Source: Candidatus Methanoperedens sp.
GTDB taxonomy: Archaea > Halobacteriota > Methanosarcinia > Methanosarcinales > Methanoperedenaceae
DNA: 32,000 bases
NCBI GenBank assembly: GCA_027460535.1
Contig: JAPZAR010000025.1
Coordinates: 1 to 32,000, forward strand
Direction: 5' to 3'
Position numbers and translations under genes: made by a program
The notes under the pieces: model-generated
Told to the model about the DNA's origin: nothing
Database searches by the model: none
What the model saw: only the letters and a program-made list of their open reading frames with translations
In this document: piece by piece, positions 1 through 32,000 of the stretch
How positions within the stretch are numbered: the first letter of the stretch is position 1
Layout: every line of letters begins with the position of its first letter

Positions 1-3000
1 TATATTCCCGCATCAGAATATGTGGGTTCCCATGAATAATTGTTTTGAGTTAAGGAACCTCTTGTTGCATTAGTTCTGTAGATCAATGCATCATTATCAA
101 CATCAGTAGAGGATATTGTGAAATTGAGCCATTGGCCTTCGTTCACGCTCTTATTGCCTATTGACTGCTGGACTGGATTATTGTTTGGAACCCTTGTATT
201 TTGGCTTATACCCGTTGTATTGATCGTCCCATTGCCTGAAATGTTAAAGGCATATACGGTTATATTGCTCCATCCGTGTGCCCCGACTGAAGCATTGAAA
301 TAAGTGTTTGCAGTGCCGTTTGACCAAGTACCGTTATGCCTTACATTATAACTATTGGTGATGTTGCCTGAACCGGCTCGCCATGTGTTGTTCACCCAGA
401 AGTTGCCATGTGTTTCTGCCAAGTTCGTTGGCGATGGCGGTATATAGTCATTCGACGATGAAAGAGTCGCCTCGAAATGTATCTGCGAATACCCATCATT
501 ATAAGTAAATGTAATATATCCTGTTGAGTTGCTGGTATAGGTGTGCCATTTAGCCCCATTCTTTTTTATATCTATTTTGGTGTTTGATGGGAAATCACCA
601 ATAACATGGCTAGTAGTTACCGAAGAATTAGTGCTGCTTTCGTTCCATTTTTTAAAATAATCACCTATACTATTCCACTTTGAAACATTAACTACTACCG
701 AATCTGATGATGGCACTATGGTCATTTTTACGGCTGAATACCATACAGAGTCGTTATATAAAGTAAATTCACTCGTTCCATTTGAATAGATTGTAGTATT
801 CTTAGACAACATAGCAGTATATGAAGGATTAATTAAAAGGAGTTTATAGGATGTTTCATCTATAGGATTTGGCGTACAATCATGCATGCCTCCAGTATCA
901 CAATAATCTACACCTATACCAGCAAAGCTTAGGTTATTCTTTGAAACTGTATAATATACATAGTGAGCCCATCCTGGGCTTGGTACACCATTAATAGTGT
1001 GCCAACCGTGTGCCATAGAGAAAATATTATTGGGATATTCACCAGTATAATACTTGTACGGATCGCCATAATTTAAAAGTTCATCATATATATTGTTGAT
1101 ATAATATGTCTGGATTCCTTGTAATCTGGGAAAATTAACAGACCGTTGCCAATAATCTGTTAAATCGTGTGTTAAATTAGTTACACCTTCTGTATAAAGA
1201 AAAACACTAGTATCGTTATCAAATATATTATTGAGAATTGTAATATTATTCTTAATTTCTTTTGAAATATACTTATCATCAGACGTTCCTGGAGTTCCCC
1301 ACTTGCTATAGAAATATATTATACTAATCGCCTCTGGTGGCATGTTACGCTGAATAGTAACATATTTCCCCGGAAGTTCAGAGGGGAGTAACATATCGAA
1401 AGTATTATTCGAGATTCTCGTGTTATTGATATTCCCTCGTATCTCGATTCCTATATGGCCAATCTTTGAAAAATTGTTACCAGATATTAATAAGTTACTT
1501 ACAGTAGAGCGTATATCAAGACCTACGGAATAAGAATCTGTATCGCATGTCATGTTTATAAAAGTGTTATTAATAATTTTATCATTATTATTATCGCTGA
1601 ACATAGAAAGACCTATATCAGCCGTATTTACTATATTGTTTTGAACTGTTACGTTCGATGAAGCTGAAACATAAATAGCAGATATGATATTTGAGCAATT
1701 GCTCTGCCTCATGCTGTTATTGTAGATAAGAGAATCTACTGCACTGACAGACTTAATAAAAAATCCACTATAATCTTTAACATTCTCTAAAATGTTGTTT
1801 GAAACAATACTTCCAGTACCAGTTTCTATAATACCTCCTGCATTATTGGAAAAATAGTTGTCTTGAATTACTGAATAAGACAATTTCACGCCTATATCAT
1901 TATCATAAAACGAGTTGTTCTTTACTAGTACATTTATGCCATAAAGTCCAACGCTATTGTTTGAAAATGTTGAATTAGTGATAGTTGAGTAATCCACTAC
2001 AGAAACTCCACAATTTGTATTAGGATAAATACAACTTCCAAAACCCAAGAAACTTATTCTAGAATTGGTAATCTCACTATTTTTTGATTTGATGACTACA
2101 TAACTTCTACCATCACTTGAGTTTCTATCGAAATCTGTTCCATTCCAGCTTGATATGCTAGAATTTATTATATTAACTTTATTTCCTGATTCAATTGTCA
2201 GAGAATAGATATTTGTATCATCGGAAGCTATCTTAAGAGTGACATTTTTCAAAGTAAAGTCACTTTGAATAGATGTGTTACCATATCTTACCATCTCAAT
2301 ATCTGAACAGGTTGTTGGCACGACTATTGTTAAGTCGCCGTACGTAGTTCCGTTTATACATAGAGAATTAGTAGCTTTGATAACGAATTGCTTAAATGTA
2401 GAATTAATGTGGCCAAGACTATTATTTGACCAAACAGTTATGTTATGATTCCCATCAGATAATGCGGTTAATGTTTCATCATACGAAGAACAATTATAAC
2501 ATGCTGTAATATTTGTACCTTTATCTATGGAATACCATACTTGTGGTACATCAGTGTCAGTTGAAACAGATAAATTAGGATTTCCAAATACATAAGTAAC
2601 ATTCAATGGAGATGAAACGGTCATTAGTGGCGGTAATTTATCTACTGTTACTTTTCTCATTACAGAATTTACATTACCATTTGCGTTTTGTGCATAGACA
2701 GTATAATTGTAAGTTGCTTCTGATAAGTCTGTGAAGTTATGATATAAACGATACAATCCTGCATTGTAAGATGCTCTTATTTCTTCTGGACTCAATTCCT
2801 TATTCCATATCTTTATATCATCAATCATACCATTGAAATATGCTATTGTCCAACCGCCATCATAAATCTGTACTCTTCCAATCCCGTATTCATCCCAAGA
2901 TTCGTTCTTATCTCCTGTTCTAATAGCACTACTTGCTAGAGTACCATTAACATAGAGTTTCATTATTTTTGACGAATTTATTGTAGCAACAACGTGATAC

Positions 3001-4775
3001 CATGTATTGCTTGAAGGTAAAGTTGTAGAAACTTCAGTGGGAACCCCCGCATCATTAGTATCAATATAAGTGAGTGCGTTTCCATTTAAAGCAAGAGTGT
3101 TCCTCCAATATGATTGTCCTATTAATCCTTGCCATCCTTTTAATTTATTAGGATTTATCCACATTTCATAAGTATAGCTATCTACATAATCACCTGAAGG
3201 TATCTGCGGAATGTTCACATAATCATCCACGCCGTCAAACTGGAGAGCGGAACCAAACTTCCCGCTTGCATTTACCGGACATGTTGAACCAGAACACGTT
3301 CCGTTATTCCCGTAAGAAGACCAATCCTTGAAAAAAGTAGAATTCTCCCCAATCTCGTTGTTAAATCTCCACCATCCCACCAAAGAGCGGTTGAAGTCGA
3401 TGAATGCGGTCAGGTTGTTGGGAGTGTCCGAATCATCTACTGTGACACTAACGTAAGTCCATGTCCTGTTGACGTATGCGCCGCTTACATCGGTAGGTGA
3501 AACAAAAGATATGGAAAGTGGTGGGCTTGGTGCAGTATGATTCAGAGTCACTGTCCTTGTCTCGGAGACATTCATGTTTCCTGAAATGTCATTTGCATAC
3601 ACTTTGTATGTTATTGTCCCGTTCTGGCTTGTCATATTGCGATAAAAATTTGTTCCTGAACCGGACATTGTATAATTGGCCAAGGTTCCGTTGCTCCATT
3701 CAAGCAAGGCGTTGCCTCCATTCTCATTCAATGTTATGTTTACGTACTCCCAGTTTTCTGTTTTCTGCGAATTGTTGTTCCATGTCGGGGAGACAAAGGT
3801 TATTGAAGGTGGCGTTTTGTCCGGGATTGTGCTCACTGTTAAAGTCCTTGTCTCCGTCTTATTAACATTCCCAGACAAATCCTGTGCATAAGCCGTGTAG
3901 TCGTAATTCCCATCCGCTAATCCTGTGATGTTGTGATACAATCTGTAAGAGCCAGCGTTGAAAGAAGCGTTTATCTCTTCGGGGCTTAATACTCTGTTCC
4001 ATATCTGGACTTCGTCGATTGTGCCATTAAAATTGTTCCCATTCGGAACTTTACCAATAAATAAATTTGTAGTTGTATTAAAGTTAGCTCTCTGTGCTGT
4101 TGTTTTTTCCAATACTCCATTTATATATATTGATACTGAAGTTCCATTGTAAGTTGCAACTCCATGATAAAGTACACCCGTTGTAATAGATGATATGCTC
4201 TCTACCCATGAACTGTCGCCAACCCACATACCGAATTTGTTGGGTGTGTTTAGTCCTACACCCACGTTATATCCTTCATAAGGAGCAGATTTTTGATTCC
4301 CTAATAACGAACCAGGCAGTGCCGTTGCCCGAAACCATACGGATACTGTAATATTCGGTGGTAGTAAACTCGCATCATTCCCAGCATCTACATAATCGTT
4401 AATTCCGTCAAACTGCAATGCATTCCCAAATTTTCCAGTTGTATTAACTGGGCATGAACTTCCAGAACACGTTCCATTATGGCTCCAACTTGACCAGTCA
4501 CGGAAAAGCGTTGAACTTTCCCCAGTTTCATTGTTAAACCTCATCCAGAGAACAAGCGAGCGGTTCCAGTCTATGAATGCTGTTAAGTTGTTCGGTGTCT
4601 GTGTATCGTTCACTGTAACATTGACATAAGTCCATGTTCGGCCTACATGTGCACCATTTGGATCAGTGGGATAGACGAATTCGAGTGATAAATTGGCTGC
4701 CATGGCATTTGAACCAATTGCCATTATTATAAAAATAGATAAAACAAAAATTGCAGATATTTTCTCTAATCTCAT
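1..4775 (-). CDS. Giant secreted cell-surface protein, C-terminus off window: signal peptide, two LamG/ConA-like modules, Ig-like spacers, PbH1 right-handed beta-helix region, FN3-like and cadherin-like Ig repeats
   Basis: Absent from the ORF track because there is no stop in the window. My minus-strand translation from ATG 4775..4773 stays open to position 3 (~1591 codons). The N-terminus MRLEKISAIFVLSIFIIMAIGSNAMA looks like a signal peptide. LamG-like stretches include GKFGNALQFDGINDYVDAG...FNGTIDEVQIWNRVLSPEEI. PbH1-like repeats include ITNSTFSNNSVGLYGINVLVKNNSFYDNDIGVKLSYSVIQDNYFSNNAGGI. The cadherin-like end reads NKSVNEGQWLNFTISSTDVDNDALIY...YSWEPTYSDAGIY. N-X-S/T sequons are extremely dense. 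Confidence 0.8.
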   Translation of the reverse strand, partial: MRLEKISAIFVLSIFIIMAIGSNAMAANLSLEFVYPTDPNGAHVGRTWTYVNVTVNDTQTPNNLTAFIDWNRSLVLWMRFNNETGESSTLFRDWSSWSHNGTCSGSSCPVNTTGKFGNALQFDGINDYVDAGNDASLLPPNITVSVWFRATALPGSLLGNQKSAPYEGYNVGVGLNTPNKFGMWVGDSSWVESISSITTGVLYHGVATYNGTSVSIYINGVLEKTTAQRANFNTTTNLFIGKVPNGNNFNGTIDEVQIWNRVLSPEEINASFNAGSYRLYHNITGLADGNYDYTAYAQDLSGNVNKTETRTLTVSTIPDKTPPSITFVSPTWNNNSQKTENWEYVNITLNENGGNALLEWSNGTLANYTMSGSGTNFYRNMTSQNGTITYKVYANDISGNMNVSETRTVTLNHTAPSPPLSISFVSPTDVSGAYVNRTWTYVSVTVDDSDTPNNLTAFIDFNRSLVGWWRFNNEIGENSTFFKDWSSYGNNGTCSGSTCPVNASGKFGSALQFDGVDDYVNIPQIPSGDYVDSYTYEMWINPNKLKGWQGLIGQSYWRNTLALNGNALTYIDTNDAGVPTEVSTTLPSSNTWYHVVATINSSKIMKLYVNGTLASSAIRTGDKNESWDEYGIGRVQIYDGGWTIAYFNGMIDDIKIWNKELSPEEIRASYNAGLYRLYHNFTDLSEATYNYTVYAQNANGNVNSVMRKVTVDKLPPLMTVSSPLNVTYVFGNPNLSVSTDTDVPQVWYSIDKGTNITACYNCSSYDETLTALSDGNHNITVWSNNSLGHINSTFKQFVIKATNSLCINGTTYGDLTIVVPTTCSDIEMVRYGNTSIQSDFTLKNVTLKIASDDTNIYSLTIESGNKVNIINSSISSWNGTDFDRNSSDGRSYVVIKSKNSEITNSRISFLGFGSCIYPNTNCGVSVVDYSTITNSTFSNNSVGLYGINVLVKNNSFYDNDIGVKLSYSVIQDNYFSNNAGGIIETGTGSIVSNNILENVKDYSGFFIKSVSAVDSLIYNNSMRQSNCSNIISAIYVSASSNVTVQNNIVNTADIGLSMFSDNNNDKIINNTFINMTCDTDSYSVGLDIRSTVSNLLISGNNFSKIGHIGIEIRGNINNTRISNNTFDMLLPSELPGKYVTIQRNMPPEAISIIYFYSKWGTPGTSDDKYISKEIKNNITILNNIFDNDTSVFLYTEGVTNLTHDLTDYWQRSVNFPRLQGIQTYYINNIYDELLNYGDPYKYYTGEYPNNIFSMAHGWHTINGVPSPGWAHYVYYTVSKNNLSFAGIGVDYCDTGGMHDCTPNPIDETSYKLLLINPSYTAMLSKNTTIYSNGTSEFTLYNDSVWYSAVKMTIVPSSDSVVVNVSKWNSIGDYFKKWNESSTNSSVTTSHVIGDFPSNTKIDIKKNGAKWHTYTSNSTGYITFTYNDGYSQIHFEATLSSSNDYIPPSPTNLAETHGNFWVNNTWRAGSGNITNSYNVRHNGTWSNGTANTYFNASVGAHGWSNITVYAFNISGNGTINTTGISQNTRVPNNNPVQQSIGNKSVNEGQWLNFTISSTDVDNDALIYRTNATRGSLTQNNYSWEPTYSDAGI
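2643..3506 (-). repeat. Intragenic module copy 2 (Ig-like lead-in plus LamG domain) of the surface protein
   Basis: FVSPTDVSGAYVNRTWTYVSVTVDDSDTPNNLTAFIDFNRSLVGWWRFNNEIGENSTFFKDWSSYGNNGTCSGSTCPVNASGKFGSALQFDG ... RLYHNFTDLSEATYNYTVYAQNANGNVNSVMRKVTV. This is a diverged direct duplicate of copy 1. By eye the lead-in is roughly 70% identical at the nucleotide level and the LamG core is much less so. Confidence 0.75.
3834..4679 (-). repeat. Intragenic module copy 1 (Ig-like lead-in plus LamG domain) of the surface protein
   Basis: FVYPTDPNGAHVGRTWTYVNVTVNDTQTPNNLTAFIDWNRSLVLWMRFNNETGESSTLFRDWSSWSHNGTCSGSSCPVNTTGKFGNALQFDG ... RLYHNITGLADGNYDYTAYAQDLSGNVNKTETRTLTV aligns residue by residue with copy 2. 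The module starts are 1173 nt (391 codons) apart. Confidence 0.75.
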
Positions 4776-5468
4776 TTTATGGTCATAATGATTATCATAA
4801 CTATTATAATTTTTGGTCAATCCGGCTGGTTAGAAAAACAAAGTCCTATTCTAAAAAAAAATCGCGGCTCAGAAATGCTGCTGAACTCATTCAATTCCAT
4901 TGGAACTTATGGATACGATACACGATGATTCAACACCTGCTATGATTGAATTTCTCTCTGACCGTATTTGGAATTGGAATGATTTTCTTTTGTTTCATTA
5001 TGCGTTATAAAATAGGACTATAGGTAATTTTTTAAATTTTTAAATACCGATAAATATTTAGTATCGAGTTGAATTGTATTTTTTGTGGAGCAACTTCCCC
5101 AAAAGACAGAACATCTCACTCATATACTCAGTATTTACTTGAATCATATTTACTGACGAATGCTTGAAATTGGTCCCGCATTTCGATCGTGGGGGCATAG
5201 TCGAGGATATGTTTAAGAATGAAATACTTAAATCGATTAACTTTTGGAGGCATGACAATAGGAACCAGATGCAATCTCTTGAATGCAACGGCATAGTCTA
5301 TGGTGTATGGAAATGATGGCCATCCTTGTTGAACTATGTTTTAAAATTACTTAAATTTTATAGTTTAAAAGTCTCTATGCGCAATTGCTGCTGTTTTATA
5401 CAACCTCCAGAGTCATAAACCAATTCATGCTTATATTTAATACTCATATAGTATATCTAAAAATAGAT

Positions 5469-6575
5469 ATGCTCTTCGAACACTGGATCTACTCCACTGC
5501 CATAGCAATAATCGCAGGAATGATCCACTTCAAAAAAACAGGCCGCGACTATTCATGGATCATCATCGCAAGCGCCTATGCACCCGATTTCGATATTGTC
5601 GCAGACACGGTATTCAATAAGCTGGGCATTCCTGTTCTTGGCATAAGGCACGGAGATTTTCATAATATTGCAGCGCTGCTCCTTTACGCCGGTCTTGCGG
5701 CGCTGGTGCTGCAGATTGTCCGATACAAATACCTGGATGCGTTCGTGTTCGCTGGGGTCGGGTTCGGGGCACATATTTTTGAGGATGTGCTGGTATTTAA
5801 TCCCGGGTATGCATTCTTCTGGCCATTATCATATCAAAAGTTTGGTATAGGATTGCTTGAATATACTCGAAATTTATATCGTATTGCTGATAAGGAAGTA
5901 CTTATTATTGGTTTGTTTGCCGTTATGGTTTGCGTGATCATCAGGACGATGTATGAAGGAAATGGCTGGATAAAAAGAGAGATGAAAAAATTAGCTATCA
6001 TAGTCGCAATCATGGTTTTAATGATTTCAGCTTTGAGTATTCTTGATATAAATGTAATATACATAACAGCCTCCAGTAGAGAAGGAATTTTTGTAGAAGG
6101 ATGGCAGTATCAGCAGGATGCCTCTTGGGATTCAAGTGTTTTTCACAATGGTAAATATTCAGCCAAAATTGAAATTTTTGGGAACCAAAGTAAAATATCA
6201 GGAAAATGGATGAGTAATCCTATTAGAGTGAGATCGAACACAACGTATAGGATCTCAGCCTGGGGCAAAACAGAGGGTGCAGTAGGGACACATTCCATAA
6301 GAATAGTTGAAGCGGACACTGATACTAAGCAGACAAATGAAACTATTCTTGAATTCGGCCAAGGGACAAACGACTGGATGCAGAACCAAAAAACATTTAA
6401 GACAAGAATTAACACAACCCAGGTTTTTGTTAACGCTAATATCTATAATGGTTATGGCACTTTTTGGTTTGATGATATAGAATTGATTGAAGAAGGAACT
6501 GATAAAAACCTTATTTTCAACGGAGGATTTGAAAAGGGTGATGTTATAGAATTCTTACCGAATCAGGGGAAATGA
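5469..6575 (+). CDS. Membrane-bound metal-dependent hydrolase (YdjM/DUF457-like) fused to an extracytoplasmic CBM4/9-like carbohydrate-binding domain
   Basis: The track ORF 5385..6575 begins at TTG. I prefer the ATG at 5469 (MLFEHWIYSTAIAIIAGMIHF). The N-terminal half is hydrophobic and carries APDFDIV, RHGDFHN and HIFED His/Asp motifs typical of YdjM-type hydrolases. After further TM helices, the C-terminal ~170 aa (GWQYQQDASWDSSVFHNGKYSAKIEI...YNGYGTFWFDDIELIEEG) resembles CBM_4_9 jelly-roll domains. Function is uncertain. Confidence 0.6.
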   Translation: MLFEHWIYSTAIAIIAGMIHFKKTGRDYSWIIIASAYAPDFDIVADTVFNKLGIPVLGIRHGDFHNIAALLLYAGLAALVLQIVRYKYLDAFVFAGVGFGAHIFEDVLVFNPGYAFFWPLSYQKFGIGLLEYTRNLYRIADKEVLIIGLFAVMVCVIIRTMYEGNGWIKREMKKLAIIVAIMVLMISALSILDINVIYITASSREGIFVEGWQYQQDASWDSSVFHNGKYSAKIEIFGNQSKISGKWMSNPIRVRSNTTYRISAWGKTEGAVGTHSIRIVEADTDTKQTNETILEFGQGTNDWMQNQKTFKTRINTTQVFVNANIYNGYGTFWFDDIELIEEGTDKNLIFNGGFEKGDVIEFLPNQGK

Positions 6576-6900
6576 AAGTTGCTCTTGAGGTTGGGTGTGA
6601 GTTCAACGAATCCTTTATTTTCAAATTCATTAAAGATAGTACATTAATTTAACCTAAAAATTTGTAATACAGGCTGTCCCAAATATAACTTCAATAAATC
6701 CAAAAAAATCAAAATATCAACAAAAAACTCACTTCACCTTTAATTCGAGTTCAAAATATAGACAATGCCCCTAATTCCATTAAAAATGATATTTTATCGG
6801 AAAAATTTATCATAATTTCGCCACTATTGTTCATTTAAATTCCCTTTCAAAGTACTTCATTCATGTCTTTAGCTTTCTTTTCAGGAACCCCCCTATTTTT

Positions 6901-7029
6901 TCAATTATGAACAATACACATCATAATGAATTCCACTTTTGTTTTATTTTTTCCTCTCAAAAGAAACTCTGTAAATCCTCTATTTTGTTTCATCTGGACC
7001 AAAACAGGTTCAACCGTTGACAGGTCCCG
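6901..7029 (-). pseudogene. C-terminal remnant of an IS1182/IS5-like DDE transposase
   Basis: The minus-strand translation reads RDLSTVEPVLVQMKQNRGFTEFLLRGKNKTKVEFIMMCIVHN*. This matches the conserved C-terminal signature of IS1182/IS5-type transposases (VE..FG.IK.N.GF..FLLRG...V..E..L.C...N). An in-frame TAG lies immediately upstream and no start codon is present, so only ~42 codons survive. Confidence 0.6.
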
Positions 7030-7095
7030 CTAACGCAACAGAACCCTTTTAACCATATCTTTAAATATCACTCAGGAATTATCTAGTCAACTAGA

Positions 7096-8325
7096 ATGCT
7101 GAATCAAATTAAAGAATATTACAAGGACCCCTTCTACCGCAACTCTGTGGCCTTGATACTGAACTCAGCATTCACAGCTATATTTGGTCTCCTGTTTTGG
7201 ATTGCAGCAGCGCGAACGATGCCCGCGAAAGATATCGGACTTGCAATCGCGGCTATTTCGGCGGCTACGCTTATTCTGGGGTTCTCAAGGCTGGGAATGG
7301 ACGAGGGCCTTGTAAGATATCTGCCTGAATCCAAGAATAAACATGGATTATATAGCTCTGTAGTTGGAGTAACACTAGCACTTGCTATTGCTCTTGCTAC
7401 AATATTTCTCGCAACCGTAAAAATTATTTCTCCAGCACTCGGATTTTTGAGGGTGGGGTGGTTTTTACCTATGTTCTTCGCCTACATCACTATTACATCA
7501 ATCTATTCATTGCAAAATGTTGGGATGATAGCTATACGGAGAGCTGATTTAAGTTTTATGCAGAACCTATTTCTCGGATTACGCATACCAATACTGCTTT
7601 TAATCACTTTTCTTGACGTGTTTGGTGTCTTTACTGCTATTGTGACTGCTTTTGGAATCTCTATTCTCTTTGGTTCATACATTTTGGAAAAACATGGACT
7701 TTCAATAACTCGAGATTATGATATAACTGCTCTACGAAAAATGCTGAGATTCTCTTTAGGAAATTATGTGGCAAGCATCTTCATGATGGCGCCTATAACA
7801 GTCATCCCATTAATTATAGTGAATACACTCGGGGCAGAAAAGAATGCATATTTTTATATGGCTTATTCTATTGCAGGGATACTTTCTATGATCCCTTATG
7901 GAATCTCTACATCTCTTTTTGTGGAAGGGTCGCACAGTTTACCTCTGAAGGAAAACGTCATCAAATCAGTGAAGTTAACCATACTGCTACTAGTTCCCGC
8001 GTTGGTTTTCATCTATCTTTTTGGGAATAAACTGCTCCTGTTGTTTAGTAAAGAGTATTCGGAACAGTCATTTGAGATGCTACAATTGCTTGCGGTATCA
8101 AGTATTTTCTCAGCCTTGACGTCAATCTATATTTCTATTAAGAAGATCCAGAAGGATATCAGAATGGTAAATTATGTGAACTTTTCGCTCACGATAATGA
8201 TAATAGGATTTGGATATGTATTTCTTTCAAAGTACGGGTTATTAGGGCTTGGATACGCATGGTTAGGAGCGAATGTAGCAGTGTCTCTGTTTGTAGTTAG
8301 GATGTTTTTGTGGAGGAAAAGATAA
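7096..8325 (+). CDS. Oligosaccharide/polysaccharide flippase, Wzx/RfbX-like (MOP superfamily)
   Basis: 409 aa with ~12-14 predicted TM helices throughout. The N-terminus YYKDPFYRNSVALILNSAFTAIFGLLFWIAAARTM and the overall organisation are typical of polysaccharide biosynthesis (Wzx) proteins. It converges on the glycan operon. Confidence 0.75.
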   Translation: MLNQIKEYYKDPFYRNSVALILNSAFTAIFGLLFWIAAARTMPAKDIGLAIAAISAATLILGFSRLGMDEGLVRYLPESKNKHGLYSSVVGVTLALAIALATIFLATVKIISPALGFLRVGWFLPMFFAYITITSIYSLQNVGMIAIRRADLSFMQNLFLGLRIPILLLITFLDVFGVFTAIVTAFGISILFGSYILEKHGLSITRDYDITALRKMLRFSLGNYVASIFMMAPITVIPLIIVNTLGAEKNAYFYMAYSIAGILSMIPYGISTSLFVEGSHSLPLKENVIKSVKLTILLLVPALVFIYLFGNKLLLLFSKEYSEQSFEMLQLLAVSSIFSALTSIYISIKKIQKDIRMVNYVNFSLTIMIIGFGYVFLSKYGLLGLGYAWLGANVAVSLFVVRMFLWRKR

Positions 8326-8464
8326 GACTAATCTCATTGTATTATTCTGGTGACTGTTAATACTAAATATTATTATATATCAATTACTAAACTAAATTAA
8401 GATGAATGTCAGCTTGTTCGATCAAATAAATCAATTAGCCATCTATACACTTAAAAATTTATTG

Positions 8465-9379
8465 CTAAAGTTTTTTGTTTAAAATAAACGCTAAATCCCG
8501 CATTGTAATGACTTCAATATTTTTTTCATCCTTTTTTTGTGATACAAACTCAAGGACTTGCTCTAGTTTGCCTAGTAAACTAGCATCGATTACAAAGTCT
8601 TCTGGATGCATAAACATGTGAAATATCCTTCCGTATTTTATGGAATTTTGAACTCCTAATTTGGCTCTCAATACCAATGTGTATGGAAATAATGAATCAT
8701 AAAACATCATAGAACTTGGAATTTCCCATATACCGTCTTTCCATATGGGTACTACGCTTGGGGCAACTACTTTAGTGGAAAAAAAATTTATAGCTCTTAA
8801 GGCTATATTTTTATTAATGCTTTTCCCAGCAAGGTTAGGTCCTCTGTATATTTCGAATCCTTTTTGCTTCAATATATCAATATGTCCAATTTTATTTTCT
8901 GGAAACACAAAAGATTTAAAATTAAGTCCAAACTCTTTTCCCAACATTAAACCTTCTTGTATTTCTGCTTCAGCAACTTCGCGGCTGCATTCAGAGAATC
9001 GAACATGCGAAAAAGAATGATACCCAATATCATGTTTAACTCGACTTGATATTATTTTTTCCACAATATCTTTTCCATAATACAGAGGATCTTTTGAGAT
9101 ATTCGAACATGGATCCCAGGAGTACCAATCGTCTTTAAATCGAGGCATATGCTTATGAGGAATTCCATTCTCTTTCTCACAATGATCCAAGAAAACATGC
9201 CCTGTAATTGCCCAAGTCGCAGGAATATTATATTTTTCGAAGATTTTTAACAAATTATTCATAGTGCTTCTTACTTCATAAACTTTATTATGTAGCATAC
9301 CTATTCTTTCATGTTTAGGATATAAACCATATTGGCAAAGCAGCTCGAGGTCCAGACTAAAAATAGCAGCAGGTTTCAT
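8465..9379 (-). CDS. Polysaccharide deacetylase family protein (NodB/CE4-like)
   Basis: 304 aa. Motifs seen: IFSLDLE...YNIPATWAITGHVFLDHC and HDIGYHSFSHVRF (H-S-x-x-H, NodB motif 2-like). There is a 4-nt overlap with the upstream methyltransferase gene. Confidence 0.65.
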   Translation of the reverse strand: MKPAAIFSLDLELLCQYGLYPKHERIGMLHNKVYEVRSTMNNLLKIFEKYNIPATWAITGHVFLDHCEKENGIPHKHMPRFKDDWYSWDPCSNISKDPLYYGKDIVEKIISSRVKHDIGYHSFSHVRFSECSREVAEAEIQEGLMLGKEFGLNFKSFVFPENKIGHIDILKQKGFEIYRGPNLAGKSINKNIALRAINFFSTKVVAPSVVPIWKDGIWEIPSSMMFYDSLFPYTLVLRAKLGVQNSIKYGRIFHMFMHPEDFVIDASLLGKLEQVLEFVSQKKDEKNIEVITMRDLAFILNKKL

Positions 9380-10017
9380 AGTTTATATCTCGCGACAACT
9401 ATTAATACAGGTGAAAATCGAGGGAATATCTTCTCTATTAATTGTAAAAATATATTTAAATATCCTCTTAATTTCGGCGAGTCTAAGAGTAAATAATCCT
9501 CAGTAATGATTTCAAATCCATGAAACTCAAGTAATTGACGTATAGTCCAGAAGTCAAACCAGCATTTATGCTCTGAATTTACAAACTTTCGTCCAAGCAT
9601 ATGCCAAAGAATATATCTTAATCCAAAACAATTTGGGGTCGATATTATTAAAATAGAACCTGGATTCATGTGACTCTTGCAGCTTTCCAAAAACCCTTTC
9701 AAATTTTCCAGATGCTCTATTAACTCTCCTGCAAAAATCACGTCAAACTTAATTTTTAGGTTAAACTCTTCAGCGTTCGCATATCTAATATCGTAACCTC
9801 TTTTAACTAGTTCTTTTATATCTTTTTCTAGTATATCTATTCCAATTACTTCTTTTGAGTGTTTTATGAGATAATCATGGATCCAATCTTCTTTTAGAGA
9901 TTCCCTCCAATCATGTGCAACACAACCAATGTGCAACACTTTTTTCCCTTCGAAATATGGTTTTATATATCGAATCCTATTTAATTCTTTTTCTTTTTCT
10001 TCCATCATAATTTCCAT
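9376..10017 (-). CDS. Class I SAM-dependent methyltransferase
   Basis: 213 aa. GKKVLHIGCVAHDW sits in the motif I position. FDVIFAGELIEHLENLKGFL is the typical Methyltransf_11/23 post-motif. It lies in the operon with the deacetylase. Confidence 0.7.
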   Translation of the reverse strand: MEIMMEEKEKELNRIRYIKPYFEGKKVLHIGCVAHDWRESLKEDWIHDYLIKHSKEVIGIDILEKDIKELVKRGYDIRYANAEEFNLKIKFDVIFAGELIEHLENLKGFLESCKSHMNPGSILIISTPNCFGLRYILWHMLGRKFVNSEHKCWFDFWTIRQLLEFHGFEIITEDYLLLDSPKLRGYLNIFLQLIEKIFPRFSPVLIVVARYKL

Positions 10018-10101
10018 TTATTTCTTTTGTAATAGTTAACCAATCTGTAATATTTGCTTAGGTAATATAAGTTGATTGTCCAAGGTATTGGTTCCTTTCT
10101 G

Positions 10102-11991
10102 TCACCATGAGTTAATCTTCTTCATAGTTGAATTCACATAATATACCCAGAACTCTCCATTTGAGTACAACATGCTAGCACTTATGTCATAATTTTCAAA
10201 TTTGTTAAAATCGCTTTCATTAAATCCCCATTGTATAACAGGATCCATTCTAGCATTGGCTAATATAGGATTAGCATTAGCTAGCTTGCTGATTTGGGTA
10301 ACAATTACATATCTATTTTGAGCAAATGATTCTCCAAGTGCATTATAATGCGTGTAATTGAAGTGTTCTGGAATAATACGCTCTGGATCATTACCATATC
10401 TGTAGTATGCCGGATTAGAAGATTGAACATAACCCATACCATTGCTAATAATATCCGAGCTACCATGTTCTGAAAACCAATCTGAACCATACATATAACT
10501 ATACGTAACCTGCCAGTTTTGTTGCATTACCCAGGGAGAACGGTACACATTGAATACACTAATTGTTAAAGATAATATTACGATTACTACTATAGCTATA
10601 ATGCTTATTATTTTCTTTCTTGAGTTTTTGAATAACTCAGATAGGGCAAACCCCGTTAATATAGGGGCAATTACCATCATGTAATTTAATCCAAGTAACC
10701 TGCCCACACTCATTGATTTTGATGAACTAAAAATGAAATAACTTAATGGAATACTACTTACAAAAAGTGCAGACAATGCAAGCATGTTCGTTATTCCACT
10801 CTCATGCCTCAATGCTTTTTTTAGAATCAATATTATCGCAATCGATGAAATCACTATATATATTACATTAGCTCCATACATTTTAAGAAAGAGCTCAGCT
10901 AAATCAACCCCTTCTATATTCTGAAGAGCTTTAGCTCCTTCTGCAATAAAGTAACTCTCTTCTGCACTTCCGCGTATCGAAGAAAAAATCGATCGAATCG
11001 TTTCGTTGAAAAACACAAAAGTGGATAACCATATAAAAAATATTATAGATGAGATTAAAATTGGAAATAATGAGATATCTTCCAATTTTTTAGCATACAA
11101 CCCTTTTGTTAATTCGAATATTGCAAAAAAAAAGATTAGCATTAACGACGATACTGGATGAAAAAACGGATATAAAATAAAAAAAACAATGAAAATCAAT
11201 CTAAAACGTGATGATAGTTTTCCTGAACTTTTGAAATACAAATAGAACACTAAGGGAAACATTAAAACAGAAATGCCACTTGGATATACGGATATTTGAT
11301 AATATGAAAAGAAAAACACGGCGCTTGATGCAGAACTCAATAATATTTTCTGTTTTCCGTGTAAAGTTGCAGTAGCAAGGAGATATACAAAAACCATAAA
11401 TAAAATTGAAAAGAAGGCAGGCGTGTATCTAAATACCGCCTCAGTTTGTATACCGGAAATTTCTGCAACTTCCGATATTAATATATGTGTAATTGGATAA
11501 ATATTGTTTTCTTCGAAATGACCTTTTAAAAAAATAGCCATTGCTAGTTTGAGATGTTCCAGGGAGTCTCCCAGATTATATGAGAAATAACCTCTTATCG
11601 CATGCAAAGAAAGAATAATAAAATTACTTAATAATAATATTGAAAAACCAATCAACCAGAAGCTACTTTTATTTTCGGTGAAAGCTTGATGGACGATGAT
11701 AGCGGCTCCACATATGCTACTTCCGATTAAAAATATCCATACAAGCGGACTTATGCTCGAATAAATGGATAATTCGTAACCCATCGCAGGTGAATTTCTT
11801 ATGAGAATAAGAGATAATGTGATAAAAATAAAAGCGATAATTGATACGATTTTAATAATTATATTTTCATCACTGAATTTTGAAAATTTACTTTTAACCT
11901 TTCCCGACCAATACCGTTTGGAAATAACGGTCAACTCTGACCAAGCATATACATCTTTTGGAGAAACGATTATAATTTTACTCATCATCAC
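10102..11991 (-). CDS. Large polytopic membrane protein with a C-terminal extracytoplasmic domain; candidate GT-C-type glycosyltransferase or glycan polymerase, function unknown
   Basis: 629 aa. By eye there are roughly 13-15 hydrophobic helices between aa ~45 and ~480. These are followed by a ~140-aa Tyr/Asn/Trp-rich soluble tail (WQVTYSYMYGSDWFSEHG...NGEFWVYYVNSTMKK). It sits inside the GT operon. No WWDYG oligosaccharyltransferase motif was found. Confidence 0.55.
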   Translation of the reverse strand: MMMSKIIIVSPKDVYAWSELTVISKRYWSGKVKSKFSKFSDENIIIKIVSIIAFIFITLSLILIRNSPAMGYELSIYSSISPLVWIFLIGSSICGAAIIVHQAFTENKSSFWLIGFSILLLSNFIILSLHAIRGYFSYNLGDSLEHLKLAMAIFLKGHFEENNIYPITHILISEVAEISGIQTEAVFRYTPAFFSILFMVFVYLLATATLHGKQKILLSSASSAVFFFSYYQISVYPSGISVLMFPLVFYLYFKSSGKLSSRFRLIFIVFFILYPFFHPVSSLMLIFFFAIFELTKGLYAKKLEDISLFPILISSIIFFIWLSTFVFFNETIRSIFSSIRGSAEESYFIAEGAKALQNIEGVDLAELFLKMYGANVIYIVISSIAIILILKKALRHESGITNMLALSALFVSSIPLSYFIFSSSKSMSVGRLLGLNYMMVIAPILTGFALSELFKNSRKKIISIIAIVVIVILSLTISVFNVYRSPWVMQQNWQVTYSYMYGSDWFSEHGSSDIISNGMGYVQSSNPAYYRYGNDPERIIPEHFNYTHYNALGESFAQNRYVIVTQISKLANANPILANARMDPVIQWGFNESDFNKFENYDISASMLYSNGEFWVYYVNSTMKKINSW

Positions 11992-11995
11992 CGGA

Positions 11996-12172
11996 TCAAT
12001 ATATCAATCCCATCCAAATCTTCTTTTCTGGAAATAGAGCACAAATCAGCATGTAGCCCGAGAAGAATAGAATAAAAGGTAAAATTTGAACCTTGCTGGA
12101 GAACTTGGGACGGGATTTATTATGGCAATAAAGCAAGACTGAAAACATGTTTATCAAGACTATATTTCTCAT
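11996..12172 (-). CDS. Possible small two-TM membrane protein (58 aa), speculative
   Basis: The track ORF 11996..12202 fills the 185-nt gap between the GT4 stop (12177) and the 629-aa gene start (11991). From the internal Met at 12172 it reads MRNIVLINMFSVLLYCH...ILPFILFFSGYMLICALF, with two hydrophobic segments. No homology was recognised, and it could be a chance AT-rich ORF. Confidence 0.2.
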   Translation of the reverse strand: MRNIVLINMFSVLLYCHNKSRPKFSSKVQILPFILFFSGYMLICALFPEKKIWMGLIY

Positions 12173-12176
12173 AGTT

Positions 12177-13331
12177 TTAAAGTTCGGAACTTGTATCTTC
12201 ATTGCAATTCTCTAATATTTTTCTATACCTTTCAATCGCGGCTGCATAAGTATAATTCTCCTCTATTGATTTCTTTGCGTTCTCTACGATCACATCCAAA
12301 TTAGGATGCATTAAAACCCTCATAACATTCTTCTCAATGCAATCAGTCGAGTTTTTCTCCATAATAAATCCAGTTTCTCCATCCTTTATCAAACATGGTA
12401 TCGCTCCTACAGGAGTTGCCAAAACTGGTGTTCCACATGCCATTGCCTCCAAGATTATAGTAGGAAATGCATCTGTATATGTTGGAAGAACAAGCAATTT
12501 TAACTCATTTAAATAATCTGGGAGTTCTTGTCCAATCCAACCTGTGATGGTTATGTTAATCGCCTCCTTATTCATCAATTCGTTGCACTCTTCCTTTACC
12601 CACTCTAACATATCTCCAGAACCTCCTATTAAGAATATAACTTCCTTATTTTCTTTTGCAATAATCGGAATAGCCTTAACAAATTCTACAATTCCTTTTT
12701 CTTTTATGAGGCGCCCAATGAACCCCACTAAATTTTTTCTCTCATTTAACTTCTTTTTTATATTATAGCGAGTGATATCTATAAATCTGGCTCCGTCAGG
12801 AAGAAGCTTATTCTTATATTTCTCTAAACCTAATTCTCTTATCAATGACATAGACTCTGGAGAAATTCCATCTAATAACATGAAAAATATCGGGTCTTGC
12901 AAACTAAGAATTTTAGAGGGTACTGAGTTGGACTTGCTTCTGGTTATAACTTCAATTGTCTTTTTTCCAATGATTTTTGACGTAATTAATGGTAATAAGT
13001 AATAAGGATAAGCTACATAAAACAAAACAATATCAACCTCTTTTCTTACTTTTATTACCTCGATACTTGCTTTGAATTGAGCCAAGATACATTTCACAAT
13101 CCATATAATTGCCGAATATGAAACCGGTCTAATCTCCTTAAGATAATGCATCTTAATGCGAGTATCTTTCACATCCACTATTTTGGATGTTACACTAATT
13201 CTATCTGTGTTCCCATTTATTAGCACAATCTTACTAGAAATTGGTTCGAGAATTTTCAATATATCTGATAAAAACTTGTATGGAGCATTTGATTTCCATG
13301 GGTATGATATTACTGCAACTTTTGGTTTCAT
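12177..13331 (-). CDS. GT4-family (GT-B fold) glycosyltransferase
   Basis: 384 aa. The C-terminal signature FPTIILEAMACGTPVLATPVGAIPCLIKDGETGF is the E-x7-E motif region of GT4 enzymes. There is a 4-nt overlap with the upstream gene. Confidence 0.85.
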   Translation of the reverse strand: MKPKVAVISYPWKSNAPYKFLSDILKILEPISSKIVLINGNTDRISVTSKIVDVKDTRIKMHYLKEIRPVSYSAIIWIVKCILAQFKASIEVIKVRKEVDIVLFYVAYPYYLLPLITSKIIGKKTIEVITRSKSNSVPSKILSLQDPIFFMLLDGISPESMSLIRELGLEKYKNKLLPDGARFIDITRYNIKKKLNERKNLVGFIGRLIKEKGIVEFVKAIPIIAKENKEVIFLIGGSGDMLEWVKEECNELMNKEAINITITGWIGQELPDYLNELKLLVLPTYTDAFPTIILEAMACGTPVLATPVGAIPCLIKDGETGFIMEKNSTDCIEKNVMRVLMHPNLDVIVENAKKSIEENYTYAAAIERYRKILENCNEDTSSEL

Positions 13332-14848
13332 GTTACTTTTATGTCATTCTCAAAAATACTTTTTCCATCAAAATCAAACATCTCCCAATTTATACCACTA
13401 ATGTCCAATATCGTTGGAGCAACGTCCATCAAGCTCATATTACTTTTAATCATTTTTCTTTTACAATTTGAAATCAAAAAGACAGAATCTTCTTTATGTC
13501 CTCCGGAAGAAAGATTATGTTCATAAGAAGTACCAATAATAGGGGTATGTACGCTCCAATAAACACCATAATTTTCGTTGAGTTTGAAAACAATATCCGG
13601 ATAAAGATTAATATTTTTACCAGCATATATTTCCTCTCGTCTTTTAACCCATTCAAAAACCATCTCCCCTGTATCAATATCTTGAATCTTAAAAAGTTCG
13701 TTTATCAACTTATCCGTGAATTCTTCATGGGCTATACCTAAATTGTTATTGATGTGAATACCTCCTTCAGAATATGATTTCGCTCCTGTAAAATAGGATA
13801 AGTATGCCATAGATTTCTCAATATCAATCATAGATGAGGAAGTGTAAATTTTTTTACTTGCTCCTGAAAGTAACTTCATCTTTCCGATTTTGACCAGCCA
13901 GTATGTTAAATCTCTTTTGTGTGCAAAGTCCAAAACTCTGATTTTTACTTTTTCTGTAATACCTAATCTTGTATTAGATTTTAAGTAACCTTTCTTTCTC
14001 AGAAACTCATTTATATTAACAGTTTTAGGAGGTCTCATTTTGTGCCCATGGTCGCTCATCACAATTTTTATATGATCTGGATGAGCATCCAAAAATCTGC
14101 CAACTACTTCATCAAACAGCATATAAAATTCTTTTATCACATTTTTATAAGGATTGTTTAAGGGATGGGTAGGATCACTTTCATCATAATACCTCCAGAA
14201 GAAGTGTTGAATTATATCCAATTCAGAGAAGTAAATAAAGAATAGATCCCAATCGTAATTTTTTGAAATGTCCAATCCAAAATTAGCTTGGTCAAGCACC
14301 TTTTTCTTTGCTTTTTCTGCAAATTTGCCTAATTTTTTAAAGCCGGGATGATTGCCTGAAAGGGTTCCCAGATGTGAGATGTCGTATTTTTTACAAATAG
14401 AGTTGGGATAAGTTAAAACTCCACCATTTTCAATATTAATTCCTTTCTTTTTAAGATCTTCTGCTGGATACAATGACCGGCTTATCATTACCCCGCGTAC
14501 TTCCCATGGGGGAAAAGCAGATTGAGGAAACAGAATACAGACCTTTTTACCTTGTTTACTGGCTATATCCCAAAATGTTCTGCCTTTGAATGCATCGATA
14601 TTCAGGTTCGATATACTTTGCCAATCGGATTCAAATAAATCAAAAGTATGAATAATTCCATGCTCAGCAGGACTCAAGCCAGTGTAAATAGATATCCAGG
14701 CAGGTATAGTATCAGGAGGAAAAACCGACTTTATTTTAATGGTTGGACTTTCTTCAATCAATTTCTTAAAATTTGGTAAAGAGTCTATGAATCCATTAAG
14801 TAAACATGGATCCAAAGAGTCTATACCGATTATCAGCACTTTTTTCAT
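13328..14848 (-). CDS. Alkaline-phosphatase-superfamily enzyme, type I phosphodiesterase/nucleotide pyrophosphatase (NPP)-like, cytoplasmic
   Basis: 506 aa with no TM helix or signal peptide. MKKVLIIGIDSLDP supplies the metal-ligand Asp. FPPDTIPAWISIYTG supplies a Thr nucleophile in NPP-type context. VMSDHGH provides the distal metal ligands. Confidence 0.7.
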   Translation of the reverse strand: MKKVLIIGIDSLDPCLLNGFIDSLPNFKKLIEESPTIKIKSVFPPDTIPAWISIYTGLSPAEHGIIHTFDLFESDWQSISNLNIDAFKGRTFWDIASKQGKKVCILFPQSAFPPWEVRGVMISRSLYPAEDLKKKGINIENGGVLTYPNSICKKYDISHLGTLSGNHPGFKKLGKFAEKAKKKVLDQANFGLDISKNYDWDLFFIYFSELDIIQHFFWRYYDESDPTHPLNNPYKNVIKEFYMLFDEVVGRFLDAHPDHIKIVMSDHGHKMRPPKTVNINEFLRKKGYLKSNTRLGITEKVKIRVLDFAHKRDLTYWLVKIGKMKLLSGASKKIYTSSSMIDIEKSMAYLSYFTGAKSYSEGGIHINNNLGIAHEEFTDKLINELFKIQDIDTGEMVFEWVKRREEIYAGKNINLYPDIVFKLNENYGVYWSVHTPIIGTSYEHNLSSGGHKEDSVFLISNCKRKMIKSNMSLMDVAPTILDISGINWEMFDFDGKSIFENDIKVT

Positions 14849-15492
14849 TTCACTACCCCCATTACAATTTCAAATATTGTGTCGGTAAGTTCTTTCTTAG
14901 ATTTAATACCATCGAGTACTATCGTTTTGTTTTGGTAATTTTTAAGCAATTCCAAATACATCGTTTTCCTTTGAGACAAGTAGTTAACTGACGGAATATC
15001 ATCTTTTCTGGCATATGCCAATTCGATAGGAAGGTCTATAAAGAAAATAATGCTAGGCTTAGGAAATAAACTAAAAAATTCTGTTGTATTATTCATCTCT
15101 CCTCTGCTGGATTTAGCATTCATTGAGAATCCGATGATGATATCGTAGATGTACCGATCAACTATCACAACATCATATCTATATAACGAGACCAAAAGAT
15201 TTGGAAACACTCTGACAAAATAATCTAGCCATGCTACATAGAATAGAAAATTATTTGATGATGGTTGACGGATTATAATTTTTTTATTCTTTGCTAAATT
15301 TTTTGTCATCATTACAATAGATTTAAACAGAGGTGTTTCAAACTTTCGCCAACCACACCAGAAGTATTTACACGATTTTCTAGAATCCTTTAAAGACGCT
15401 TCCAATGATTTAGCAAGAGTTGTTTTTCCTGAACCATCGATTCCAGTAAAGCAGATAAGAAGTCCTTTATTTTTCATAAGTTTAAATTCCAC
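14845..15492 (-). CDS. Thymidylate-kinase-like P-loop kinase
   Basis: 215 aa. The P-loop reads LICFTGIDGSGKTTLAKSL and a DRY motif reads VVIVDRYIYD, as in the Tmk family. The central region is divergent and hydrophobic. The start may be the second Met at 15477. Confidence 0.65.
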   Translation of the reverse strand: MEFKLMKNKGLLICFTGIDGSGKTTLAKSLEASLKDSRKSCKYFWCGWRKFETPLFKSIVMMTKNLAKNKKIIIRQPSSNNFLFYVAWLDYFVRVFPNLLVSLYRYDVVIVDRYIYDIIIGFSMNAKSSRGEMNNTTEFFSLFPKPSIIFFIDLPIELAYARKDDIPSVNYLSQRKTMYLELLKNYQNKTIVLDGIKSKKELTDTIFEIVMGVVK

Positions 15493-16552
15493 AACGATCC
15501 CTACAAACTTTATCAGGAATGCGGTTTATCATGTTTTGCCTAAATTCTTGATAATCCTTATTGTTCCATATATCTGTAAATGGTATCTCAAGAACATTGC
15601 CAAAAGATTTAGTAAGGTTCATACAGCATGGATGAACAAAACCATCCCATGAGATAAAACATGTAGTCCAAGGAAATTTGCATAAGGTTACTTTGTTATT
15701 ATCTTCAAAAAGACCTACATGAGTAATCTTAATATTTTGAGATTTACTTATAATTAATAATTTTTTTAACATATCTTCGATATTTCTTTTAGAAGGCATG
15801 TCGTATTTGCCCCGGCGAAGCTTGTCGTCATAAATACCAACCCCGTGTATGTGTACATGTTTAACTCCAATTTCTTTTGCAAGAATTATAATATCAATTA
15901 GATCATCTAAGTTTTCTTTCATCAAGGTTGTAACGAATCTTAAAGGCATATTTTTTTTATAGAAAGTTGTAGATTTGGTCAATGACTGGATATTTTCTTT
16001 TATTTTTTCGAAATCTTTATAATTTCTAATCTTTGTTGGATTTACTGCATCTATAGAAATACCCATTCTTAAAAATTTGGAATTAATTATTTTTTCTATA
16101 TTATCATCCGTTATAAATGTACCATTTGAAATAAAACCTGTTCCGATTCTCTTGACATTGCAGTAATCAATGATCTTGAACAAATCCTTGCATATTAAAG
16201 GCTCACCCCATCCACCCCAACTTATCCACAATAAATATGGAAATTGGTCCACTATTTTTTTAGCATTTTCGTAATCCATTTCTCCAAATTTCCTGTTTTG
16301 TAGTAGACGATAGCACATTGGGCAATTTAAATTACATTTATTCGTTTCTTCTATTTGGATGACATAAGGCCTGGACATTAGATTCGTCCTTTTTAATCTA
16401 AATTCTAATTTCTGAAGAATTAAATTGCTCCAGATTTTTGGATTTGTGATCTTTTCATAACCATTATAAATGTACCACTTCAATTCTCCCAAAGTCGAAA
16501 ATTTTTCTAAACCTCCACCAAGTAGCTTCTTATAAATAATTTCTTTCATCAT
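15482..16552 (-). CDS. Radical SAM enzyme with a SPASM/twitch-like Cys-rich C-terminal domain
   Basis: 356 aa. ETNKCNLNCPMCY is the CxxxCxxC radical SAM cluster motif. The C-terminal CKFPWTTCFISWDGFVHPCC ... VCRDRC resembles an auxiliary Fe-S (SPASM) domain. Confidence 0.8.
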   Translation of the reverse strand: MMKEIIYKKLLGGGLEKFSTLGELKWYIYNGYEKITNPKIWSNLILQKLEFRLKRTNLMSRPYVIQIEETNKCNLNCPMCYRLLQNRKFGEMDYENAKKIVDQFPYLLWISWGGWGEPLICKDLFKIIDYCNVKRIGTGFISNGTFITDDNIEKIINSKFLRMGISIDAVNPTKIRNYKDFEKIKENIQSLTKSTTFYKKNMPLRFVTTLMKENLDDLIDIIILAKEIGVKHVHIHGVGIYDDKLRRGKYDMPSKRNIEDMLKKLLIISKSQNIKITHVGLFEDNNKVTLCKFPWTTCFISWDGFVHPCCMNLTKSFGNVLEIPFTDIWNNKDYQEFRQNMINRIPDKVCRDRCGI

Positions 16553-17586
16553 TCATCACTCTTATCTGTTGAATTGCGAAGATCGTAATATATCTTATCT
16601 AATTTTTTGGATATGTTCTCCCATGAGTAATGAAGAACAAGCTCCCGAGTTTTGACTGAAATTTCCCCGTCATTTAACTCTTTCACTTCTTGTGCAAATT
16701 TTTTAGTATCAGCATATGTAAACCCCTCCCCTTCGTTAAAAATTCTCGGCAATCCACCAAATCTTGTGGAAACGATAGGCAGATTGGTCGCCATCGCCTC
16801 CAATATTGACAGTGGTATATCTATACTTCCTATTGGATCAGTTGTCGGGAATATATAACAATCCGAAAGAGCATATATTTCCTCTATTTTTGGAATATAT
16901 TCATTAATTATCTCAACGCCTATTCTTTTTAGCTCTAATGCTACATCTACCTCGAATTTTGTTGAAGTTCTACCAACTAAAACAACTTGAACATCTTGAT
17001 TGTTCTGAATTTCCTTTAAGATGCTAACATTTCTCCATTTTCTTACAGACCCTACATGCAATACGACAAATTTTTCTGAAGATATTTTGTATTTTTCTCT
17101 AAGTTCTTCTTTACTTTTTCTTGATGCCGGATGGAATTTTTTGATATCTACACCGCTGGATACAAAGAATTTAACATTACATCCAAGCTTTGTAAAAATT
17201 TTTTCTGGCTCGTCTGATTGAACTAATACCAAATCCGTCTTAAAAAATGGTATAAAATTCTTGCTAATAGATGAAAAACCATAGTAAAAGCCATGAGAGA
17301 AACTGTGGAACGCATGTAGCGATGAAAACATTACCGTTTTTGCATTCTTAGAATGAATTTTCATCAGTTTCGTAATTAAAAAACTCAAAGGGGAAGCTCC
17401 AGGAATATAATGTATTATTTCAGGGTCAAATGAATTTATTTCATTCCAAAAATTGGTTGATAGAGTCGCTTGAATATTTAGTGGCTTTACCTCATTATTT
17501 TTTGATAGCTCTCTCAATAAATGGTGTCCCATAACTTTCCTTGCTTCATCCGGCGATGAGAAGTCACCTACTAAGCATATTCTCAT
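16549..17586 (-). CDS. GT4-family glycosyltransferase
   Basis: 345 aa. IPLSILEAMATNLPIVSTRFGGLPRIFNEGEGF is the GT4 E-x7-E region. The 3' end overlaps the radical SAM gene by 4 nt. Confidence 0.8.
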   Translation of the reverse strand: MRICLVGDFSSPDEARKVMGHHLLRELSKNNEVKPLNIQATLSTNFWNEINSFDPEIIHYIPGASPLSFLITKLMKIHSKNAKTVMFSSLHAFHSFSHGFYYGFSSISKNFIPFFKTDLVLVQSDEPEKIFTKLGCNVKFFVSSGVDIKKFHPASRKSKEELREKYKISSEKFVVLHVGSVRKWRNVSILKEIQNNQDVQVVLVGRTSTKFEVDVALELKRIGVEIINEYIPKIEEIYALSDCYIFPTTDPIGSIDIPLSILEAMATNLPIVSTRFGGLPRIFNEGEGFTYADTKKFAQEVKELNDGEISVKTRELVLHYSWENISKKLDKIYYDLRNSTDKSDE

Positions 17587-18790
17587 TTATAGCCTCCGTA
17601 TAAGCACCTTCGATGGCGTTTACTATATTTTTTATGTCATAATTTTCTACATACTCTAAAGCATTTCTTTCAATTTTTGCTTTTTCATCAGGATTCTTTA
17701 AGTAATACAAAATACGCTCAAGAAGCTCTGATTTATCATTTACTAATACCCCATTTTCTTTATTTTTAATTATTTTTCTAACGGCAGGAATGGAGTAAGC
17801 TATGCATAGAGTACCTGAAGCCATCGCCTCTAAAAGCACTATCCCAAACCCCTCCATCTTTGAGGGGAGAACAAATATATCTGCCCTTTTGTAGAGGCCT
17901 ATCAACCCATCGTCAGACACGTTTCCAGCAAAAATAGCTTTATCTTTTAGATTCTGATTTCCTACAATTTTTTCCAACTCTTTTTTGTATCCATAATCTT
18001 TTCCAACGATAACAAACTTGCCTTTTGGAAACTCTTTCAAAATTTCCGGCATTATTTCTATTATATCTTGTATTCCTTTATATTTCTCTATTCTTCCTAC
18101 AAAAAGCAAAATTTTGTTCTGATCATTAATTCCAAACTTATCTATTGCATTTTTATTTATGTTTATATTTTTATAACCATCCAATTCTATTCCATTTGGA
18201 ACAATTTTAATTTTATTTATATCTCCCCCCCTTTCATTATACTGCTGTATATGGTCTTCTGTTAACGCAATCAGCCGTTTAGAATTTTTTAGTAGATATC
18301 GCCCAAAGGTTTTGTCGTATACTTTTTTAAATAACTTAGCGTCAGATGATAAATTAGTAGGGATTATTAAGTCATGTGCTGTCAATATGAATGGTTTTTT
18401 AAACTTATTTGCATAATAGCATCCTGCCAGAGATGTAGATATATGGTATCCATGAGCATGGATTACATCAAATTCTTGTGTATTTTTTTTTAATTCTTTA
18501 AACATCTCAGGAATCCAATTAAAGCTCCAAAACCTAAATTGCATGTTAAATCTTCTTATAAAAGCCCCGTTGATAATGTCATTTTTGGGGAGATGCGTTT
18601 TAATCTTTGATTTGAAAATAAACGGCGGAGTAAACACTAAGGATACAACATCCTCTTTTGAAAGACTAGTAGTCGTATAAATTACCACATCATGCCCTTT
18701 ATCATATAAGTATTTAGATAATAGGTATGTATGTTTTTCAGCGCCTCCGAGTGATGGATAAAATCTGTTTTGTATGAGAAGTATCTTCAT
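17564..18790 (-). CDS. GT4-family glycosyltransferase
   Basis: 408 aa. The N-terminus MKILLIQNRFYPSLGGAEKHTYLLSKYL is typical of GT4 N-terminal domains. The catalytic region reads EGFGIVLLEAMASGTLCIAYSIPAVRKIIKNKENGVLV. Confidence 0.85.
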   Translation of the reverse strand: MKILLIQNRFYPSLGGAEKHTYLLSKYLYDKGHDVVIYTTTSLSKEDVVSLVFTPPFIFKSKIKTHLPKNDIINGAFIRRFNMQFRFWSFNWIPEMFKELKKNTQEFDVIHAHGYHISTSLAGCYYANKFKKPFILTAHDLIIPTNLSSDAKLFKKVYDKTFGRYLLKNSKRLIALTEDHIQQYNERGGDINKIKIVPNGIELDGYKNININKNAIDKFGINDQNKILLFVGRIEKYKGIQDIIEIMPEILKEFPKGKFVIVGKDYGYKKELEKIVGNQNLKDKAIFAGNVSDDGLIGLYKRADIFVLPSKMEGFGIVLLEAMASGTLCIAYSIPAVRKIIKNKENGVLVNDKSELLERILYYLKNPDEKAKIERNALEYVENYDIKNIVNAIEGAYTEAINENMLSR

Positions 18791-18806
18791 ATTTCTTCCT
18801 CATCCA

Positions 18807-19946
18807 TCATATTTGCAGTAAAAGCATTTCCATCCTTCCTGCAATCCTCTCCCAATCATAATTTTCTTCTACAAAACTTCTGCCTTCCAATCCCATCTTC
18901 CTTCTCAGTTTGTCATCTTCAAATAGCATAGTTATCTTATCTTTATACTCCTCCTTATTTGATGCATATAATATTTTATCACGTGCCACTTTTTCGATGC
19001 TGCTCAACCTCGTAGAAATAATTGGTTTTTCGCATGCCATATATTCAAATAATTTCAAAGGAACGGCACTCTCCGATATTGCGCTCTTCCTGAAAGGAAT
19101 CAAGCATATATCCATCGCTGAAATGTATTTCGGCACCTGAGAATAAGGAACCATACCAATAAATTTGACCCTATCCTTCAGATCATATCTCTTAGCCAAT
19201 TCTATATTTTCTTTAAATCTTCCTTCCTTTCCCACGATGACCAAATTTATTTCATTTTCTAATTCATTCAATACTGAAAAAACAGGTTCAAAATCGATCC
19301 ATTCTCTCAAAACCCCAACATAGCCAAGGATGAAGCCATTAAGACCCAGCTCTTCTTTCATCTTTTGACCATAATTTCTAAACAGATTCGTATCCACGCC
19401 ATTTGAGATAATTTCAGATTTATTTTCGGGGATACTATAGGTTTTTCCAAGATTATCCGTGGTAAGAGTTATCTTGCTAGAGATGCTGATATTCTTTTTA
19501 AGCATAATATCTCCAAATATTCCTCCAACCGATCTCAACAGAGAGGGAATTTGAGGCGACTCTTTGATCATGGCGCTAAGATCATCCGCGATATCATATA
19601 CTGTATCAAGTTTCTTAGCAGCATAATAACCCGACACCAGAGTGCTATAATTCAAATGGACCTCGAAGTCCTTCTCCTTCATAAGATTGGTGACTTTATT
19701 TCTTGAAAAAACTTCCTGGATTATAGGACTTATTTTCTTATCAGTCAAATGACGATAATCAACTCTATTGAATATCTCACTAAAGTATTCTGAATATGAT
19801 TCTAAGTCATCCTGCCCGCCCTTCCACCAATCATTTAAACTCAAGACTGTAACATTATGCTTTTTCGATAGATATTTGACAAAATGGTGGGGTCTATTAT
19901 GTTGGGATTTTTTCAAATCCACTATAGATGTTATTAAGATGTTCAT
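18807..19946 (-). CDS. GT4-family glycosyltransferase
   Basis: 379 aa. LGYVGVLREWIDF...AVPLKLFEYMACEKPIISTRLSSIEKV has GT-B/GT4-like architecture. It is the last gene of the AT-rich block, 21 nt downstream of wecB. Confidence 0.75.
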   Translation of the reverse strand: MNILITSIVDLKKSQHNRPHHFVKYLSKKHNVTVLSLNDWWKGGQDDLESYSEYFSEIFNRVDYRHLTDKKISPIIQEVFSRNKVTNLMKEKDFEVHLNYSTLVSGYYAAKKLDTVYDIADDLSAMIKESPQIPSLLRSVGGIFGDIMLKKNISISSKITLTTDNLGKTYSIPENKSEIISNGVDTNLFRNYGQKMKEELGLNGFILGYVGVLREWIDFEPVFSVLNELENEINLVIVGKEGRFKENIELAKRYDLKDRVKFIGMVPYSQVPKYISAMDICLIPFRKSAISESAVPLKLFEYMACEKPIISTRLSSIEKVARDKILYASNKEEYKDKITMLFEDDKLRRKMGLEGRSFVEENYDWERIAGRMEMLLLQI

Positions 19947-19967
19947 TAGAAACTCGCTAGGTACATT

Positions 19968-21053
19968 TTATCCACTTCTCCACTTTGCTTCCATCACCCT
20001 CCCAATCCTCTCGGCCGCCCTCCCATCACCGAATGGATTCCTCCATCCGTTCCCCTTTGCAAGCATGCTTCTGGCACACTCCACTACCCTCTCAGGCTCA
20101 ACCCCTGCAAGCAAATTCGATCCAACCTCAACAGTTTCAGGCCTTTCCGTGCTATCCCTGAGGGTAACGCATGGCACGCCAAGGATGCATGTCTCCTCTT
20201 GAACGCCTCCTGAGTCCGTCAGGACAAGACGCGCGCTGCTCTCAAGCTTCAAAAAGTCAAGGAAATCCACGGGATCGATCAATCTGATATATCCATTTGT
20301 CCTGATTCTAAACTCATCCATTTTTTTTCTTGAGCGGGGATGGATGGGATAGATAACAGGAATATCAAATTCATGGCTAAGTTTCTCGATGCCCTTCAAC
20401 ATCGCGGTTAGCCTTGCAGGGTCGTCCACGTTCTCCTGCCTGTGCGCCGTTACGAGGAAAAATTCTTTTGGTGCAATGTTCAATTCTTCCAGGGTGCTCT
20501 TCTCATTTGCGAGCCTTAAATTCTGGTTGACTGCATCAACGATCGTGTTCCCGGTAACGAATATCTTCTCTTCAGGGATGCCTTCATGCAGCAATATTTC
20601 CCTGGATTTTTCTGTGGGTGCGAAGAGGTAATCTGACGCGTGGTCTGCCAGGGCTCTGTTTAATTCCTCAGGCATACGTCTGTCATAGCTCCGCAAACCT
20701 GCCTCTACGTGAGCTACCTTGATGTGCAGCTTGGACGCTGCAAGCGCCCCCGCAAGCACGGTATTGGTGTCACCCTGCACCAGCACAGCATCAGGCTTCT
20801 CTTTCATGAGCACTCTCTCGATCCCTGCCATCATCTTGCCCGTCTGTTCGCCATGCGCTCCAGAACCGACCTCAAGGTTATACTTCGCCTCCGGGAGCTC
20901 AAGCTGCTCGAAGAAAACCCTGTCCATGCTGTAGGAATAATGCTGGCCTGTATGAAGGATAAAATGATCAAGGCCCCTTCGCTCGCATTCCCTTATAACC
21001 GGAGACATTTTTATGATTTCAGGTCTTGTTCCAAGGATTATTGCAAGGCTCAC
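19968..21053 (-). CDS. wecB: UDP-N-acetylglucosamine 2-epimerase (non-hydrolysing)
   Basis: 361 aa with a GTG start. Hallmark motifs: ILGTRPEIIKMSP, HVEAGLRSYD, DSGGVQEETCILGVPCVTLRDSTERPETV. GTGA start/stop overlap with the upstream GT2 gene. Confidence 0.9.
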   Translation of the reverse strand: MSLAIILGTRPEIIKMSPVIRECERRGLDHFILHTGQHYSYSMDRVFFEQLELPEAKYNLEVGSGAHGEQTGKMMAGIERVLMKEKPDAVLVQGDTNTVLAGALAASKLHIKVAHVEAGLRSYDRRMPEELNRALADHASDYLFAPTEKSREILLHEGIPEEKIFVTGNTIVDAVNQNLRLANEKSTLEELNIAPKEFFLVTAHRQENVDDPARLTAMLKGIEKLSHEFDIPVIYPIHPRSRKKMDEFRIRTNGYIRLIDPVDFLDFLKLESSARLVLTDSGGVQEETCILGVPCVTLRDSTERPETVEVGSNLLAGVEPERVVECARSMLAKGNGWRNPFGDGRAAERIGRVMEAKWRSG

Positions 21054-21943
21054 GCTTTCACTTCCCGTTTCTCCCGGATCAATTTCGACATCGAGTGCAG
21101 TATGATCCCTGTAAATACCATAAGAGACCCTATCAGTGTCAGCAATATCATCAACAGCGTTGGTCCGAACCGAAGGCTGCTTCCCAGATAAAAGTCCCGT
21201 ATATAGCTCAATCCCATGGCCAATCCAACTGCCATGAACGCTATGCCTGGGGCCGTAAAATAATACATTGGTCTATTTAATTCCATATCCTGCAGCACTC
21301 TGACCAGGACCTTCAATCCATGGCCCAGGGGATTCTCAGTGGAGCAATCAACATCGTACCTCACCCCGATCTCCACTTCTTTTAACTTCAGCCCTGCATT
21401 GGCTGCATCCATCAGCATCTCGCTCTCTATGGCCATTCCATTCTGCCTGAAGTTGAACACATGCGCCTTACTTGCTGCAAATGCACGAAAGCCGCTCTGG
21501 GTATCGGTAACACGAAGCCCGCTGTTCAGGTTGGTAGCCCTATCAAGCACGCTCTGACCTATACGGCGGTAAAAAGGTGTGTTCTTTCCATTGCCGTTCA
21601 TGTACCTGCTGCCGTTCACCATGTCCGCCTCCCCGGCGAGGATCGGAGCCACGAGCTTCGGGATCTCTTCTGGGTCGTGCTGCCCGTCGGAATCAAGGAT
21701 AACTATGACCTTTGTACCATTCTGTGCTGCTAACTCAAAACCTGTCTTAAGCGCAGCACCCTTTCCTTTGTTTGCAGGATGGCGGATAATTTTAGCCCCC
21801 GCCATCTCAGCTATCTCTGCAGTATGATCTTTGCTTCCATCGTCGACAACTATAACACAGTCGGCATGCTGTCTGCAATGGAGTACCAGGCTGCCTATGG
21901 ATACTTCCTCATTGAATGCGGGAAGGATTGCAGTTAAAGGTTC
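21050..21943 (-). CDS. GT2-family glycosyltransferase, dolichyl-phosphate hexose synthase-like with two C-terminal TM helices; start codon unresolved
   Basis: The track ORF (21050..21805) starts at an internal Met. The same frame stays open up to 21943 and there encodes the conserved GT2 N-terminus TAILPAFNEEVSIGSLVLHCRQHADCVIVVDDGSKDHTAEIAE. Downstream motifs are ILDSDGQHDPEEIP (DxD) and the C-terminal TM pair YYFTAPGIAFMAVGLAMGL / LLMILLTLIGSLMVFTGIIL. The coordinates give the maximal open frame. There is no ATG, GTG or TTG in frame between 21943 and 21805. Confidence 0.75.
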   Translation of the reverse strand, partial: EPLTAILPAFNEEVSIGSLVLHCRQHADCVIVVDDGSKDHTAEIAEMAGAKIIRHPANKGKGAALKTGFELAAQNGTKVIVILDSDGQHDPEEIPKLVAPILAGEADMVNGSRYMNGNGKNTPFYRRIGQSVLDRATNLNSGLRVTDTQSGFRAFAASKAHVFNFRQNGMAIESEMLMDAANAGLKLKEVEIGVRYDVDCSTENPLGHGLKVLVRVLQDMELNRPMYYFTAPGIAFMAVGLAMGLSYIRDFYLGSSLRFGPTLLMILLTLIGSLMVFTGIILHSMSKLIREKREVKA

Positions 21944-21947
21944 TCAA

Positions 21948-21996
21948 TCTATATAAATCTTTTCTTAATTATTAAATAATCTAAATTATAATCATT
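21948..21996. promoter_or_regulatory. Short divergent AT-rich promoter region with TATA-like boxes
   Basis: A 49-nt spacer lies between the GT2 gene (minus) and the small ORF (plus). It contains TATATAAA (21950-21957) and TAAATTATAAT (21982-21992). Assignment as archaeal TATA/BRE elements is by position only. Confidence 0.3.
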
Positions 21997-22176
21997 ATGA
22001 TTATACCTCTTCATCCATGTCCCCAAGGCAGCATGCACAATTTTACAGCACGATACCATTCAGTGGAGGGATACAAGGAATGTTTTCCTGGCCCATATCA
22101 AGGACAGTGGCATTATCAGCTTGATAGTTGCATGTATGGCAAGTGCTCATTGGCAGATATATCATGTTATACATAA
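21997..22176 (+). CDS. Unlisted small Cys/His/Tyr-rich protein (59 aa), hypothetical
   Basis: ATG at 21997 to TAA at 22174-22176. Translation: MIIPLHPCPQGSMHNFTARYHSVEGYKECFPGPYQGQWHYQLDSCMYGKCSLADISCYT. It falls just below the track's 60-aa cutoff. A TATA-like box lies ~40 nt upstream and a strong hairpin plus T-tract lies 64 nt downstream on the same strand. Confidence 0.3.
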   Translation: MIIPLHPCPQGSMHNFTARYHSVEGYKECFPGPYQGQWHYQLDSCMYGKCSLADISCYT

Positions 22177-22237
22177 AAAATCCAGTTCATAACTATCTAT
22201 AGCATGGTTCTTGAATTTCTGTAATTTAAGAATGATT

Positions 22238-22294
22238 AGCCGCAGATGAACGCAATGCGCCGCTATAAATCTGCGTTCATCTGCGGTTTTGTTT
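22238..22294 (+). terminator. Perfect 15-bp hairpin followed by a T-tract (intrinsic-terminator-like or structured small RNA 3' end)
   Basis: CCGCAGATGAACGCA (22240-22254) pairs perfectly with TGCGTTCATCTGCGG (22272-22286). The loop is 17 nt. The stem can extend by G-U and A-U pairs, and TTTTGTTT follows at 22287-22294. The T-tract is present only in the plus orientation. Confidence 0.5.
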
Positions 22295-22415
22295 CTCATG
22301 GATATCACGGTTATTTTCGAATTTCAATATAAACTCAGCTAACGTATAACCGTAAGCCGCCAGCGCTATGCCTGATTATGTTCTGCATTATTATTTCCTA
22401 ATTATTTATACCTGT

Positions 22416-23291
22416 TTAAAAAAAAGAATTCGCCATTTTCTGTCCGGTACGCATTCGATTTCTCCTTGCAAACTTCAGGTAAACAAGGGCAAAGAAGGCG
22501 TACCATAGCGGAAAGATAATGTATCCAGCAAAACTCTCCCCGCCCTCCACTGCGGAAGGTCCGAAATAGTAGCCCGCAAACAATAGCAGCACAATACGCA
22601 AAAGGTTCTGGATTGAGGTGCCAATGATGCCAAAAAGCAACATGGCTGCCCATTGCTTTCTTGGAAGCGGAATATCCAGGGACATCAGGGCAAAAACCGC
22701 AAGAAATACAGAGATCGAGGCAGCACCCGAACATTCGGCATTGATGATCACCACGAGGCTTTCACTCGAAAGCGTGGTCATTGAAATTGCTGTACCACTG
22801 GTTGTGATCGCGATAAAGTTCTTCGCAATAGTATAGACCACCCATGTTGTAGCCTGAGCATACTGCACTCCTGCAAAAGTATTCACAAGCTTAGGAAACG
22901 CTATTCCAAAGCCGTATATGCACAGAAGAAGCGCGGGCAGGGAAGCAGCCTCGCCGAAAAATACGAACGCAAGTCCTGTCCATGCAAGGAGAAGGCGGAA
23001 TATTTCAAATTCCGGAGCCACTGCAGGCAGGAAGAAAGAAGCTATCATGATCCCCGCCCCGCCTGCTGCAAACAAAGGTGCAGGTTTGGCATCATGGATC
23101 TCGCGTCGCTTTGCGAATAAAAAGATCAGGCAGAGAAATAGCACTGCCCACGGATACACGCCGTTGAGTGTAAAGTATTCAGGCGACAGGTTTGCCAGTG
23201 ATTTCAACGGATTAAACAGGACTGCCGCGGCTGAGGCAAATATGAGAAAGTACCCGGTCCTTTGCTTCAGCGTAATGTCCATCAGGTTCAT
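22416..23291 (-). CDS. Archaeosortase (exosortase/archaeosortase EpsH-like family); PEF-CTERM-type (ArtC-like) inferred from its neighbour
   Basis: 291 aa and polytopic (~7-8 TM). The family signature around the catalytic Cys is VVIINAECSGAASISVFLAV (Cys187, nt 22731-22733). A conserved Arg sits in IQNLLRIVLLLFAG (Arg232). A PEF-type sorting-signal protein is encoded two genes upstream. Confidence 0.8.
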   Translation of the reverse strand: MNLMDITLKQRTGYFLIFASAAAVLFNPLKSLANLSPEYFTLNGVYPWAVLFLCLIFLFAKRREIHDAKPAPLFAAGGAGIMIASFFLPAVAPEFEIFRLLLAWTGLAFVFFGEAASLPALLLCIYGFGIAFPKLVNTFAGVQYAQATTWVVYTIAKNFIAITTSGTAISMTTLSSESLVVIINAECSGAASISVFLAVFALMSLDIPLPRKQWAAMLLFGIIGTSIQNLLRIVLLLFAGYYFGPSAVEGGESFAGYIIFPLWYAFFALVYLKFARRNRMRTGQKMANSFF

Positions 23292-23321
23292 AGTGGTGCA
23301 GGAGTCAAAAAATCTTTCGAA

Positions 23322-23744
23322 TCAATCGAACCTGTACTCAATGGTGTCTACAGGCTCTATATGGTCGTCGCGATAGACTGCAAAAGAGATGTTATGTACA
23401 GGCTCTTCAATGATTGTATCGTTTACGTACTGTCTTTCAGTGGGGAGCGTCATGGAGAATGAGAATGGCAGATCTGGCATGACTTCAACGGTCTCATTGG
23501 TAATAAAAATGGAATTCATAAAAACACGAACCGTGTAGTTATGGCTGATGGCATCACCATTATTTATTCGGACTGAGATATCTGATATCTTTCCGAGTTG
23601 TGCGCTATAACCATCCACTCTGTTAAACTCTACGGGTTTCGTGTATTTTGTTTCCTGCTGGTATACTCCTTGAACAATGAAGATCAGTATACTTACCAGA
23701 ATCAATAGTAAAAATATATAAACATATTTTAATTTAAGATTCAT
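23322..23744 (-). CDS. Signal-anchored protein with a beta-rich ectodomain (CARDB/DUF1616-C-terminal-like), unknown function
   Basis: 140 aa. The N-terminal TM is MNLKLKYVYIFLLLILVSILIFIV. It is followed by ISVRINNGDAISHNYTVRVFMNSIFITNETVEV, an alternating beta pattern. There is a 4-nt overlap with the upstream PEF-signal gene, and it ends 30 nt before the archaeosortase start. Confidence 0.55.
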   Translation of the reverse strand: MNLKLKYVYIFLLLILVSILIFIVQGVYQQETKYTKPVEFNRVDGYSAQLGKISDISVRINNGDAISHNYTVRVFMNSIFITNETVEVMPDLPFSFSMTLPTERQYVNDTIIEEPVHNISFAVYRDDHIEPVDTIEYRFD

Positions 23745-24235
23745 TTAAGTATACTTTTCCGCAATCTCGTATAAAATATTCCAATTAACAATAGGGGTAC
23801 AGCCAAACCAAATTTGCTGAACTCAGGGGCTGCAATTACCTCAAATCCTTTGGAGGAGCTACTGTATCTACTGCCTTGTGCAAGCGTACCACTACAAAAG
23901 CCATTAGAAAATTCTTTAGCGTTAATTTTCCATTTATTACTTATTTGACCTGGAGTAAAATAACTGATATATTGGTTTCCAATATTGGCAATACATTGAG
24001 TAGATACGGTACTGCTACCAACAACCCAATTAAAGCTCATGGAATTACCAATAAAATTCGCAGAAGATGGATTTGGAGTTACCGTATCTGTCACAAGAGT
24101 GTTTATAGCGAAATTATCGCTACCTGGCGGCGTAGCTGTACCTGTCAGAGTATGGGTATATTTATAAGTACCTGGTGCACTTGCTGCATTGGCAGACAAA
24201 AAAATAATAATTACAAGCAATACTAATTTTCTCAT
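23741..24235 (-). CDS. Small secreted protein with a PEF-type C-terminal archaeosortase sorting signal
   Basis: 164 aa. The signal peptide is MRKLVLLVIIIFLSANAASA/PG. The ~115-aa domain is Thr/Ser/Asn-rich and has two Cys. The C-terminus is tripartite: APEF (aa 136-139), the hydrophobic helix SKFGLAVPLLLIGIFY, and the basic tail TRLRKSILK (signal encoded at ~23744-23827). Confidence 0.75.
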   Translation of the reverse strand: MRKLVLLVIIIFLSANAASAPGTYKYTHTLTGTATPPGSDNFAINTLVTDTVTPNPSSANFIGNSMSFNWVVGSSTVSTQCIANIGNQYISYFTPGQISNKWKINAKEFSNGFCSGTLAQGSRYSSSSKGFEVIAAPEFSKFGLAVPLLLIGIFYTRLRKSILK

Positions 24236-24958
24236 TTATCTCACCCCTCCAATGATTAAAGCAATCTGCGTGAGCACCATTCCTACGAATATTATGAACA
24301 GCACGCTGGATAGCCTGCCGAACCTGGTGCGCAGGTTTCCGACGGCACTCTGGCGCTTCCCGGCAAGCGGCTCTGAGAGTTCCATATATATAAGCAGGAT
24401 TATCAATGCAATGCTGATTATCAGGCCTACGTTCAGCGCATTGTGCGTGACGAAGGATCCATCGTAGTATGCCATGGAATTAATAGAACTCGTCTTTGCG
24501 GATGACGAACTAACCACTGACGTGGCAAACGTGGCAAATGAAACAAAGCTGCTCAATAACGCTGGATGATATGCAGGAACTGAAAGGGATGTTATGGAAT
24601 TTCCGCTATCGGATTGTGTTTTCGCCACGAATGTGACCTGCTCCCCGGTTTTCAATGGGTTGCTGTAAACGTATTGGAACTGCCTGCCTGCATTTGGTGC
24701 AAGGCTTGCAGTGCCGCTCATCACGATCTCACCGTTCGCATAAAGGCCGTAATGAGTGTCCGCCTCTGTATGTGACGGATTGTTCAAGAAAAAGGTTACA
24801 AGGATTGGCTCCCCTTGTCTGGGCGCCTCAGGCATTGCCCGTATCGCGACCGCATCCAGGCGTGACTGCAAACTTGCAGCAAAGCTGCCAAGGATTAGAA
24901 TCGCAAACCATAACACAACTATCTTGAATAAAAGTCCACGCTGTCCCCCGTTACTCAT
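24236..24958 (-). CDS. Membrane protein with an N-terminal anchor, Ig/CARDB-like ectodomain, Ser-rich linker and C-terminal TM pair; unknown function
   Basis: 240 aa. The first TM is LLFKIVVLWFAILILGSFAA. The ectodomain reads PRQGEPILVTFFLNNPSHTEADTHYGLYANGEIV...EQVTFVAKTQSD. The linker SFATFATSVVSSSSAKTSS is followed by LNVGLIISIALIILLIYM and SSVLFIIFVGMVLTQIALIIGG. Its stop abuts the start of the PEF-signal gene. Confidence 0.55.
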   Translation of the reverse strand: MSNGGQRGLLFKIVVLWFAILILGSFAASLQSRLDAVAIRAMPEAPRQGEPILVTFFLNNPSHTEADTHYGLYANGEIVMSGTASLAPNAGRQFQYVYSNPLKTGEQVTFVAKTQSDSGNSITSLSVPAYHPALLSSFVSFATFATSVVSSSSAKTSSINSMAYYDGSFVTHNALNVGLIISIALIILLIYMELSEPLAGKRQSAVGNLRTRFGRLSSVLFIIFVGMVLTQIALIIGGVR

Positions 24959-25236
24959 TTCCTATTCCTCCTAATTTGATGAAATTTATTGACATTACAC
25001 ATGACGACCACCTGCGTTTTTTATGACTCTCCACTCTAGGATCGACAGTTATTATAACTGTGAATACGATTCTTATTTTAGAGTTGACAATTAACCATTG
25101 CATTTAAAGGTATTTAAAATTATCGGTAAATAAATATAATTATCATAATCATTAACACTGCATGCTAATTATCACTACATGTAGATGATGCGGAGAGGCA
25201 GTATGATTATATAACTTAAAGTACTGAAACATTACC
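24959..25236. promoter_or_regulatory. Divergent intergenic control region between the archaeosortase cassette and the CPBP operon
   Basis: A 278-nt AT-rich spacer between divergently transcribed units. It contains TATA-like runs (TTTAAAAT, AAATAAATATAAT), three copies of AATTATC (25118, 25138, 25167) and two TTGACA(A)TTA motifs. Function is inferred from position only. Confidence 0.3.
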
Positions 25237-26055
25237 ATGTTTAATTACATTTCCAAGAAACTCGAGTTCAGTCACGTAAGCTCCAGATTTTTTATTCTTT
25301 TGATCTTTATTGCCATCATTGTGTCCGAGTATATATTTGCATTCAGGGATGTAAGCTACGGAATAGTGCTCTCTCTCTTTATTACGATCGCAATTTATGT
25401 CACAATATCAGTCACCAGGATGGAAGGAGATTTCGTAAATTCGGCAGAATCTCTTGCGCTAATACCAATTTATGTGCTTTTTACCTCATCCCTCCCCTGG
25501 TTTTTCATCAACCAGCAGTACCTCTTACCTGCGGTTTACTCTTTGATCCTTGCCCTCTGCTTCTGGCACATAAACGAGCGCAATATAGACCTTCGTGAGC
25601 TTGGGTTCCGTTCAGAAGGCGCACTGAAATACGCTCTCATCGGTGCAGCATTAGGTATTCCAACCGGGATTATGGAATATTTAATCCTCATGCCTTCACC
25701 ATCATTCCCATCTTTTGAAATCACGATTTTGTTTCGTGATGTGCTTTATATGCTGTTATTTGTCGCTCTGGCAGAAGAACTCCTGTTCAGAGGCATTATA
25801 ATGAATGACCTGAAAAAAGTGTTCGGCTTGAGAACAGCGATCCTGGCACAGGGTGCTATATTCGGAATCATGCATATGACATGGCGCTCATCCTATGAGA
25901 TCGCATTCACTTTTTTCGCGGGTGTACTTCTGGGATACTTTTATTACAGAACAAGAAGTCTCGTCGGTCCAATAGTAATGCACGGAATGAATAATATTAT
26001 TCTCGTCTCCTTGATGCCGTATATATTTCCCGTTGTCCAAAAGTGGTTTGCATGA
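25237..26055 (+). CDS. CPBP-family intramembrane glutamic endopeptidase (CAAX protease/Abi-like)
   Basis: 272 aa and polytopic. All three family motifs are present: LAEELLFRG (EExxxR), IFGIMHM (FxxxH) and VMHGMNNI (HxxxN). Confidence 0.85.
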   Translation: MFNYISKKLEFSHVSSRFFILLIFIAIIVSEYIFAFRDVSYGIVLSLFITIAIYVTISVTRMEGDFVNSAESLALIPIYVLFTSSLPWFFINQQYLLPAVYSLILALCFWHINERNIDLRELGFRSEGALKYALIGAALGIPTGIMEYLILMPSPSFPSFEITILFRDVLYMLLFVALAEELLFRGIIMNDLKKVFGLRTAILAQGAIFGIMHMTWRSSYEIAFTFFAGVLLGYFYYRTRSLVGPIVMHGMNNIILVSLMPYIFPVVQKWFA

Positions 26056-26810
26056 AGGCCGGGCTCAGGGTCGATGTTGACTGTATCGCTGATGCTCTGG
26101 CACTTCCTGCACTTTTTGATATTCTCGAAAGATATGATTCCAGAGCAACTTTTTTTATTGCTACAGGTCCCGATGATACATTTCGGAATATCGGGCACTA
26201 TGCAGGAAAAAAAATCTTTGACCTGCCTCTCAGAAGATATGGAATGGGGTTTTTCCACGGGCTTTTAAAGAAACATGTGGAATCACATCCTAATCTTAAA
26301 ATTCTCATTGATACCGACCATGAGATAGGGCTTCATGGTTACAGGCATTACGAATGGATGAATTTTCTTCAAGGGAAAAGAAGGGAGGAGGTATCGACAA
26401 TGATATCAAAAGGGTGCGAGCTGTTCGAAAATGAGTTCAGCTTCCCTCCAAGCTCGTTTGCCTCACCAGGTTTTCGGACCAGCAATGAATACTTCCTCGC
26501 ACTCGATGATTTTGGTTTTGATTATTCCAGCGACTTTTATGGTGACAGAGTATTTTATCCGGAAATAAATGGCAAGAGTCTAAAAACCATGCAGGTTCCA
26601 GTTAGCATGCCCTCACCGGGCGAATTAGGCGCAGATGACAGCTATATAATAACGAGGGTAAAAGAGCTTTGTAAGAGCGAATATTTTGTTTTCTACATTC
26701 ATCCCTCTTATGAAACCGTCTTTAAAAAGAACCTTTTAGAGCAAATCCTGAACCTTACTGGAGGGACCATAACACTTTCGGAGATTCATGAAAATCCTTC
26801 AGATATATGA
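26052..26810 (+). CDS. Polysaccharide deacetylase/deformylase family protein (ArnD-like)
   Basis: The track ORF starts at GTG 26043. I prefer ATG 26052, which forms an ATGA overlap with the CPBP stop. MKAGLRVDVDCIADALALPALFDILERYDSRATFFIATGPD and HEIGLHGYRHYEW resemble ArnD-type NodB-fold deacetylases. Confidence 0.7.
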   Translation: MKAGLRVDVDCIADALALPALFDILERYDSRATFFIATGPDDTFRNIGHYAGKKIFDLPLRRYGMGFFHGLLKKHVESHPNLKILIDTDHEIGLHGYRHYEWMNFLQGKRREEVSTMISKGCELFENEFSFPPSSFASPGFRTSNEYFLALDDFGFDYSSDFYGDRVFYPEINGKSLKTMQVPVSMPSPGELGADDSYIITRVKELCKSEYFVFYIHPSYETVFKKNLLEQILNLTGGTITLSEIHENPSDI

Positions 26811-27948
26811 GCTTGATCCGCTGAAACGAATTGGGGGCGTGGAGGTTGCTATTTTCGAACTCTCGCGCCACCTTGCTGCGCTGGGGCATGAGGTAACTGT
26901 TGTATCAGGAGCAGATGGAACATGTGGAGAATACATGCAGGATGGAGTTCACTTTATTAACATGGATTTCTGTAATATTCTTAGAGTTGCCCGCTCCCGT
27001 GGCGGACTTTCGCTTGCCAGGCAAGCTGCATTTCTACCCGTCGTACTCTCAAAAAAACTGAGCGGATATGACATATACCACGGGCATGTGTACACTTCCG
27101 GGATCGCTGCGAACATCCTTGCAAGAAGGTACGGCGGGGTTGCCGTGAATACTATTCATGGCTCCTACTATCCAGAATGGGATTTACTCGTGAACCCTGC
27201 GGCTGCTGTATTCTATAGATCGGTAGAACGCATCCTTGCGCCTGCGCTCGCCCATATGTCTGACGTTCAAATCCATACAGGCGGTTACTTTGCTCAACAA
27301 GTACTCAGATGGGGTGCACAAACAGAAAAGATCAAAGTGATTTACAATGGGGTTGATGTCAAGAAGTTCCATCCGGGAATTAAACCGGTTCCCTCTGCCT
27401 ACCCATGCCCTGTCCTTGTGACAGCAAGGAGGCTTGTCAGAAAAAACGGTGTGGACAGACTTATACGCTTCATGCCTTTCATACTCGAGAATAAGGAGTG
27501 CAGGCTTCTTATAATAGGCGATGGACCCGAACGCCACAATCTATTGCACCTGGCTGATGAGCTTGGCATAAAAGAAAGCGTGGATTTTCTGGGTGCAATA
27601 CCTCATAAGAACATAGCAGAATACATTGCATTGGCGGACATCGCAGTGATACCCAGTATAGTGGAGGCTTCAAGTATCTTTATGCTTGAAGCCATGGCGA
27701 TGTGCAAGCCTGTTGTTGCTACGGGTGCATGGGGACTTGAAGAAATCATAAACGGAAAGAATGGTGTGCTCACGGATGCCGAGCACCTCGGAGAAGAAAT
27801 TGTGGCGCTCCTCTCCGACGAGCGCAGGTTAAAGGAAATTGGGAATAACGCACGCAGTTATGTGATCGAAAACCATGCCTGGGAAAAGATTGCAAAACGT
27901 ATAGAAAACGAATATCTCAGGCTTTTGCAATGCAGACCATCCATTTGA
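26788..27948 (+). CDS. GT4-family glycosyltransferase
   Basis: 386 aa. The N-terminus reads MKILQIYELDPLKRIGGVEVAIFELSRHLAALGHEVTVV. The catalytic region reads EASSIFMLEAMAMCKPVVATGAWGLEEIINGKNGVL. It overlaps the deacetylase 3' end by 23 nt. Confidence 0.85.
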   Translation: MKILQIYELDPLKRIGGVEVAIFELSRHLAALGHEVTVVSGADGTCGEYMQDGVHFINMDFCNILRVARSRGGLSLARQAAFLPVVLSKKLSGYDIYHGHVYTSGIAANILARRYGGVAVNTIHGSYYPEWDLLVNPAAAVFYRSVERILAPALAHMSDVQIHTGGYFAQQVLRWGAQTEKIKVIYNGVDVKKFHPGIKPVPSAYPCPVLVTARRLVRKNGVDRLIRFMPFILENKECRLLIIGDGPERHNLLHLADELGIKESVDFLGAIPHKNIAEYIALADIAVIPSIVEASSIFMLEAMAMCKPVVATGAWGLEEIINGKNGVLTDAEHLGEEIVALLSDERRLKEIGNNARSYVIENHAWEKIAKRIENEYLRLLQCRPSI

Positions 27949-28047
27949 GATCTTTCTAAAGCAAAAAGGCATCAGCAGATGTTGTGAGGCTTTCATTTAG
28001 AACACCTCATACGTACTGAAGCGGACAATCTTTGGAATAGTCTACAC

Positions 28048-29373
28048 TTACCCGCTCCCTCCAACAGTAGCTTTCTTTACAAGCACATGCGGCGCCCCGT
28101 CGCTAACAGGCACAAGCTGCCCCGCTTTCCCGCATCTTCCAGAGTTCATCTCTAGATCGTTCCCTATCATGACCACGCTATCCAATATCTCAAGTGTATG
28201 CCCCGATAATGAAACATCCCTCAGCGGTCTGGCGATCTCGCCGTTCTCGACCATGAACCCGCGTTCTGCATTGAACTGGAACACTCCCTCGCCGGGATTG
28301 ACCTGGCCCCCGCGGGAGCCCATGAGATATATCCCGTTCTTTAATTCAGAGAGCATCTCCTCGAATTTTGTTCCATCTGGAGCTATGAAGGTGTTGCTCA
28401 TCCTTATGATAGGGCGGGCATAGCCCTGGGAACGGGAATTCCTGCTCTCTCCTCCCAGTTTGCCAGCAGTTTCCCTTGAATGTATATACGCCTTAAGCAC
28501 TCCGTTCTCTATCACGCTTGTTCTCCTGGAATTAGCCCCCTCGTCATCAAAAGGGTAATAGCCGAACTCATGAAGAGAGGGATCGTCATATACTGTTATA
28601 AGTGGAGAGGCGATCCGTTCTCCTATCTTGCCTGCAAGTATGGAATTGTCCTCCAGAACATGGTCGGCCTCTACAGCGTGTCCCACGGCCTCATGAATGA
28701 ATACACCCGCCAGTTCCTGGTCAAGGATAACCGGGTATGTACCGCCTTTTGGGGTTGATGCAGAGAGAAGTTCGACTGCTGTAGTGGCCGCTTTTCGCGC
28801 AAGCTCAAATGCATCATGCTTTTTAAAGATCTCAAAGCCCATTACTCCGAACCTGCTTTCCCTTCCTATCTGATATATCCCTTCTGACTGGGCAACCGCG
28901 CTCACGGCAAAGCCCACCCTGTTCAATGTGTATTCGCAATCCAGCCCTTCTGAATTTGAATAGCCGACCGTCAGAAGCGATTCCGAATAAACAGCGCTTG
29001 TGCTTTTTATCCCTTCGATGCGGGCAGTTTTTTCAATTTCCAAAAGCAGCTTTACTTTATTCTCTATGGGAATATCCTCAGGGTTCTCCAGTACCTCCGG
29101 AAGGTTCTGCAATGTCGGTTTCTCTACCGGTGCGAGATTTATTTCATCTCTCGGTCTCTTGTTCTTTGCTGCCTCCGCAAGCCTTCTTGCAGAGCCAAGG
29201 GCTGCCTCCAGGCCTTCCGGGTTATCCTTCGATACATAGCCCCATGATCCTCCGCAGAGAACCCTGACCGCGGCTCCGCTTGAGAAATTATTTGTGATCT
29301 CCCGGATCTCCCCATTATCCAGAACAATAGCTGTGGAGACGCTTCTTATAATACGGGTATCGTAAAAATCCAT
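28048..29373 (-). CDS. tldD: TldD-type zinc metalloprotease (TldD/PmbA family)
   Basis: 441 aa. HEAVGHAVEADH is the HExxxH motif that distinguishes TldD from PmbA/TldE. The C-terminal GRCGKAGQLVPVSDGAPHVLV is typical of the family. Confidence 0.85.
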   Translation of the reverse strand: MDFYDTRIIRSVSTAIVLDNGEIREITNNFSSGAAVRVLCGGSWGYVSKDNPEGLEAALGSARRLAEAAKNKRPRDEINLAPVEKPTLQNLPEVLENPEDIPIENKVKLLLEIEKTARIEGIKSTSAVYSESLLTVGYSNSEGLDCEYTLNRVGFAVSAVAQSEGIYQIGRESRFGVMGFEIFKKHDAFELARKAATTAVELLSASTPKGGTYPVILDQELAGVFIHEAVGHAVEADHVLEDNSILAGKIGERIASPLITVYDDPSLHEFGYYPFDDEGANSRRTSVIENGVLKAYIHSRETAGKLGGESRNSRSQGYARPIIRMSNTFIAPDGTKFEEMLSELKNGIYLMGSRGGQVNPGEGVFQFNAERGFMVENGEIARPLRDVSLSGHTLEILDSVVMIGNDLEMNSGRCGKAGQLVPVSDGAPHVLVKKATVGGSG

Positions 29374-29380
29374 GGGTCTC

Positions 29381-31294
29381 TCACAGGATAGTAACCGGCC
29401 TTGTTTCCGGCAGGGCTATGTTGAATTTGGTTCTGGAGGCAAGTTTCTTAAGCGTGGAGATAAAACCTTCCTTTTCTACGCCCACGAGGCTGTATTCCAG
29501 TACCTCCTCAATATTCGTCACCGGGATGATCTTGATTATATCCTTGAATTCATCCTCAATGAGCACATCGCCCATGTTAGATTTTGGAATTATCACAGTC
29601 TTTATCCCTGCCTGGGCTGCTGCTTCGATCTTGTAGGTGACACCACCCACTGGCAGCACATCACCCCTGACAGAGAGCGATCCTGTCATGGCTACGCTCT
29701 GATCCACCGGTATTCCCTGGATAGCGGAAAGAACCGCGGTAGCTATGGATATGCTGGCCGAATCGCCTTCCACTCCTTCATACGTGCCCACGAACTGGAT
29801 GTGCACATCCATACTCGATATATCCTTGCCCGTGGTTTTCTTGATCAGCGCGGAAACATTCTGGACAGCTTCCTTTGCAATGTTCTTAAGCATGCCAGTG
29901 GCGATAATGTGGCCTTCGGATATAGACTGGGTGGGCGTGACCTCAGCTATTATGGGAAGCACTATTCCCGAATCCTCACCCATCACGGCAAGACCGTTGA
30001 CCCGGCCTATCTGCGCACCTTCCTTCACGAACAGCCTGTAATCTTTCCTGCGTTCAAGATACTGGTGCGCAAGCTGCTGTTCGACCGAGCGTGCAATGCT
30101 TTTTGCTTTCAATACATGTTGGGCCGTCGTGATCTGCGCCTTTTCACCGTGGGCTATATCCCCGGCCACGCGCACAAGCCCGCCGAGGTCCCTGAGCTTT
30201 AGGGTGAGATGTCCTTTCCTGCCCGCCCTGCGCCTCGCTTCCCTGAGGATCTCTTCGACAGCGCCCCTGTCAAAATGTGGAATTTTACCATCCTTCACCA
30301 CTTCTTGCGCAACGAAACGAACAAGCTTCTGCCTGTTCTCGGGAGTATCTTCCATCGTATCGCTCATGTATATCTCATAGCCGTATCCCTTGATACGGGA
30401 ACGCAATGCCGGATGCATGCCTTTGAGGGCATCCAGGTTCCCTGCGGCGATCATGATAAAGTCTGTGGGAACGGGGTCGGTTTTTACCATTGCTCCGCTT
30501 GATCTCTCAGACTGGCCTGTGATCGCAAATTCTTTTTCCTGAAGGGCTGTGAGGAGATTCTGCTGCGATTCGATACGCAGTGTGTTTATTTCATCGATGA
30601 ACAGGACACCTTTGTGTGCTTTATGGATTGCCCCGCTTTCGACCCTGTCATGGGCCGGGGTCTCAAGACCACCGGATTGGAACGGGTCATGGCGCACATC
30701 ACCCAGGAGAGCTCCAGCATGTGCCCCTGTGGCGTCGATATACGGTGCTATCTCCTTACCGGCATTTGAAACAAGAAGTTTGGGAATGAAAATGGTTTCT
30801 TTAGGCATGAACTGTCGCATCATTATGGCGATCAAAACAGCCGCAATGATCCCCCAGAGCAGCATCCCGGTATAAAATGAATATGCCACAATTCCAAGAA
30901 CAAGAAGCATAACGAACATATTCCTGGCCTGCATCCTCTTCTGGGCTTCCAGCTTGTGGGCGTCGGTTATTTCTTTACCTTTCCCGGCAGGAACGATACG
31001 TATCTTGGGATTGTTGGAGTCTTCAGGATTGTGATATATAAGAACATCCTGCAACTCTTCCTTTGGAAGCAATTCGGCCATCGCCTTGGCTAGCATCGAT
31101 TTACCTGTGCCCGGAGTTCCGAGCATCATCACATGCCTTCGCTGGTTAGCCGCCTTCTTTACAACTTCCACGGCATGTTCCTGGCCTATGACCTGTTCTA
31201 TTAACTGTTTTGGAACCTCGATATCTTTTGTGGATGTTATTTCTAATCCGCCAAGAAGGTCCTGGTTCTTCACTTCATTTTCAGCATTTTCCAT
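29381..31294 (-). CDS. lonB: Archaeal membrane-bound ATP-dependent Lon protease (LonB type)
   Basis: 637 aa. Walker A is MLGTPGTGKSM. Two TM helices (MFVMLLVLGIVAYSFYTGMLLWGIIAAVLIAIMM) are inserted before Walker B (VLFIDEIN). The protease domain has GVEGDSASISIATAVLSA (catalytic Ser) and GGVTYKIEAA (Lys). Confidence 0.95.
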   Translation of the reverse strand: MENAENEVKNQDLLGGLEITSTKDIEVPKQLIEQVIGQEHAVEVVKKAANQRRHVMMLGTPGTGKSMLAKAMAELLPKEELQDVLIYHNPEDSNNPKIRIVPAGKGKEITDAHKLEAQKRMQARNMFVMLLVLGIVAYSFYTGMLLWGIIAAVLIAIMMRQFMPKETIFIPKLLVSNAGKEIAPYIDATGAHAGALLGDVRHDPFQSGGLETPAHDRVESGAIHKAHKGVLFIDEINTLRIESQQNLLTALQEKEFAITGQSERSSGAMVKTDPVPTDFIMIAAGNLDALKGMHPALRSRIKGYGYEIYMSDTMEDTPENRQKLVRFVAQEVVKDGKIPHFDRGAVEEILREARRRAGRKGHLTLKLRDLGGLVRVAGDIAHGEKAQITTAQHVLKAKSIARSVEQQLAHQYLERRKDYRLFVKEGAQIGRVNGLAVMGEDSGIVLPIIAEVTPTQSISEGHIIATGMLKNIAKEAVQNVSALIKKTTGKDISSMDVHIQFVGTYEGVEGDSASISIATAVLSAIQGIPVDQSVAMTGSLSVRGDVLPVGGVTYKIEAAAQAGIKTVIIPKSNMGDVLIEDEFKDIIKIIPVTNIEEVLEYSLVGVEKEGFISTLKKLASRTKFNIALPETRPVTIL

Positions 31295-31469
31295 GTATTA
31301 CCAACTGATTAAAAGATATATCTCATCTTATTCATTATAACATTATCGCAGATTTGGGCTCTATTCTAATAAAAATGCACTCTTATATTCTTTTCGCAGC
31401 TTTCCACAAAGTCTATACGATTTATTTGACAATATACTACTGAATACTTAAAACCTGTGGAGGAATTTC

Positions 31470-32000
31470 ATGAAAACTTCAATCCAGATAGGGAGAATAA
31501 TGGGAATACCCATCAAATTACATATAACATTTCTTCTGATCCTGCCTGTATTTGCATGGATATTTTCAATCAATCCATCAAGGTTTGGTTTTAATGATAT
31601 AGAACCTGCATGGTTCAGGTACTCTCTTTCTTTAATTGCTGCAATCTCGCTTTTCGTTTGCGTATTATTGCATGAACTGGGGCATTCCTATATAGCTAAA
31701 AGCCATGGGGTGGGCATCCAGAGTATAACGCTTTTCCTCTTCGGAGGGGTTTCATCTATGGAGGAGATCCCAAGAGACCCAAAGACGGAGTTGAAGATGG
31801 CACTTGCAGGTCCCGGAGTCAGCCTTTTTATCGGCATATTGCTTGCAATATTATATTTGCTTTTTAAACCCACAGGTGAATCCTATCTGTCCTATTTATT
31901 TATACAAGTGACTGATATTGGTTATCTGAGACTTGTATGGCTTGTAGGATATATTAATATTGTGCTTTTCTTCTTCAATCTCCTTCCCGCCTTTCCAATG
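31470..32000 (+). CDS. Site-2 protease family (M50) intramembrane zinc metalloprotease, C-terminus off window
   Basis: Absent from the track because there is no stop in the window. The ATG at 31470 is preceded by GGAGG (31459-31463). MKTSIQIGRIMGIPIKLHITFLLILPVF... contains HELGH, and the window ends inside the NLLPAFPM(DG) motif. 177 complete codons are visible. Confidence 0.85.
   Translation, partial: MKTSIQIGRIMGIPIKLHITFLLILPVFAWIFSINPSRFGFNDIEPAWFRYSLSLIAAISLFVCVLLHELGHSYIAKSHGVGIQSITLFLFGGVSSMEEIPRDPKTELKMALAGPGVSLFIGILLAILYLLFKPTGESYLSYLFIQVTDIGYLRLVWLVGYINIVLFFFNLLPAFPM

Follow-up and report, generated by a model that had tools for sequence, protein, structure and literature searches.

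A radical SAM/SPASM enzyme (rSAM), a P-loop kinase and an alkaline-phosphatase-superfamily (AlkP) enzyme are encoded side by side between GT4 genes on a Candidatus Methanoperedens contig. This locus raises the question of whether the three genes form a unit, as proposed in a preliminary description that read them as an undescribed tailoring module, and which step of glycan assembly they would serve.

Organization of the locus

The window (the whole stretch of 32,000 nucleotides that was analysed) contains a string of genes on the minus strand, headed by a GT2 gene (21050–21805; Pfam match) and a UDP-GlcNAc 2-epimerase-like gene (19968–21053). The label WecB for the latter is a sequence reading only; a homologue in locus L058 has Pfam Epimerase_2. 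GT4a (18807–19946) and GT4b (17564–18790), both with Pfam and NCBIfam matches, lie upstream in the same operon as the short GT4c (16549–17586, 345 amino acids; Pfam Glycos_transf_1 and Glyco_trans_1_4). There follow the genes for the rSAM (15482–16552, 356 amino acids), the kinase (14845–15492, 215 amino acids from a GTG start), the AlkP enzyme (13328–14848, 506 amino acids) and GT4d (12177–13331, 384 amino acids; Pfam matches), which overlaps the AlkP stop by 4 nt. Further along the minus strand lies a polytopic membrane protein (10102–11991, 629 amino acids) with about 11–12 hydrophobic segments by hydropathy and a soluble domain at its C-terminus; it matches nothing in Pfam, NCBIfam or the PDB, has no family assignment, and might act as a polymerase or in a GT-C-like role. 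Pfam matches identify a SAM methyltransferase (9376–10017, minus strand), a polysaccharide-deacetylase-like gene (8465–9379, minus strand) and a Wzx-like flippase (7096–8325, plus strand). All these genes belong to a Wzx-type cluster for a surface glycan (possibly an N-glycan) of a Methanoperedens-like archaeon.

In the order GT4c/rSAM/kinase/AlkP/GT4d, the genes overlap by 4, 11, 4 and 4 nt, confirming that the three enzyme genes overlap each other and the adjacent GT4 genes by 4–11 nt. The 11-nt value depends on the kinase GTG start at 15492. An ATG at 15477, which leaves a 4-nt gap downstream of the rSAM stop codon, is preferred by the database gene call (P0001, 210 amino acids) and by the N-termini of homologues, and the kinase is more likely to comprise 210 than 215 amino acids. 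The genes are tightly packed whichever start holds. Close packing alone is an ordinary operon trait; what rises above chance is that part of the arrangement is kept in dozens of distant genomes.

A conserved core of GT4, kinase and AlkP genes

Scanning 185,579 species genomes with the AlkP enzyme as the only seed yielded 47 loci, spread over many phyla of both domains. The kinase gene adjoins the AlkP gene in 46 of them, and the contig of the 47th begins inside the AlkP gene. An orthologue of the short GT4 lies directly upstream of the kinase at every locus where upstream sequence exists; in about 36 of 50 loci GT4 and kinase are direct neighbours, their genes often overlapping by 4 nt, and six of seven contexts seeded on the kinase show the order short GT4, kinase, Phosphodiest. 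The archaeal loci of the AlkP-seeded scan include Methanosarcinales, Methanobacteriaceae, Methanomicrobia, Methanomassiliicoccaceae, Micrarchaeota and Promethearchaeum, the bacterial ones Chloroflexota, Proteobacteria, Myxococcales, Bacillota, Scalindua, Solirubrobacterales and Armatimonadetes. Moreover, the short GT4 and the kinase are fused into a single protein in L049, L050, P0293, P0298, P0317, P0329 and P0388; a kinase–GT4 fusion (P0326) and kinase–NTP_transf_5 fusions (P0266 and P0301) were also found. The conserved unit is thus very likely the short GT4, the kinase and the AlkP enzyme, in this order, and not the rSAM, kinase and AlkP enzyme. No paper on this GT4/kinase/AlkP gene trio was found in the literature.

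The core resides in glycan clusters, surrounded by GT4s, GT2s, Wzx, methyltransferases and GT-C-like membrane proteins. Counterparts of genes in the window recur around it: GT4a/GT4b orthologues precede GT4c in many loci, GT4d orthologues follow the AlkP gene in L001, L011, L018, L023 and L032, homologues of the polytopic protein follow it in about 13 loci, and homologues of the epimerase-like and GT2 genes occur near the module in L013, L016, L018, L022 and L032. The best solved relatives of GT4c are BshA, PimB' and GlgM, all of them weak.

The radical SAM/SPASM gene as a lineage-specific accessory

The rSAM carries the CxxxCxxC motif (residues 73–80; C73, C77 and C80) and a cysteine-rich, SPASM-like tail (C291, C298, C309, C310, C350 and C354), and is matched by Pfam Radical_SAM (60.3 bits) and SPASM (54.9 bits over residues 291–354); among solved structures the BtrN core fits best (41 bits). 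Only four close homologues (49–66% identity) exist among 5.8 billion proteins. In the contexts checked for two 66%-identical homologues, the rSAM gene directly precedes the kinase gene (L055, L056 and L057), and the exact order GT4–rSAM–kinase–AlkP recurs in L055/L056, so the trio does co-occur outside the window. An rSAM gene between GT4 and kinase is confined to the window's close relatives; in other lineages this slot holds SAM methyltransferases or a PMT_2 GT-C protein, or is empty. In 12 of the 47 loci, however, members of three distant rSAM/SPASM clades (sharing about 20–28% identity) are encoded no more than 10 kb from the module, which makes the rSAM a recurrent accessory. The rSAM gene of the window is a lineage-specific tailoring gene inserted into the core. 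Of the tailoring module as initially delimited, the kinase and AlkP enzyme stand as members of a conserved glycan module, whereas the rSAM falls outside the core, as the 46 of 47 loci and the GT4–kinase fusions indicate.

Properties of the kinase and the AlkP enzyme

The thymidylate-kinase signatures of the kinase (GIDGSGKTT, residues 17–25; DRY, 112–114) are accompanied by a Pfam Thymidylate_kin match (PF02223, 40.1 bits). Its AlphaFold model (pLDDT 88) has thymidylate kinases (Tmk) as best folds (TM 0.7–0.76), and the P-loop, DRY and LID motifs are all retained, with the P-loop, Y43, D112, R113, D117, R162, K163 and D165 invariant across the family. The family profile matches solved Tmk structures only at positions 6–34 and about 104–219. 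Where Tmk has its dTMP-binding segment, the kinase has a hydrophobic helical hairpin, and the segment cannot be aligned. True Tmk identity was rejected on account of this replaced NMP-binding segment and of a score below the cut-off of the dTMP kinase equivalog TIGR00041 (55.4 vs 83.25). All NCBIfam equivalog scores of the three proteins are far below cut-offs, and none of them falls cleanly into a housekeeping family.

The AlkP enzyme is the best conserved of the three proteins (median identity 41%). Its reading as a cytoplasmic enzyme with an NPP-type threonine held up: Pfam Phosphodiest matches with 119.7 bits, in an alignment, Thr47 of 'PPDTIPAW..TGLSPAEHG' falls on the NPP nucleophile, and no TM-like or signal-like segment was detected. 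D10, T/S47, D211, H215, D266, H267 and H451 are invariant in the family; the full set of six NPP metal ligands is retained, as is the Ser/Thr nucleophile. The model (pLDDT 89) has ENPP1/3, PhnA and Xac NPP as top Foldseek matches (E about 1e-15). Judged by its residues, predicted fold and solubility, the AlkP enzyme looks competent. Its fold is nearer to diesterases and pyrophosphatases (ENPP, PhnA) than to classic monoesterases, and it lacks the Asn that NPP has after the HG motif.

A proposed phosphate-handling step and its alternatives

We favour, with modest confidence, the explanation that the GT4, kinase and AlkP core of glycan clusters performs a phosphate-handle step to which the rSAM adds tailoring. 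The kinase would transfer phosphate from ATP to a non-nucleotide acceptor. This would be a sugar hydroxyl on the growing, probably lipid-linked glycan, or else an acceptor that serves this glycan; the partner GT4 would use the phosphorylated intermediate or supply the sugar that becomes phosphorylated. The AlkP enzyme, with its Ser/Thr nucleophile and two-metal site, would then remove or convert the phosphate (by monoester hydrolysis or phosphodiester chemistry), and later GT4s and the membrane protein would complete and export the glycan. The rSAM would probably catalyse radical oxidation, epimerisation or deoxygenation of the same sugar. GT4s that use phosphorylated acceptors and are followed by a phosphatase are found in SPS/SPP and MshA/MshA2, and transient phosphorylation in the xylose phosphate added by FAM20B and removed by PXYLP1. 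A specific cycle of phosphorylation, glycosylation and dephosphorylation is tentative, and its substrates, step order and phosphate fate are conjectural. Against the favoured explanation, the AlkP enzyme, with diesterases and pyrophosphatases as its nearest folds and no NPP Asn, may catalyse more than one type of reaction. Since Tmk-like kinases normally phosphorylate phosphomonoesters, a diphosphate-forming reaction fits equally well, and gene order and fusions are compatible with the kinase acting before or after the GT4. Also against it are the kinase context L005, which has no AlkP gene within 10 kb, and L060, where a shorter Phosphodiest protein stands beside a PfkB kinase instead.

The same diesterase-like fold and usual Tmk-fold substrate would suit a permanent phospho-substituent, which we regard as rather unlikely. 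Here the kinase would make a phosphomonoester or diphosphate-activated donor, and the AlkP enzyme, with a covalent phospho-Ser/Thr as intermediate, would work as a transferase. The glycan would end up with a group linked by a phosphodiester or pyrophosphate, or with a glycosyl-phosphate bridge, which the rSAM or methyltransferases would tailor. This is in essence the initial idea with the unit corrected. The AlkP superfamily does include transferases with a Thr intermediate (LtaS, EptA/CptA and PIG-N/O), but to our knowledge all characterised ones are extracytoplasmic and membrane-anchored, unlike the soluble enzyme of the window. Methyltransferases in the kinase-adjacent slot (L001, L014 and L015) resemble, together with the kinase, the WbdD kinase-methyltransferase phosphomethyl cap. 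We know of no phosphate-containing glycan from these organisms, and the neighbour census contains no conserved gene for making a donor (a cytidylyltransferase, for instance). The kinase–NTP_transf_5 fusions recall pseudomycoidin, in which phosphorylation precedes glycosylation (PMC6993621). A lipid-A-like logic is improbable: by analogy with LpxH, LpxB and LpxK, the NPP-like enzyme would split an NDP-sugar and release a sugar-1-phosphate, which the GT4 would take as acceptor, and the P-loop kinase would phosphorylate the product. The enzyme classes match (nucleotide-sugar pyrophosphatase, GT-B transferase and P-loop kinase), the hydrophobic hairpin at the Tmk dTMP site would fit, and no phosphoglycosyl transferase is among the conserved neighbours; yet the reasoning is by analogy alone, no Lpx family is among the listed Pfam/NCBIfam matches, no relation to the three Lpx enzymes was seen, and the missing transferase may sit elsewhere in the genome, as initiating transferases often do.

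Quite improbable is an anSME-like rSAM that matures the adjacent AlkP enzyme by converting its active-site Ser to formylglycine. Maturases of the anSME type, whose targets are AlkP-superfamily proteins, count among the founding members of SPASM. In each of the 13 other loci that combine a nearby rSAM with a readable residue, the AlkP nucleophile is Ser (L053 is unreadable), and L058 has a 29%-identical rSAM two genes from a sulfatase-family protein. However, Thr47 of the window cannot give formylglycine, the family has (S/T)IPAW in place of the recognition motif (C/S)xPxR, the L058 'sulfatase' likewise has a Thr-type site, the rSAM is missing from most Ser-type loci, and phylogeny confounds the correlation. 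We give least credence to unrelated roles. The Thymidylate_kin match and Tmk fold would suit a dTMP/NMP kinase recycling GT4-released nucleotides, with the AlkP enzyme as a nucleotide pyrophosphatase, but the TIGR00041 score and lost dTMP-binding segment speak against it, and GT4 adjacency and fusion tie the kinase to glycan clusters. A prokaryotic viperin with its associated defence kinase is suggested by PADLOC pVip matches of the rSAM (55.5 and 47.8 bits) and a VakA P-loop match of the kinase; the latter is limited to residues 13–36, the rSAM scores 44.8 with NCBIfam viperin, whose cut-off is 180, and it carries a SPASM domain, which viperins, as far as we know, lack.

Overall, the interpretation in the preliminary description is partly supported, and the phosphodiester substituent or radical sugar modification that it proposed from the sequence is possible. 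The kinase and the AlkP enzyme belong to a conserved, uncharacterised module of glycan gene clusters, and this module seems to handle phosphate in a step of surface-glycan assembly that has not been described.

Gene layout and the conserved core

Five minus-strand genes form one string in the window: a short GT4 glycosyltransferase (16549-17586), a radical SAM/SPASM protein (rSAM; 15482-16552, 356 aa), a Tmk-like P-loop kinase (14845-15492, 215 aa counted from a GTG start), an alkaline-phosphatase-superfamily protein (AlkP; 13328-14848, 506 aa) and a following GT4 (12177-13331). Successive genes overlap by 4, 11, 4 and 4 nt, in agreement with the tight packing (4-11 nt) noted in the preliminary description of this DNA, with the 11-nt rSAM/kinase overlap being valid only for the kinase GTG start. 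The database call (P0001, 210 aa), the N-termini of homologues and the sequence itself favour an ATG at 15477, 4 nt past the rSAM stop codon. A hydropathy scan of rSAM, kinase and AlkP detected no TM-like segment in any of the three.

To delimit the conserved unit, we collected homologues of kinase and AlkP and inspected their gene neighbourhoods. A word-indexed search returned about 130 kinase homologues and an exhaustive profile search 549 clusters at 50% identity (E <= 1e-30); for AlkP, at least 484 homologues were found at E <= 1e-10. Six of seven kinase-seeded contexts ran from a short GT4 of about 330-345 aa through the kinase to a Phosphodiest protein of about 500-510 aa, often followed by another GT4 or a large polytopic membrane protein, and in none of the seven did an rSAM gene directly precede the kinase. 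AlkP homologues with 40-71% identity come from Chloroflexota and many archaea. When AlkP alone served as the seed, an alignment-based scan in which each GTDB species was represented by a single genome yielded 47 loci, which were annotated locally by HMM and phmmer. They belong to archaea (Methanosarcinales, Methanobacteriaceae, Methanomicrobia, Methanomassiliicoccaceae, Micrarchaeota and Promethearchaeum) and bacteria (Chloroflexota/Dehalococcoidia, Proteobacteria, Myxococcales, Pelobacter, Bacillota, Scalindua, Solirubrobacterales and Armatimonadetes). The carriers include a cultured organism, Methanobacterium sp. MZD130B (L023). The kinase adjoins AlkP in 46 of the 47 loci, the remaining one lying on a contig that begins inside AlkP, and a short GT4 is present wherever a locus has upstream sequence.

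In about 36 of 50 loci no gene separates the short GT4 from the kinase, and the two frequently overlap by 4 nt; they are joined into single polypeptides in Capillimicrobium (L049), in a Chloroflexi locus (L050) and in five further representative clusters. Other kinase fusions comprise one kinase-GT4 and two kinase-NTP_transf_5 proteins; an apparent GT4-kinase fusion in L048 was discarded as an out-of-frame ORF artefact in high-GC DNA. The median identity to the window protein is 41% for AlkP, the most conserved of the three, 37% for the short GT4 and 31% for the kinase. We therefore define the core module as short GT4, kinase and AlkP. The preliminary description, which had grouped rSAM, kinase and AlkP, thus noticed the right genes but misplaced the boundary: kinase and AlkP do recur together, with the upstream short GT4 as third core member, whereas rSAM directly precedes the kinase only in close relatives of the window.

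A variant module was observed in L060 (8001-13095), where the gene after a short GT4 encodes a 590-aa fusion of the kinase with an NTP_transf_5 domain; some genes further downstream, a PfkB-family sugar kinase lies directly upstream of a shorter Phosphodiest protein (395 aa).

Divergent enzymes of the core

The short GT4 matches PF00534 (55.9 bits) and PF13692 (59.2 bits) above the Pfam cut-offs and reaches no NCBIfam equivalog cut-off. Three of the GT4s match the Agl16 model weakly (30-98 bits, cut-off 575). Agl16 was the sole named archaeal Agl enzyme among the matches listed, and kinase, AlkP and rSAM matched no Agl model there, consistent with the earlier view that none of these three is a standard Agl component.

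The kinase carries both signatures ascribed to it beforehand, GIDGSGKTT and DRY. It matches PF02223 (Thymidylate_kin) with 40.1 bits (cut-off 27) and stays below the cut-off of the dTMP kinase equivalog TIGR00041 (55.4 bits, cut-off 83.25). With Tmk it shares the P-loop (GxDGxGKTT across the family), the DRY motif (D112, R113), the LID arginine (R162) and the overall fold; its AlphaFold model (pLDDT 88) has a Tmk fold (TM 0.7-0.76), and the top 50 Foldseek matches are all Tmk. In contrast, the family profile can be aligned with solved Tmk structures only at positions 6-34 (P-loop) and 104-219 (DRY strand onward), whereas positions of about 35-103, which hold the dTMP pocket in Tmk, are unalignable; in a pairwise alignment, YFWCGWRKF of the kinase stands opposite LYREPGGTK of Tmk. 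Where Tmk has its dTMP site, with the REPGGT loop and the Phe and Arg that hold thymine, the kinase has a hydrophobic helical hairpin. According to model and hydropathy, residues 54-69 and 79-105 form this family-specific long helix pair, which is partly hydrophobic and not TM-like. Further differences are the family-specific invariants Y43, D90/Y91, K163 and D165 and the fusions to GT4 or NTP_transf_5 in some lineages. We reject a housekeeping Tmk because of the low equivalog score, the lack of a dTMP site and the linkage in the genome, and the kinase is probably a phosphotransferase with a non-nucleotide acceptor.

AlkP belongs to PF01663 (Phosphodiest; 119.7 bits, cut-off 23) and, as described earlier, combines the absence of a TM-like segment with a Thr nucleophile (Thr47) in an NPP-type context. 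D10, T/S47, D211, H215, D266, H267 and H451 are invariant in the family alignment; we take them to be the six metal ligands and the nucleophile, by analogy with the Xanthomonas NPP. W51 is a further invariant residue. The AlphaFold model (pLDDT 89) retrieves ENPP1/3, PhnA, Xac NPP and ENPP6/7 in Foldseek (E about 1e-15). The likeness to NPPs (ENPP1/3, Xanthomonas NPP) and PhnA extends to the core fold, PF01663 membership, the six metal ligands and, for NPPs, the Ser/Thr nucleophile within T-x-P-x-x...TGL-x-P-x-x-HG. However, only about half of the protein superposes on NPP/PhnA folds (TMq about 0.5); outside this half lie the invariant basic residues R219, R272, K332 and R404, and the extra region with the last three has no match in NPPs or PhnA. 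The Asn that follows HG in NPPs, where it stabilises the transition state, is not conserved across the family, and AlkP scores 19.3 bits against the PhnA equivalog TIGR02335 (cut-off 407.55). Moreover, AlkP is cytoplasmic, not secreted, and is genomically locked to GT4 and kinase. From alignment and model we conclude that AlkP is predicted to be catalytically competent and could be a monoesterase, diesterase, pyrophosphatase or transferase.

A variable slot occupied by rSAM

The motifs expected in rSAM are present, namely C73xxxC77xxC80, a SPASM domain (PF13186, 54.9 bits) and six C-terminal cysteines of atypical spacing, in addition to PF04055 (Radical_SAM, 60.3 bits). All equivalog scores are 3- to 10-fold under the cut-off, with 132 bits for the tungsten-cofactor maturase (cut-off 380), 103 bits (102.9) for NirJ2 (cut-off 500), 91 bits for AhbD (cut-off 500) and 44.8 bits for the NCBIfam viperin model (cut-off 180). 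A heme-pathway enzyme had been considered for rSAM; the AhbD, NirJ, NirJ1, NirJ2 and AhbC models score 69.8-102.9 bits against cut-offs of 500-650, that is 5- to 7-fold too low, and the gene lies in a glycan operon in a window with no heme genes detected. For all three proteins of the original trio, the HMM searches placed each inside its superfamily and none at a functional equivalog, so that a clean assignment to housekeeping families does not apply. In its CxxxCxxC motif and SPASM domain, rSAM resembles SPASM/twitch enzymes (BtrN, anSME, PqqE), the best solved match being the BtrN core; in its identity of only 20-30% and its oddly spaced six-cysteine tail it differs from those with a named function.

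Among 5.8 billion sequences, rSAM has four homologues at 49-66% identity, the next best reaching 29%. The two relatives at 66% lie directly upstream of a kinase; L055 and L056 have the order GT4-rSAM-kinase-AlkP and L057 the order PMT_2-rSAM-kinase. In other loci, the slot between short GT4 and kinase is usually empty or otherwise holds a SAM methyltransferase (L001, L014, L015), a PMT_2 GT-C protein (L010) or another GT4 (L029-L031). Since rSAM is confined to close relatives and the slot is empty or differently filled elsewhere, the slot is a variable one for tailoring genes, into which rSAM has been inserted.

Radical SAM/SPASM homologues nevertheless recur near the module; a search with an rSAM/SPASM profile located them within 10 kb in 12 of 47 genome loci and also in L006. 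They form three clades with a mutual identity of only about 20-28%: the window clade; a clade between an upstream GT4 and the short GT4 (Chloroflexota, Methanosarcinales); and a clade downstream of AlkP (Proteobacteria, Myxococcales, Scalindua, Promethearchaeum). By our estimate, which is not a computed statistic, this frequency is roughly ten-fold over chance for a 20-kb window, and rSAM is best described as a facultative accessory that recurs, not as a chance neighbour. Because of the weak BtrN resemblance and the tailoring-slot position, we speculate that rSAM might oxidise, epimerise or deoxygenate a sugar by radical chemistry.

Two further observations concern radical SAM proteins. In L058 (3900-9459), a Wzm/Wzt ABC transporter is followed by an rSAM/SPASM protein (29% identical), a PAPS_reductase-like protein (245 aa) and a sulfatase-family protein with a Thr-type active site (TVPSH, not CxPxR); here too, in a setting of glycan export, an rSAM is paired with an enzyme that uses ATP and with a member of the AlkP superfamily. 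In about eight loci (L005, L031, L060 and five others), a type distinct from SPASM lies no more than 9 kb from the module, namely B12-binding radical SAM proteins of about 460-490 aa that are class-B methyltransferase-like.

Host, glycan cluster and neighbouring genes

The window LonB clusters at >=90% identity with LonB of Ca. Methanoperedens which, judged by this protein sequence, places the host in or near that taxon. The GC content of the glycan operon (8000-20000) is 31-36%, below the 39-52% of most of the DNA beyond 20 kb (20000-32000), which encodes WecB, a GT2, an archaeosortase-like gene, TldD/PmbA and LonB; this difference suggests that the operon was acquired laterally or is of distinct origin. 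A sigma-70 promoter/terminator scan of this archaeal DNA gave counts equal to shuffled sequence.

The cluster contains several GT4s, a GT2, a WecB-like epimerase, a Wzx-like flippase, a methyltransferase, deacetylase-like proteins and a 629-aa polytopic membrane protein. Recurrent neighbours across loci are GT2s, Wzx, B12-rSAM enzymes, DUF1616/DUF2206/DUF6541 membrane proteins and pyruvyl transferases; in this census, a phosphoglycosyl transferase was not recurrent. The 629-aa protein (10102-11991, minus strand) has no match in Pfam (E <= 1), NCBIfam or a PDB sequence search and could represent an unrecognised polymerase or GT-C-like family. Polytopic homologues of 590-630 aa repeatedly follow AlkP (L004, L006, L008-L010, L014, L025, L028, L032, L052), and in other loci this position is taken by DUF2206, DUF6541 or DUF1616 proteins.

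At the left end of the window, the apparently ORF-poor region 1-5300 gave empty Rfam and tandem-repeat scans and turned out to be a giant ORF absent from the ORF listing (3-4775, minus strand), of which the N-terminal >=1591 aa are visible before it runs off the end. The protein begins with a hydrophobic signal or anchor, and Pfam identifies two Laminin_G_3 domains, a beta-helix and an Ig-like domain in it; the ORF also contains a 248-nt internal repeat (3217-3464 versus 4390-4637, 70% identity). The 82 N-x-S/T sequons are twice the number expected (40.5 ± 5.4 in shuffles). The product is predicted to be a secreted, likely heavily N-glycosylated surface protein beside the cluster and, because of the sequon excess, a plausible glycosylation substrate.

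An exosortase/archaeosortase-like gene (22416-23291), an Rce1-like CPBP protease gene (25237-26055) and a gene for a YdjM-plus-CBM_4_9 membrane protein (5385-6575) flank the cluster. Near the module, L006 and L007 also carry Rce1-like genes and L006 a YdjM gene, which may point to a larger conserved locus for surface proteins and glycans.

Discussion

All proteins studied fall into known superfamilies as divergent members, and their cluster can be recognised as a locus for surface glycans; in the searchable literature, including entries under COG3379 and arCOG01377, we came across no account of the GT4-kinase-AlkP triad. Short GT4, kinase and AlkP are three soluble enzymes that are co-inherited, translationally coupled and sometimes fused, and they combine a retaining-type GT-B transferase, an ATP-dependent P-loop kinase with a non-Tmk acceptor pocket and a two-metal Ser/Thr phosphoesterase. 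We infer that the three work in succession on a single intermediate of a cytoplasmic, probably lipid-linked glycan. The pairing of a glycosyltransferase with a kinase and/or an AlkP-type or other phosphatase on the same intermediate is shared by SPS/SPP, MshA/MshA2, FAM20B/PXYLP1 (glycosaminoglycan linker), WaaG/WaaP/CptA (LPS core) and WbdD (phosphomethyl cap). The kinases and phosphatases of those pathways are of HAD, histidine acid phosphatase or protein-kinase-like type with no detected sequence relation to the Tmk-fold kinase and NPP-like phosphoesterase of the module, so the likeness may be taken as functional analogy only. The GT4-kinase fusions fit a hand-over of substrate.

We tentatively prefer a reading in which phosphate serves as a transient handle, and hold it to be possible rather than probable: the kinase would place phosphate on the acceptor or on the sugar just added, the GT4 would work on the phosphorylated species, and AlkP would take the phosphate off. 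Such a cycle has precedents in SPS/SPP, MshA/MshA2 and FAM20B/PXYLP1. It is favoured because ATP and an NDP-sugar suffice for it, so that conserved donor-synthesis genes are not called for, and because it accounts for the strict kinase-phosphoesterase pairing and the GT-kinase fusions. The main rival, which we regard as doubtful, is that the phosphate is retained in the glycan and AlkP is a transferase making a phosphodiester or pyrophosphate substituent, for which WaaP/CptA, WbdD and LtaS/EptA-type chemistry are precedents. The kinase-NTP_transf_5 fusions are compatible with both the transient and the retained phosphate, as is the order of events in pseudomycoidin, phosphorylation and then glycosylation (PMC6993621).

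The remaining explanations are minor. Maturation of AlkP by an anSME-like rSAM was considered because Ser-type AlkP correlates with rSAM presence; in the anSME system, the partner carries a (C/S)xPxR motif whose Cys/Ser becomes formylglycine. This is contradicted by Thr47 and the missing CxPxR motif, as the window AlkP reads T47-I-P-A-W and the family (S/T)IPAW, with neither the Arg nor (C/S)xPxR, and the L058 sulfatase beside the 29%-identical rSAM is also of Thr type. A viperin-kinase defence pair is suggested by PADLOC, whose matches are generic, with pVip covering the rSAM core only and VakA the P-loop only; the viperin score (44.8 bits against 180) is far too low, and a SPASM domain stands in place of the viperin C-terminal domain. 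Lipid-A-like LpxH/LpxB/LpxK logic and nucleotide recycling are likewise minor. 

In a more novel reading, the triad may be an unrecognised archaeal and bacterial enzyme system whose chemistry is undescribed for cytoplasmic glycan assembly, with rSAM/SPASM partners performing a new radical reaction on a phosphorylated sugar, a combination that strikes us as unlikely. Candidate chemistries would be a glycosyl-phosphate or pyrophosphate linkage via a covalent phospho-Ser/Thr enzyme intermediate, or glycan priming without a canonical phosphoglycosyl transferase.

We rate the triad as a widespread, uncharacterised phosphate-handling module of glycan assembly. Where annotation pipelines give names, these are 'thymidylate kinase/dTMP kinase' and 'alkaline phosphatase family protein / predicted AlkP phosphohydrolase', which renders the functional interpretation of many metagenome-assembled genomes wrong or empty. 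To our knowledge, hardly any surface glycan has been characterised from methanogens, ANME archaea, Asgard archaea or Chloroflexota. The GT4-kinase fusions and the solubility of all three core proteins suggest that the module can be tested in vitro; the kinase acceptor, once defined, would be a new specificity for the Tmk fold, and the NPP fold might gain a cytoplasmic transferase or phosphatase role. That so many lineages carry the core implies that a phosphate-dependent step outside the current Agl and Wzx/Wzy schemes is common.

What the first reader, a model, noticed from the sequence alone, without database searches (positions are those of the whole stretch)
22416..24958. Self-contained archaeosortase cassette: sortase, adjacent PEF-signal substrate and two signal-anchored beta-rich partners
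Seen directly:
- Four co-directional minus-strand genes are packed tightly: a 0-nt gap, a 4-nt overlap and a 30-nt gap.
- The 291-aa polytopic protein carries the exosortase/archaeosortase Cys motif (NAECSG, Cys187) and a downstream LRIV Arg.
- The 164-aa protein has a cleavable signal peptide and a small T/S/N-rich domain with two Cys.
- It ends in a textbook tripartite sorting signal: APEF, a hydrophobic helix and the tail TRLRK.

Established: archaeosortase subfamilies pair with specific C-terminal signals (PGF-, VPXXXP-, PEF-CTERM and others, from the Haft et al. comparative genomics work). ArtA removes the signal and the substrate becomes lipid-anchored.

Inference and open questions:
- The arrangement looks like a dedicated one-sortase/one-substrate module.
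- The 240-aa and 140-aa membrane proteins have Ig/CARDB-like ectodomains and no assigned function. They may be conserved accessory components such as a scaffold, a chaperone or co-substrates.
- I do not know the role of the small substrate.
Basis: partly seen in the sequence, partly recalled or inferred. Interest (0 to 1): 0.8.

Follow-up and report, generated by a model that had tools for sequence, protein, structure and literature searches.

The report
Dedicated archaeal surface-protein sorting gene cluster

Summary
Four tightly packed minus-strand genes encode a 240-aa membrane protein, a 164-aa secreted protein with a PEF + helix + basic tail, a 140-aa membrane protein and a 291-aa exosortase/archaeosortase-family protein.

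The sortase passes the general family models but fails every curated subfamily model (best ArtC, 43 bits against a cutoff of 100). The tail fails the PEF-CTERM model. Even so, 22 cargo proteins collected from related loci carry the same PEF-type tail.

The cassette is not self-contained:
- The divergently transcribed CPBP/Rce1-type intramembrane protease (25237-26055) is the best conserved partner. It travels with the sortase in Methanoperedens, Methanomethylovorans, ANME-1, Argoarchaeum, Dehalococcoidia and a Peptococcaceae bacterium.
- Natural sortase::CPBP and GT4::sortase fusions exist.
- An ArnD-like deacetylase and a GT4 glycosyltransferase are linked in the archaeal loci.
- The trio 240-cargo-140 is duplicated as a unit: three trios share one sortase in Methanomethylovorans.

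The window's clade has Glu where the superfamily has its third invariant His.

Verdict: an un-modelled, cross-domain, dedicated sorting system, a new variant of a known kind. The cleavage, the acceptor and the roles of the two Ig-like partners are inferred, not shown.

The parts
24236..24958 (-). p240: three-helix membrane protein with an Ig/CARDB-like ectodomain (residues 37-127), an invariant S136-S-F-x-S-F-A segment and a C-terminal helical hairpin. It is the first gene of the operon and has an AGGAGG ribosome-binding site upstream.
   Evidence: ORF and RBS. It has 107 homologues, none named. Invariant residues. AF2 model, pLDDT about 90 for the sandwich and <50 for residues 134-175. Best small-domain match is CARDB 3idu, TMt 0.73. 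4 of 51 family members hit Pfam CARDB.
23741..24235 (-). Cargo (164 aa): Sec signal peptide, an approximately 110-aa 'pre-PEF' domain and a tripartite sorting tail.
   Evidence: The pre-PEF domain is shared with cargos of 150 to more than 1788 aa in related loci (hmmsearch E 1e-50 to 1e-9). No Pfam or NCBIfam hit.
23744..23827 (-). Sorting tail: PEF (23819-23827), then SKFGLAVPLLLIGIFY (hydrophobic), then TRLRKSILK (basic).
   Evidence: It is the only PEF-type tail in the 32-kb window. It aligns in register with 21 other cargo tails. It gets no hit to TIGR03024.
23322..23744 (-). p140: N-terminal membrane helix plus a nine-strand beta-sandwich. It is a stand-alone relative of the C-terminal module of DUF1616 proteins.
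   Evidence: AF2 model, pLDDT 83. Only weak fold matches. The p140 profile hits DUF1616 proteins at E 1e-5 to 1e-9.
22416..23291 (-). Exosortase/archaeosortase-family polytopic Cys transpeptidase. Codons: Cys187 at 22731-22733, Arg232 at 22596-22598, Glu252 at 22536-22538 (the position of the superfamily His).
24959..25236 (.). AT-rich divergent intergenic region. It contains a conserved GATAnnTTTAAATA element (25111-25124, minus strand), a likely archaeal TATA box for the p240 operon.
   Evidence: Alignment with the equivalent regions of L003, L007, L008 and L023. Sequence. The promoter function is inferred.
25237..26055 (+). CPBP/Rce1-like glutamic intramembrane protease with intact E180-E-x-x-x-R and H249-x-x-x-N motifs.
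   Evidence: PF02517 78.4 bits vs cutoff 22.4. Motifs. It is 48-64% identical in every full locus, more conserved than the sortase. It occurs fused to the sortase in P0238 (44% identity over 238 aa).
26043..26810 (+). CE4/DUF2334-type deacetylase. Its closest named relative is ArnD, the deformylase of a lipid-linked amino sugar.
   Evidence: 88.4 bits, below the cutoff of 382. Conserved next to the CPBP gene in archaeal loci.
26788..27948 (+). GT4 glycosyltransferase. Its best named relatives are BshA, MshA and the XrtA-system GTs, all below cutoff.
   Evidence: It occurs fused to the sortase in P0211 (three contigs).
21050..21937 (-). GT2, AglJ/PpgS-like polyprenyl-phosphate sugar synthase, downstream of the sortase. 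The homologous N-terminus has no ATG/GTG/TTG start codon.
   Evidence: It lies next to the sortase in L001, L008, L009 and L010.
19968..21053 (-). WecB, UDP-GlcNAc 2-epimerase. It is linked only loosely, within the Methanoperedens clade.
   Evidence: TIGR00236 434 bits vs cutoff 210. Synteny.

Best explanation
The locus encodes a dedicated C-terminal protein-sorting and anchoring system. It is built around an un-modelled subfamily of the exosortase/archaeosortase superfamily.

Shown by the sequences:
- The 164-aa cargo has a Sec signal peptide and a PEF + helix + basic tail.
- The sortase keeps the C-x-G and N-x-x-R motifs.
- Cargo, p240, p140, sortase and a CPBP intramembrane protease form a gene set conserved across archaea and bacteria.
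- Natural sortase::CPBP and GT4::sortase fusions exist.

Inferred from what is established for ArtA and proposed for exosortases:
- After export the cargo is held in the membrane by its tail.
- Cys187 of the sortase attacks at or near PEF on the outer face and releases the helix + basic remnant.
- The acyl-enzyme is then resolved by an amine nucleophile, which leaves the cargo anchored at the surface.

Inferred from synteny only:
- The CPBP protease works in the same pathway. Most likely it clears or further trims the released membrane peptide.
- p240 and p140 are one-per-cargo structural partners. Their Ig-like ectodomains would hold the cargo's pre-PEF domain at the membrane or present the tail.
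- In the archaeal versions, the GT4, the ArnD-like deacetylase and the AglJ/PpgS-like GT2 make a lipid-linked amino sugar. That sugar either decorates the cargo or serves as the acceptor.
For: Family assignment: TIGR04178 46.2/23 and PF09721 46.2/25.7.

Catalytic motifs: C187 is Cys in 86 of 87 sequences and R232 is Arg in 84 of 87. These match Haft's invariant C-x-G and N-x-x-R motifs (PMC1569441).

Cargo tails: 22 of 22 cargos show F-x-V-x3-[AI]-PEF-x-(about 18 hydrophobic)-Y-x3-R[RK][KR], while their passenger domains vary: Ig/filamin/TIG domains, S8, C1 and M10 proteases.

Gene set: the full set of five components is present in the window and in L003, L005, L007, L008, L014, L016, L017, L018, L023, L024 and L027.

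Conservation: the CPBP protease is 48-64% identical, against 36-43% for the sortase.

Fusions: P0238 is sortase::CPBP and P0211 is GT4::sortase. Each sits in a locus with a p240-like gene and a cargo-like gene.

Trio duplication: three p240-cargo-p140 trios share one sortase and one CPBP gene in Methanomethylovorans.

Precedent for acceptor-synthesis genes next to a sortase: artA with pssA and pssD (PMC7157517).

Translational coupling: overlaps or short gaps in both operons.
Against: - No biochemical evidence exists for any member of this system.
- The window's sortase lacks the superfamily's third invariant His. It has E252, and its only His is the non-conserved H66. Catalytic competence in this clade is therefore assumed.
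- The tail does not reach the curated PEF-CTERM model.
- GT4 and the deacetylase are absent from the bacterial loci, so they are not universal parts.
- The roles proposed for CPBP, p240 and p140 rest only on co-occurrence and fold. The invariant p240 motif is modelled with low confidence.
Confidence: 0.72

Rival explanations
1. One reading: a self-contained four-gene module (one ArtC-type sortase, one PEF-CTERM substrate, two accessory proteins) that needs nothing else from the neighbourhood.
For: The four genes are tightly coupled. The order p240-cargo-p140-sortase recurs in L003, L005, L007, L008, L011, L012 and L023. ArtC is the best-scoring subfamily model.
Against: - The CPBP gene is present in every locus that is long enough, is better conserved than the sortase, and is fused to the sortase in P0238.
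- GT4 is fused to the sortase in P0211.
- ArtC scores 43 bits against a cutoff of 100.
- The tail gets no hit to the PEF-CTERM model.
Confidence: 0.1
2. The CPBP protease, not the sortase homologue, removes the tail, as myxosortases do. The exosortase-like protein, which lacks the triad His in this clade, has another role such as transfer, ligation or export.
For: - The CPBP gene is the most conserved component.
- CPBP enzymes are proven sorting proteases (MrtX, PMC11980579).
- The window's sortase has E252 in place of His.
- The window's CPBP gives sub-cutoff hits to MrtS, MrtJ, Mrt_core and MrtX.
Against: - Known myxosortase signals have an invariant Cys that is lipidated before cleavage. 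The window's tail has no Cys, and the Cys in other tails is replaced by Gly or Ser.
- All Mrt models score below cutoff.
- Cys187 and Arg232 are kept under selection.
- PEF-type signals abutting the helix are typical of exosortase and archaeosortase substrates.
Confidence: 0.1
3. No processing takes place. The 164-aa protein is simply a tail-anchored surface protein, and the sortase-like and CPBP genes serve the neighbouring glycan or EPS pathway.
For: The locus sits in a large glycan-synthesis region with five GT4 genes, a GT2, WecB, two deacetylases and a radical SAM enzyme. The tail fails the curated model.
Against: - The PEF motif is invariant in register across 22 cargos from two domains of life, while the rest of each protein varies.
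- Bacterial loci have cargo, p240, p140, CPBP and sortase without glycan genes.
- An ordinary membrane anchor would not conserve a P-E-F motif at its outer end.
Confidence: 0.05

Closest known systems
Archaeosortase C / PEF-CTERM system (TIGR03762 / TIGR03024; Haft, Payne & Selengut 2012, cited from PMC5244752 and from my own knowledge)
   Same: ArtC is the best or near-best scoring subfamily model for every sortase of this system. The signal is P-E-F directly abutting a helix and a basic cluster. Both occur in Methanosarcinales.
   Different: - Scores of 30-54 bits against a cutoff of 100.
- Only 1 of 14 tested tails reaches the PEF-CTERM cutoff.
- One to three adjacent cargos here. ANME-2d genomes are reported to hold about 10-19 PEF-CTERM proteins plus a separate ArtC (PMC5244752).
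- Obligate p240, p140 and CPBP partners.
- Also found in Dehalococcoidia and Peptococcaceae.
Exosortase E / VPEID-CTERM dedicated system and other EpsH-CAAX protease fusions (fusions cited from Haft 2006, PMC1569441; XrtE details from my own knowledge)
   Same: A dedicated sortase with a neighbouring single target. The exosortase and a CPBP/CAAX-type protease are functionally tied, fused in XrtE and in P0238 here.
   Different: No hit to the XrtE model was listed. The signal motif differs. Here the two enzymes are usually separate genes, and p240/p140 have no described counterpart.
PEP-CTERM / XrtA EPS-associated system with EpsI, a CAAX-like protein, a deacetylase and stp glycosyltransferases
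   Same: The sortase is embedded in glycan genes. The GT4, deacetylase and CPBP of the window each give weak hits to the XrtA-system families stp2/stp3, pepcterm_polyde and pepcterm_CAAX.
   Different: All those hits fall far below cutoff (100.5/409, 18.5/276, 18/81). There is no EpsI hit. The host is an archaeon without an outer membrane. There is one cargo instead of dozens.
ArtA / PGF-CTERM with PssA and PssD (Haloferax, Methanosarcina)
   Same: Cys/Arg-dependent cleavage of a tripartite tail followed by lipid anchoring. Acceptor-lipid synthesis genes are syntenic with the sortase in Methanosarcina (PMC7157517).
   Different: The ArtA model is not among the hits. The motif is PEF, not PGF. 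The neighbours are a GT4, an ArnD-like deacetylase and a GT2, not PssA/PssD.
Myxosortases (CPBP sorting proteases MrtX, MrtJ, MrtS)
   Same: The window's CPBP gene belongs to the same superfamily and has intact EExxxR and HxxxN motifs. It lies next to a protein with a tripartite C-terminal signal.
   Different: It scores below all Mrt cutoffs. The signal lacks the invariant Cys. An exosortase-family enzyme is always present as well.

Membership tests
Exosortase/archaeosortase superfamily (TIGR04178, PF09721) | Score above the curated cutoff of the family models | tested here: met
   TIGR04178 46.2 bits vs 23; PF09721 46.2 vs 25.7.
Exosortase/archaeosortase superfamily (TIGR04178, PF09721) | Invariant C-x-G and N-x-x-R motifs (Haft 2006) | tested here: met
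   C187-S-G189 and N229-L-L-R232. Cys in 86 of 87 and Arg in 84 of 87 related representatives.
Exosortase/archaeosortase superfamily (TIGR04178, PF09721) | Invariant H-x-x-x-G motif (third member of the proposed triad) | tested here: not met
   The window has E252-S-F-A-G256. All 15 Methanoperedens-clade sequences have E or D. 82 of 87 wider relatives have His. The only His in the protein is H66, which is not conserved.
Exosortase/archaeosortase superfamily (TIGR04178, PF09721) | Polytopic membrane protein (about 8 helices) | tested here: met
   Hydropathy scan finds hydrophobic segments throughout residues 15-272. No topology program was run.
Archaeosortase C (TIGR03762) | Score of at least 100 bits against the ArtC model | tested here: not met
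   43.0 bits. Relatives score 30-54 bits. Only 1 of 87 nearest representatives reaches E<=1e-20.
Archaeosortase C (TIGR03762) | Cognate substrates match PEF-CTERM (TIGR03024, cutoff 23 bits) | tested here: not met
   The window tail gets no hit at E<=10. Among 14 tails tested, only L005 passes (24.5); the others score 9.5-19.4 or get no hit.
Archaeosortase C (TIGR03762) | Many PEF-CTERM proteins per genome | not testable with these tools
   Only 32 kb of the genome is available. It contains exactly one PEF-type tail.
Other archaeosortase/exosortase subfamilies (ArtD, ArtE, ArtF, thaumarchaeosortase, XrtG, XrtM, XrtR, XrtX, XrtY, CrtC, EpsH) | Score above the subfamily cutoff | tested here: not met
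   All score 12-25 bits against cutoffs of 95-250.
CPBP / Rce1-like glutamic intramembrane proteases (PF02517), for the gene at 25237-26055 | Pfam score above cutoff, plus EExxxR and HxxxN motifs | tested here: met
   78.4 bits vs 22.4. E180-E-L-L-F-R and H249-G-M-N-N are present.
Myxosortase families (Mrt_core, MrtX, MrtJ, MrtS, MrtC, MrtP) | Score above cutoff and an invariant Cys in the cognate signal | tested here: not met
   Best scores are 50/130 (MrtS), 46/100 (Mrt_core) and 44/75 (MrtJ). The window tail has no Cys.
EpsI (TIGR02914), exosortase-associated accessory protein, considered for p140 and p240 | Match to the EpsI model | tested here: not met
   No NCBIfam hit for p240. p140 gets only chance-level hits at E<=10.
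CARDB domain (PF07705), considered for the p240 ectodomain | Pfam match or fold match | tested here: inconclusive
   The window protein has no Pfam hit. 4 of 51 family members hit CARDB, best E 2e-5. The predicted sandwich superposes on the PF1109 CARDB domain, 3idu (TMt 0.73, rmsd 2.4), but also on many other Ig-like folds.
DUF1616 (PF07760), considered for p140 | Homology to DUF1616 proteins | tested here: inconclusive
   p140 has no Pfam hit. A p140 profile does match the C-terminal helix + sandwich module of DUF1616 proteins in L003, L005, L007, L008 and L010 at E 1e-5 to 1e-9. The homology is therefore partial, covering a domain only.

The most novel reading that the evidence does not exclude
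The system is a prokaryotic analogue of GPI anchoring. The proposed steps are:
1. The AglJ/PpgS-like GT2 and/or the BshA/MshA-like GT4 put an N-acetyl-hexosamine on a membrane lipid.
2. The ArnD-like deacetylase exposes its free amine.
3. The sortase resolves its cargo thioester on that amine, giving a glycolipid-anchored surface protein.
4. The CPBP protease disposes of the released tail.
5. p240 and p140 form the one-per-cargo docking scaffold.

The GT4::sortase fusion and the strict GT4-deacetylase pairing in the archaeal loci would then be explained. The His-to-Glu change in the Methanoperedens clade, together with the Lys that appears after PEF, might reflect re-tuned substrate recognition.
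Probability: 0.15. Interest if true: 0.85.

Novelty: new variant of a known kind. Interest (0 to 1): 0.55.

Why it matters
- Exosortase/archaeosortase systems are widespread. Only ArtA has been studied experimentally, and the acceptor and the role of the recurrent CAAX-protease partner are still open questions.
- This system is small and has a single cargo, which can be as short as 150-170 aa. Its partners (CPBP protease, two Ig-like membrane proteins, an amine-exposing deacetylase and a GT4) are all encoded side by side, and some are fused.
- It is therefore a convenient set for heterologous reconstitution and for mass spectrometry of the cargo's C-terminus.
- It also marks a surface-display route shared by methane- and alkane-oxidising archaea and by Dehalococcoidia. 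To my knowledge (not checked here) Dehalococcoidia lack peptidoglycan. In them the cargos are proteases.
- The system adds two protein families, p240 and p140, that no curated library names.

Tried and rejected
- Exact-sequence lookup of the 291-aa protein found nothing. The source was identified instead through p240 and p140, which are 100% identical to Ca. Methanoperedens MAG proteins.
- Scoring the tail against PEF-CTERM gave no hit. I did not read this as 'ordinary anchor', because the motif is conserved across all cargos.
- I looked for EpsI, XrtE or Mrt membership. No model was reached.
- p240 and p140 are not related to each other (hhalign probability 0.6%).
- Fold searches gave only generic Ig-like matches and no enzyme fold.
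- No solved structure is related by sequence to the sortase or to the CPBP protein.
- There are no tRNA or Rfam elements in the window.
- Haft 2012 and Abdul Halim 2018 were not held in the library. I could not check whether ArtA Arg253 corresponds to the His/Glu position.
- I rejected p240 and p140 as co-substrates, since neither has a motif + helix + basic tail.
- I rejected a type IV pilin reading of p140 and p240. The single weak hit is to a helix + sandwich architecture, and there is no class III signal motif.
- No held paper describes this gene set.


Full report
**1. The observation**

The junctions are 0 nt, a 4-nt overlap and 30 nt, and an AGGAGG sits before the first gene.

- The sortase has INAE-C187-S-G and N229-L-L-R232.
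- The cargo has a signal peptide, two Cys and an ectodomain that is 36% Ser/Thr/Asn. It ends in A-PEF-SKFGLAVPLLLIGIFY-TRLRKSILK.
- This is the only PEF-type tail in the 32-kb window.
- p240 and p140 are 100% identical to hypothetical proteins of a Candidatus Methanoperedens MAG. That identifies the source lineage.

**2.

- The sortase passes the general exosortase/archaeosortase models: TIGR04178 46.2 bits vs cutoff 23, and PF09721 46.2 vs 25.7.
- It fails every subfamily model. ArtC scores 43 vs 100. The thaumarchaeosortase, ArtE, ArtD, ArtF and several Xrt models score 12-25 bits against cutoffs of 95-250.
- The cargo, p240 and p140 match nothing in NCBIfam or Pfam.
- The tail alone gets no hit to PEF-CTERM (TIGR03024) at E<=10.

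By the curated definitions this is therefore a member of the superfamily, but not an ArtC/PEF-CTERM pair.

**3. Related loci**

The word-indexed search found only 47 sortase homologues. The named ones come from Methanoperedens or 'Methanobacteriota', plus a 38-42% identity tier. A profile search of 1.84 billion representatives found 54 at E<=1e-30, 187 at E<=1e-10 and 714 at E<=1e-3. Of the 87 nearest full-length sequences, only one reaches E<=1e-20 to ArtC, and none reaches that level for any other subfamily model.

Genome and contig look-ups gave 28 loci, which I analysed with scripts.

- The order p240-cargo-p140-sortase is the same in Methanoperedens-family contigs (L003/4, L007, L008; partial in L001/2 and L009), in a 38%-identity lineage (L005, L011, L012) and in Methanomethylovorans (L023).
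- In ANME-1 Methanophagales (L014), Ca. Argoarchaeum (L017), Dehalococcoidia (L016, L018, L019, L020) and a Peptococcaceae bacterium (L024), the order is permuted but the gene set is kept.

**4. The tail**

All 22 cargos end with the same tripartite signal in register: F-x-V-x3-[A/I]-PEF (one LEF, one PEL), then about 18 hydrophobic residues, a conserved Tyr, then R-[R/K]-[K/R].

The passenger parts differ completely.
- Four cargos have no passenger domain at all (150-171 aa, as in the window).
- Archaeal passengers are filamin/Ig/TIG or DUF11-type domains, in proteins up to more than 1788 aa.
- Dehalococcoidia passengers are an S8 subtilase, a C1 papain with a lectin domain, and an M10 protease with a TIG domain.
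- An approximately 110-aa 'pre-PEF' domain is shared by the Methanoperedens, Methanomethylovorans and L005/L011 cargos. The window's cargo consists of just this domain.

Only 1 of 14 tails reaches the TIGR03024 cutoff. The curated model is therefore too narrow for this signal, and failure to score does not make the tail an ordinary anchor.

**5. The cassette is not self-contained**

The divergently transcribed gene at 25237-26055 is a CPBP/Rce1-like intramembrane protease (PF02517 78.4 vs 22.4) with intact EExxxR and HxxxN motifs.

- A 48-64% identical orthologue lies in every locus with enough flank. That is better conserved than the sortase (36-43%) or p240 (42-54%).
- P0238 is a natural sortase::CPBP fusion. 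Its CPBP half is 44% identical to the window's over 238 residues (E 5e-70). It is followed by a p240-like gene and a cargo-like gene.
- Fusions of EpsH-like and CAAX-protease-like domains were already noted by Haft et al. in 2006 (PMC1569441).
- In the archaeal loci the CPBP gene is followed by a CE4/DUF2334 deacetylase and a GT4. In the window these are at 26043-26810 and 26788-27948, with overlapping ends.
- P0211 is a GT4::sortase fusion seen on three contigs, in the operon p240 | cargo(205 aa, PEF tail) | p130 | deacetylase | GT4::sortase | CPBP.
- The bacterial loci lack GT4 and the deacetylase.

**6. The two partners**

p240 has an N-terminal helix and a confidently modelled seven-strand Ig-like sandwich (residues 37-127, pLDDT about 90). 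This is followed by a low-confidence stretch holding the family's invariant S-S-F-x-S-F-A motif, and then a helical hairpin.
- The best compact structural match is the CARDB domain 3idu (TMt 0.73), among many Ig-like folds.
- 4 of 51 family members hit Pfam CARDB.

p140 is a helix plus a nine-strand sandwich (pLDDT 83) with only weak fold matches.
- Its profile matches the C-terminal module of DUF1616 proteins, which are encoded next to the GT4 in several of these loci (E 1e-5 to 1e-9).

The two families are unrelated to each other, and neither has a sorting tail.

The most telling fact comes from Methanomethylovorans. The trio p240-cargo-p140 occurs three times in tandem, with one sortase and one CPBP gene. 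This argues that the two proteins are needed once per cargo, as structural partners or a docking scaffold, and not as catalytic helpers of the sortase. That is an inference.

**7. An unexpected feature of the sortase**

Haft et al. 2006 defined three invariant motifs for the family: C-x-G, N-x-x-R and H-x-x-x-G. They proposed these as a Cys/Arg/His triad at the outer membrane face.

- The window protein has the first two. At the third it reads E252-S-F-A-G.
- All 15 Methanoperedens-clade sequences have Glu or Asp there. The six distant members of the first alignment, and 82 of 87 wider relatives, have His.
- The protein's only His (H66) is not conserved.
- The same clade has an altered tail, PEF-[G/S]-[K/P]-[L/F]-G...P-L, where the others have PEF-P/S followed by hydrophobic residues.
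- This is a single evolutionary event, so no statistical claim can be made.
- For ArtA the residues shown to be critical are Cys173, Arg214 and Arg253 (PMC9263693). I could not check how Arg253 aligns with this position.
- Two relatives (P0041/P0042, L013) have Ser in place of the Cys and sit in an unrelated context.

**8. Glycan genes**

The window is a large glycan-synthesis region, and its 8-20 kb stretch has low GC.

The closest named relatives are all below cutoff, and they are informative only as leads:
- Deacetylase: ArnD, the deformylase of undecaprenyl-phosphate-Ara4FN (88 bits).
- GT2 downstream of the sortase: AglJ and PpgS, which are polyprenyl-phosphate sugar synthases (153 and 134 bits).
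- GT4: BshA, the XrtA-system GTs and MshA (112-89 bits).

In Methanosarcina, artA sits beside pssA and pssD, which make the proposed amine acceptor archaetidylethanolamine (PMC7157517). By analogy, a lipid-linked hexosamine with a freed amine could be the acceptor here. Ordinary glycosylation of the cargo is the simpler alternative, although the window cargo has no N-x-S/T sequon.

**9. Mechanism and verdict**

- Best supported is a dedicated sorting system in which the exosortase-family enzyme removes the PEF tail and anchors the cargo.
- The CPBP protease acts in the same pathway, probably on the released membrane peptide.
- p240 and p140 are per-cargo partners.
- In archaea a small set of lipid-sugar enzymes is attached.
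- The gene set, motifs, fusions and duplication pattern are shown. Cleavage, the acceptor and the partner roles are inferred.

It works like ArtA/ArtC and like the dedicated XrtE-type systems. It is a member of the superfamily but of none of the curated subfamilies. I rate it a new variant of a known kind. It is moderately interesting in itself, and more so if the GPI-like anchor reading proves right.

Noticed in passing
window 22536-22538 (sortase codon 252): The superfamily's invariant H-x-x-x-G motif reads E-S-F-A-G. Glu or Asp is found in all 15 Methanoperedens-clade orthologues, and His in 82 of 87 wider relatives.
   Followed up: partly
P0041/P0042; L013 3566-4396: Two sortase relatives have Ser instead of the catalytic Cys (GAPSSG). 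They sit between PIN-domain-like genes, with no cargo, p240 or CPBP gene nearby.
   Followed up: no
window 21806-21937: The AglJ/PpgS-like GT2 aligns with its homologues for 44 codons upstream of the first ATG. No ATG, GTG or TTG lies between the preceding stop and that point. This means either a non-canonical start or a damaged gene.
   Followed up: partly
window 8000-20000: A low-GC block (0.31-0.34, against 0.44-0.52 downstream). It carries GT4 genes, a methyltransferase, a second deacetylase, an alkaline-phosphatase-type phosphodiesterase, a thymidylate-kinase-like protein and a radical SAM/SPASM enzyme. It looks like a variable glycan island.
   Followed up: no
window 25111-25124 (minus strand): A conserved GATAnnTTTAAATA element lies in the divergent intergenic region and is shared with L003, L007 and L008. 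It is a likely TATA box, placed about 150 nt upstream of the p240 start in the window.
   Followed up: partly
L023 4972-16141 (Methanomethylovorans): Three tandem p240-cargo-p140 trios with one sortase. The p240 copies appear highly similar on visual comparison of their sequences, which suggests recent segmental duplication.
   Followed up: partly
L003 1-460; L005 1561-2439; L007 745-1923; L008 997-1842; L010 7806-8714: DUF1616 membrane proteins are encoded beside the GT4 in many archaeal loci. They share their C-terminal helix + sandwich module with p140. The window has no such gene next to its GT4.
   Followed up: partly
window 5385-6575; L026 1302-1838: A YdjM-family membrane protein, fused to a CBM_4_9 domain in the window, lies 17 kb from the cassette. 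Another YdjM gene lies directly upstream of the sortase::CPBP fusion in L026. This may be coincidence.
   Followed up: no
L022 6890-7174 (Dehalococcoidales CP070645.1): A second, 94-aa fragment matching only the C-terminal 52 residues of the sortase lies elsewhere on the same chromosome as L019. It is possibly a gene remnant.
   Followed up: no
L011, L012 ('Bacteroidales' MAG) and L005: Two near-identical copies of the whole cassette are binned as Bacteroidales, yet they group with an unassigned metagenome contig (L005) and have archaeal-type neighbours (GT4, deacetylase). The taxonomic label may be a binning error.
   Followed up: no
window 28048-31294: PmbA/TldD-type metallopeptidase and LonB protease genes flank the GT4 operon. 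They are not conserved in related loci and are probably unrelated to the system.
   Followed up: no

Follow-up and report, generated by a model that had tools for sequence, protein, structure and literature searches.

The locus analysed here raises the question of whether a protein-sorting enzyme and a neighbouring set of glycan enzymes act together or are merely neighbours. Within a 32,000-nucleotide stretch of DNA from Candidatus Methanoperedens sp. (hereafter the window), an archaeosortase cassette stands back-to-back with genes for a CPBP (CAAX/Abi) intramembrane protease, a deacetylase and a GT4 glycosyltransferase. The original prediction was that this arrangement may couple the C-terminal processing and anchoring of a surface protein to the synthesis of a specific glycan, with the CPBP enzyme possibly serving as a second processing protease.

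Organisation of the locus

We identified a minus-strand operon of four tightly packed genes, p240, p164, p140 and the archaeosortase, in which the stop codon of p240 abuts the start of p164 and an ATGA overlap joins p164 to p140. The plus-strand operon comprises the genes for CPBP, the deacetylase and GT4 (Table 1). The coordinates agree with the description of the cassette as divergent from an operon headed by the CPBP gene. The ATGA overlap between CPBP and the deacetylase can be read directly from the sequence (GC-ATGA-AGG), and the 23-nt overlap of the deacetylase with GT4 is confirmed by a stop codon at 26808-26810 and a start at 26788. HMM scans and the ORF listing likewise place wecB and a GT2 on the other flank. 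The cassette had also been described as lying inside a glycan locus. This holds for the left side only, where a large glycan locus borders the cassette, whereas TldD and LonB occupy the right flank. The archaeosortase has wecB and GT2 as neighbours only in loci of the Methanoperedens lineage (L001-L004, L006, L017, L039), and judged by these neighbourhoods this flank is specific to that lineage.

Alignment of the divergent intergenic region with those of L003, L018 and L019 revealed the conserved blocks TTATATAAT and TTTAAATA, and a TATA-like TTATATAA lies ~25 nt upstream of the CPBP ATG. The region therefore appears to hold putative AT-rich, TATA-like boxes common to other Methanoperedens loci. 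None of the curated families names any component of the module at subfamily level.

Table 1. Positions of the module genes and of the adjacent left-flank genes in the window
Feature	Position	Strand	Description or basis
wecB	19968-21053	-	TIGR00236, 434 bits
AglJ/PpgS-like GT2	21050-21805 (ORF); to 21937 by homology	-	Canonical start lost: homology runs to 21937, with no canonical start codon before it
Archaeosortase-family protein	22416-23291	-	PF09721, TIGR04178
p140	23322-23744	-	ORF listing and HMM scans
p164	23741-24235	-	Secreted cargo with C-terminal PEF-CTERM-type signal; ORF listing and HMM scans
p164 sorting signal	23744-23827	-	Residues 137-164: PEF motif, TM helix, RLRK stop-transfer
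p240	24236-24958	-	ORF listing and HMM scans
Divergent intergenic region	24959-25236		278 nt
CPBP	25237-26055	+	PF02517
ArnD-like CE4 deacetylase	26052-26810	+	PF01522, DUF2334
GT4	26788-27948	+	PF00534, PF13439

Conservation of the module

The neighbourhoods of related archaeosortases were counted over 16 distinct loci, each spanning 8 kb or more and encoding the catalytic Cys. A CPBP orthologue was found in 14/16 of these loci, p240 in 14/16, and the deacetylase together with GT4 in 13/16; in both loci lacking CPBP (2/2) the archaeosortase lies <2 kb from a contig edge. An equally divergent sister clade in which Ser replaces this Cys has module genes in 0/2 loci (L010, L033). When CPBP was used as the bait, 7/7 loci carried other module genes (archaeosortase in 3, p240 in 5, deacetylase and GT4 in 3). 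Thus, the expected co-occurrence of CPBP, deacetylase and GT4 with this archaeosortase clade is found from both sides, and the proposed link is supported by two-way neighbourhoods as well as by gene fusions.

Gene order is reshuffled between lineages, and these reshuffled but conserved neighbourhoods span 27-74% archaeosortase identity. The archaeosortase-baited neighbourhoods come from Methanoperedens, Methanosarcinaceae, Methanomethylovorans, ANME-1, Argoarchaeum and Bathyarchaeota, and the distribution also takes in Hydrothermarchaeales and MAGs labelled Chloroflexi and Peptococcaceae. On one Chloroflexi contig the module lies beside GroEL/ES, and on one Peptococcaceae contig beside SLH-domain, PolA and Fpg genes. 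The full module consists of p240, a PEF cargo, p140, the archaeosortase and CPBP, and may also include the deacetylase and GT4. It is highly probable that its seven genes are functionally linked as one unit.

A GC jump at ~20 kb, a low-GC glycan island on one flank and the lineage-specific wecB/GT2 adjacency could instead suggest that an archaeosortase cassette inserted into a variable glycan island and came by coincidence to lie next to a CPBP/deacetylase/GT4 operon unrelated to it. We consider this extremely improbable, and both the neighbourhoods and the fusions already contradict it: the same orthologues occur together, in shuffled order, across phyla and both domains, and the module families are fused in several combinations. 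In addition, the profile family is extremely rare, accounting for 54 of 1.84 billion clusters at E<=1e-30, so that the chance of mere adjacency is negligible.

The archaeosortase and its cargo

The archaeosortase scores 46.2 bits on both PF09721 (cut-off 25.7) and TIGR04178 (cut-off 23). An AF2 model reached a pLDDT of 82.7, and none of the solved structures compared with the protein was similar. It is probably a cysteine transpeptidase of an unnamed, ArtC-like clade, with C187, R232 and E252 as its predicted triad. Cys and Arg are conserved; the third residue is His in most relatives and Glu throughout the Methanoperedens subclade. The Glu of the window enzyme at the family's proposed triad His was counted against the mechanism set out below.

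The predicted cargo p164 carries a Sec-type signal peptide and ends in APEF-SKFGLAVPLLLIGIFYT-RLRKSILK, a PEF-CTERM-type sorting signal that was assigned by inspection because the PEF-CTERM HMM TIGR03024 gave no match. No other PEF-type tail is present in the window. Among 28 distinct cargo tails, the consensus is (D/S)sFxVxxxA(I/V)-PEF-(P/S/G)x-hydrophobic-(M/L)R(R/K)K, with PEF or PEL always followed by ~16-18 hydrophobic residues and then an R/K cluster. Cargos at the same cassette position elsewhere range from 150 to 1169 aa and have unrelated bodies.

The closest named counterpart is the ArtC/PEF-CTERM system (TIGR03762/TIGR03024; Haft, Payne and Selengut 2012, as far as it is described in PMC5244752 and PMC9723798). 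The window enzyme belongs to the archaeosortase family with ArtC as its best-scoring named subfamily, the cargo signal shares the design of Pro-Glu-Phe, TM helix and basic cluster, and the host ranges overlap (Methanosarcinales, ANME-2). However, the window enzyme scores 43 bits against an ArtC cut-off of 100 (25-56 bits among its relatives), and its cargo is encoded inside the cassette with the dedicated partners p240 and p140 and with a CPBP, whereas PEF-CTERM domain matches number 10-19 per genome, suggesting a genome-wide spread of cargo (PMC5244752, Table 2). The module type described here also occurs in bacteria and in ANME-1, which scored negative for ArtC and PEF-CTERM domains (PMC5244752).

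Partner proteins p240 and p140

The first gene of the minus-strand cassette, p240, encodes a conserved membrane protein with one TM helix at its N terminus and two at its C terminus, a CARDB-like beta-sandwich and an invariant, Ser-rich SSFVSFA segment. It matched no family in Pfam or NCBIfam and has 107 homologues (37-100% identity). Its AF2 model (pLDDT 68.7 overall, about 90 in the sandwich) matches the CARDB domain 3idu with a target-normalised TM-score of 0.69. The small p140 has a single N-terminal TM helix and a beta-rich domain and found no family match in HMM scans. An HMM made solely from 33 small p140 homologues found in the loci matches the last TM helix and the C-terminal domain of DUF1616 proteins (PF07760, E 1e-7 to 1e-4), and also matches the N-terminal half of p240. 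The beta-rich domain of p140 is thus probably related to the C-terminal part of DUF1616, and full DUF1616 genes adjoin GT4 in L002, L003, L018, L019, L009, L006 and L052. In L012, L027 and L005, the p240/cargo/p140 triad is present in 2-3 copies against one CPBP and one archaeosortase. Comparative evidence of this kind shows p240 and p140 behaving as cargo-specific partners, duplicated one-for-one with each cargo, and the archaeosortase, CPBP, deacetylase and GT4 behaving as single-copy, shared enzymes.

The CPBP protease

By its family match (PF02517, 78.4 bits, cut-off 22.4) and its EELLFR, FGIMH and HGMNN motifs, CPBP is predicted to be an Rce1-like glutamic intramembrane protease. That these catalytic motifs are all intact was counted in favour of the mechanism below. 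The protein falls under every cut-off of the named CPBP subfamilies. Its homologues (n=713, >120 with at least 53% identity) adjoin module genes in all loci sampled. A phylogenetic comparison with exosortase-associated CPBP clades had been proposed; the protein lies outside the housekeeping clades, in a clade of its own linked to exosortase-family genes, but it also lies outside the named exosortase-associated families.

Among these, the PEP-CTERM/XrtA (EpsH) system is associated with a CAAX-like protease (TIGR03008), a polysaccharide deacetylase (TIGR03006) and the GT4s stp1-3 (Haft 2006, PMC1569441). The same paper reports EpsH-CAAX fusions and a correlation of PF00534 and PF01522 with PEP-CTERM systems. 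The window module shares with this system its four enzyme families (exosortase, CPBP, CE4 deacetylase and GT4), a tripartite C-terminal signal and the occurrence of exosortase-CAAX fusions. It differs in that its proteins score under the respective cut-offs (CPBP 18 vs 81, deacetylase 18.6 vs 276, GT4 100.5 vs 409), in being confined to a compact cassette of seven genes where the bacterial set lies in a large EPS locus, in adding the conserved partners p240 and p140, in a PEF rather than PEP motif, and in its hosts, which are archaea and monoderm or atypical bacteria. The exosortase E/protease of the VPEID-CTERM system (TIGR04162) likewise brings exosortase-family and CPBP domains together, as does P0349, in which orthologues of the two window proteins form one chain and the CPBP half shares 44% identity with the CPBP of the window (E 4e-70). 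In the window, however, the two are separate, divergently transcribed genes and the signal motif is different; searches at E-value limits of 0.01 and 0.001 gave no TIGR04162 match for the window CPBP or P0349, and the CPBP from Peptococcaceae reaches 30.3 bits where the cut-off is 150.

The best named relatives of the window CPBP are myxosortase-type sorting proteases, and CPBP is more conserved (53-64% identity) than the archaeosortase (36-43%) for the same pairs. Four CPBP-baited loci (L052-L055) have no archaeosortase within 8-10 kb, and CPBP might therefore be the primary enzyme; L054 and L055 have CPBP together with cargo, p140 and p240. CPBP could then cleave the PEF-CTERM signal in a myxosortase-like manner, leaving the archaeosortase, which in the window lacks the triad His, only as a ligase or modifier, or acting on another substrate such as p240. 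We regard this as quite unlikely. Myxosortase-type signals have an invariant Cys that PEF tails lack, the archaeosortase Cys and Arg are conserved wherever the cassette exists and the Ser-variant clade has no cassette, and archaeosortase-cargo fusions (L051 and P0399) suggest that the PEF tail is a substrate of the archaeosortase. Moreover, L054 and L055 come from incomplete assemblies, and their archaeosortase may lie elsewhere in the genome.

The deacetylase and GT4

The deacetylase matches PF01522 (32.1 bits, cut-off 23.1) and DUF2334, and the solved structure nearest to it in sequence is that of ArnD (8t0j, E 5e-15, full length). A scan for a signal peptide or TM helix found no hydrophobic segment, and the protein is probably a cytoplasmic, ArnD-like CE4 de-N-acylase. 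Its closeness to a deformylase of lipid-linked sugars, together with this lack of export or membrane segments, was taken as pointing to the mechanism below. In the aminoarabinose pathway, ArnD is a de-N-acylase acting at the cytoplasmic face on a polyprenyl-phosphate-linked amino sugar, and a Dol-P-sugar-synthase-like GT2 is also adjacent in Methanoperedens. On the other hand, the window deacetylase scores 88.5 bits on ArnD (NF011923), its best named match, against a cut-off of 382, its partner is a GT4 rather than ArnC, the module has no ArnT, ArnE or ArnF homologues, and its product is proposed as a protein acceptor instead of a lipid A modifier.

GT4 (PF00534, 107.9 bits; PF13439, 79 bits) is probably a retaining glycosyltransferase of the GT-B type. 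Its top NCBIfam matches, BshA, stp2, stp3 and MshA, are all under cut-off. They are generic, and substrate specificity cannot be read from the sequence, which was counted against the proposed mechanism. In Bathyarchaeota-type loci, the archaeosortase carries GT4 as a fusion on its cytoplasmic N-terminus (L014, L043, L045, L046 and P0322; four distinct sequences, 76-80% identity), and this tethering was considered to point towards the mechanism. A DUF1616-archaeosortase fusion (P0413) was also found.

GT4 and the deacetylase could alternatively produce either a glycan attached to the cargo (O- or N-linked via a lipid carrier) or a matrix polymer, deacetylated in part, in which the cargo is embedded; the archaeosortase would then fix the cargo to a common membrane lipid, which is the route proposed for ArtA. 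Ser/Thr-rich stretches preceding the cargo tails, GT4 scores on the EPS glycosyltransferases PelF, EpsE and stp2/stp3, and the glycan locus bordering the cassette are consistent with this explanation. Furthermore, the deacetylase and GT4 are absent within 3-10 kb in the full cassettes L011, L023, L026, L048, L054 and L055, and the core reaction therefore needs no local copies. The explanation nevertheless seems unlikely to us, since the GT4-archaeosortase fusion has been kept through 20-24% divergence, which argues for direct hand-over from one active site to the other, the deacetylase is ArnD-like and cytoplasmic rather than a secreted polysaccharide deacetylase, and one GT4 would be little to make a polymer with.

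Proposed mechanism

In the reading we prefer, Sec would export the cargo, and its C-terminal helix and RLRK stop-transfer would keep it in the membrane. At the cytoplasmic face, GT4 would add an N-acetyl-hexosamine to a membrane lipid, and the ArnD-like enzyme would then remove the acyl group to leave a free amine. After flipping, for which no flippase was identified, archaeosortase Cys187 would attack the cargo at the PEF motif, and the exposed amine would resolve the thioacyl intermediate, leaving the cargo amide-linked to a glycolipid anchor. CPBP, bound to the archaeosortase, may provide a second intramembrane protease activity, most likely clearing or trimming the released helix-plus-basic remnant, or else acting on a modified intermediate. 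Both the glycolipid-acceptor step and the role of CPBP are tentative, and we give each somewhat less than an even chance.

ArtA is needed for C-terminal cleavage and attachment of a prenyl-derived lipid (Haft preprint, 10.1101/2023.06.07.544157). A precedent for joining a cargo C terminus to the linking sugar of a glycolipid is found in the T9SS PorU/Wbp/Vim system, in which the CE4 deacetylase VimE is proposed to expose the amine of that sugar (Veith 2020, PMC7468200); a similar mode of action is suggested speculatively in that paper for exosortase loci that have a deacetylase and glycosyltransferases next to them. PorU, however, belongs to an unrelated protease family, the T9SS cargo signal is a C-terminal domain and not a TM helix, and VimA adds Ser or Gly, whereas no FemAB-like gene was seen in the window cassette. 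Overall, with a probability of roughly 0.6, we propose that the region encodes a self-contained module of the exosortase/archaeosortase kind, dedicated to C-terminal protein sorting, in which cargo would be anchored to a glycolipid.

Gene organization of the archaeosortase module

Gene calls in the window were made by ORF listing and translation, followed by Pfam and NCBIfam scans. We identified four minus-strand genes packed head to tail, which encode the membrane proteins p240 and p140, the secreted cargo p164 and an archaeosortase-family protein. The original prediction had placed this cassette back-to-back with an operon led by a CPBP intramembrane protease, and the gene calls bear out that arrangement. 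The overlaps proposed within the CPBP-led operon, at the CPBP/deacetylase and deacetylase/GT4 junctions, could both be read directly in the sequence. Aligned Methanoperedens divergent intergenic regions have TATA-like boxes in common, a feature of the sequence alignment that says nothing on co-regulation. No RNA genes were found in the window by Rfam and tRNA scans.

Features of the archaeosortase module and of the neighbouring glycan locus in the window
Feature	Coordinates	Strand	Remarks
p240	24236-24958	minus	no family match
p164 (cargo)	23741-24235	minus	start directly after p240 stop
p140	23322-23744	minus	ATGA overlap with p164
Archaeosortase-family protein	22416-23291	minus	30 nt after p140; PF09721 46.2 bits, TIGR04178 46.2 bits
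AT-rich spacer between divergent operons	24959-25236		278 nt
CPBP	25237-26055	plus	PF02517 78.4 bits
ArnD-like CE4 deacetylase	26052-26810	plus	ATGA overlap with CPBP
GT4	26788-27948	plus	23-nt overlap with deacetylase
Second CE4 deacetylase	8465-9379		glycan locus
Unannotated ORF	10102-11991		629 aa
72-codon open frame	11996-12211	minus	weak p140/DUF1616-type domain HMM match, E 2e-5
GT4 of glycan locus	12177-13331		

The predicted glycan-locus setting held for the left flank, which carries wecB, a GT2 and a low-GC (31-36%) glycan locus, but not for the right flank, which encodes TldD and LonB. There is a sharp GC step at ~20 kb, from 31-36% (positions 1-20000) to 41-52% (20000-31000). In addition to the second deacetylase, the low-GC locus encodes four GT4s, a radical SAM/SPASM protein, a type I phosphodiesterase, a methyltransferase and a thymidylate-kinase-like gene product, and it may be an island gained by horizontal transfer. 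The 72-codon frame, which sits between a GT4 and the 629-aa ORF, may be what is left of a DUF1616-like gene, or such a gene with its start mis-called. The AglJ/PpgS-like GT2 beside the archaeosortase (minus strand) shows homology to its relatives as far as 21937 (EPLTAILPAFNEE...VVDDGSKD). An in-frame TGA lies immediately upstream of the stretch 21805-21937, with no ATG, GTG or TTG ahead of the ATG at 21805, and so this gene has lost its canonical start. The annotated 251-aa product would be missing the N-terminal nucleotide-binding part, and possible explanations are a pseudogene, translation from a non-canonical start, or an error in the assembly. Neither wecB nor this GT2 was retained as a module member, because their adjacency to the cassette is confined to the Methanoperedens lineage.

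Co-occurrence of the module genes

We fetched 47 loci with relatives of the archaeosortase (15 from reference genomes and 32 from metagenomes) and annotated them by BLAST and with HMMs built from the window proteins. Counts were made on the 16 distinct loci of at least 8 kb in which the catalytic Cys is kept. An orthologous CPBP (43-64% identity) was present in 14 of these 16 loci, p240 likewise in 14 and the deacetylase with GT4 in 13, while in both CPBP-negative loci the archaeosortase lies less than 2 kb from the contig end. CPBP homologues numbered 713, more than 120 of them at ≥53% identity, and in a reciprocal test all seven of the long CPBP-homologue contigs sampled carried other module genes (archaeosortase in three, p240 in five, deacetylase and GT4 in three, PEF cargo in four). 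The expected co-occurrence of CPBP, deacetylase and GT4 with the archaeosortase was thus found in both directions. Using p240 as bait, we also recovered a Peptococcaceae contig on which exosortase, a PEL-tailed cargo, p140, CPBP and p240 are consecutive. An exhaustive profile search returned 54 representative clusters at E≤1e-30 among 1.84 billion, and with a family this rare chance adjacency is no realistic explanation.

Gene order varies by lineage. The divergent layout of the window is found in Methanoperedens and Methanosarcinaceae. In L006, L035 and L056 the genes of the series CPBP-deacetylase-GT4-archaeosortase all point the same way; the order in L013 is p240-CPBP-archaeosortase-deacetylase-GT4, and that in a further group is CPBP-archaeosortase-p240. 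Some cassettes have no local GT4 and deacetylase, and some CPBP/p240/cargo sets have no nearby archaeosortase. The module is also present in Methanophagales (ANME-1; loci L005 and L011). Two ~5-kb contigs from one "Bacteroidales" MAG (L007 and L008) hold two paralogous cassettes (p240, PEF cargo, p140, archaeosortase, GT4 and deacetylase), with p240 ~55% identical to the Methanoperedens protein. These contigs carry nothing else that would tell mis-binning from horizontal transfer, either of which could explain the finding. We found no earlier description of this cassette in literature searches.

Two further contexts were observed. In loci labelled Chloroflexi/Dehalococcoidia, a gene for a Fur-family regulator (L050 9615-10004; L051 12905-13351) lies directly beside the CPBP-exosortase pair, which hints at metal-dependent regulation there. 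In L054 (5786-9981 and 10604-16831), a cargo/p140/CPBP/p240 set with no archaeosortase lies beside phage structural genes (SU10-type capsid, adaptor) and is interrupted by two small genes matching Pfam 23S_rRNA_IVP.

Gene fusions

Four types of fusion were found among the relatives, and with them every accessory family of the window is fused to the enzyme somewhere. GT4-archaeosortase fusions of 694-714 aa (L014, identical to L044; L043; L045; L046; and the single protein P0322) comprise four distinct sequences that are 76-80% identical, with deacetylase and CPBP on their flanks. An archaeosortase-CPBP fusion (P0349, 564 aa) retains the archaeosortase Cys, Arg and His, and its CPBP half is 44% identical to the window CPBP over 236 residues (E 4e-70). 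A DUF1616-like domain precedes the archaeosortase in P0413, where DUF1616 scores 30.2 bits, slightly short of the 31.6 cut-off. Finally, archaeosortase-cargo fusions are encoded at L051 10889-12901 (670 aa, PEF tail) and by P0399 (470 aa, PDF tail). In both, the enzyme domain is followed by an extracellular region and then by the protein's own PEF/PDF motif, TM helix and Arg-rich tail. Such proteins would be enzyme and substrate in one polypeptide, which implies self-processing. Of the proposed archaeal link between surface-protein processing and a glycan, the functional linkage of the module genes is thus shown by the neighbourhoods and fusions, while the mechanism stays a hypothesis.

Archaeosortase and CPBP enzymes

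The window archaeosortase exceeds the cut-offs of its family (PF09721, 46.2 vs 25.7 bits; TIGR04178, 46.2 vs 23 bits). Archaeosortase C (TIGR03762) is its best match, but the score is 43 against a cut-off of 100 bits, the alignment covers only model positions 157-267, and relatives of the enzyme score 25-56 bits on the same model. By these profile scores it is a member of the exosortase/archaeosortase family outside every named subfamily. No sequence or fold match to it was found in the PDB. A Cys/Arg/His catalytic triad has been proposed for the family (Haft preprint 10.1101/2023.06.07.544157). In the window enzyme C187 and R232 are conserved and the column of the proposed His holds Glu252 (22536-22538, minus strand; motif GGES). 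Glu occupies this column in all aligned relatives of the Methanoperedens subclade (57-95% identity to the window protein), and more distant cassette-bearing relatives keep His, which suggests a Cys/Arg/Glu variant site in the subclade.

In a sister clade (L010, L033 and L036; ~41% identity to the window enzyme), Ser replaces the catalytic Cys (GAPSSG). In these loci the enzyme gene is followed by a GT2, a distant GT4 and an unannotated ORF of 472 aa lie in the vicinity, and no CPBP, p240 or PEF cargo was found. All of the module neighbours are missing in L010 and L033, at the same sequence distance (~41%). The sister clade may be a non-proteolytic or serine-type offshoot.

The window CPBP is a clear member of PF02517 (78.4 vs 22.4 bits), and its translation has the EExxxR, FxxxH and HxxxN motifs intact as EELLFR, FGIMH and HGMNN. 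Known sorting-associated families were ruled out by scores. The protein falls below the PEP-CTERM-associated CAAX protease family TIGR03008 (18 vs 81 bits) and has no match at E≤0.01 to the exosortase E/protease model TIGR04162 (cut-off 150 bits). XrtE is a single polypeptide, whereas the window archaeosortase and CPBP are separate genes, and the fused relative P0349 has no TIGR04162 match either. For myxosortase (NF040914, Mrt_core) the score is 46.2 against 100 bits, and the invariant Cys of the myxosortase-type cargo signal is absent from the PEF tails. No match to the window CPBP was found in the PDB. In L006 (10806-12466), the archaeosortase has a full-length DUF1616 gene directly downstream and, after it, a second, divergent CPBP that is 31% identical to that of the window, and from this locus the DUF1616-CPBP pair may be a separate recurring unit.

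Deacetylase and GT4

The deacetylase has the CE4 fold (PF01522, 32.1 vs 23.1 bits), and its translation contains the Asp-Asp and His-x-x-x-His metal-site motifs as RVDVD and HGYRH. Its nearest solved structure is ArnD (8t0j, E 5e-15), and it aligns over its full length to the ArnD deformylase model NF011923 at 88.5 bits, below the cut-off of 382. Judged by these alignments it is an ArnD homologue and not an equivalog. No signal peptide or TM helix was found in it. Both GT-B halves of the GT4 are above cut-off (PF00534, 107.9 bits; PF13439, 79 bits). Bacterial PEP-CTERM/XrtA systems have the same combination of four enzyme families (Haft 2006, PMC1569441), but the archaeal proteins fall below all its family cut-offs, the GT4 scoring 100.5 vs 409 bits for stp2 (TIGR03088) and the deacetylase 18.6 vs 276 bits for TIGR03006.

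Cargo proteins and their membrane partners

The cargo p164 has a Sec-type signal peptide and the tail APEF-SKFGLAVPLLLIGIFYT-RLRKSILK, a tripartite PEF-CTERM-type sorting signal and the only PEF-type tail in the window. Across loci, the gene between p240 and p140 encodes cargos of 150-1169 aa, whose bodies include DUF11 repeats, Cys-rich repeats, S8 peptidase or glycoside hydrolase domains. Their C-terminal ends always conform to one pattern. The consensus of 28 distinct tails (p164 and 27 others) is (D/S)sFxVxxxA(I/V)-PEF-(P/S/G)x, then ~16 hydrophobic residues and (M/L)R(R/K)K. Eight cargos gave no match to the PEF-CTERM HMM TIGR03024 even at E≤10. Since that model gave no matches, the signal was defined by inspection and regular expression, and the likeness to ArtC/PEF-CTERM is to be read accordingly.

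Several-cargo loci have a p240 and a p140 for each cargo but a single CPBP and a single archaeosortase; there are three p240/cargo/p140 triads in L012, two in L027 and two or three in L005. From this duplication we read p240 and p140 as stoichiometric partners, and CPBP and archaeosortase as shared catalysts. A protein 100% identical to p240 is annotated from a Candidatus Methanoperedens MAG. The p240 model begins with a TM helix, followed by a CARDB-like beta-sandwich, then an invariant Ser-rich segment and finally a pair of TM helices, and a fold search with it returned generic Ig/CARDB-like sandwiches only, with no functional lead. No curated family was found for p240 or p140, and the window p140 has no Pfam match to DUF1616 (PF07760, cut-off 31.6). 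An HMM of the small p140s alone matches the C-terminal part of DUF1616 proteins (E 1e-7 to 1e-4) and also the N-terminal half of p240, which indicates only distant homology between p140 and DUF1616. Full DUF1616 genes adjoin GT4 in many loci. The p140 protein and the matching parts of p240 and DUF1616 are probably distant paralogues, in a comparison that used a small database and is open to TM-helix bias. We define p240 and p140 as two new conserved membrane-protein families.

Proposed mechanism and significance

ArnD de-acylates a polyprenyl-phosphate-linked amino sugar at the cytoplasmic face. The GT4 is cytoplasmic, and the fusions tether it to the N-terminus of the enzyme. Both C-terminal cleavage and the attachment of a prenyl-derived lipid depend on ArtA (Haft preprint 10.1101/2023.06.07.544157). 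T9SS cargo has its C terminus attached to a linking sugar, the amine of which is proposed to be exposed by the CE4 deacetylase VimE, and the same authors speculated on such a scheme for exosortase loci (PMC7468200). Because of the ArnD-like cytoplasmic deacetylase, the enzyme-tethered GT4 and the ArtA and T9SS precedents, we put forward a reasoned hypothesis for the module. GT4, whose specificity is not readable from sequence, and the deacetylase would make a lipid-linked hexosamine. Its amine would resolve the Cys187 thioacyl intermediate formed at PEF, in an enzyme where Glu252 stands for the proposed-triad His, and the cargo would end up glycolipid-anchored. CPBP, a predicted glutamic intramembrane protease, would most likely remove the released helix or trim an intermediate.

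On a bolder reading, to which we give a probability of roughly 0.3, the module would be a compact glycolipid-anchoring pathway parallel to GPI anchoring. In this pathway GT4 and a de-N-acylase make the amino-sugar lipid (cf. PIG-A and PIG-L), a membrane Cys transpeptidase links this lipid to the C-terminus of the cargo, CPBP completes processing, and every cargo requires a p240/p140 pair of its own, two related membrane proteins with a beta-sandwich.

Exosortases and archaeosortases occur widely, and to our knowledge ArtA is the sole member studied by experiment. The module bears on what these enzymes attach their substrates to, and on why CAAX-type proteases, CE4 deacetylases and GT4s recur beside them. 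A review based on a domain scan scored ArtC and PEF-CTERM as absent from ANME-1 (PMC5244752). Both ANME-1 and bacteria do have PEF-type sorting, with the signal assigned by inspection; domain scans had either scored it as missing there or not looked for it. With seven genes, among them that of the cargo in cis, the module narrows the problem to a minimal cross-domain system, and it is present in relatives of the genetically tractable Methanosarcinales. In addition, the GT4-archaeosortase, archaeosortase-CPBP and archaeosortase-cargo fusions point to which proteins must meet. With this gene set, tractable relatives and fusions, the questions of the acceptor and of the second protease become directly testable. 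If the GPI-like reading is true, it would reveal the long-sought acceptor used by exosortase-family enzymes and what the CAAX-type protease that recurs with them does, in a pathway carried out by a seven-gene set common to archaea and bacteria.
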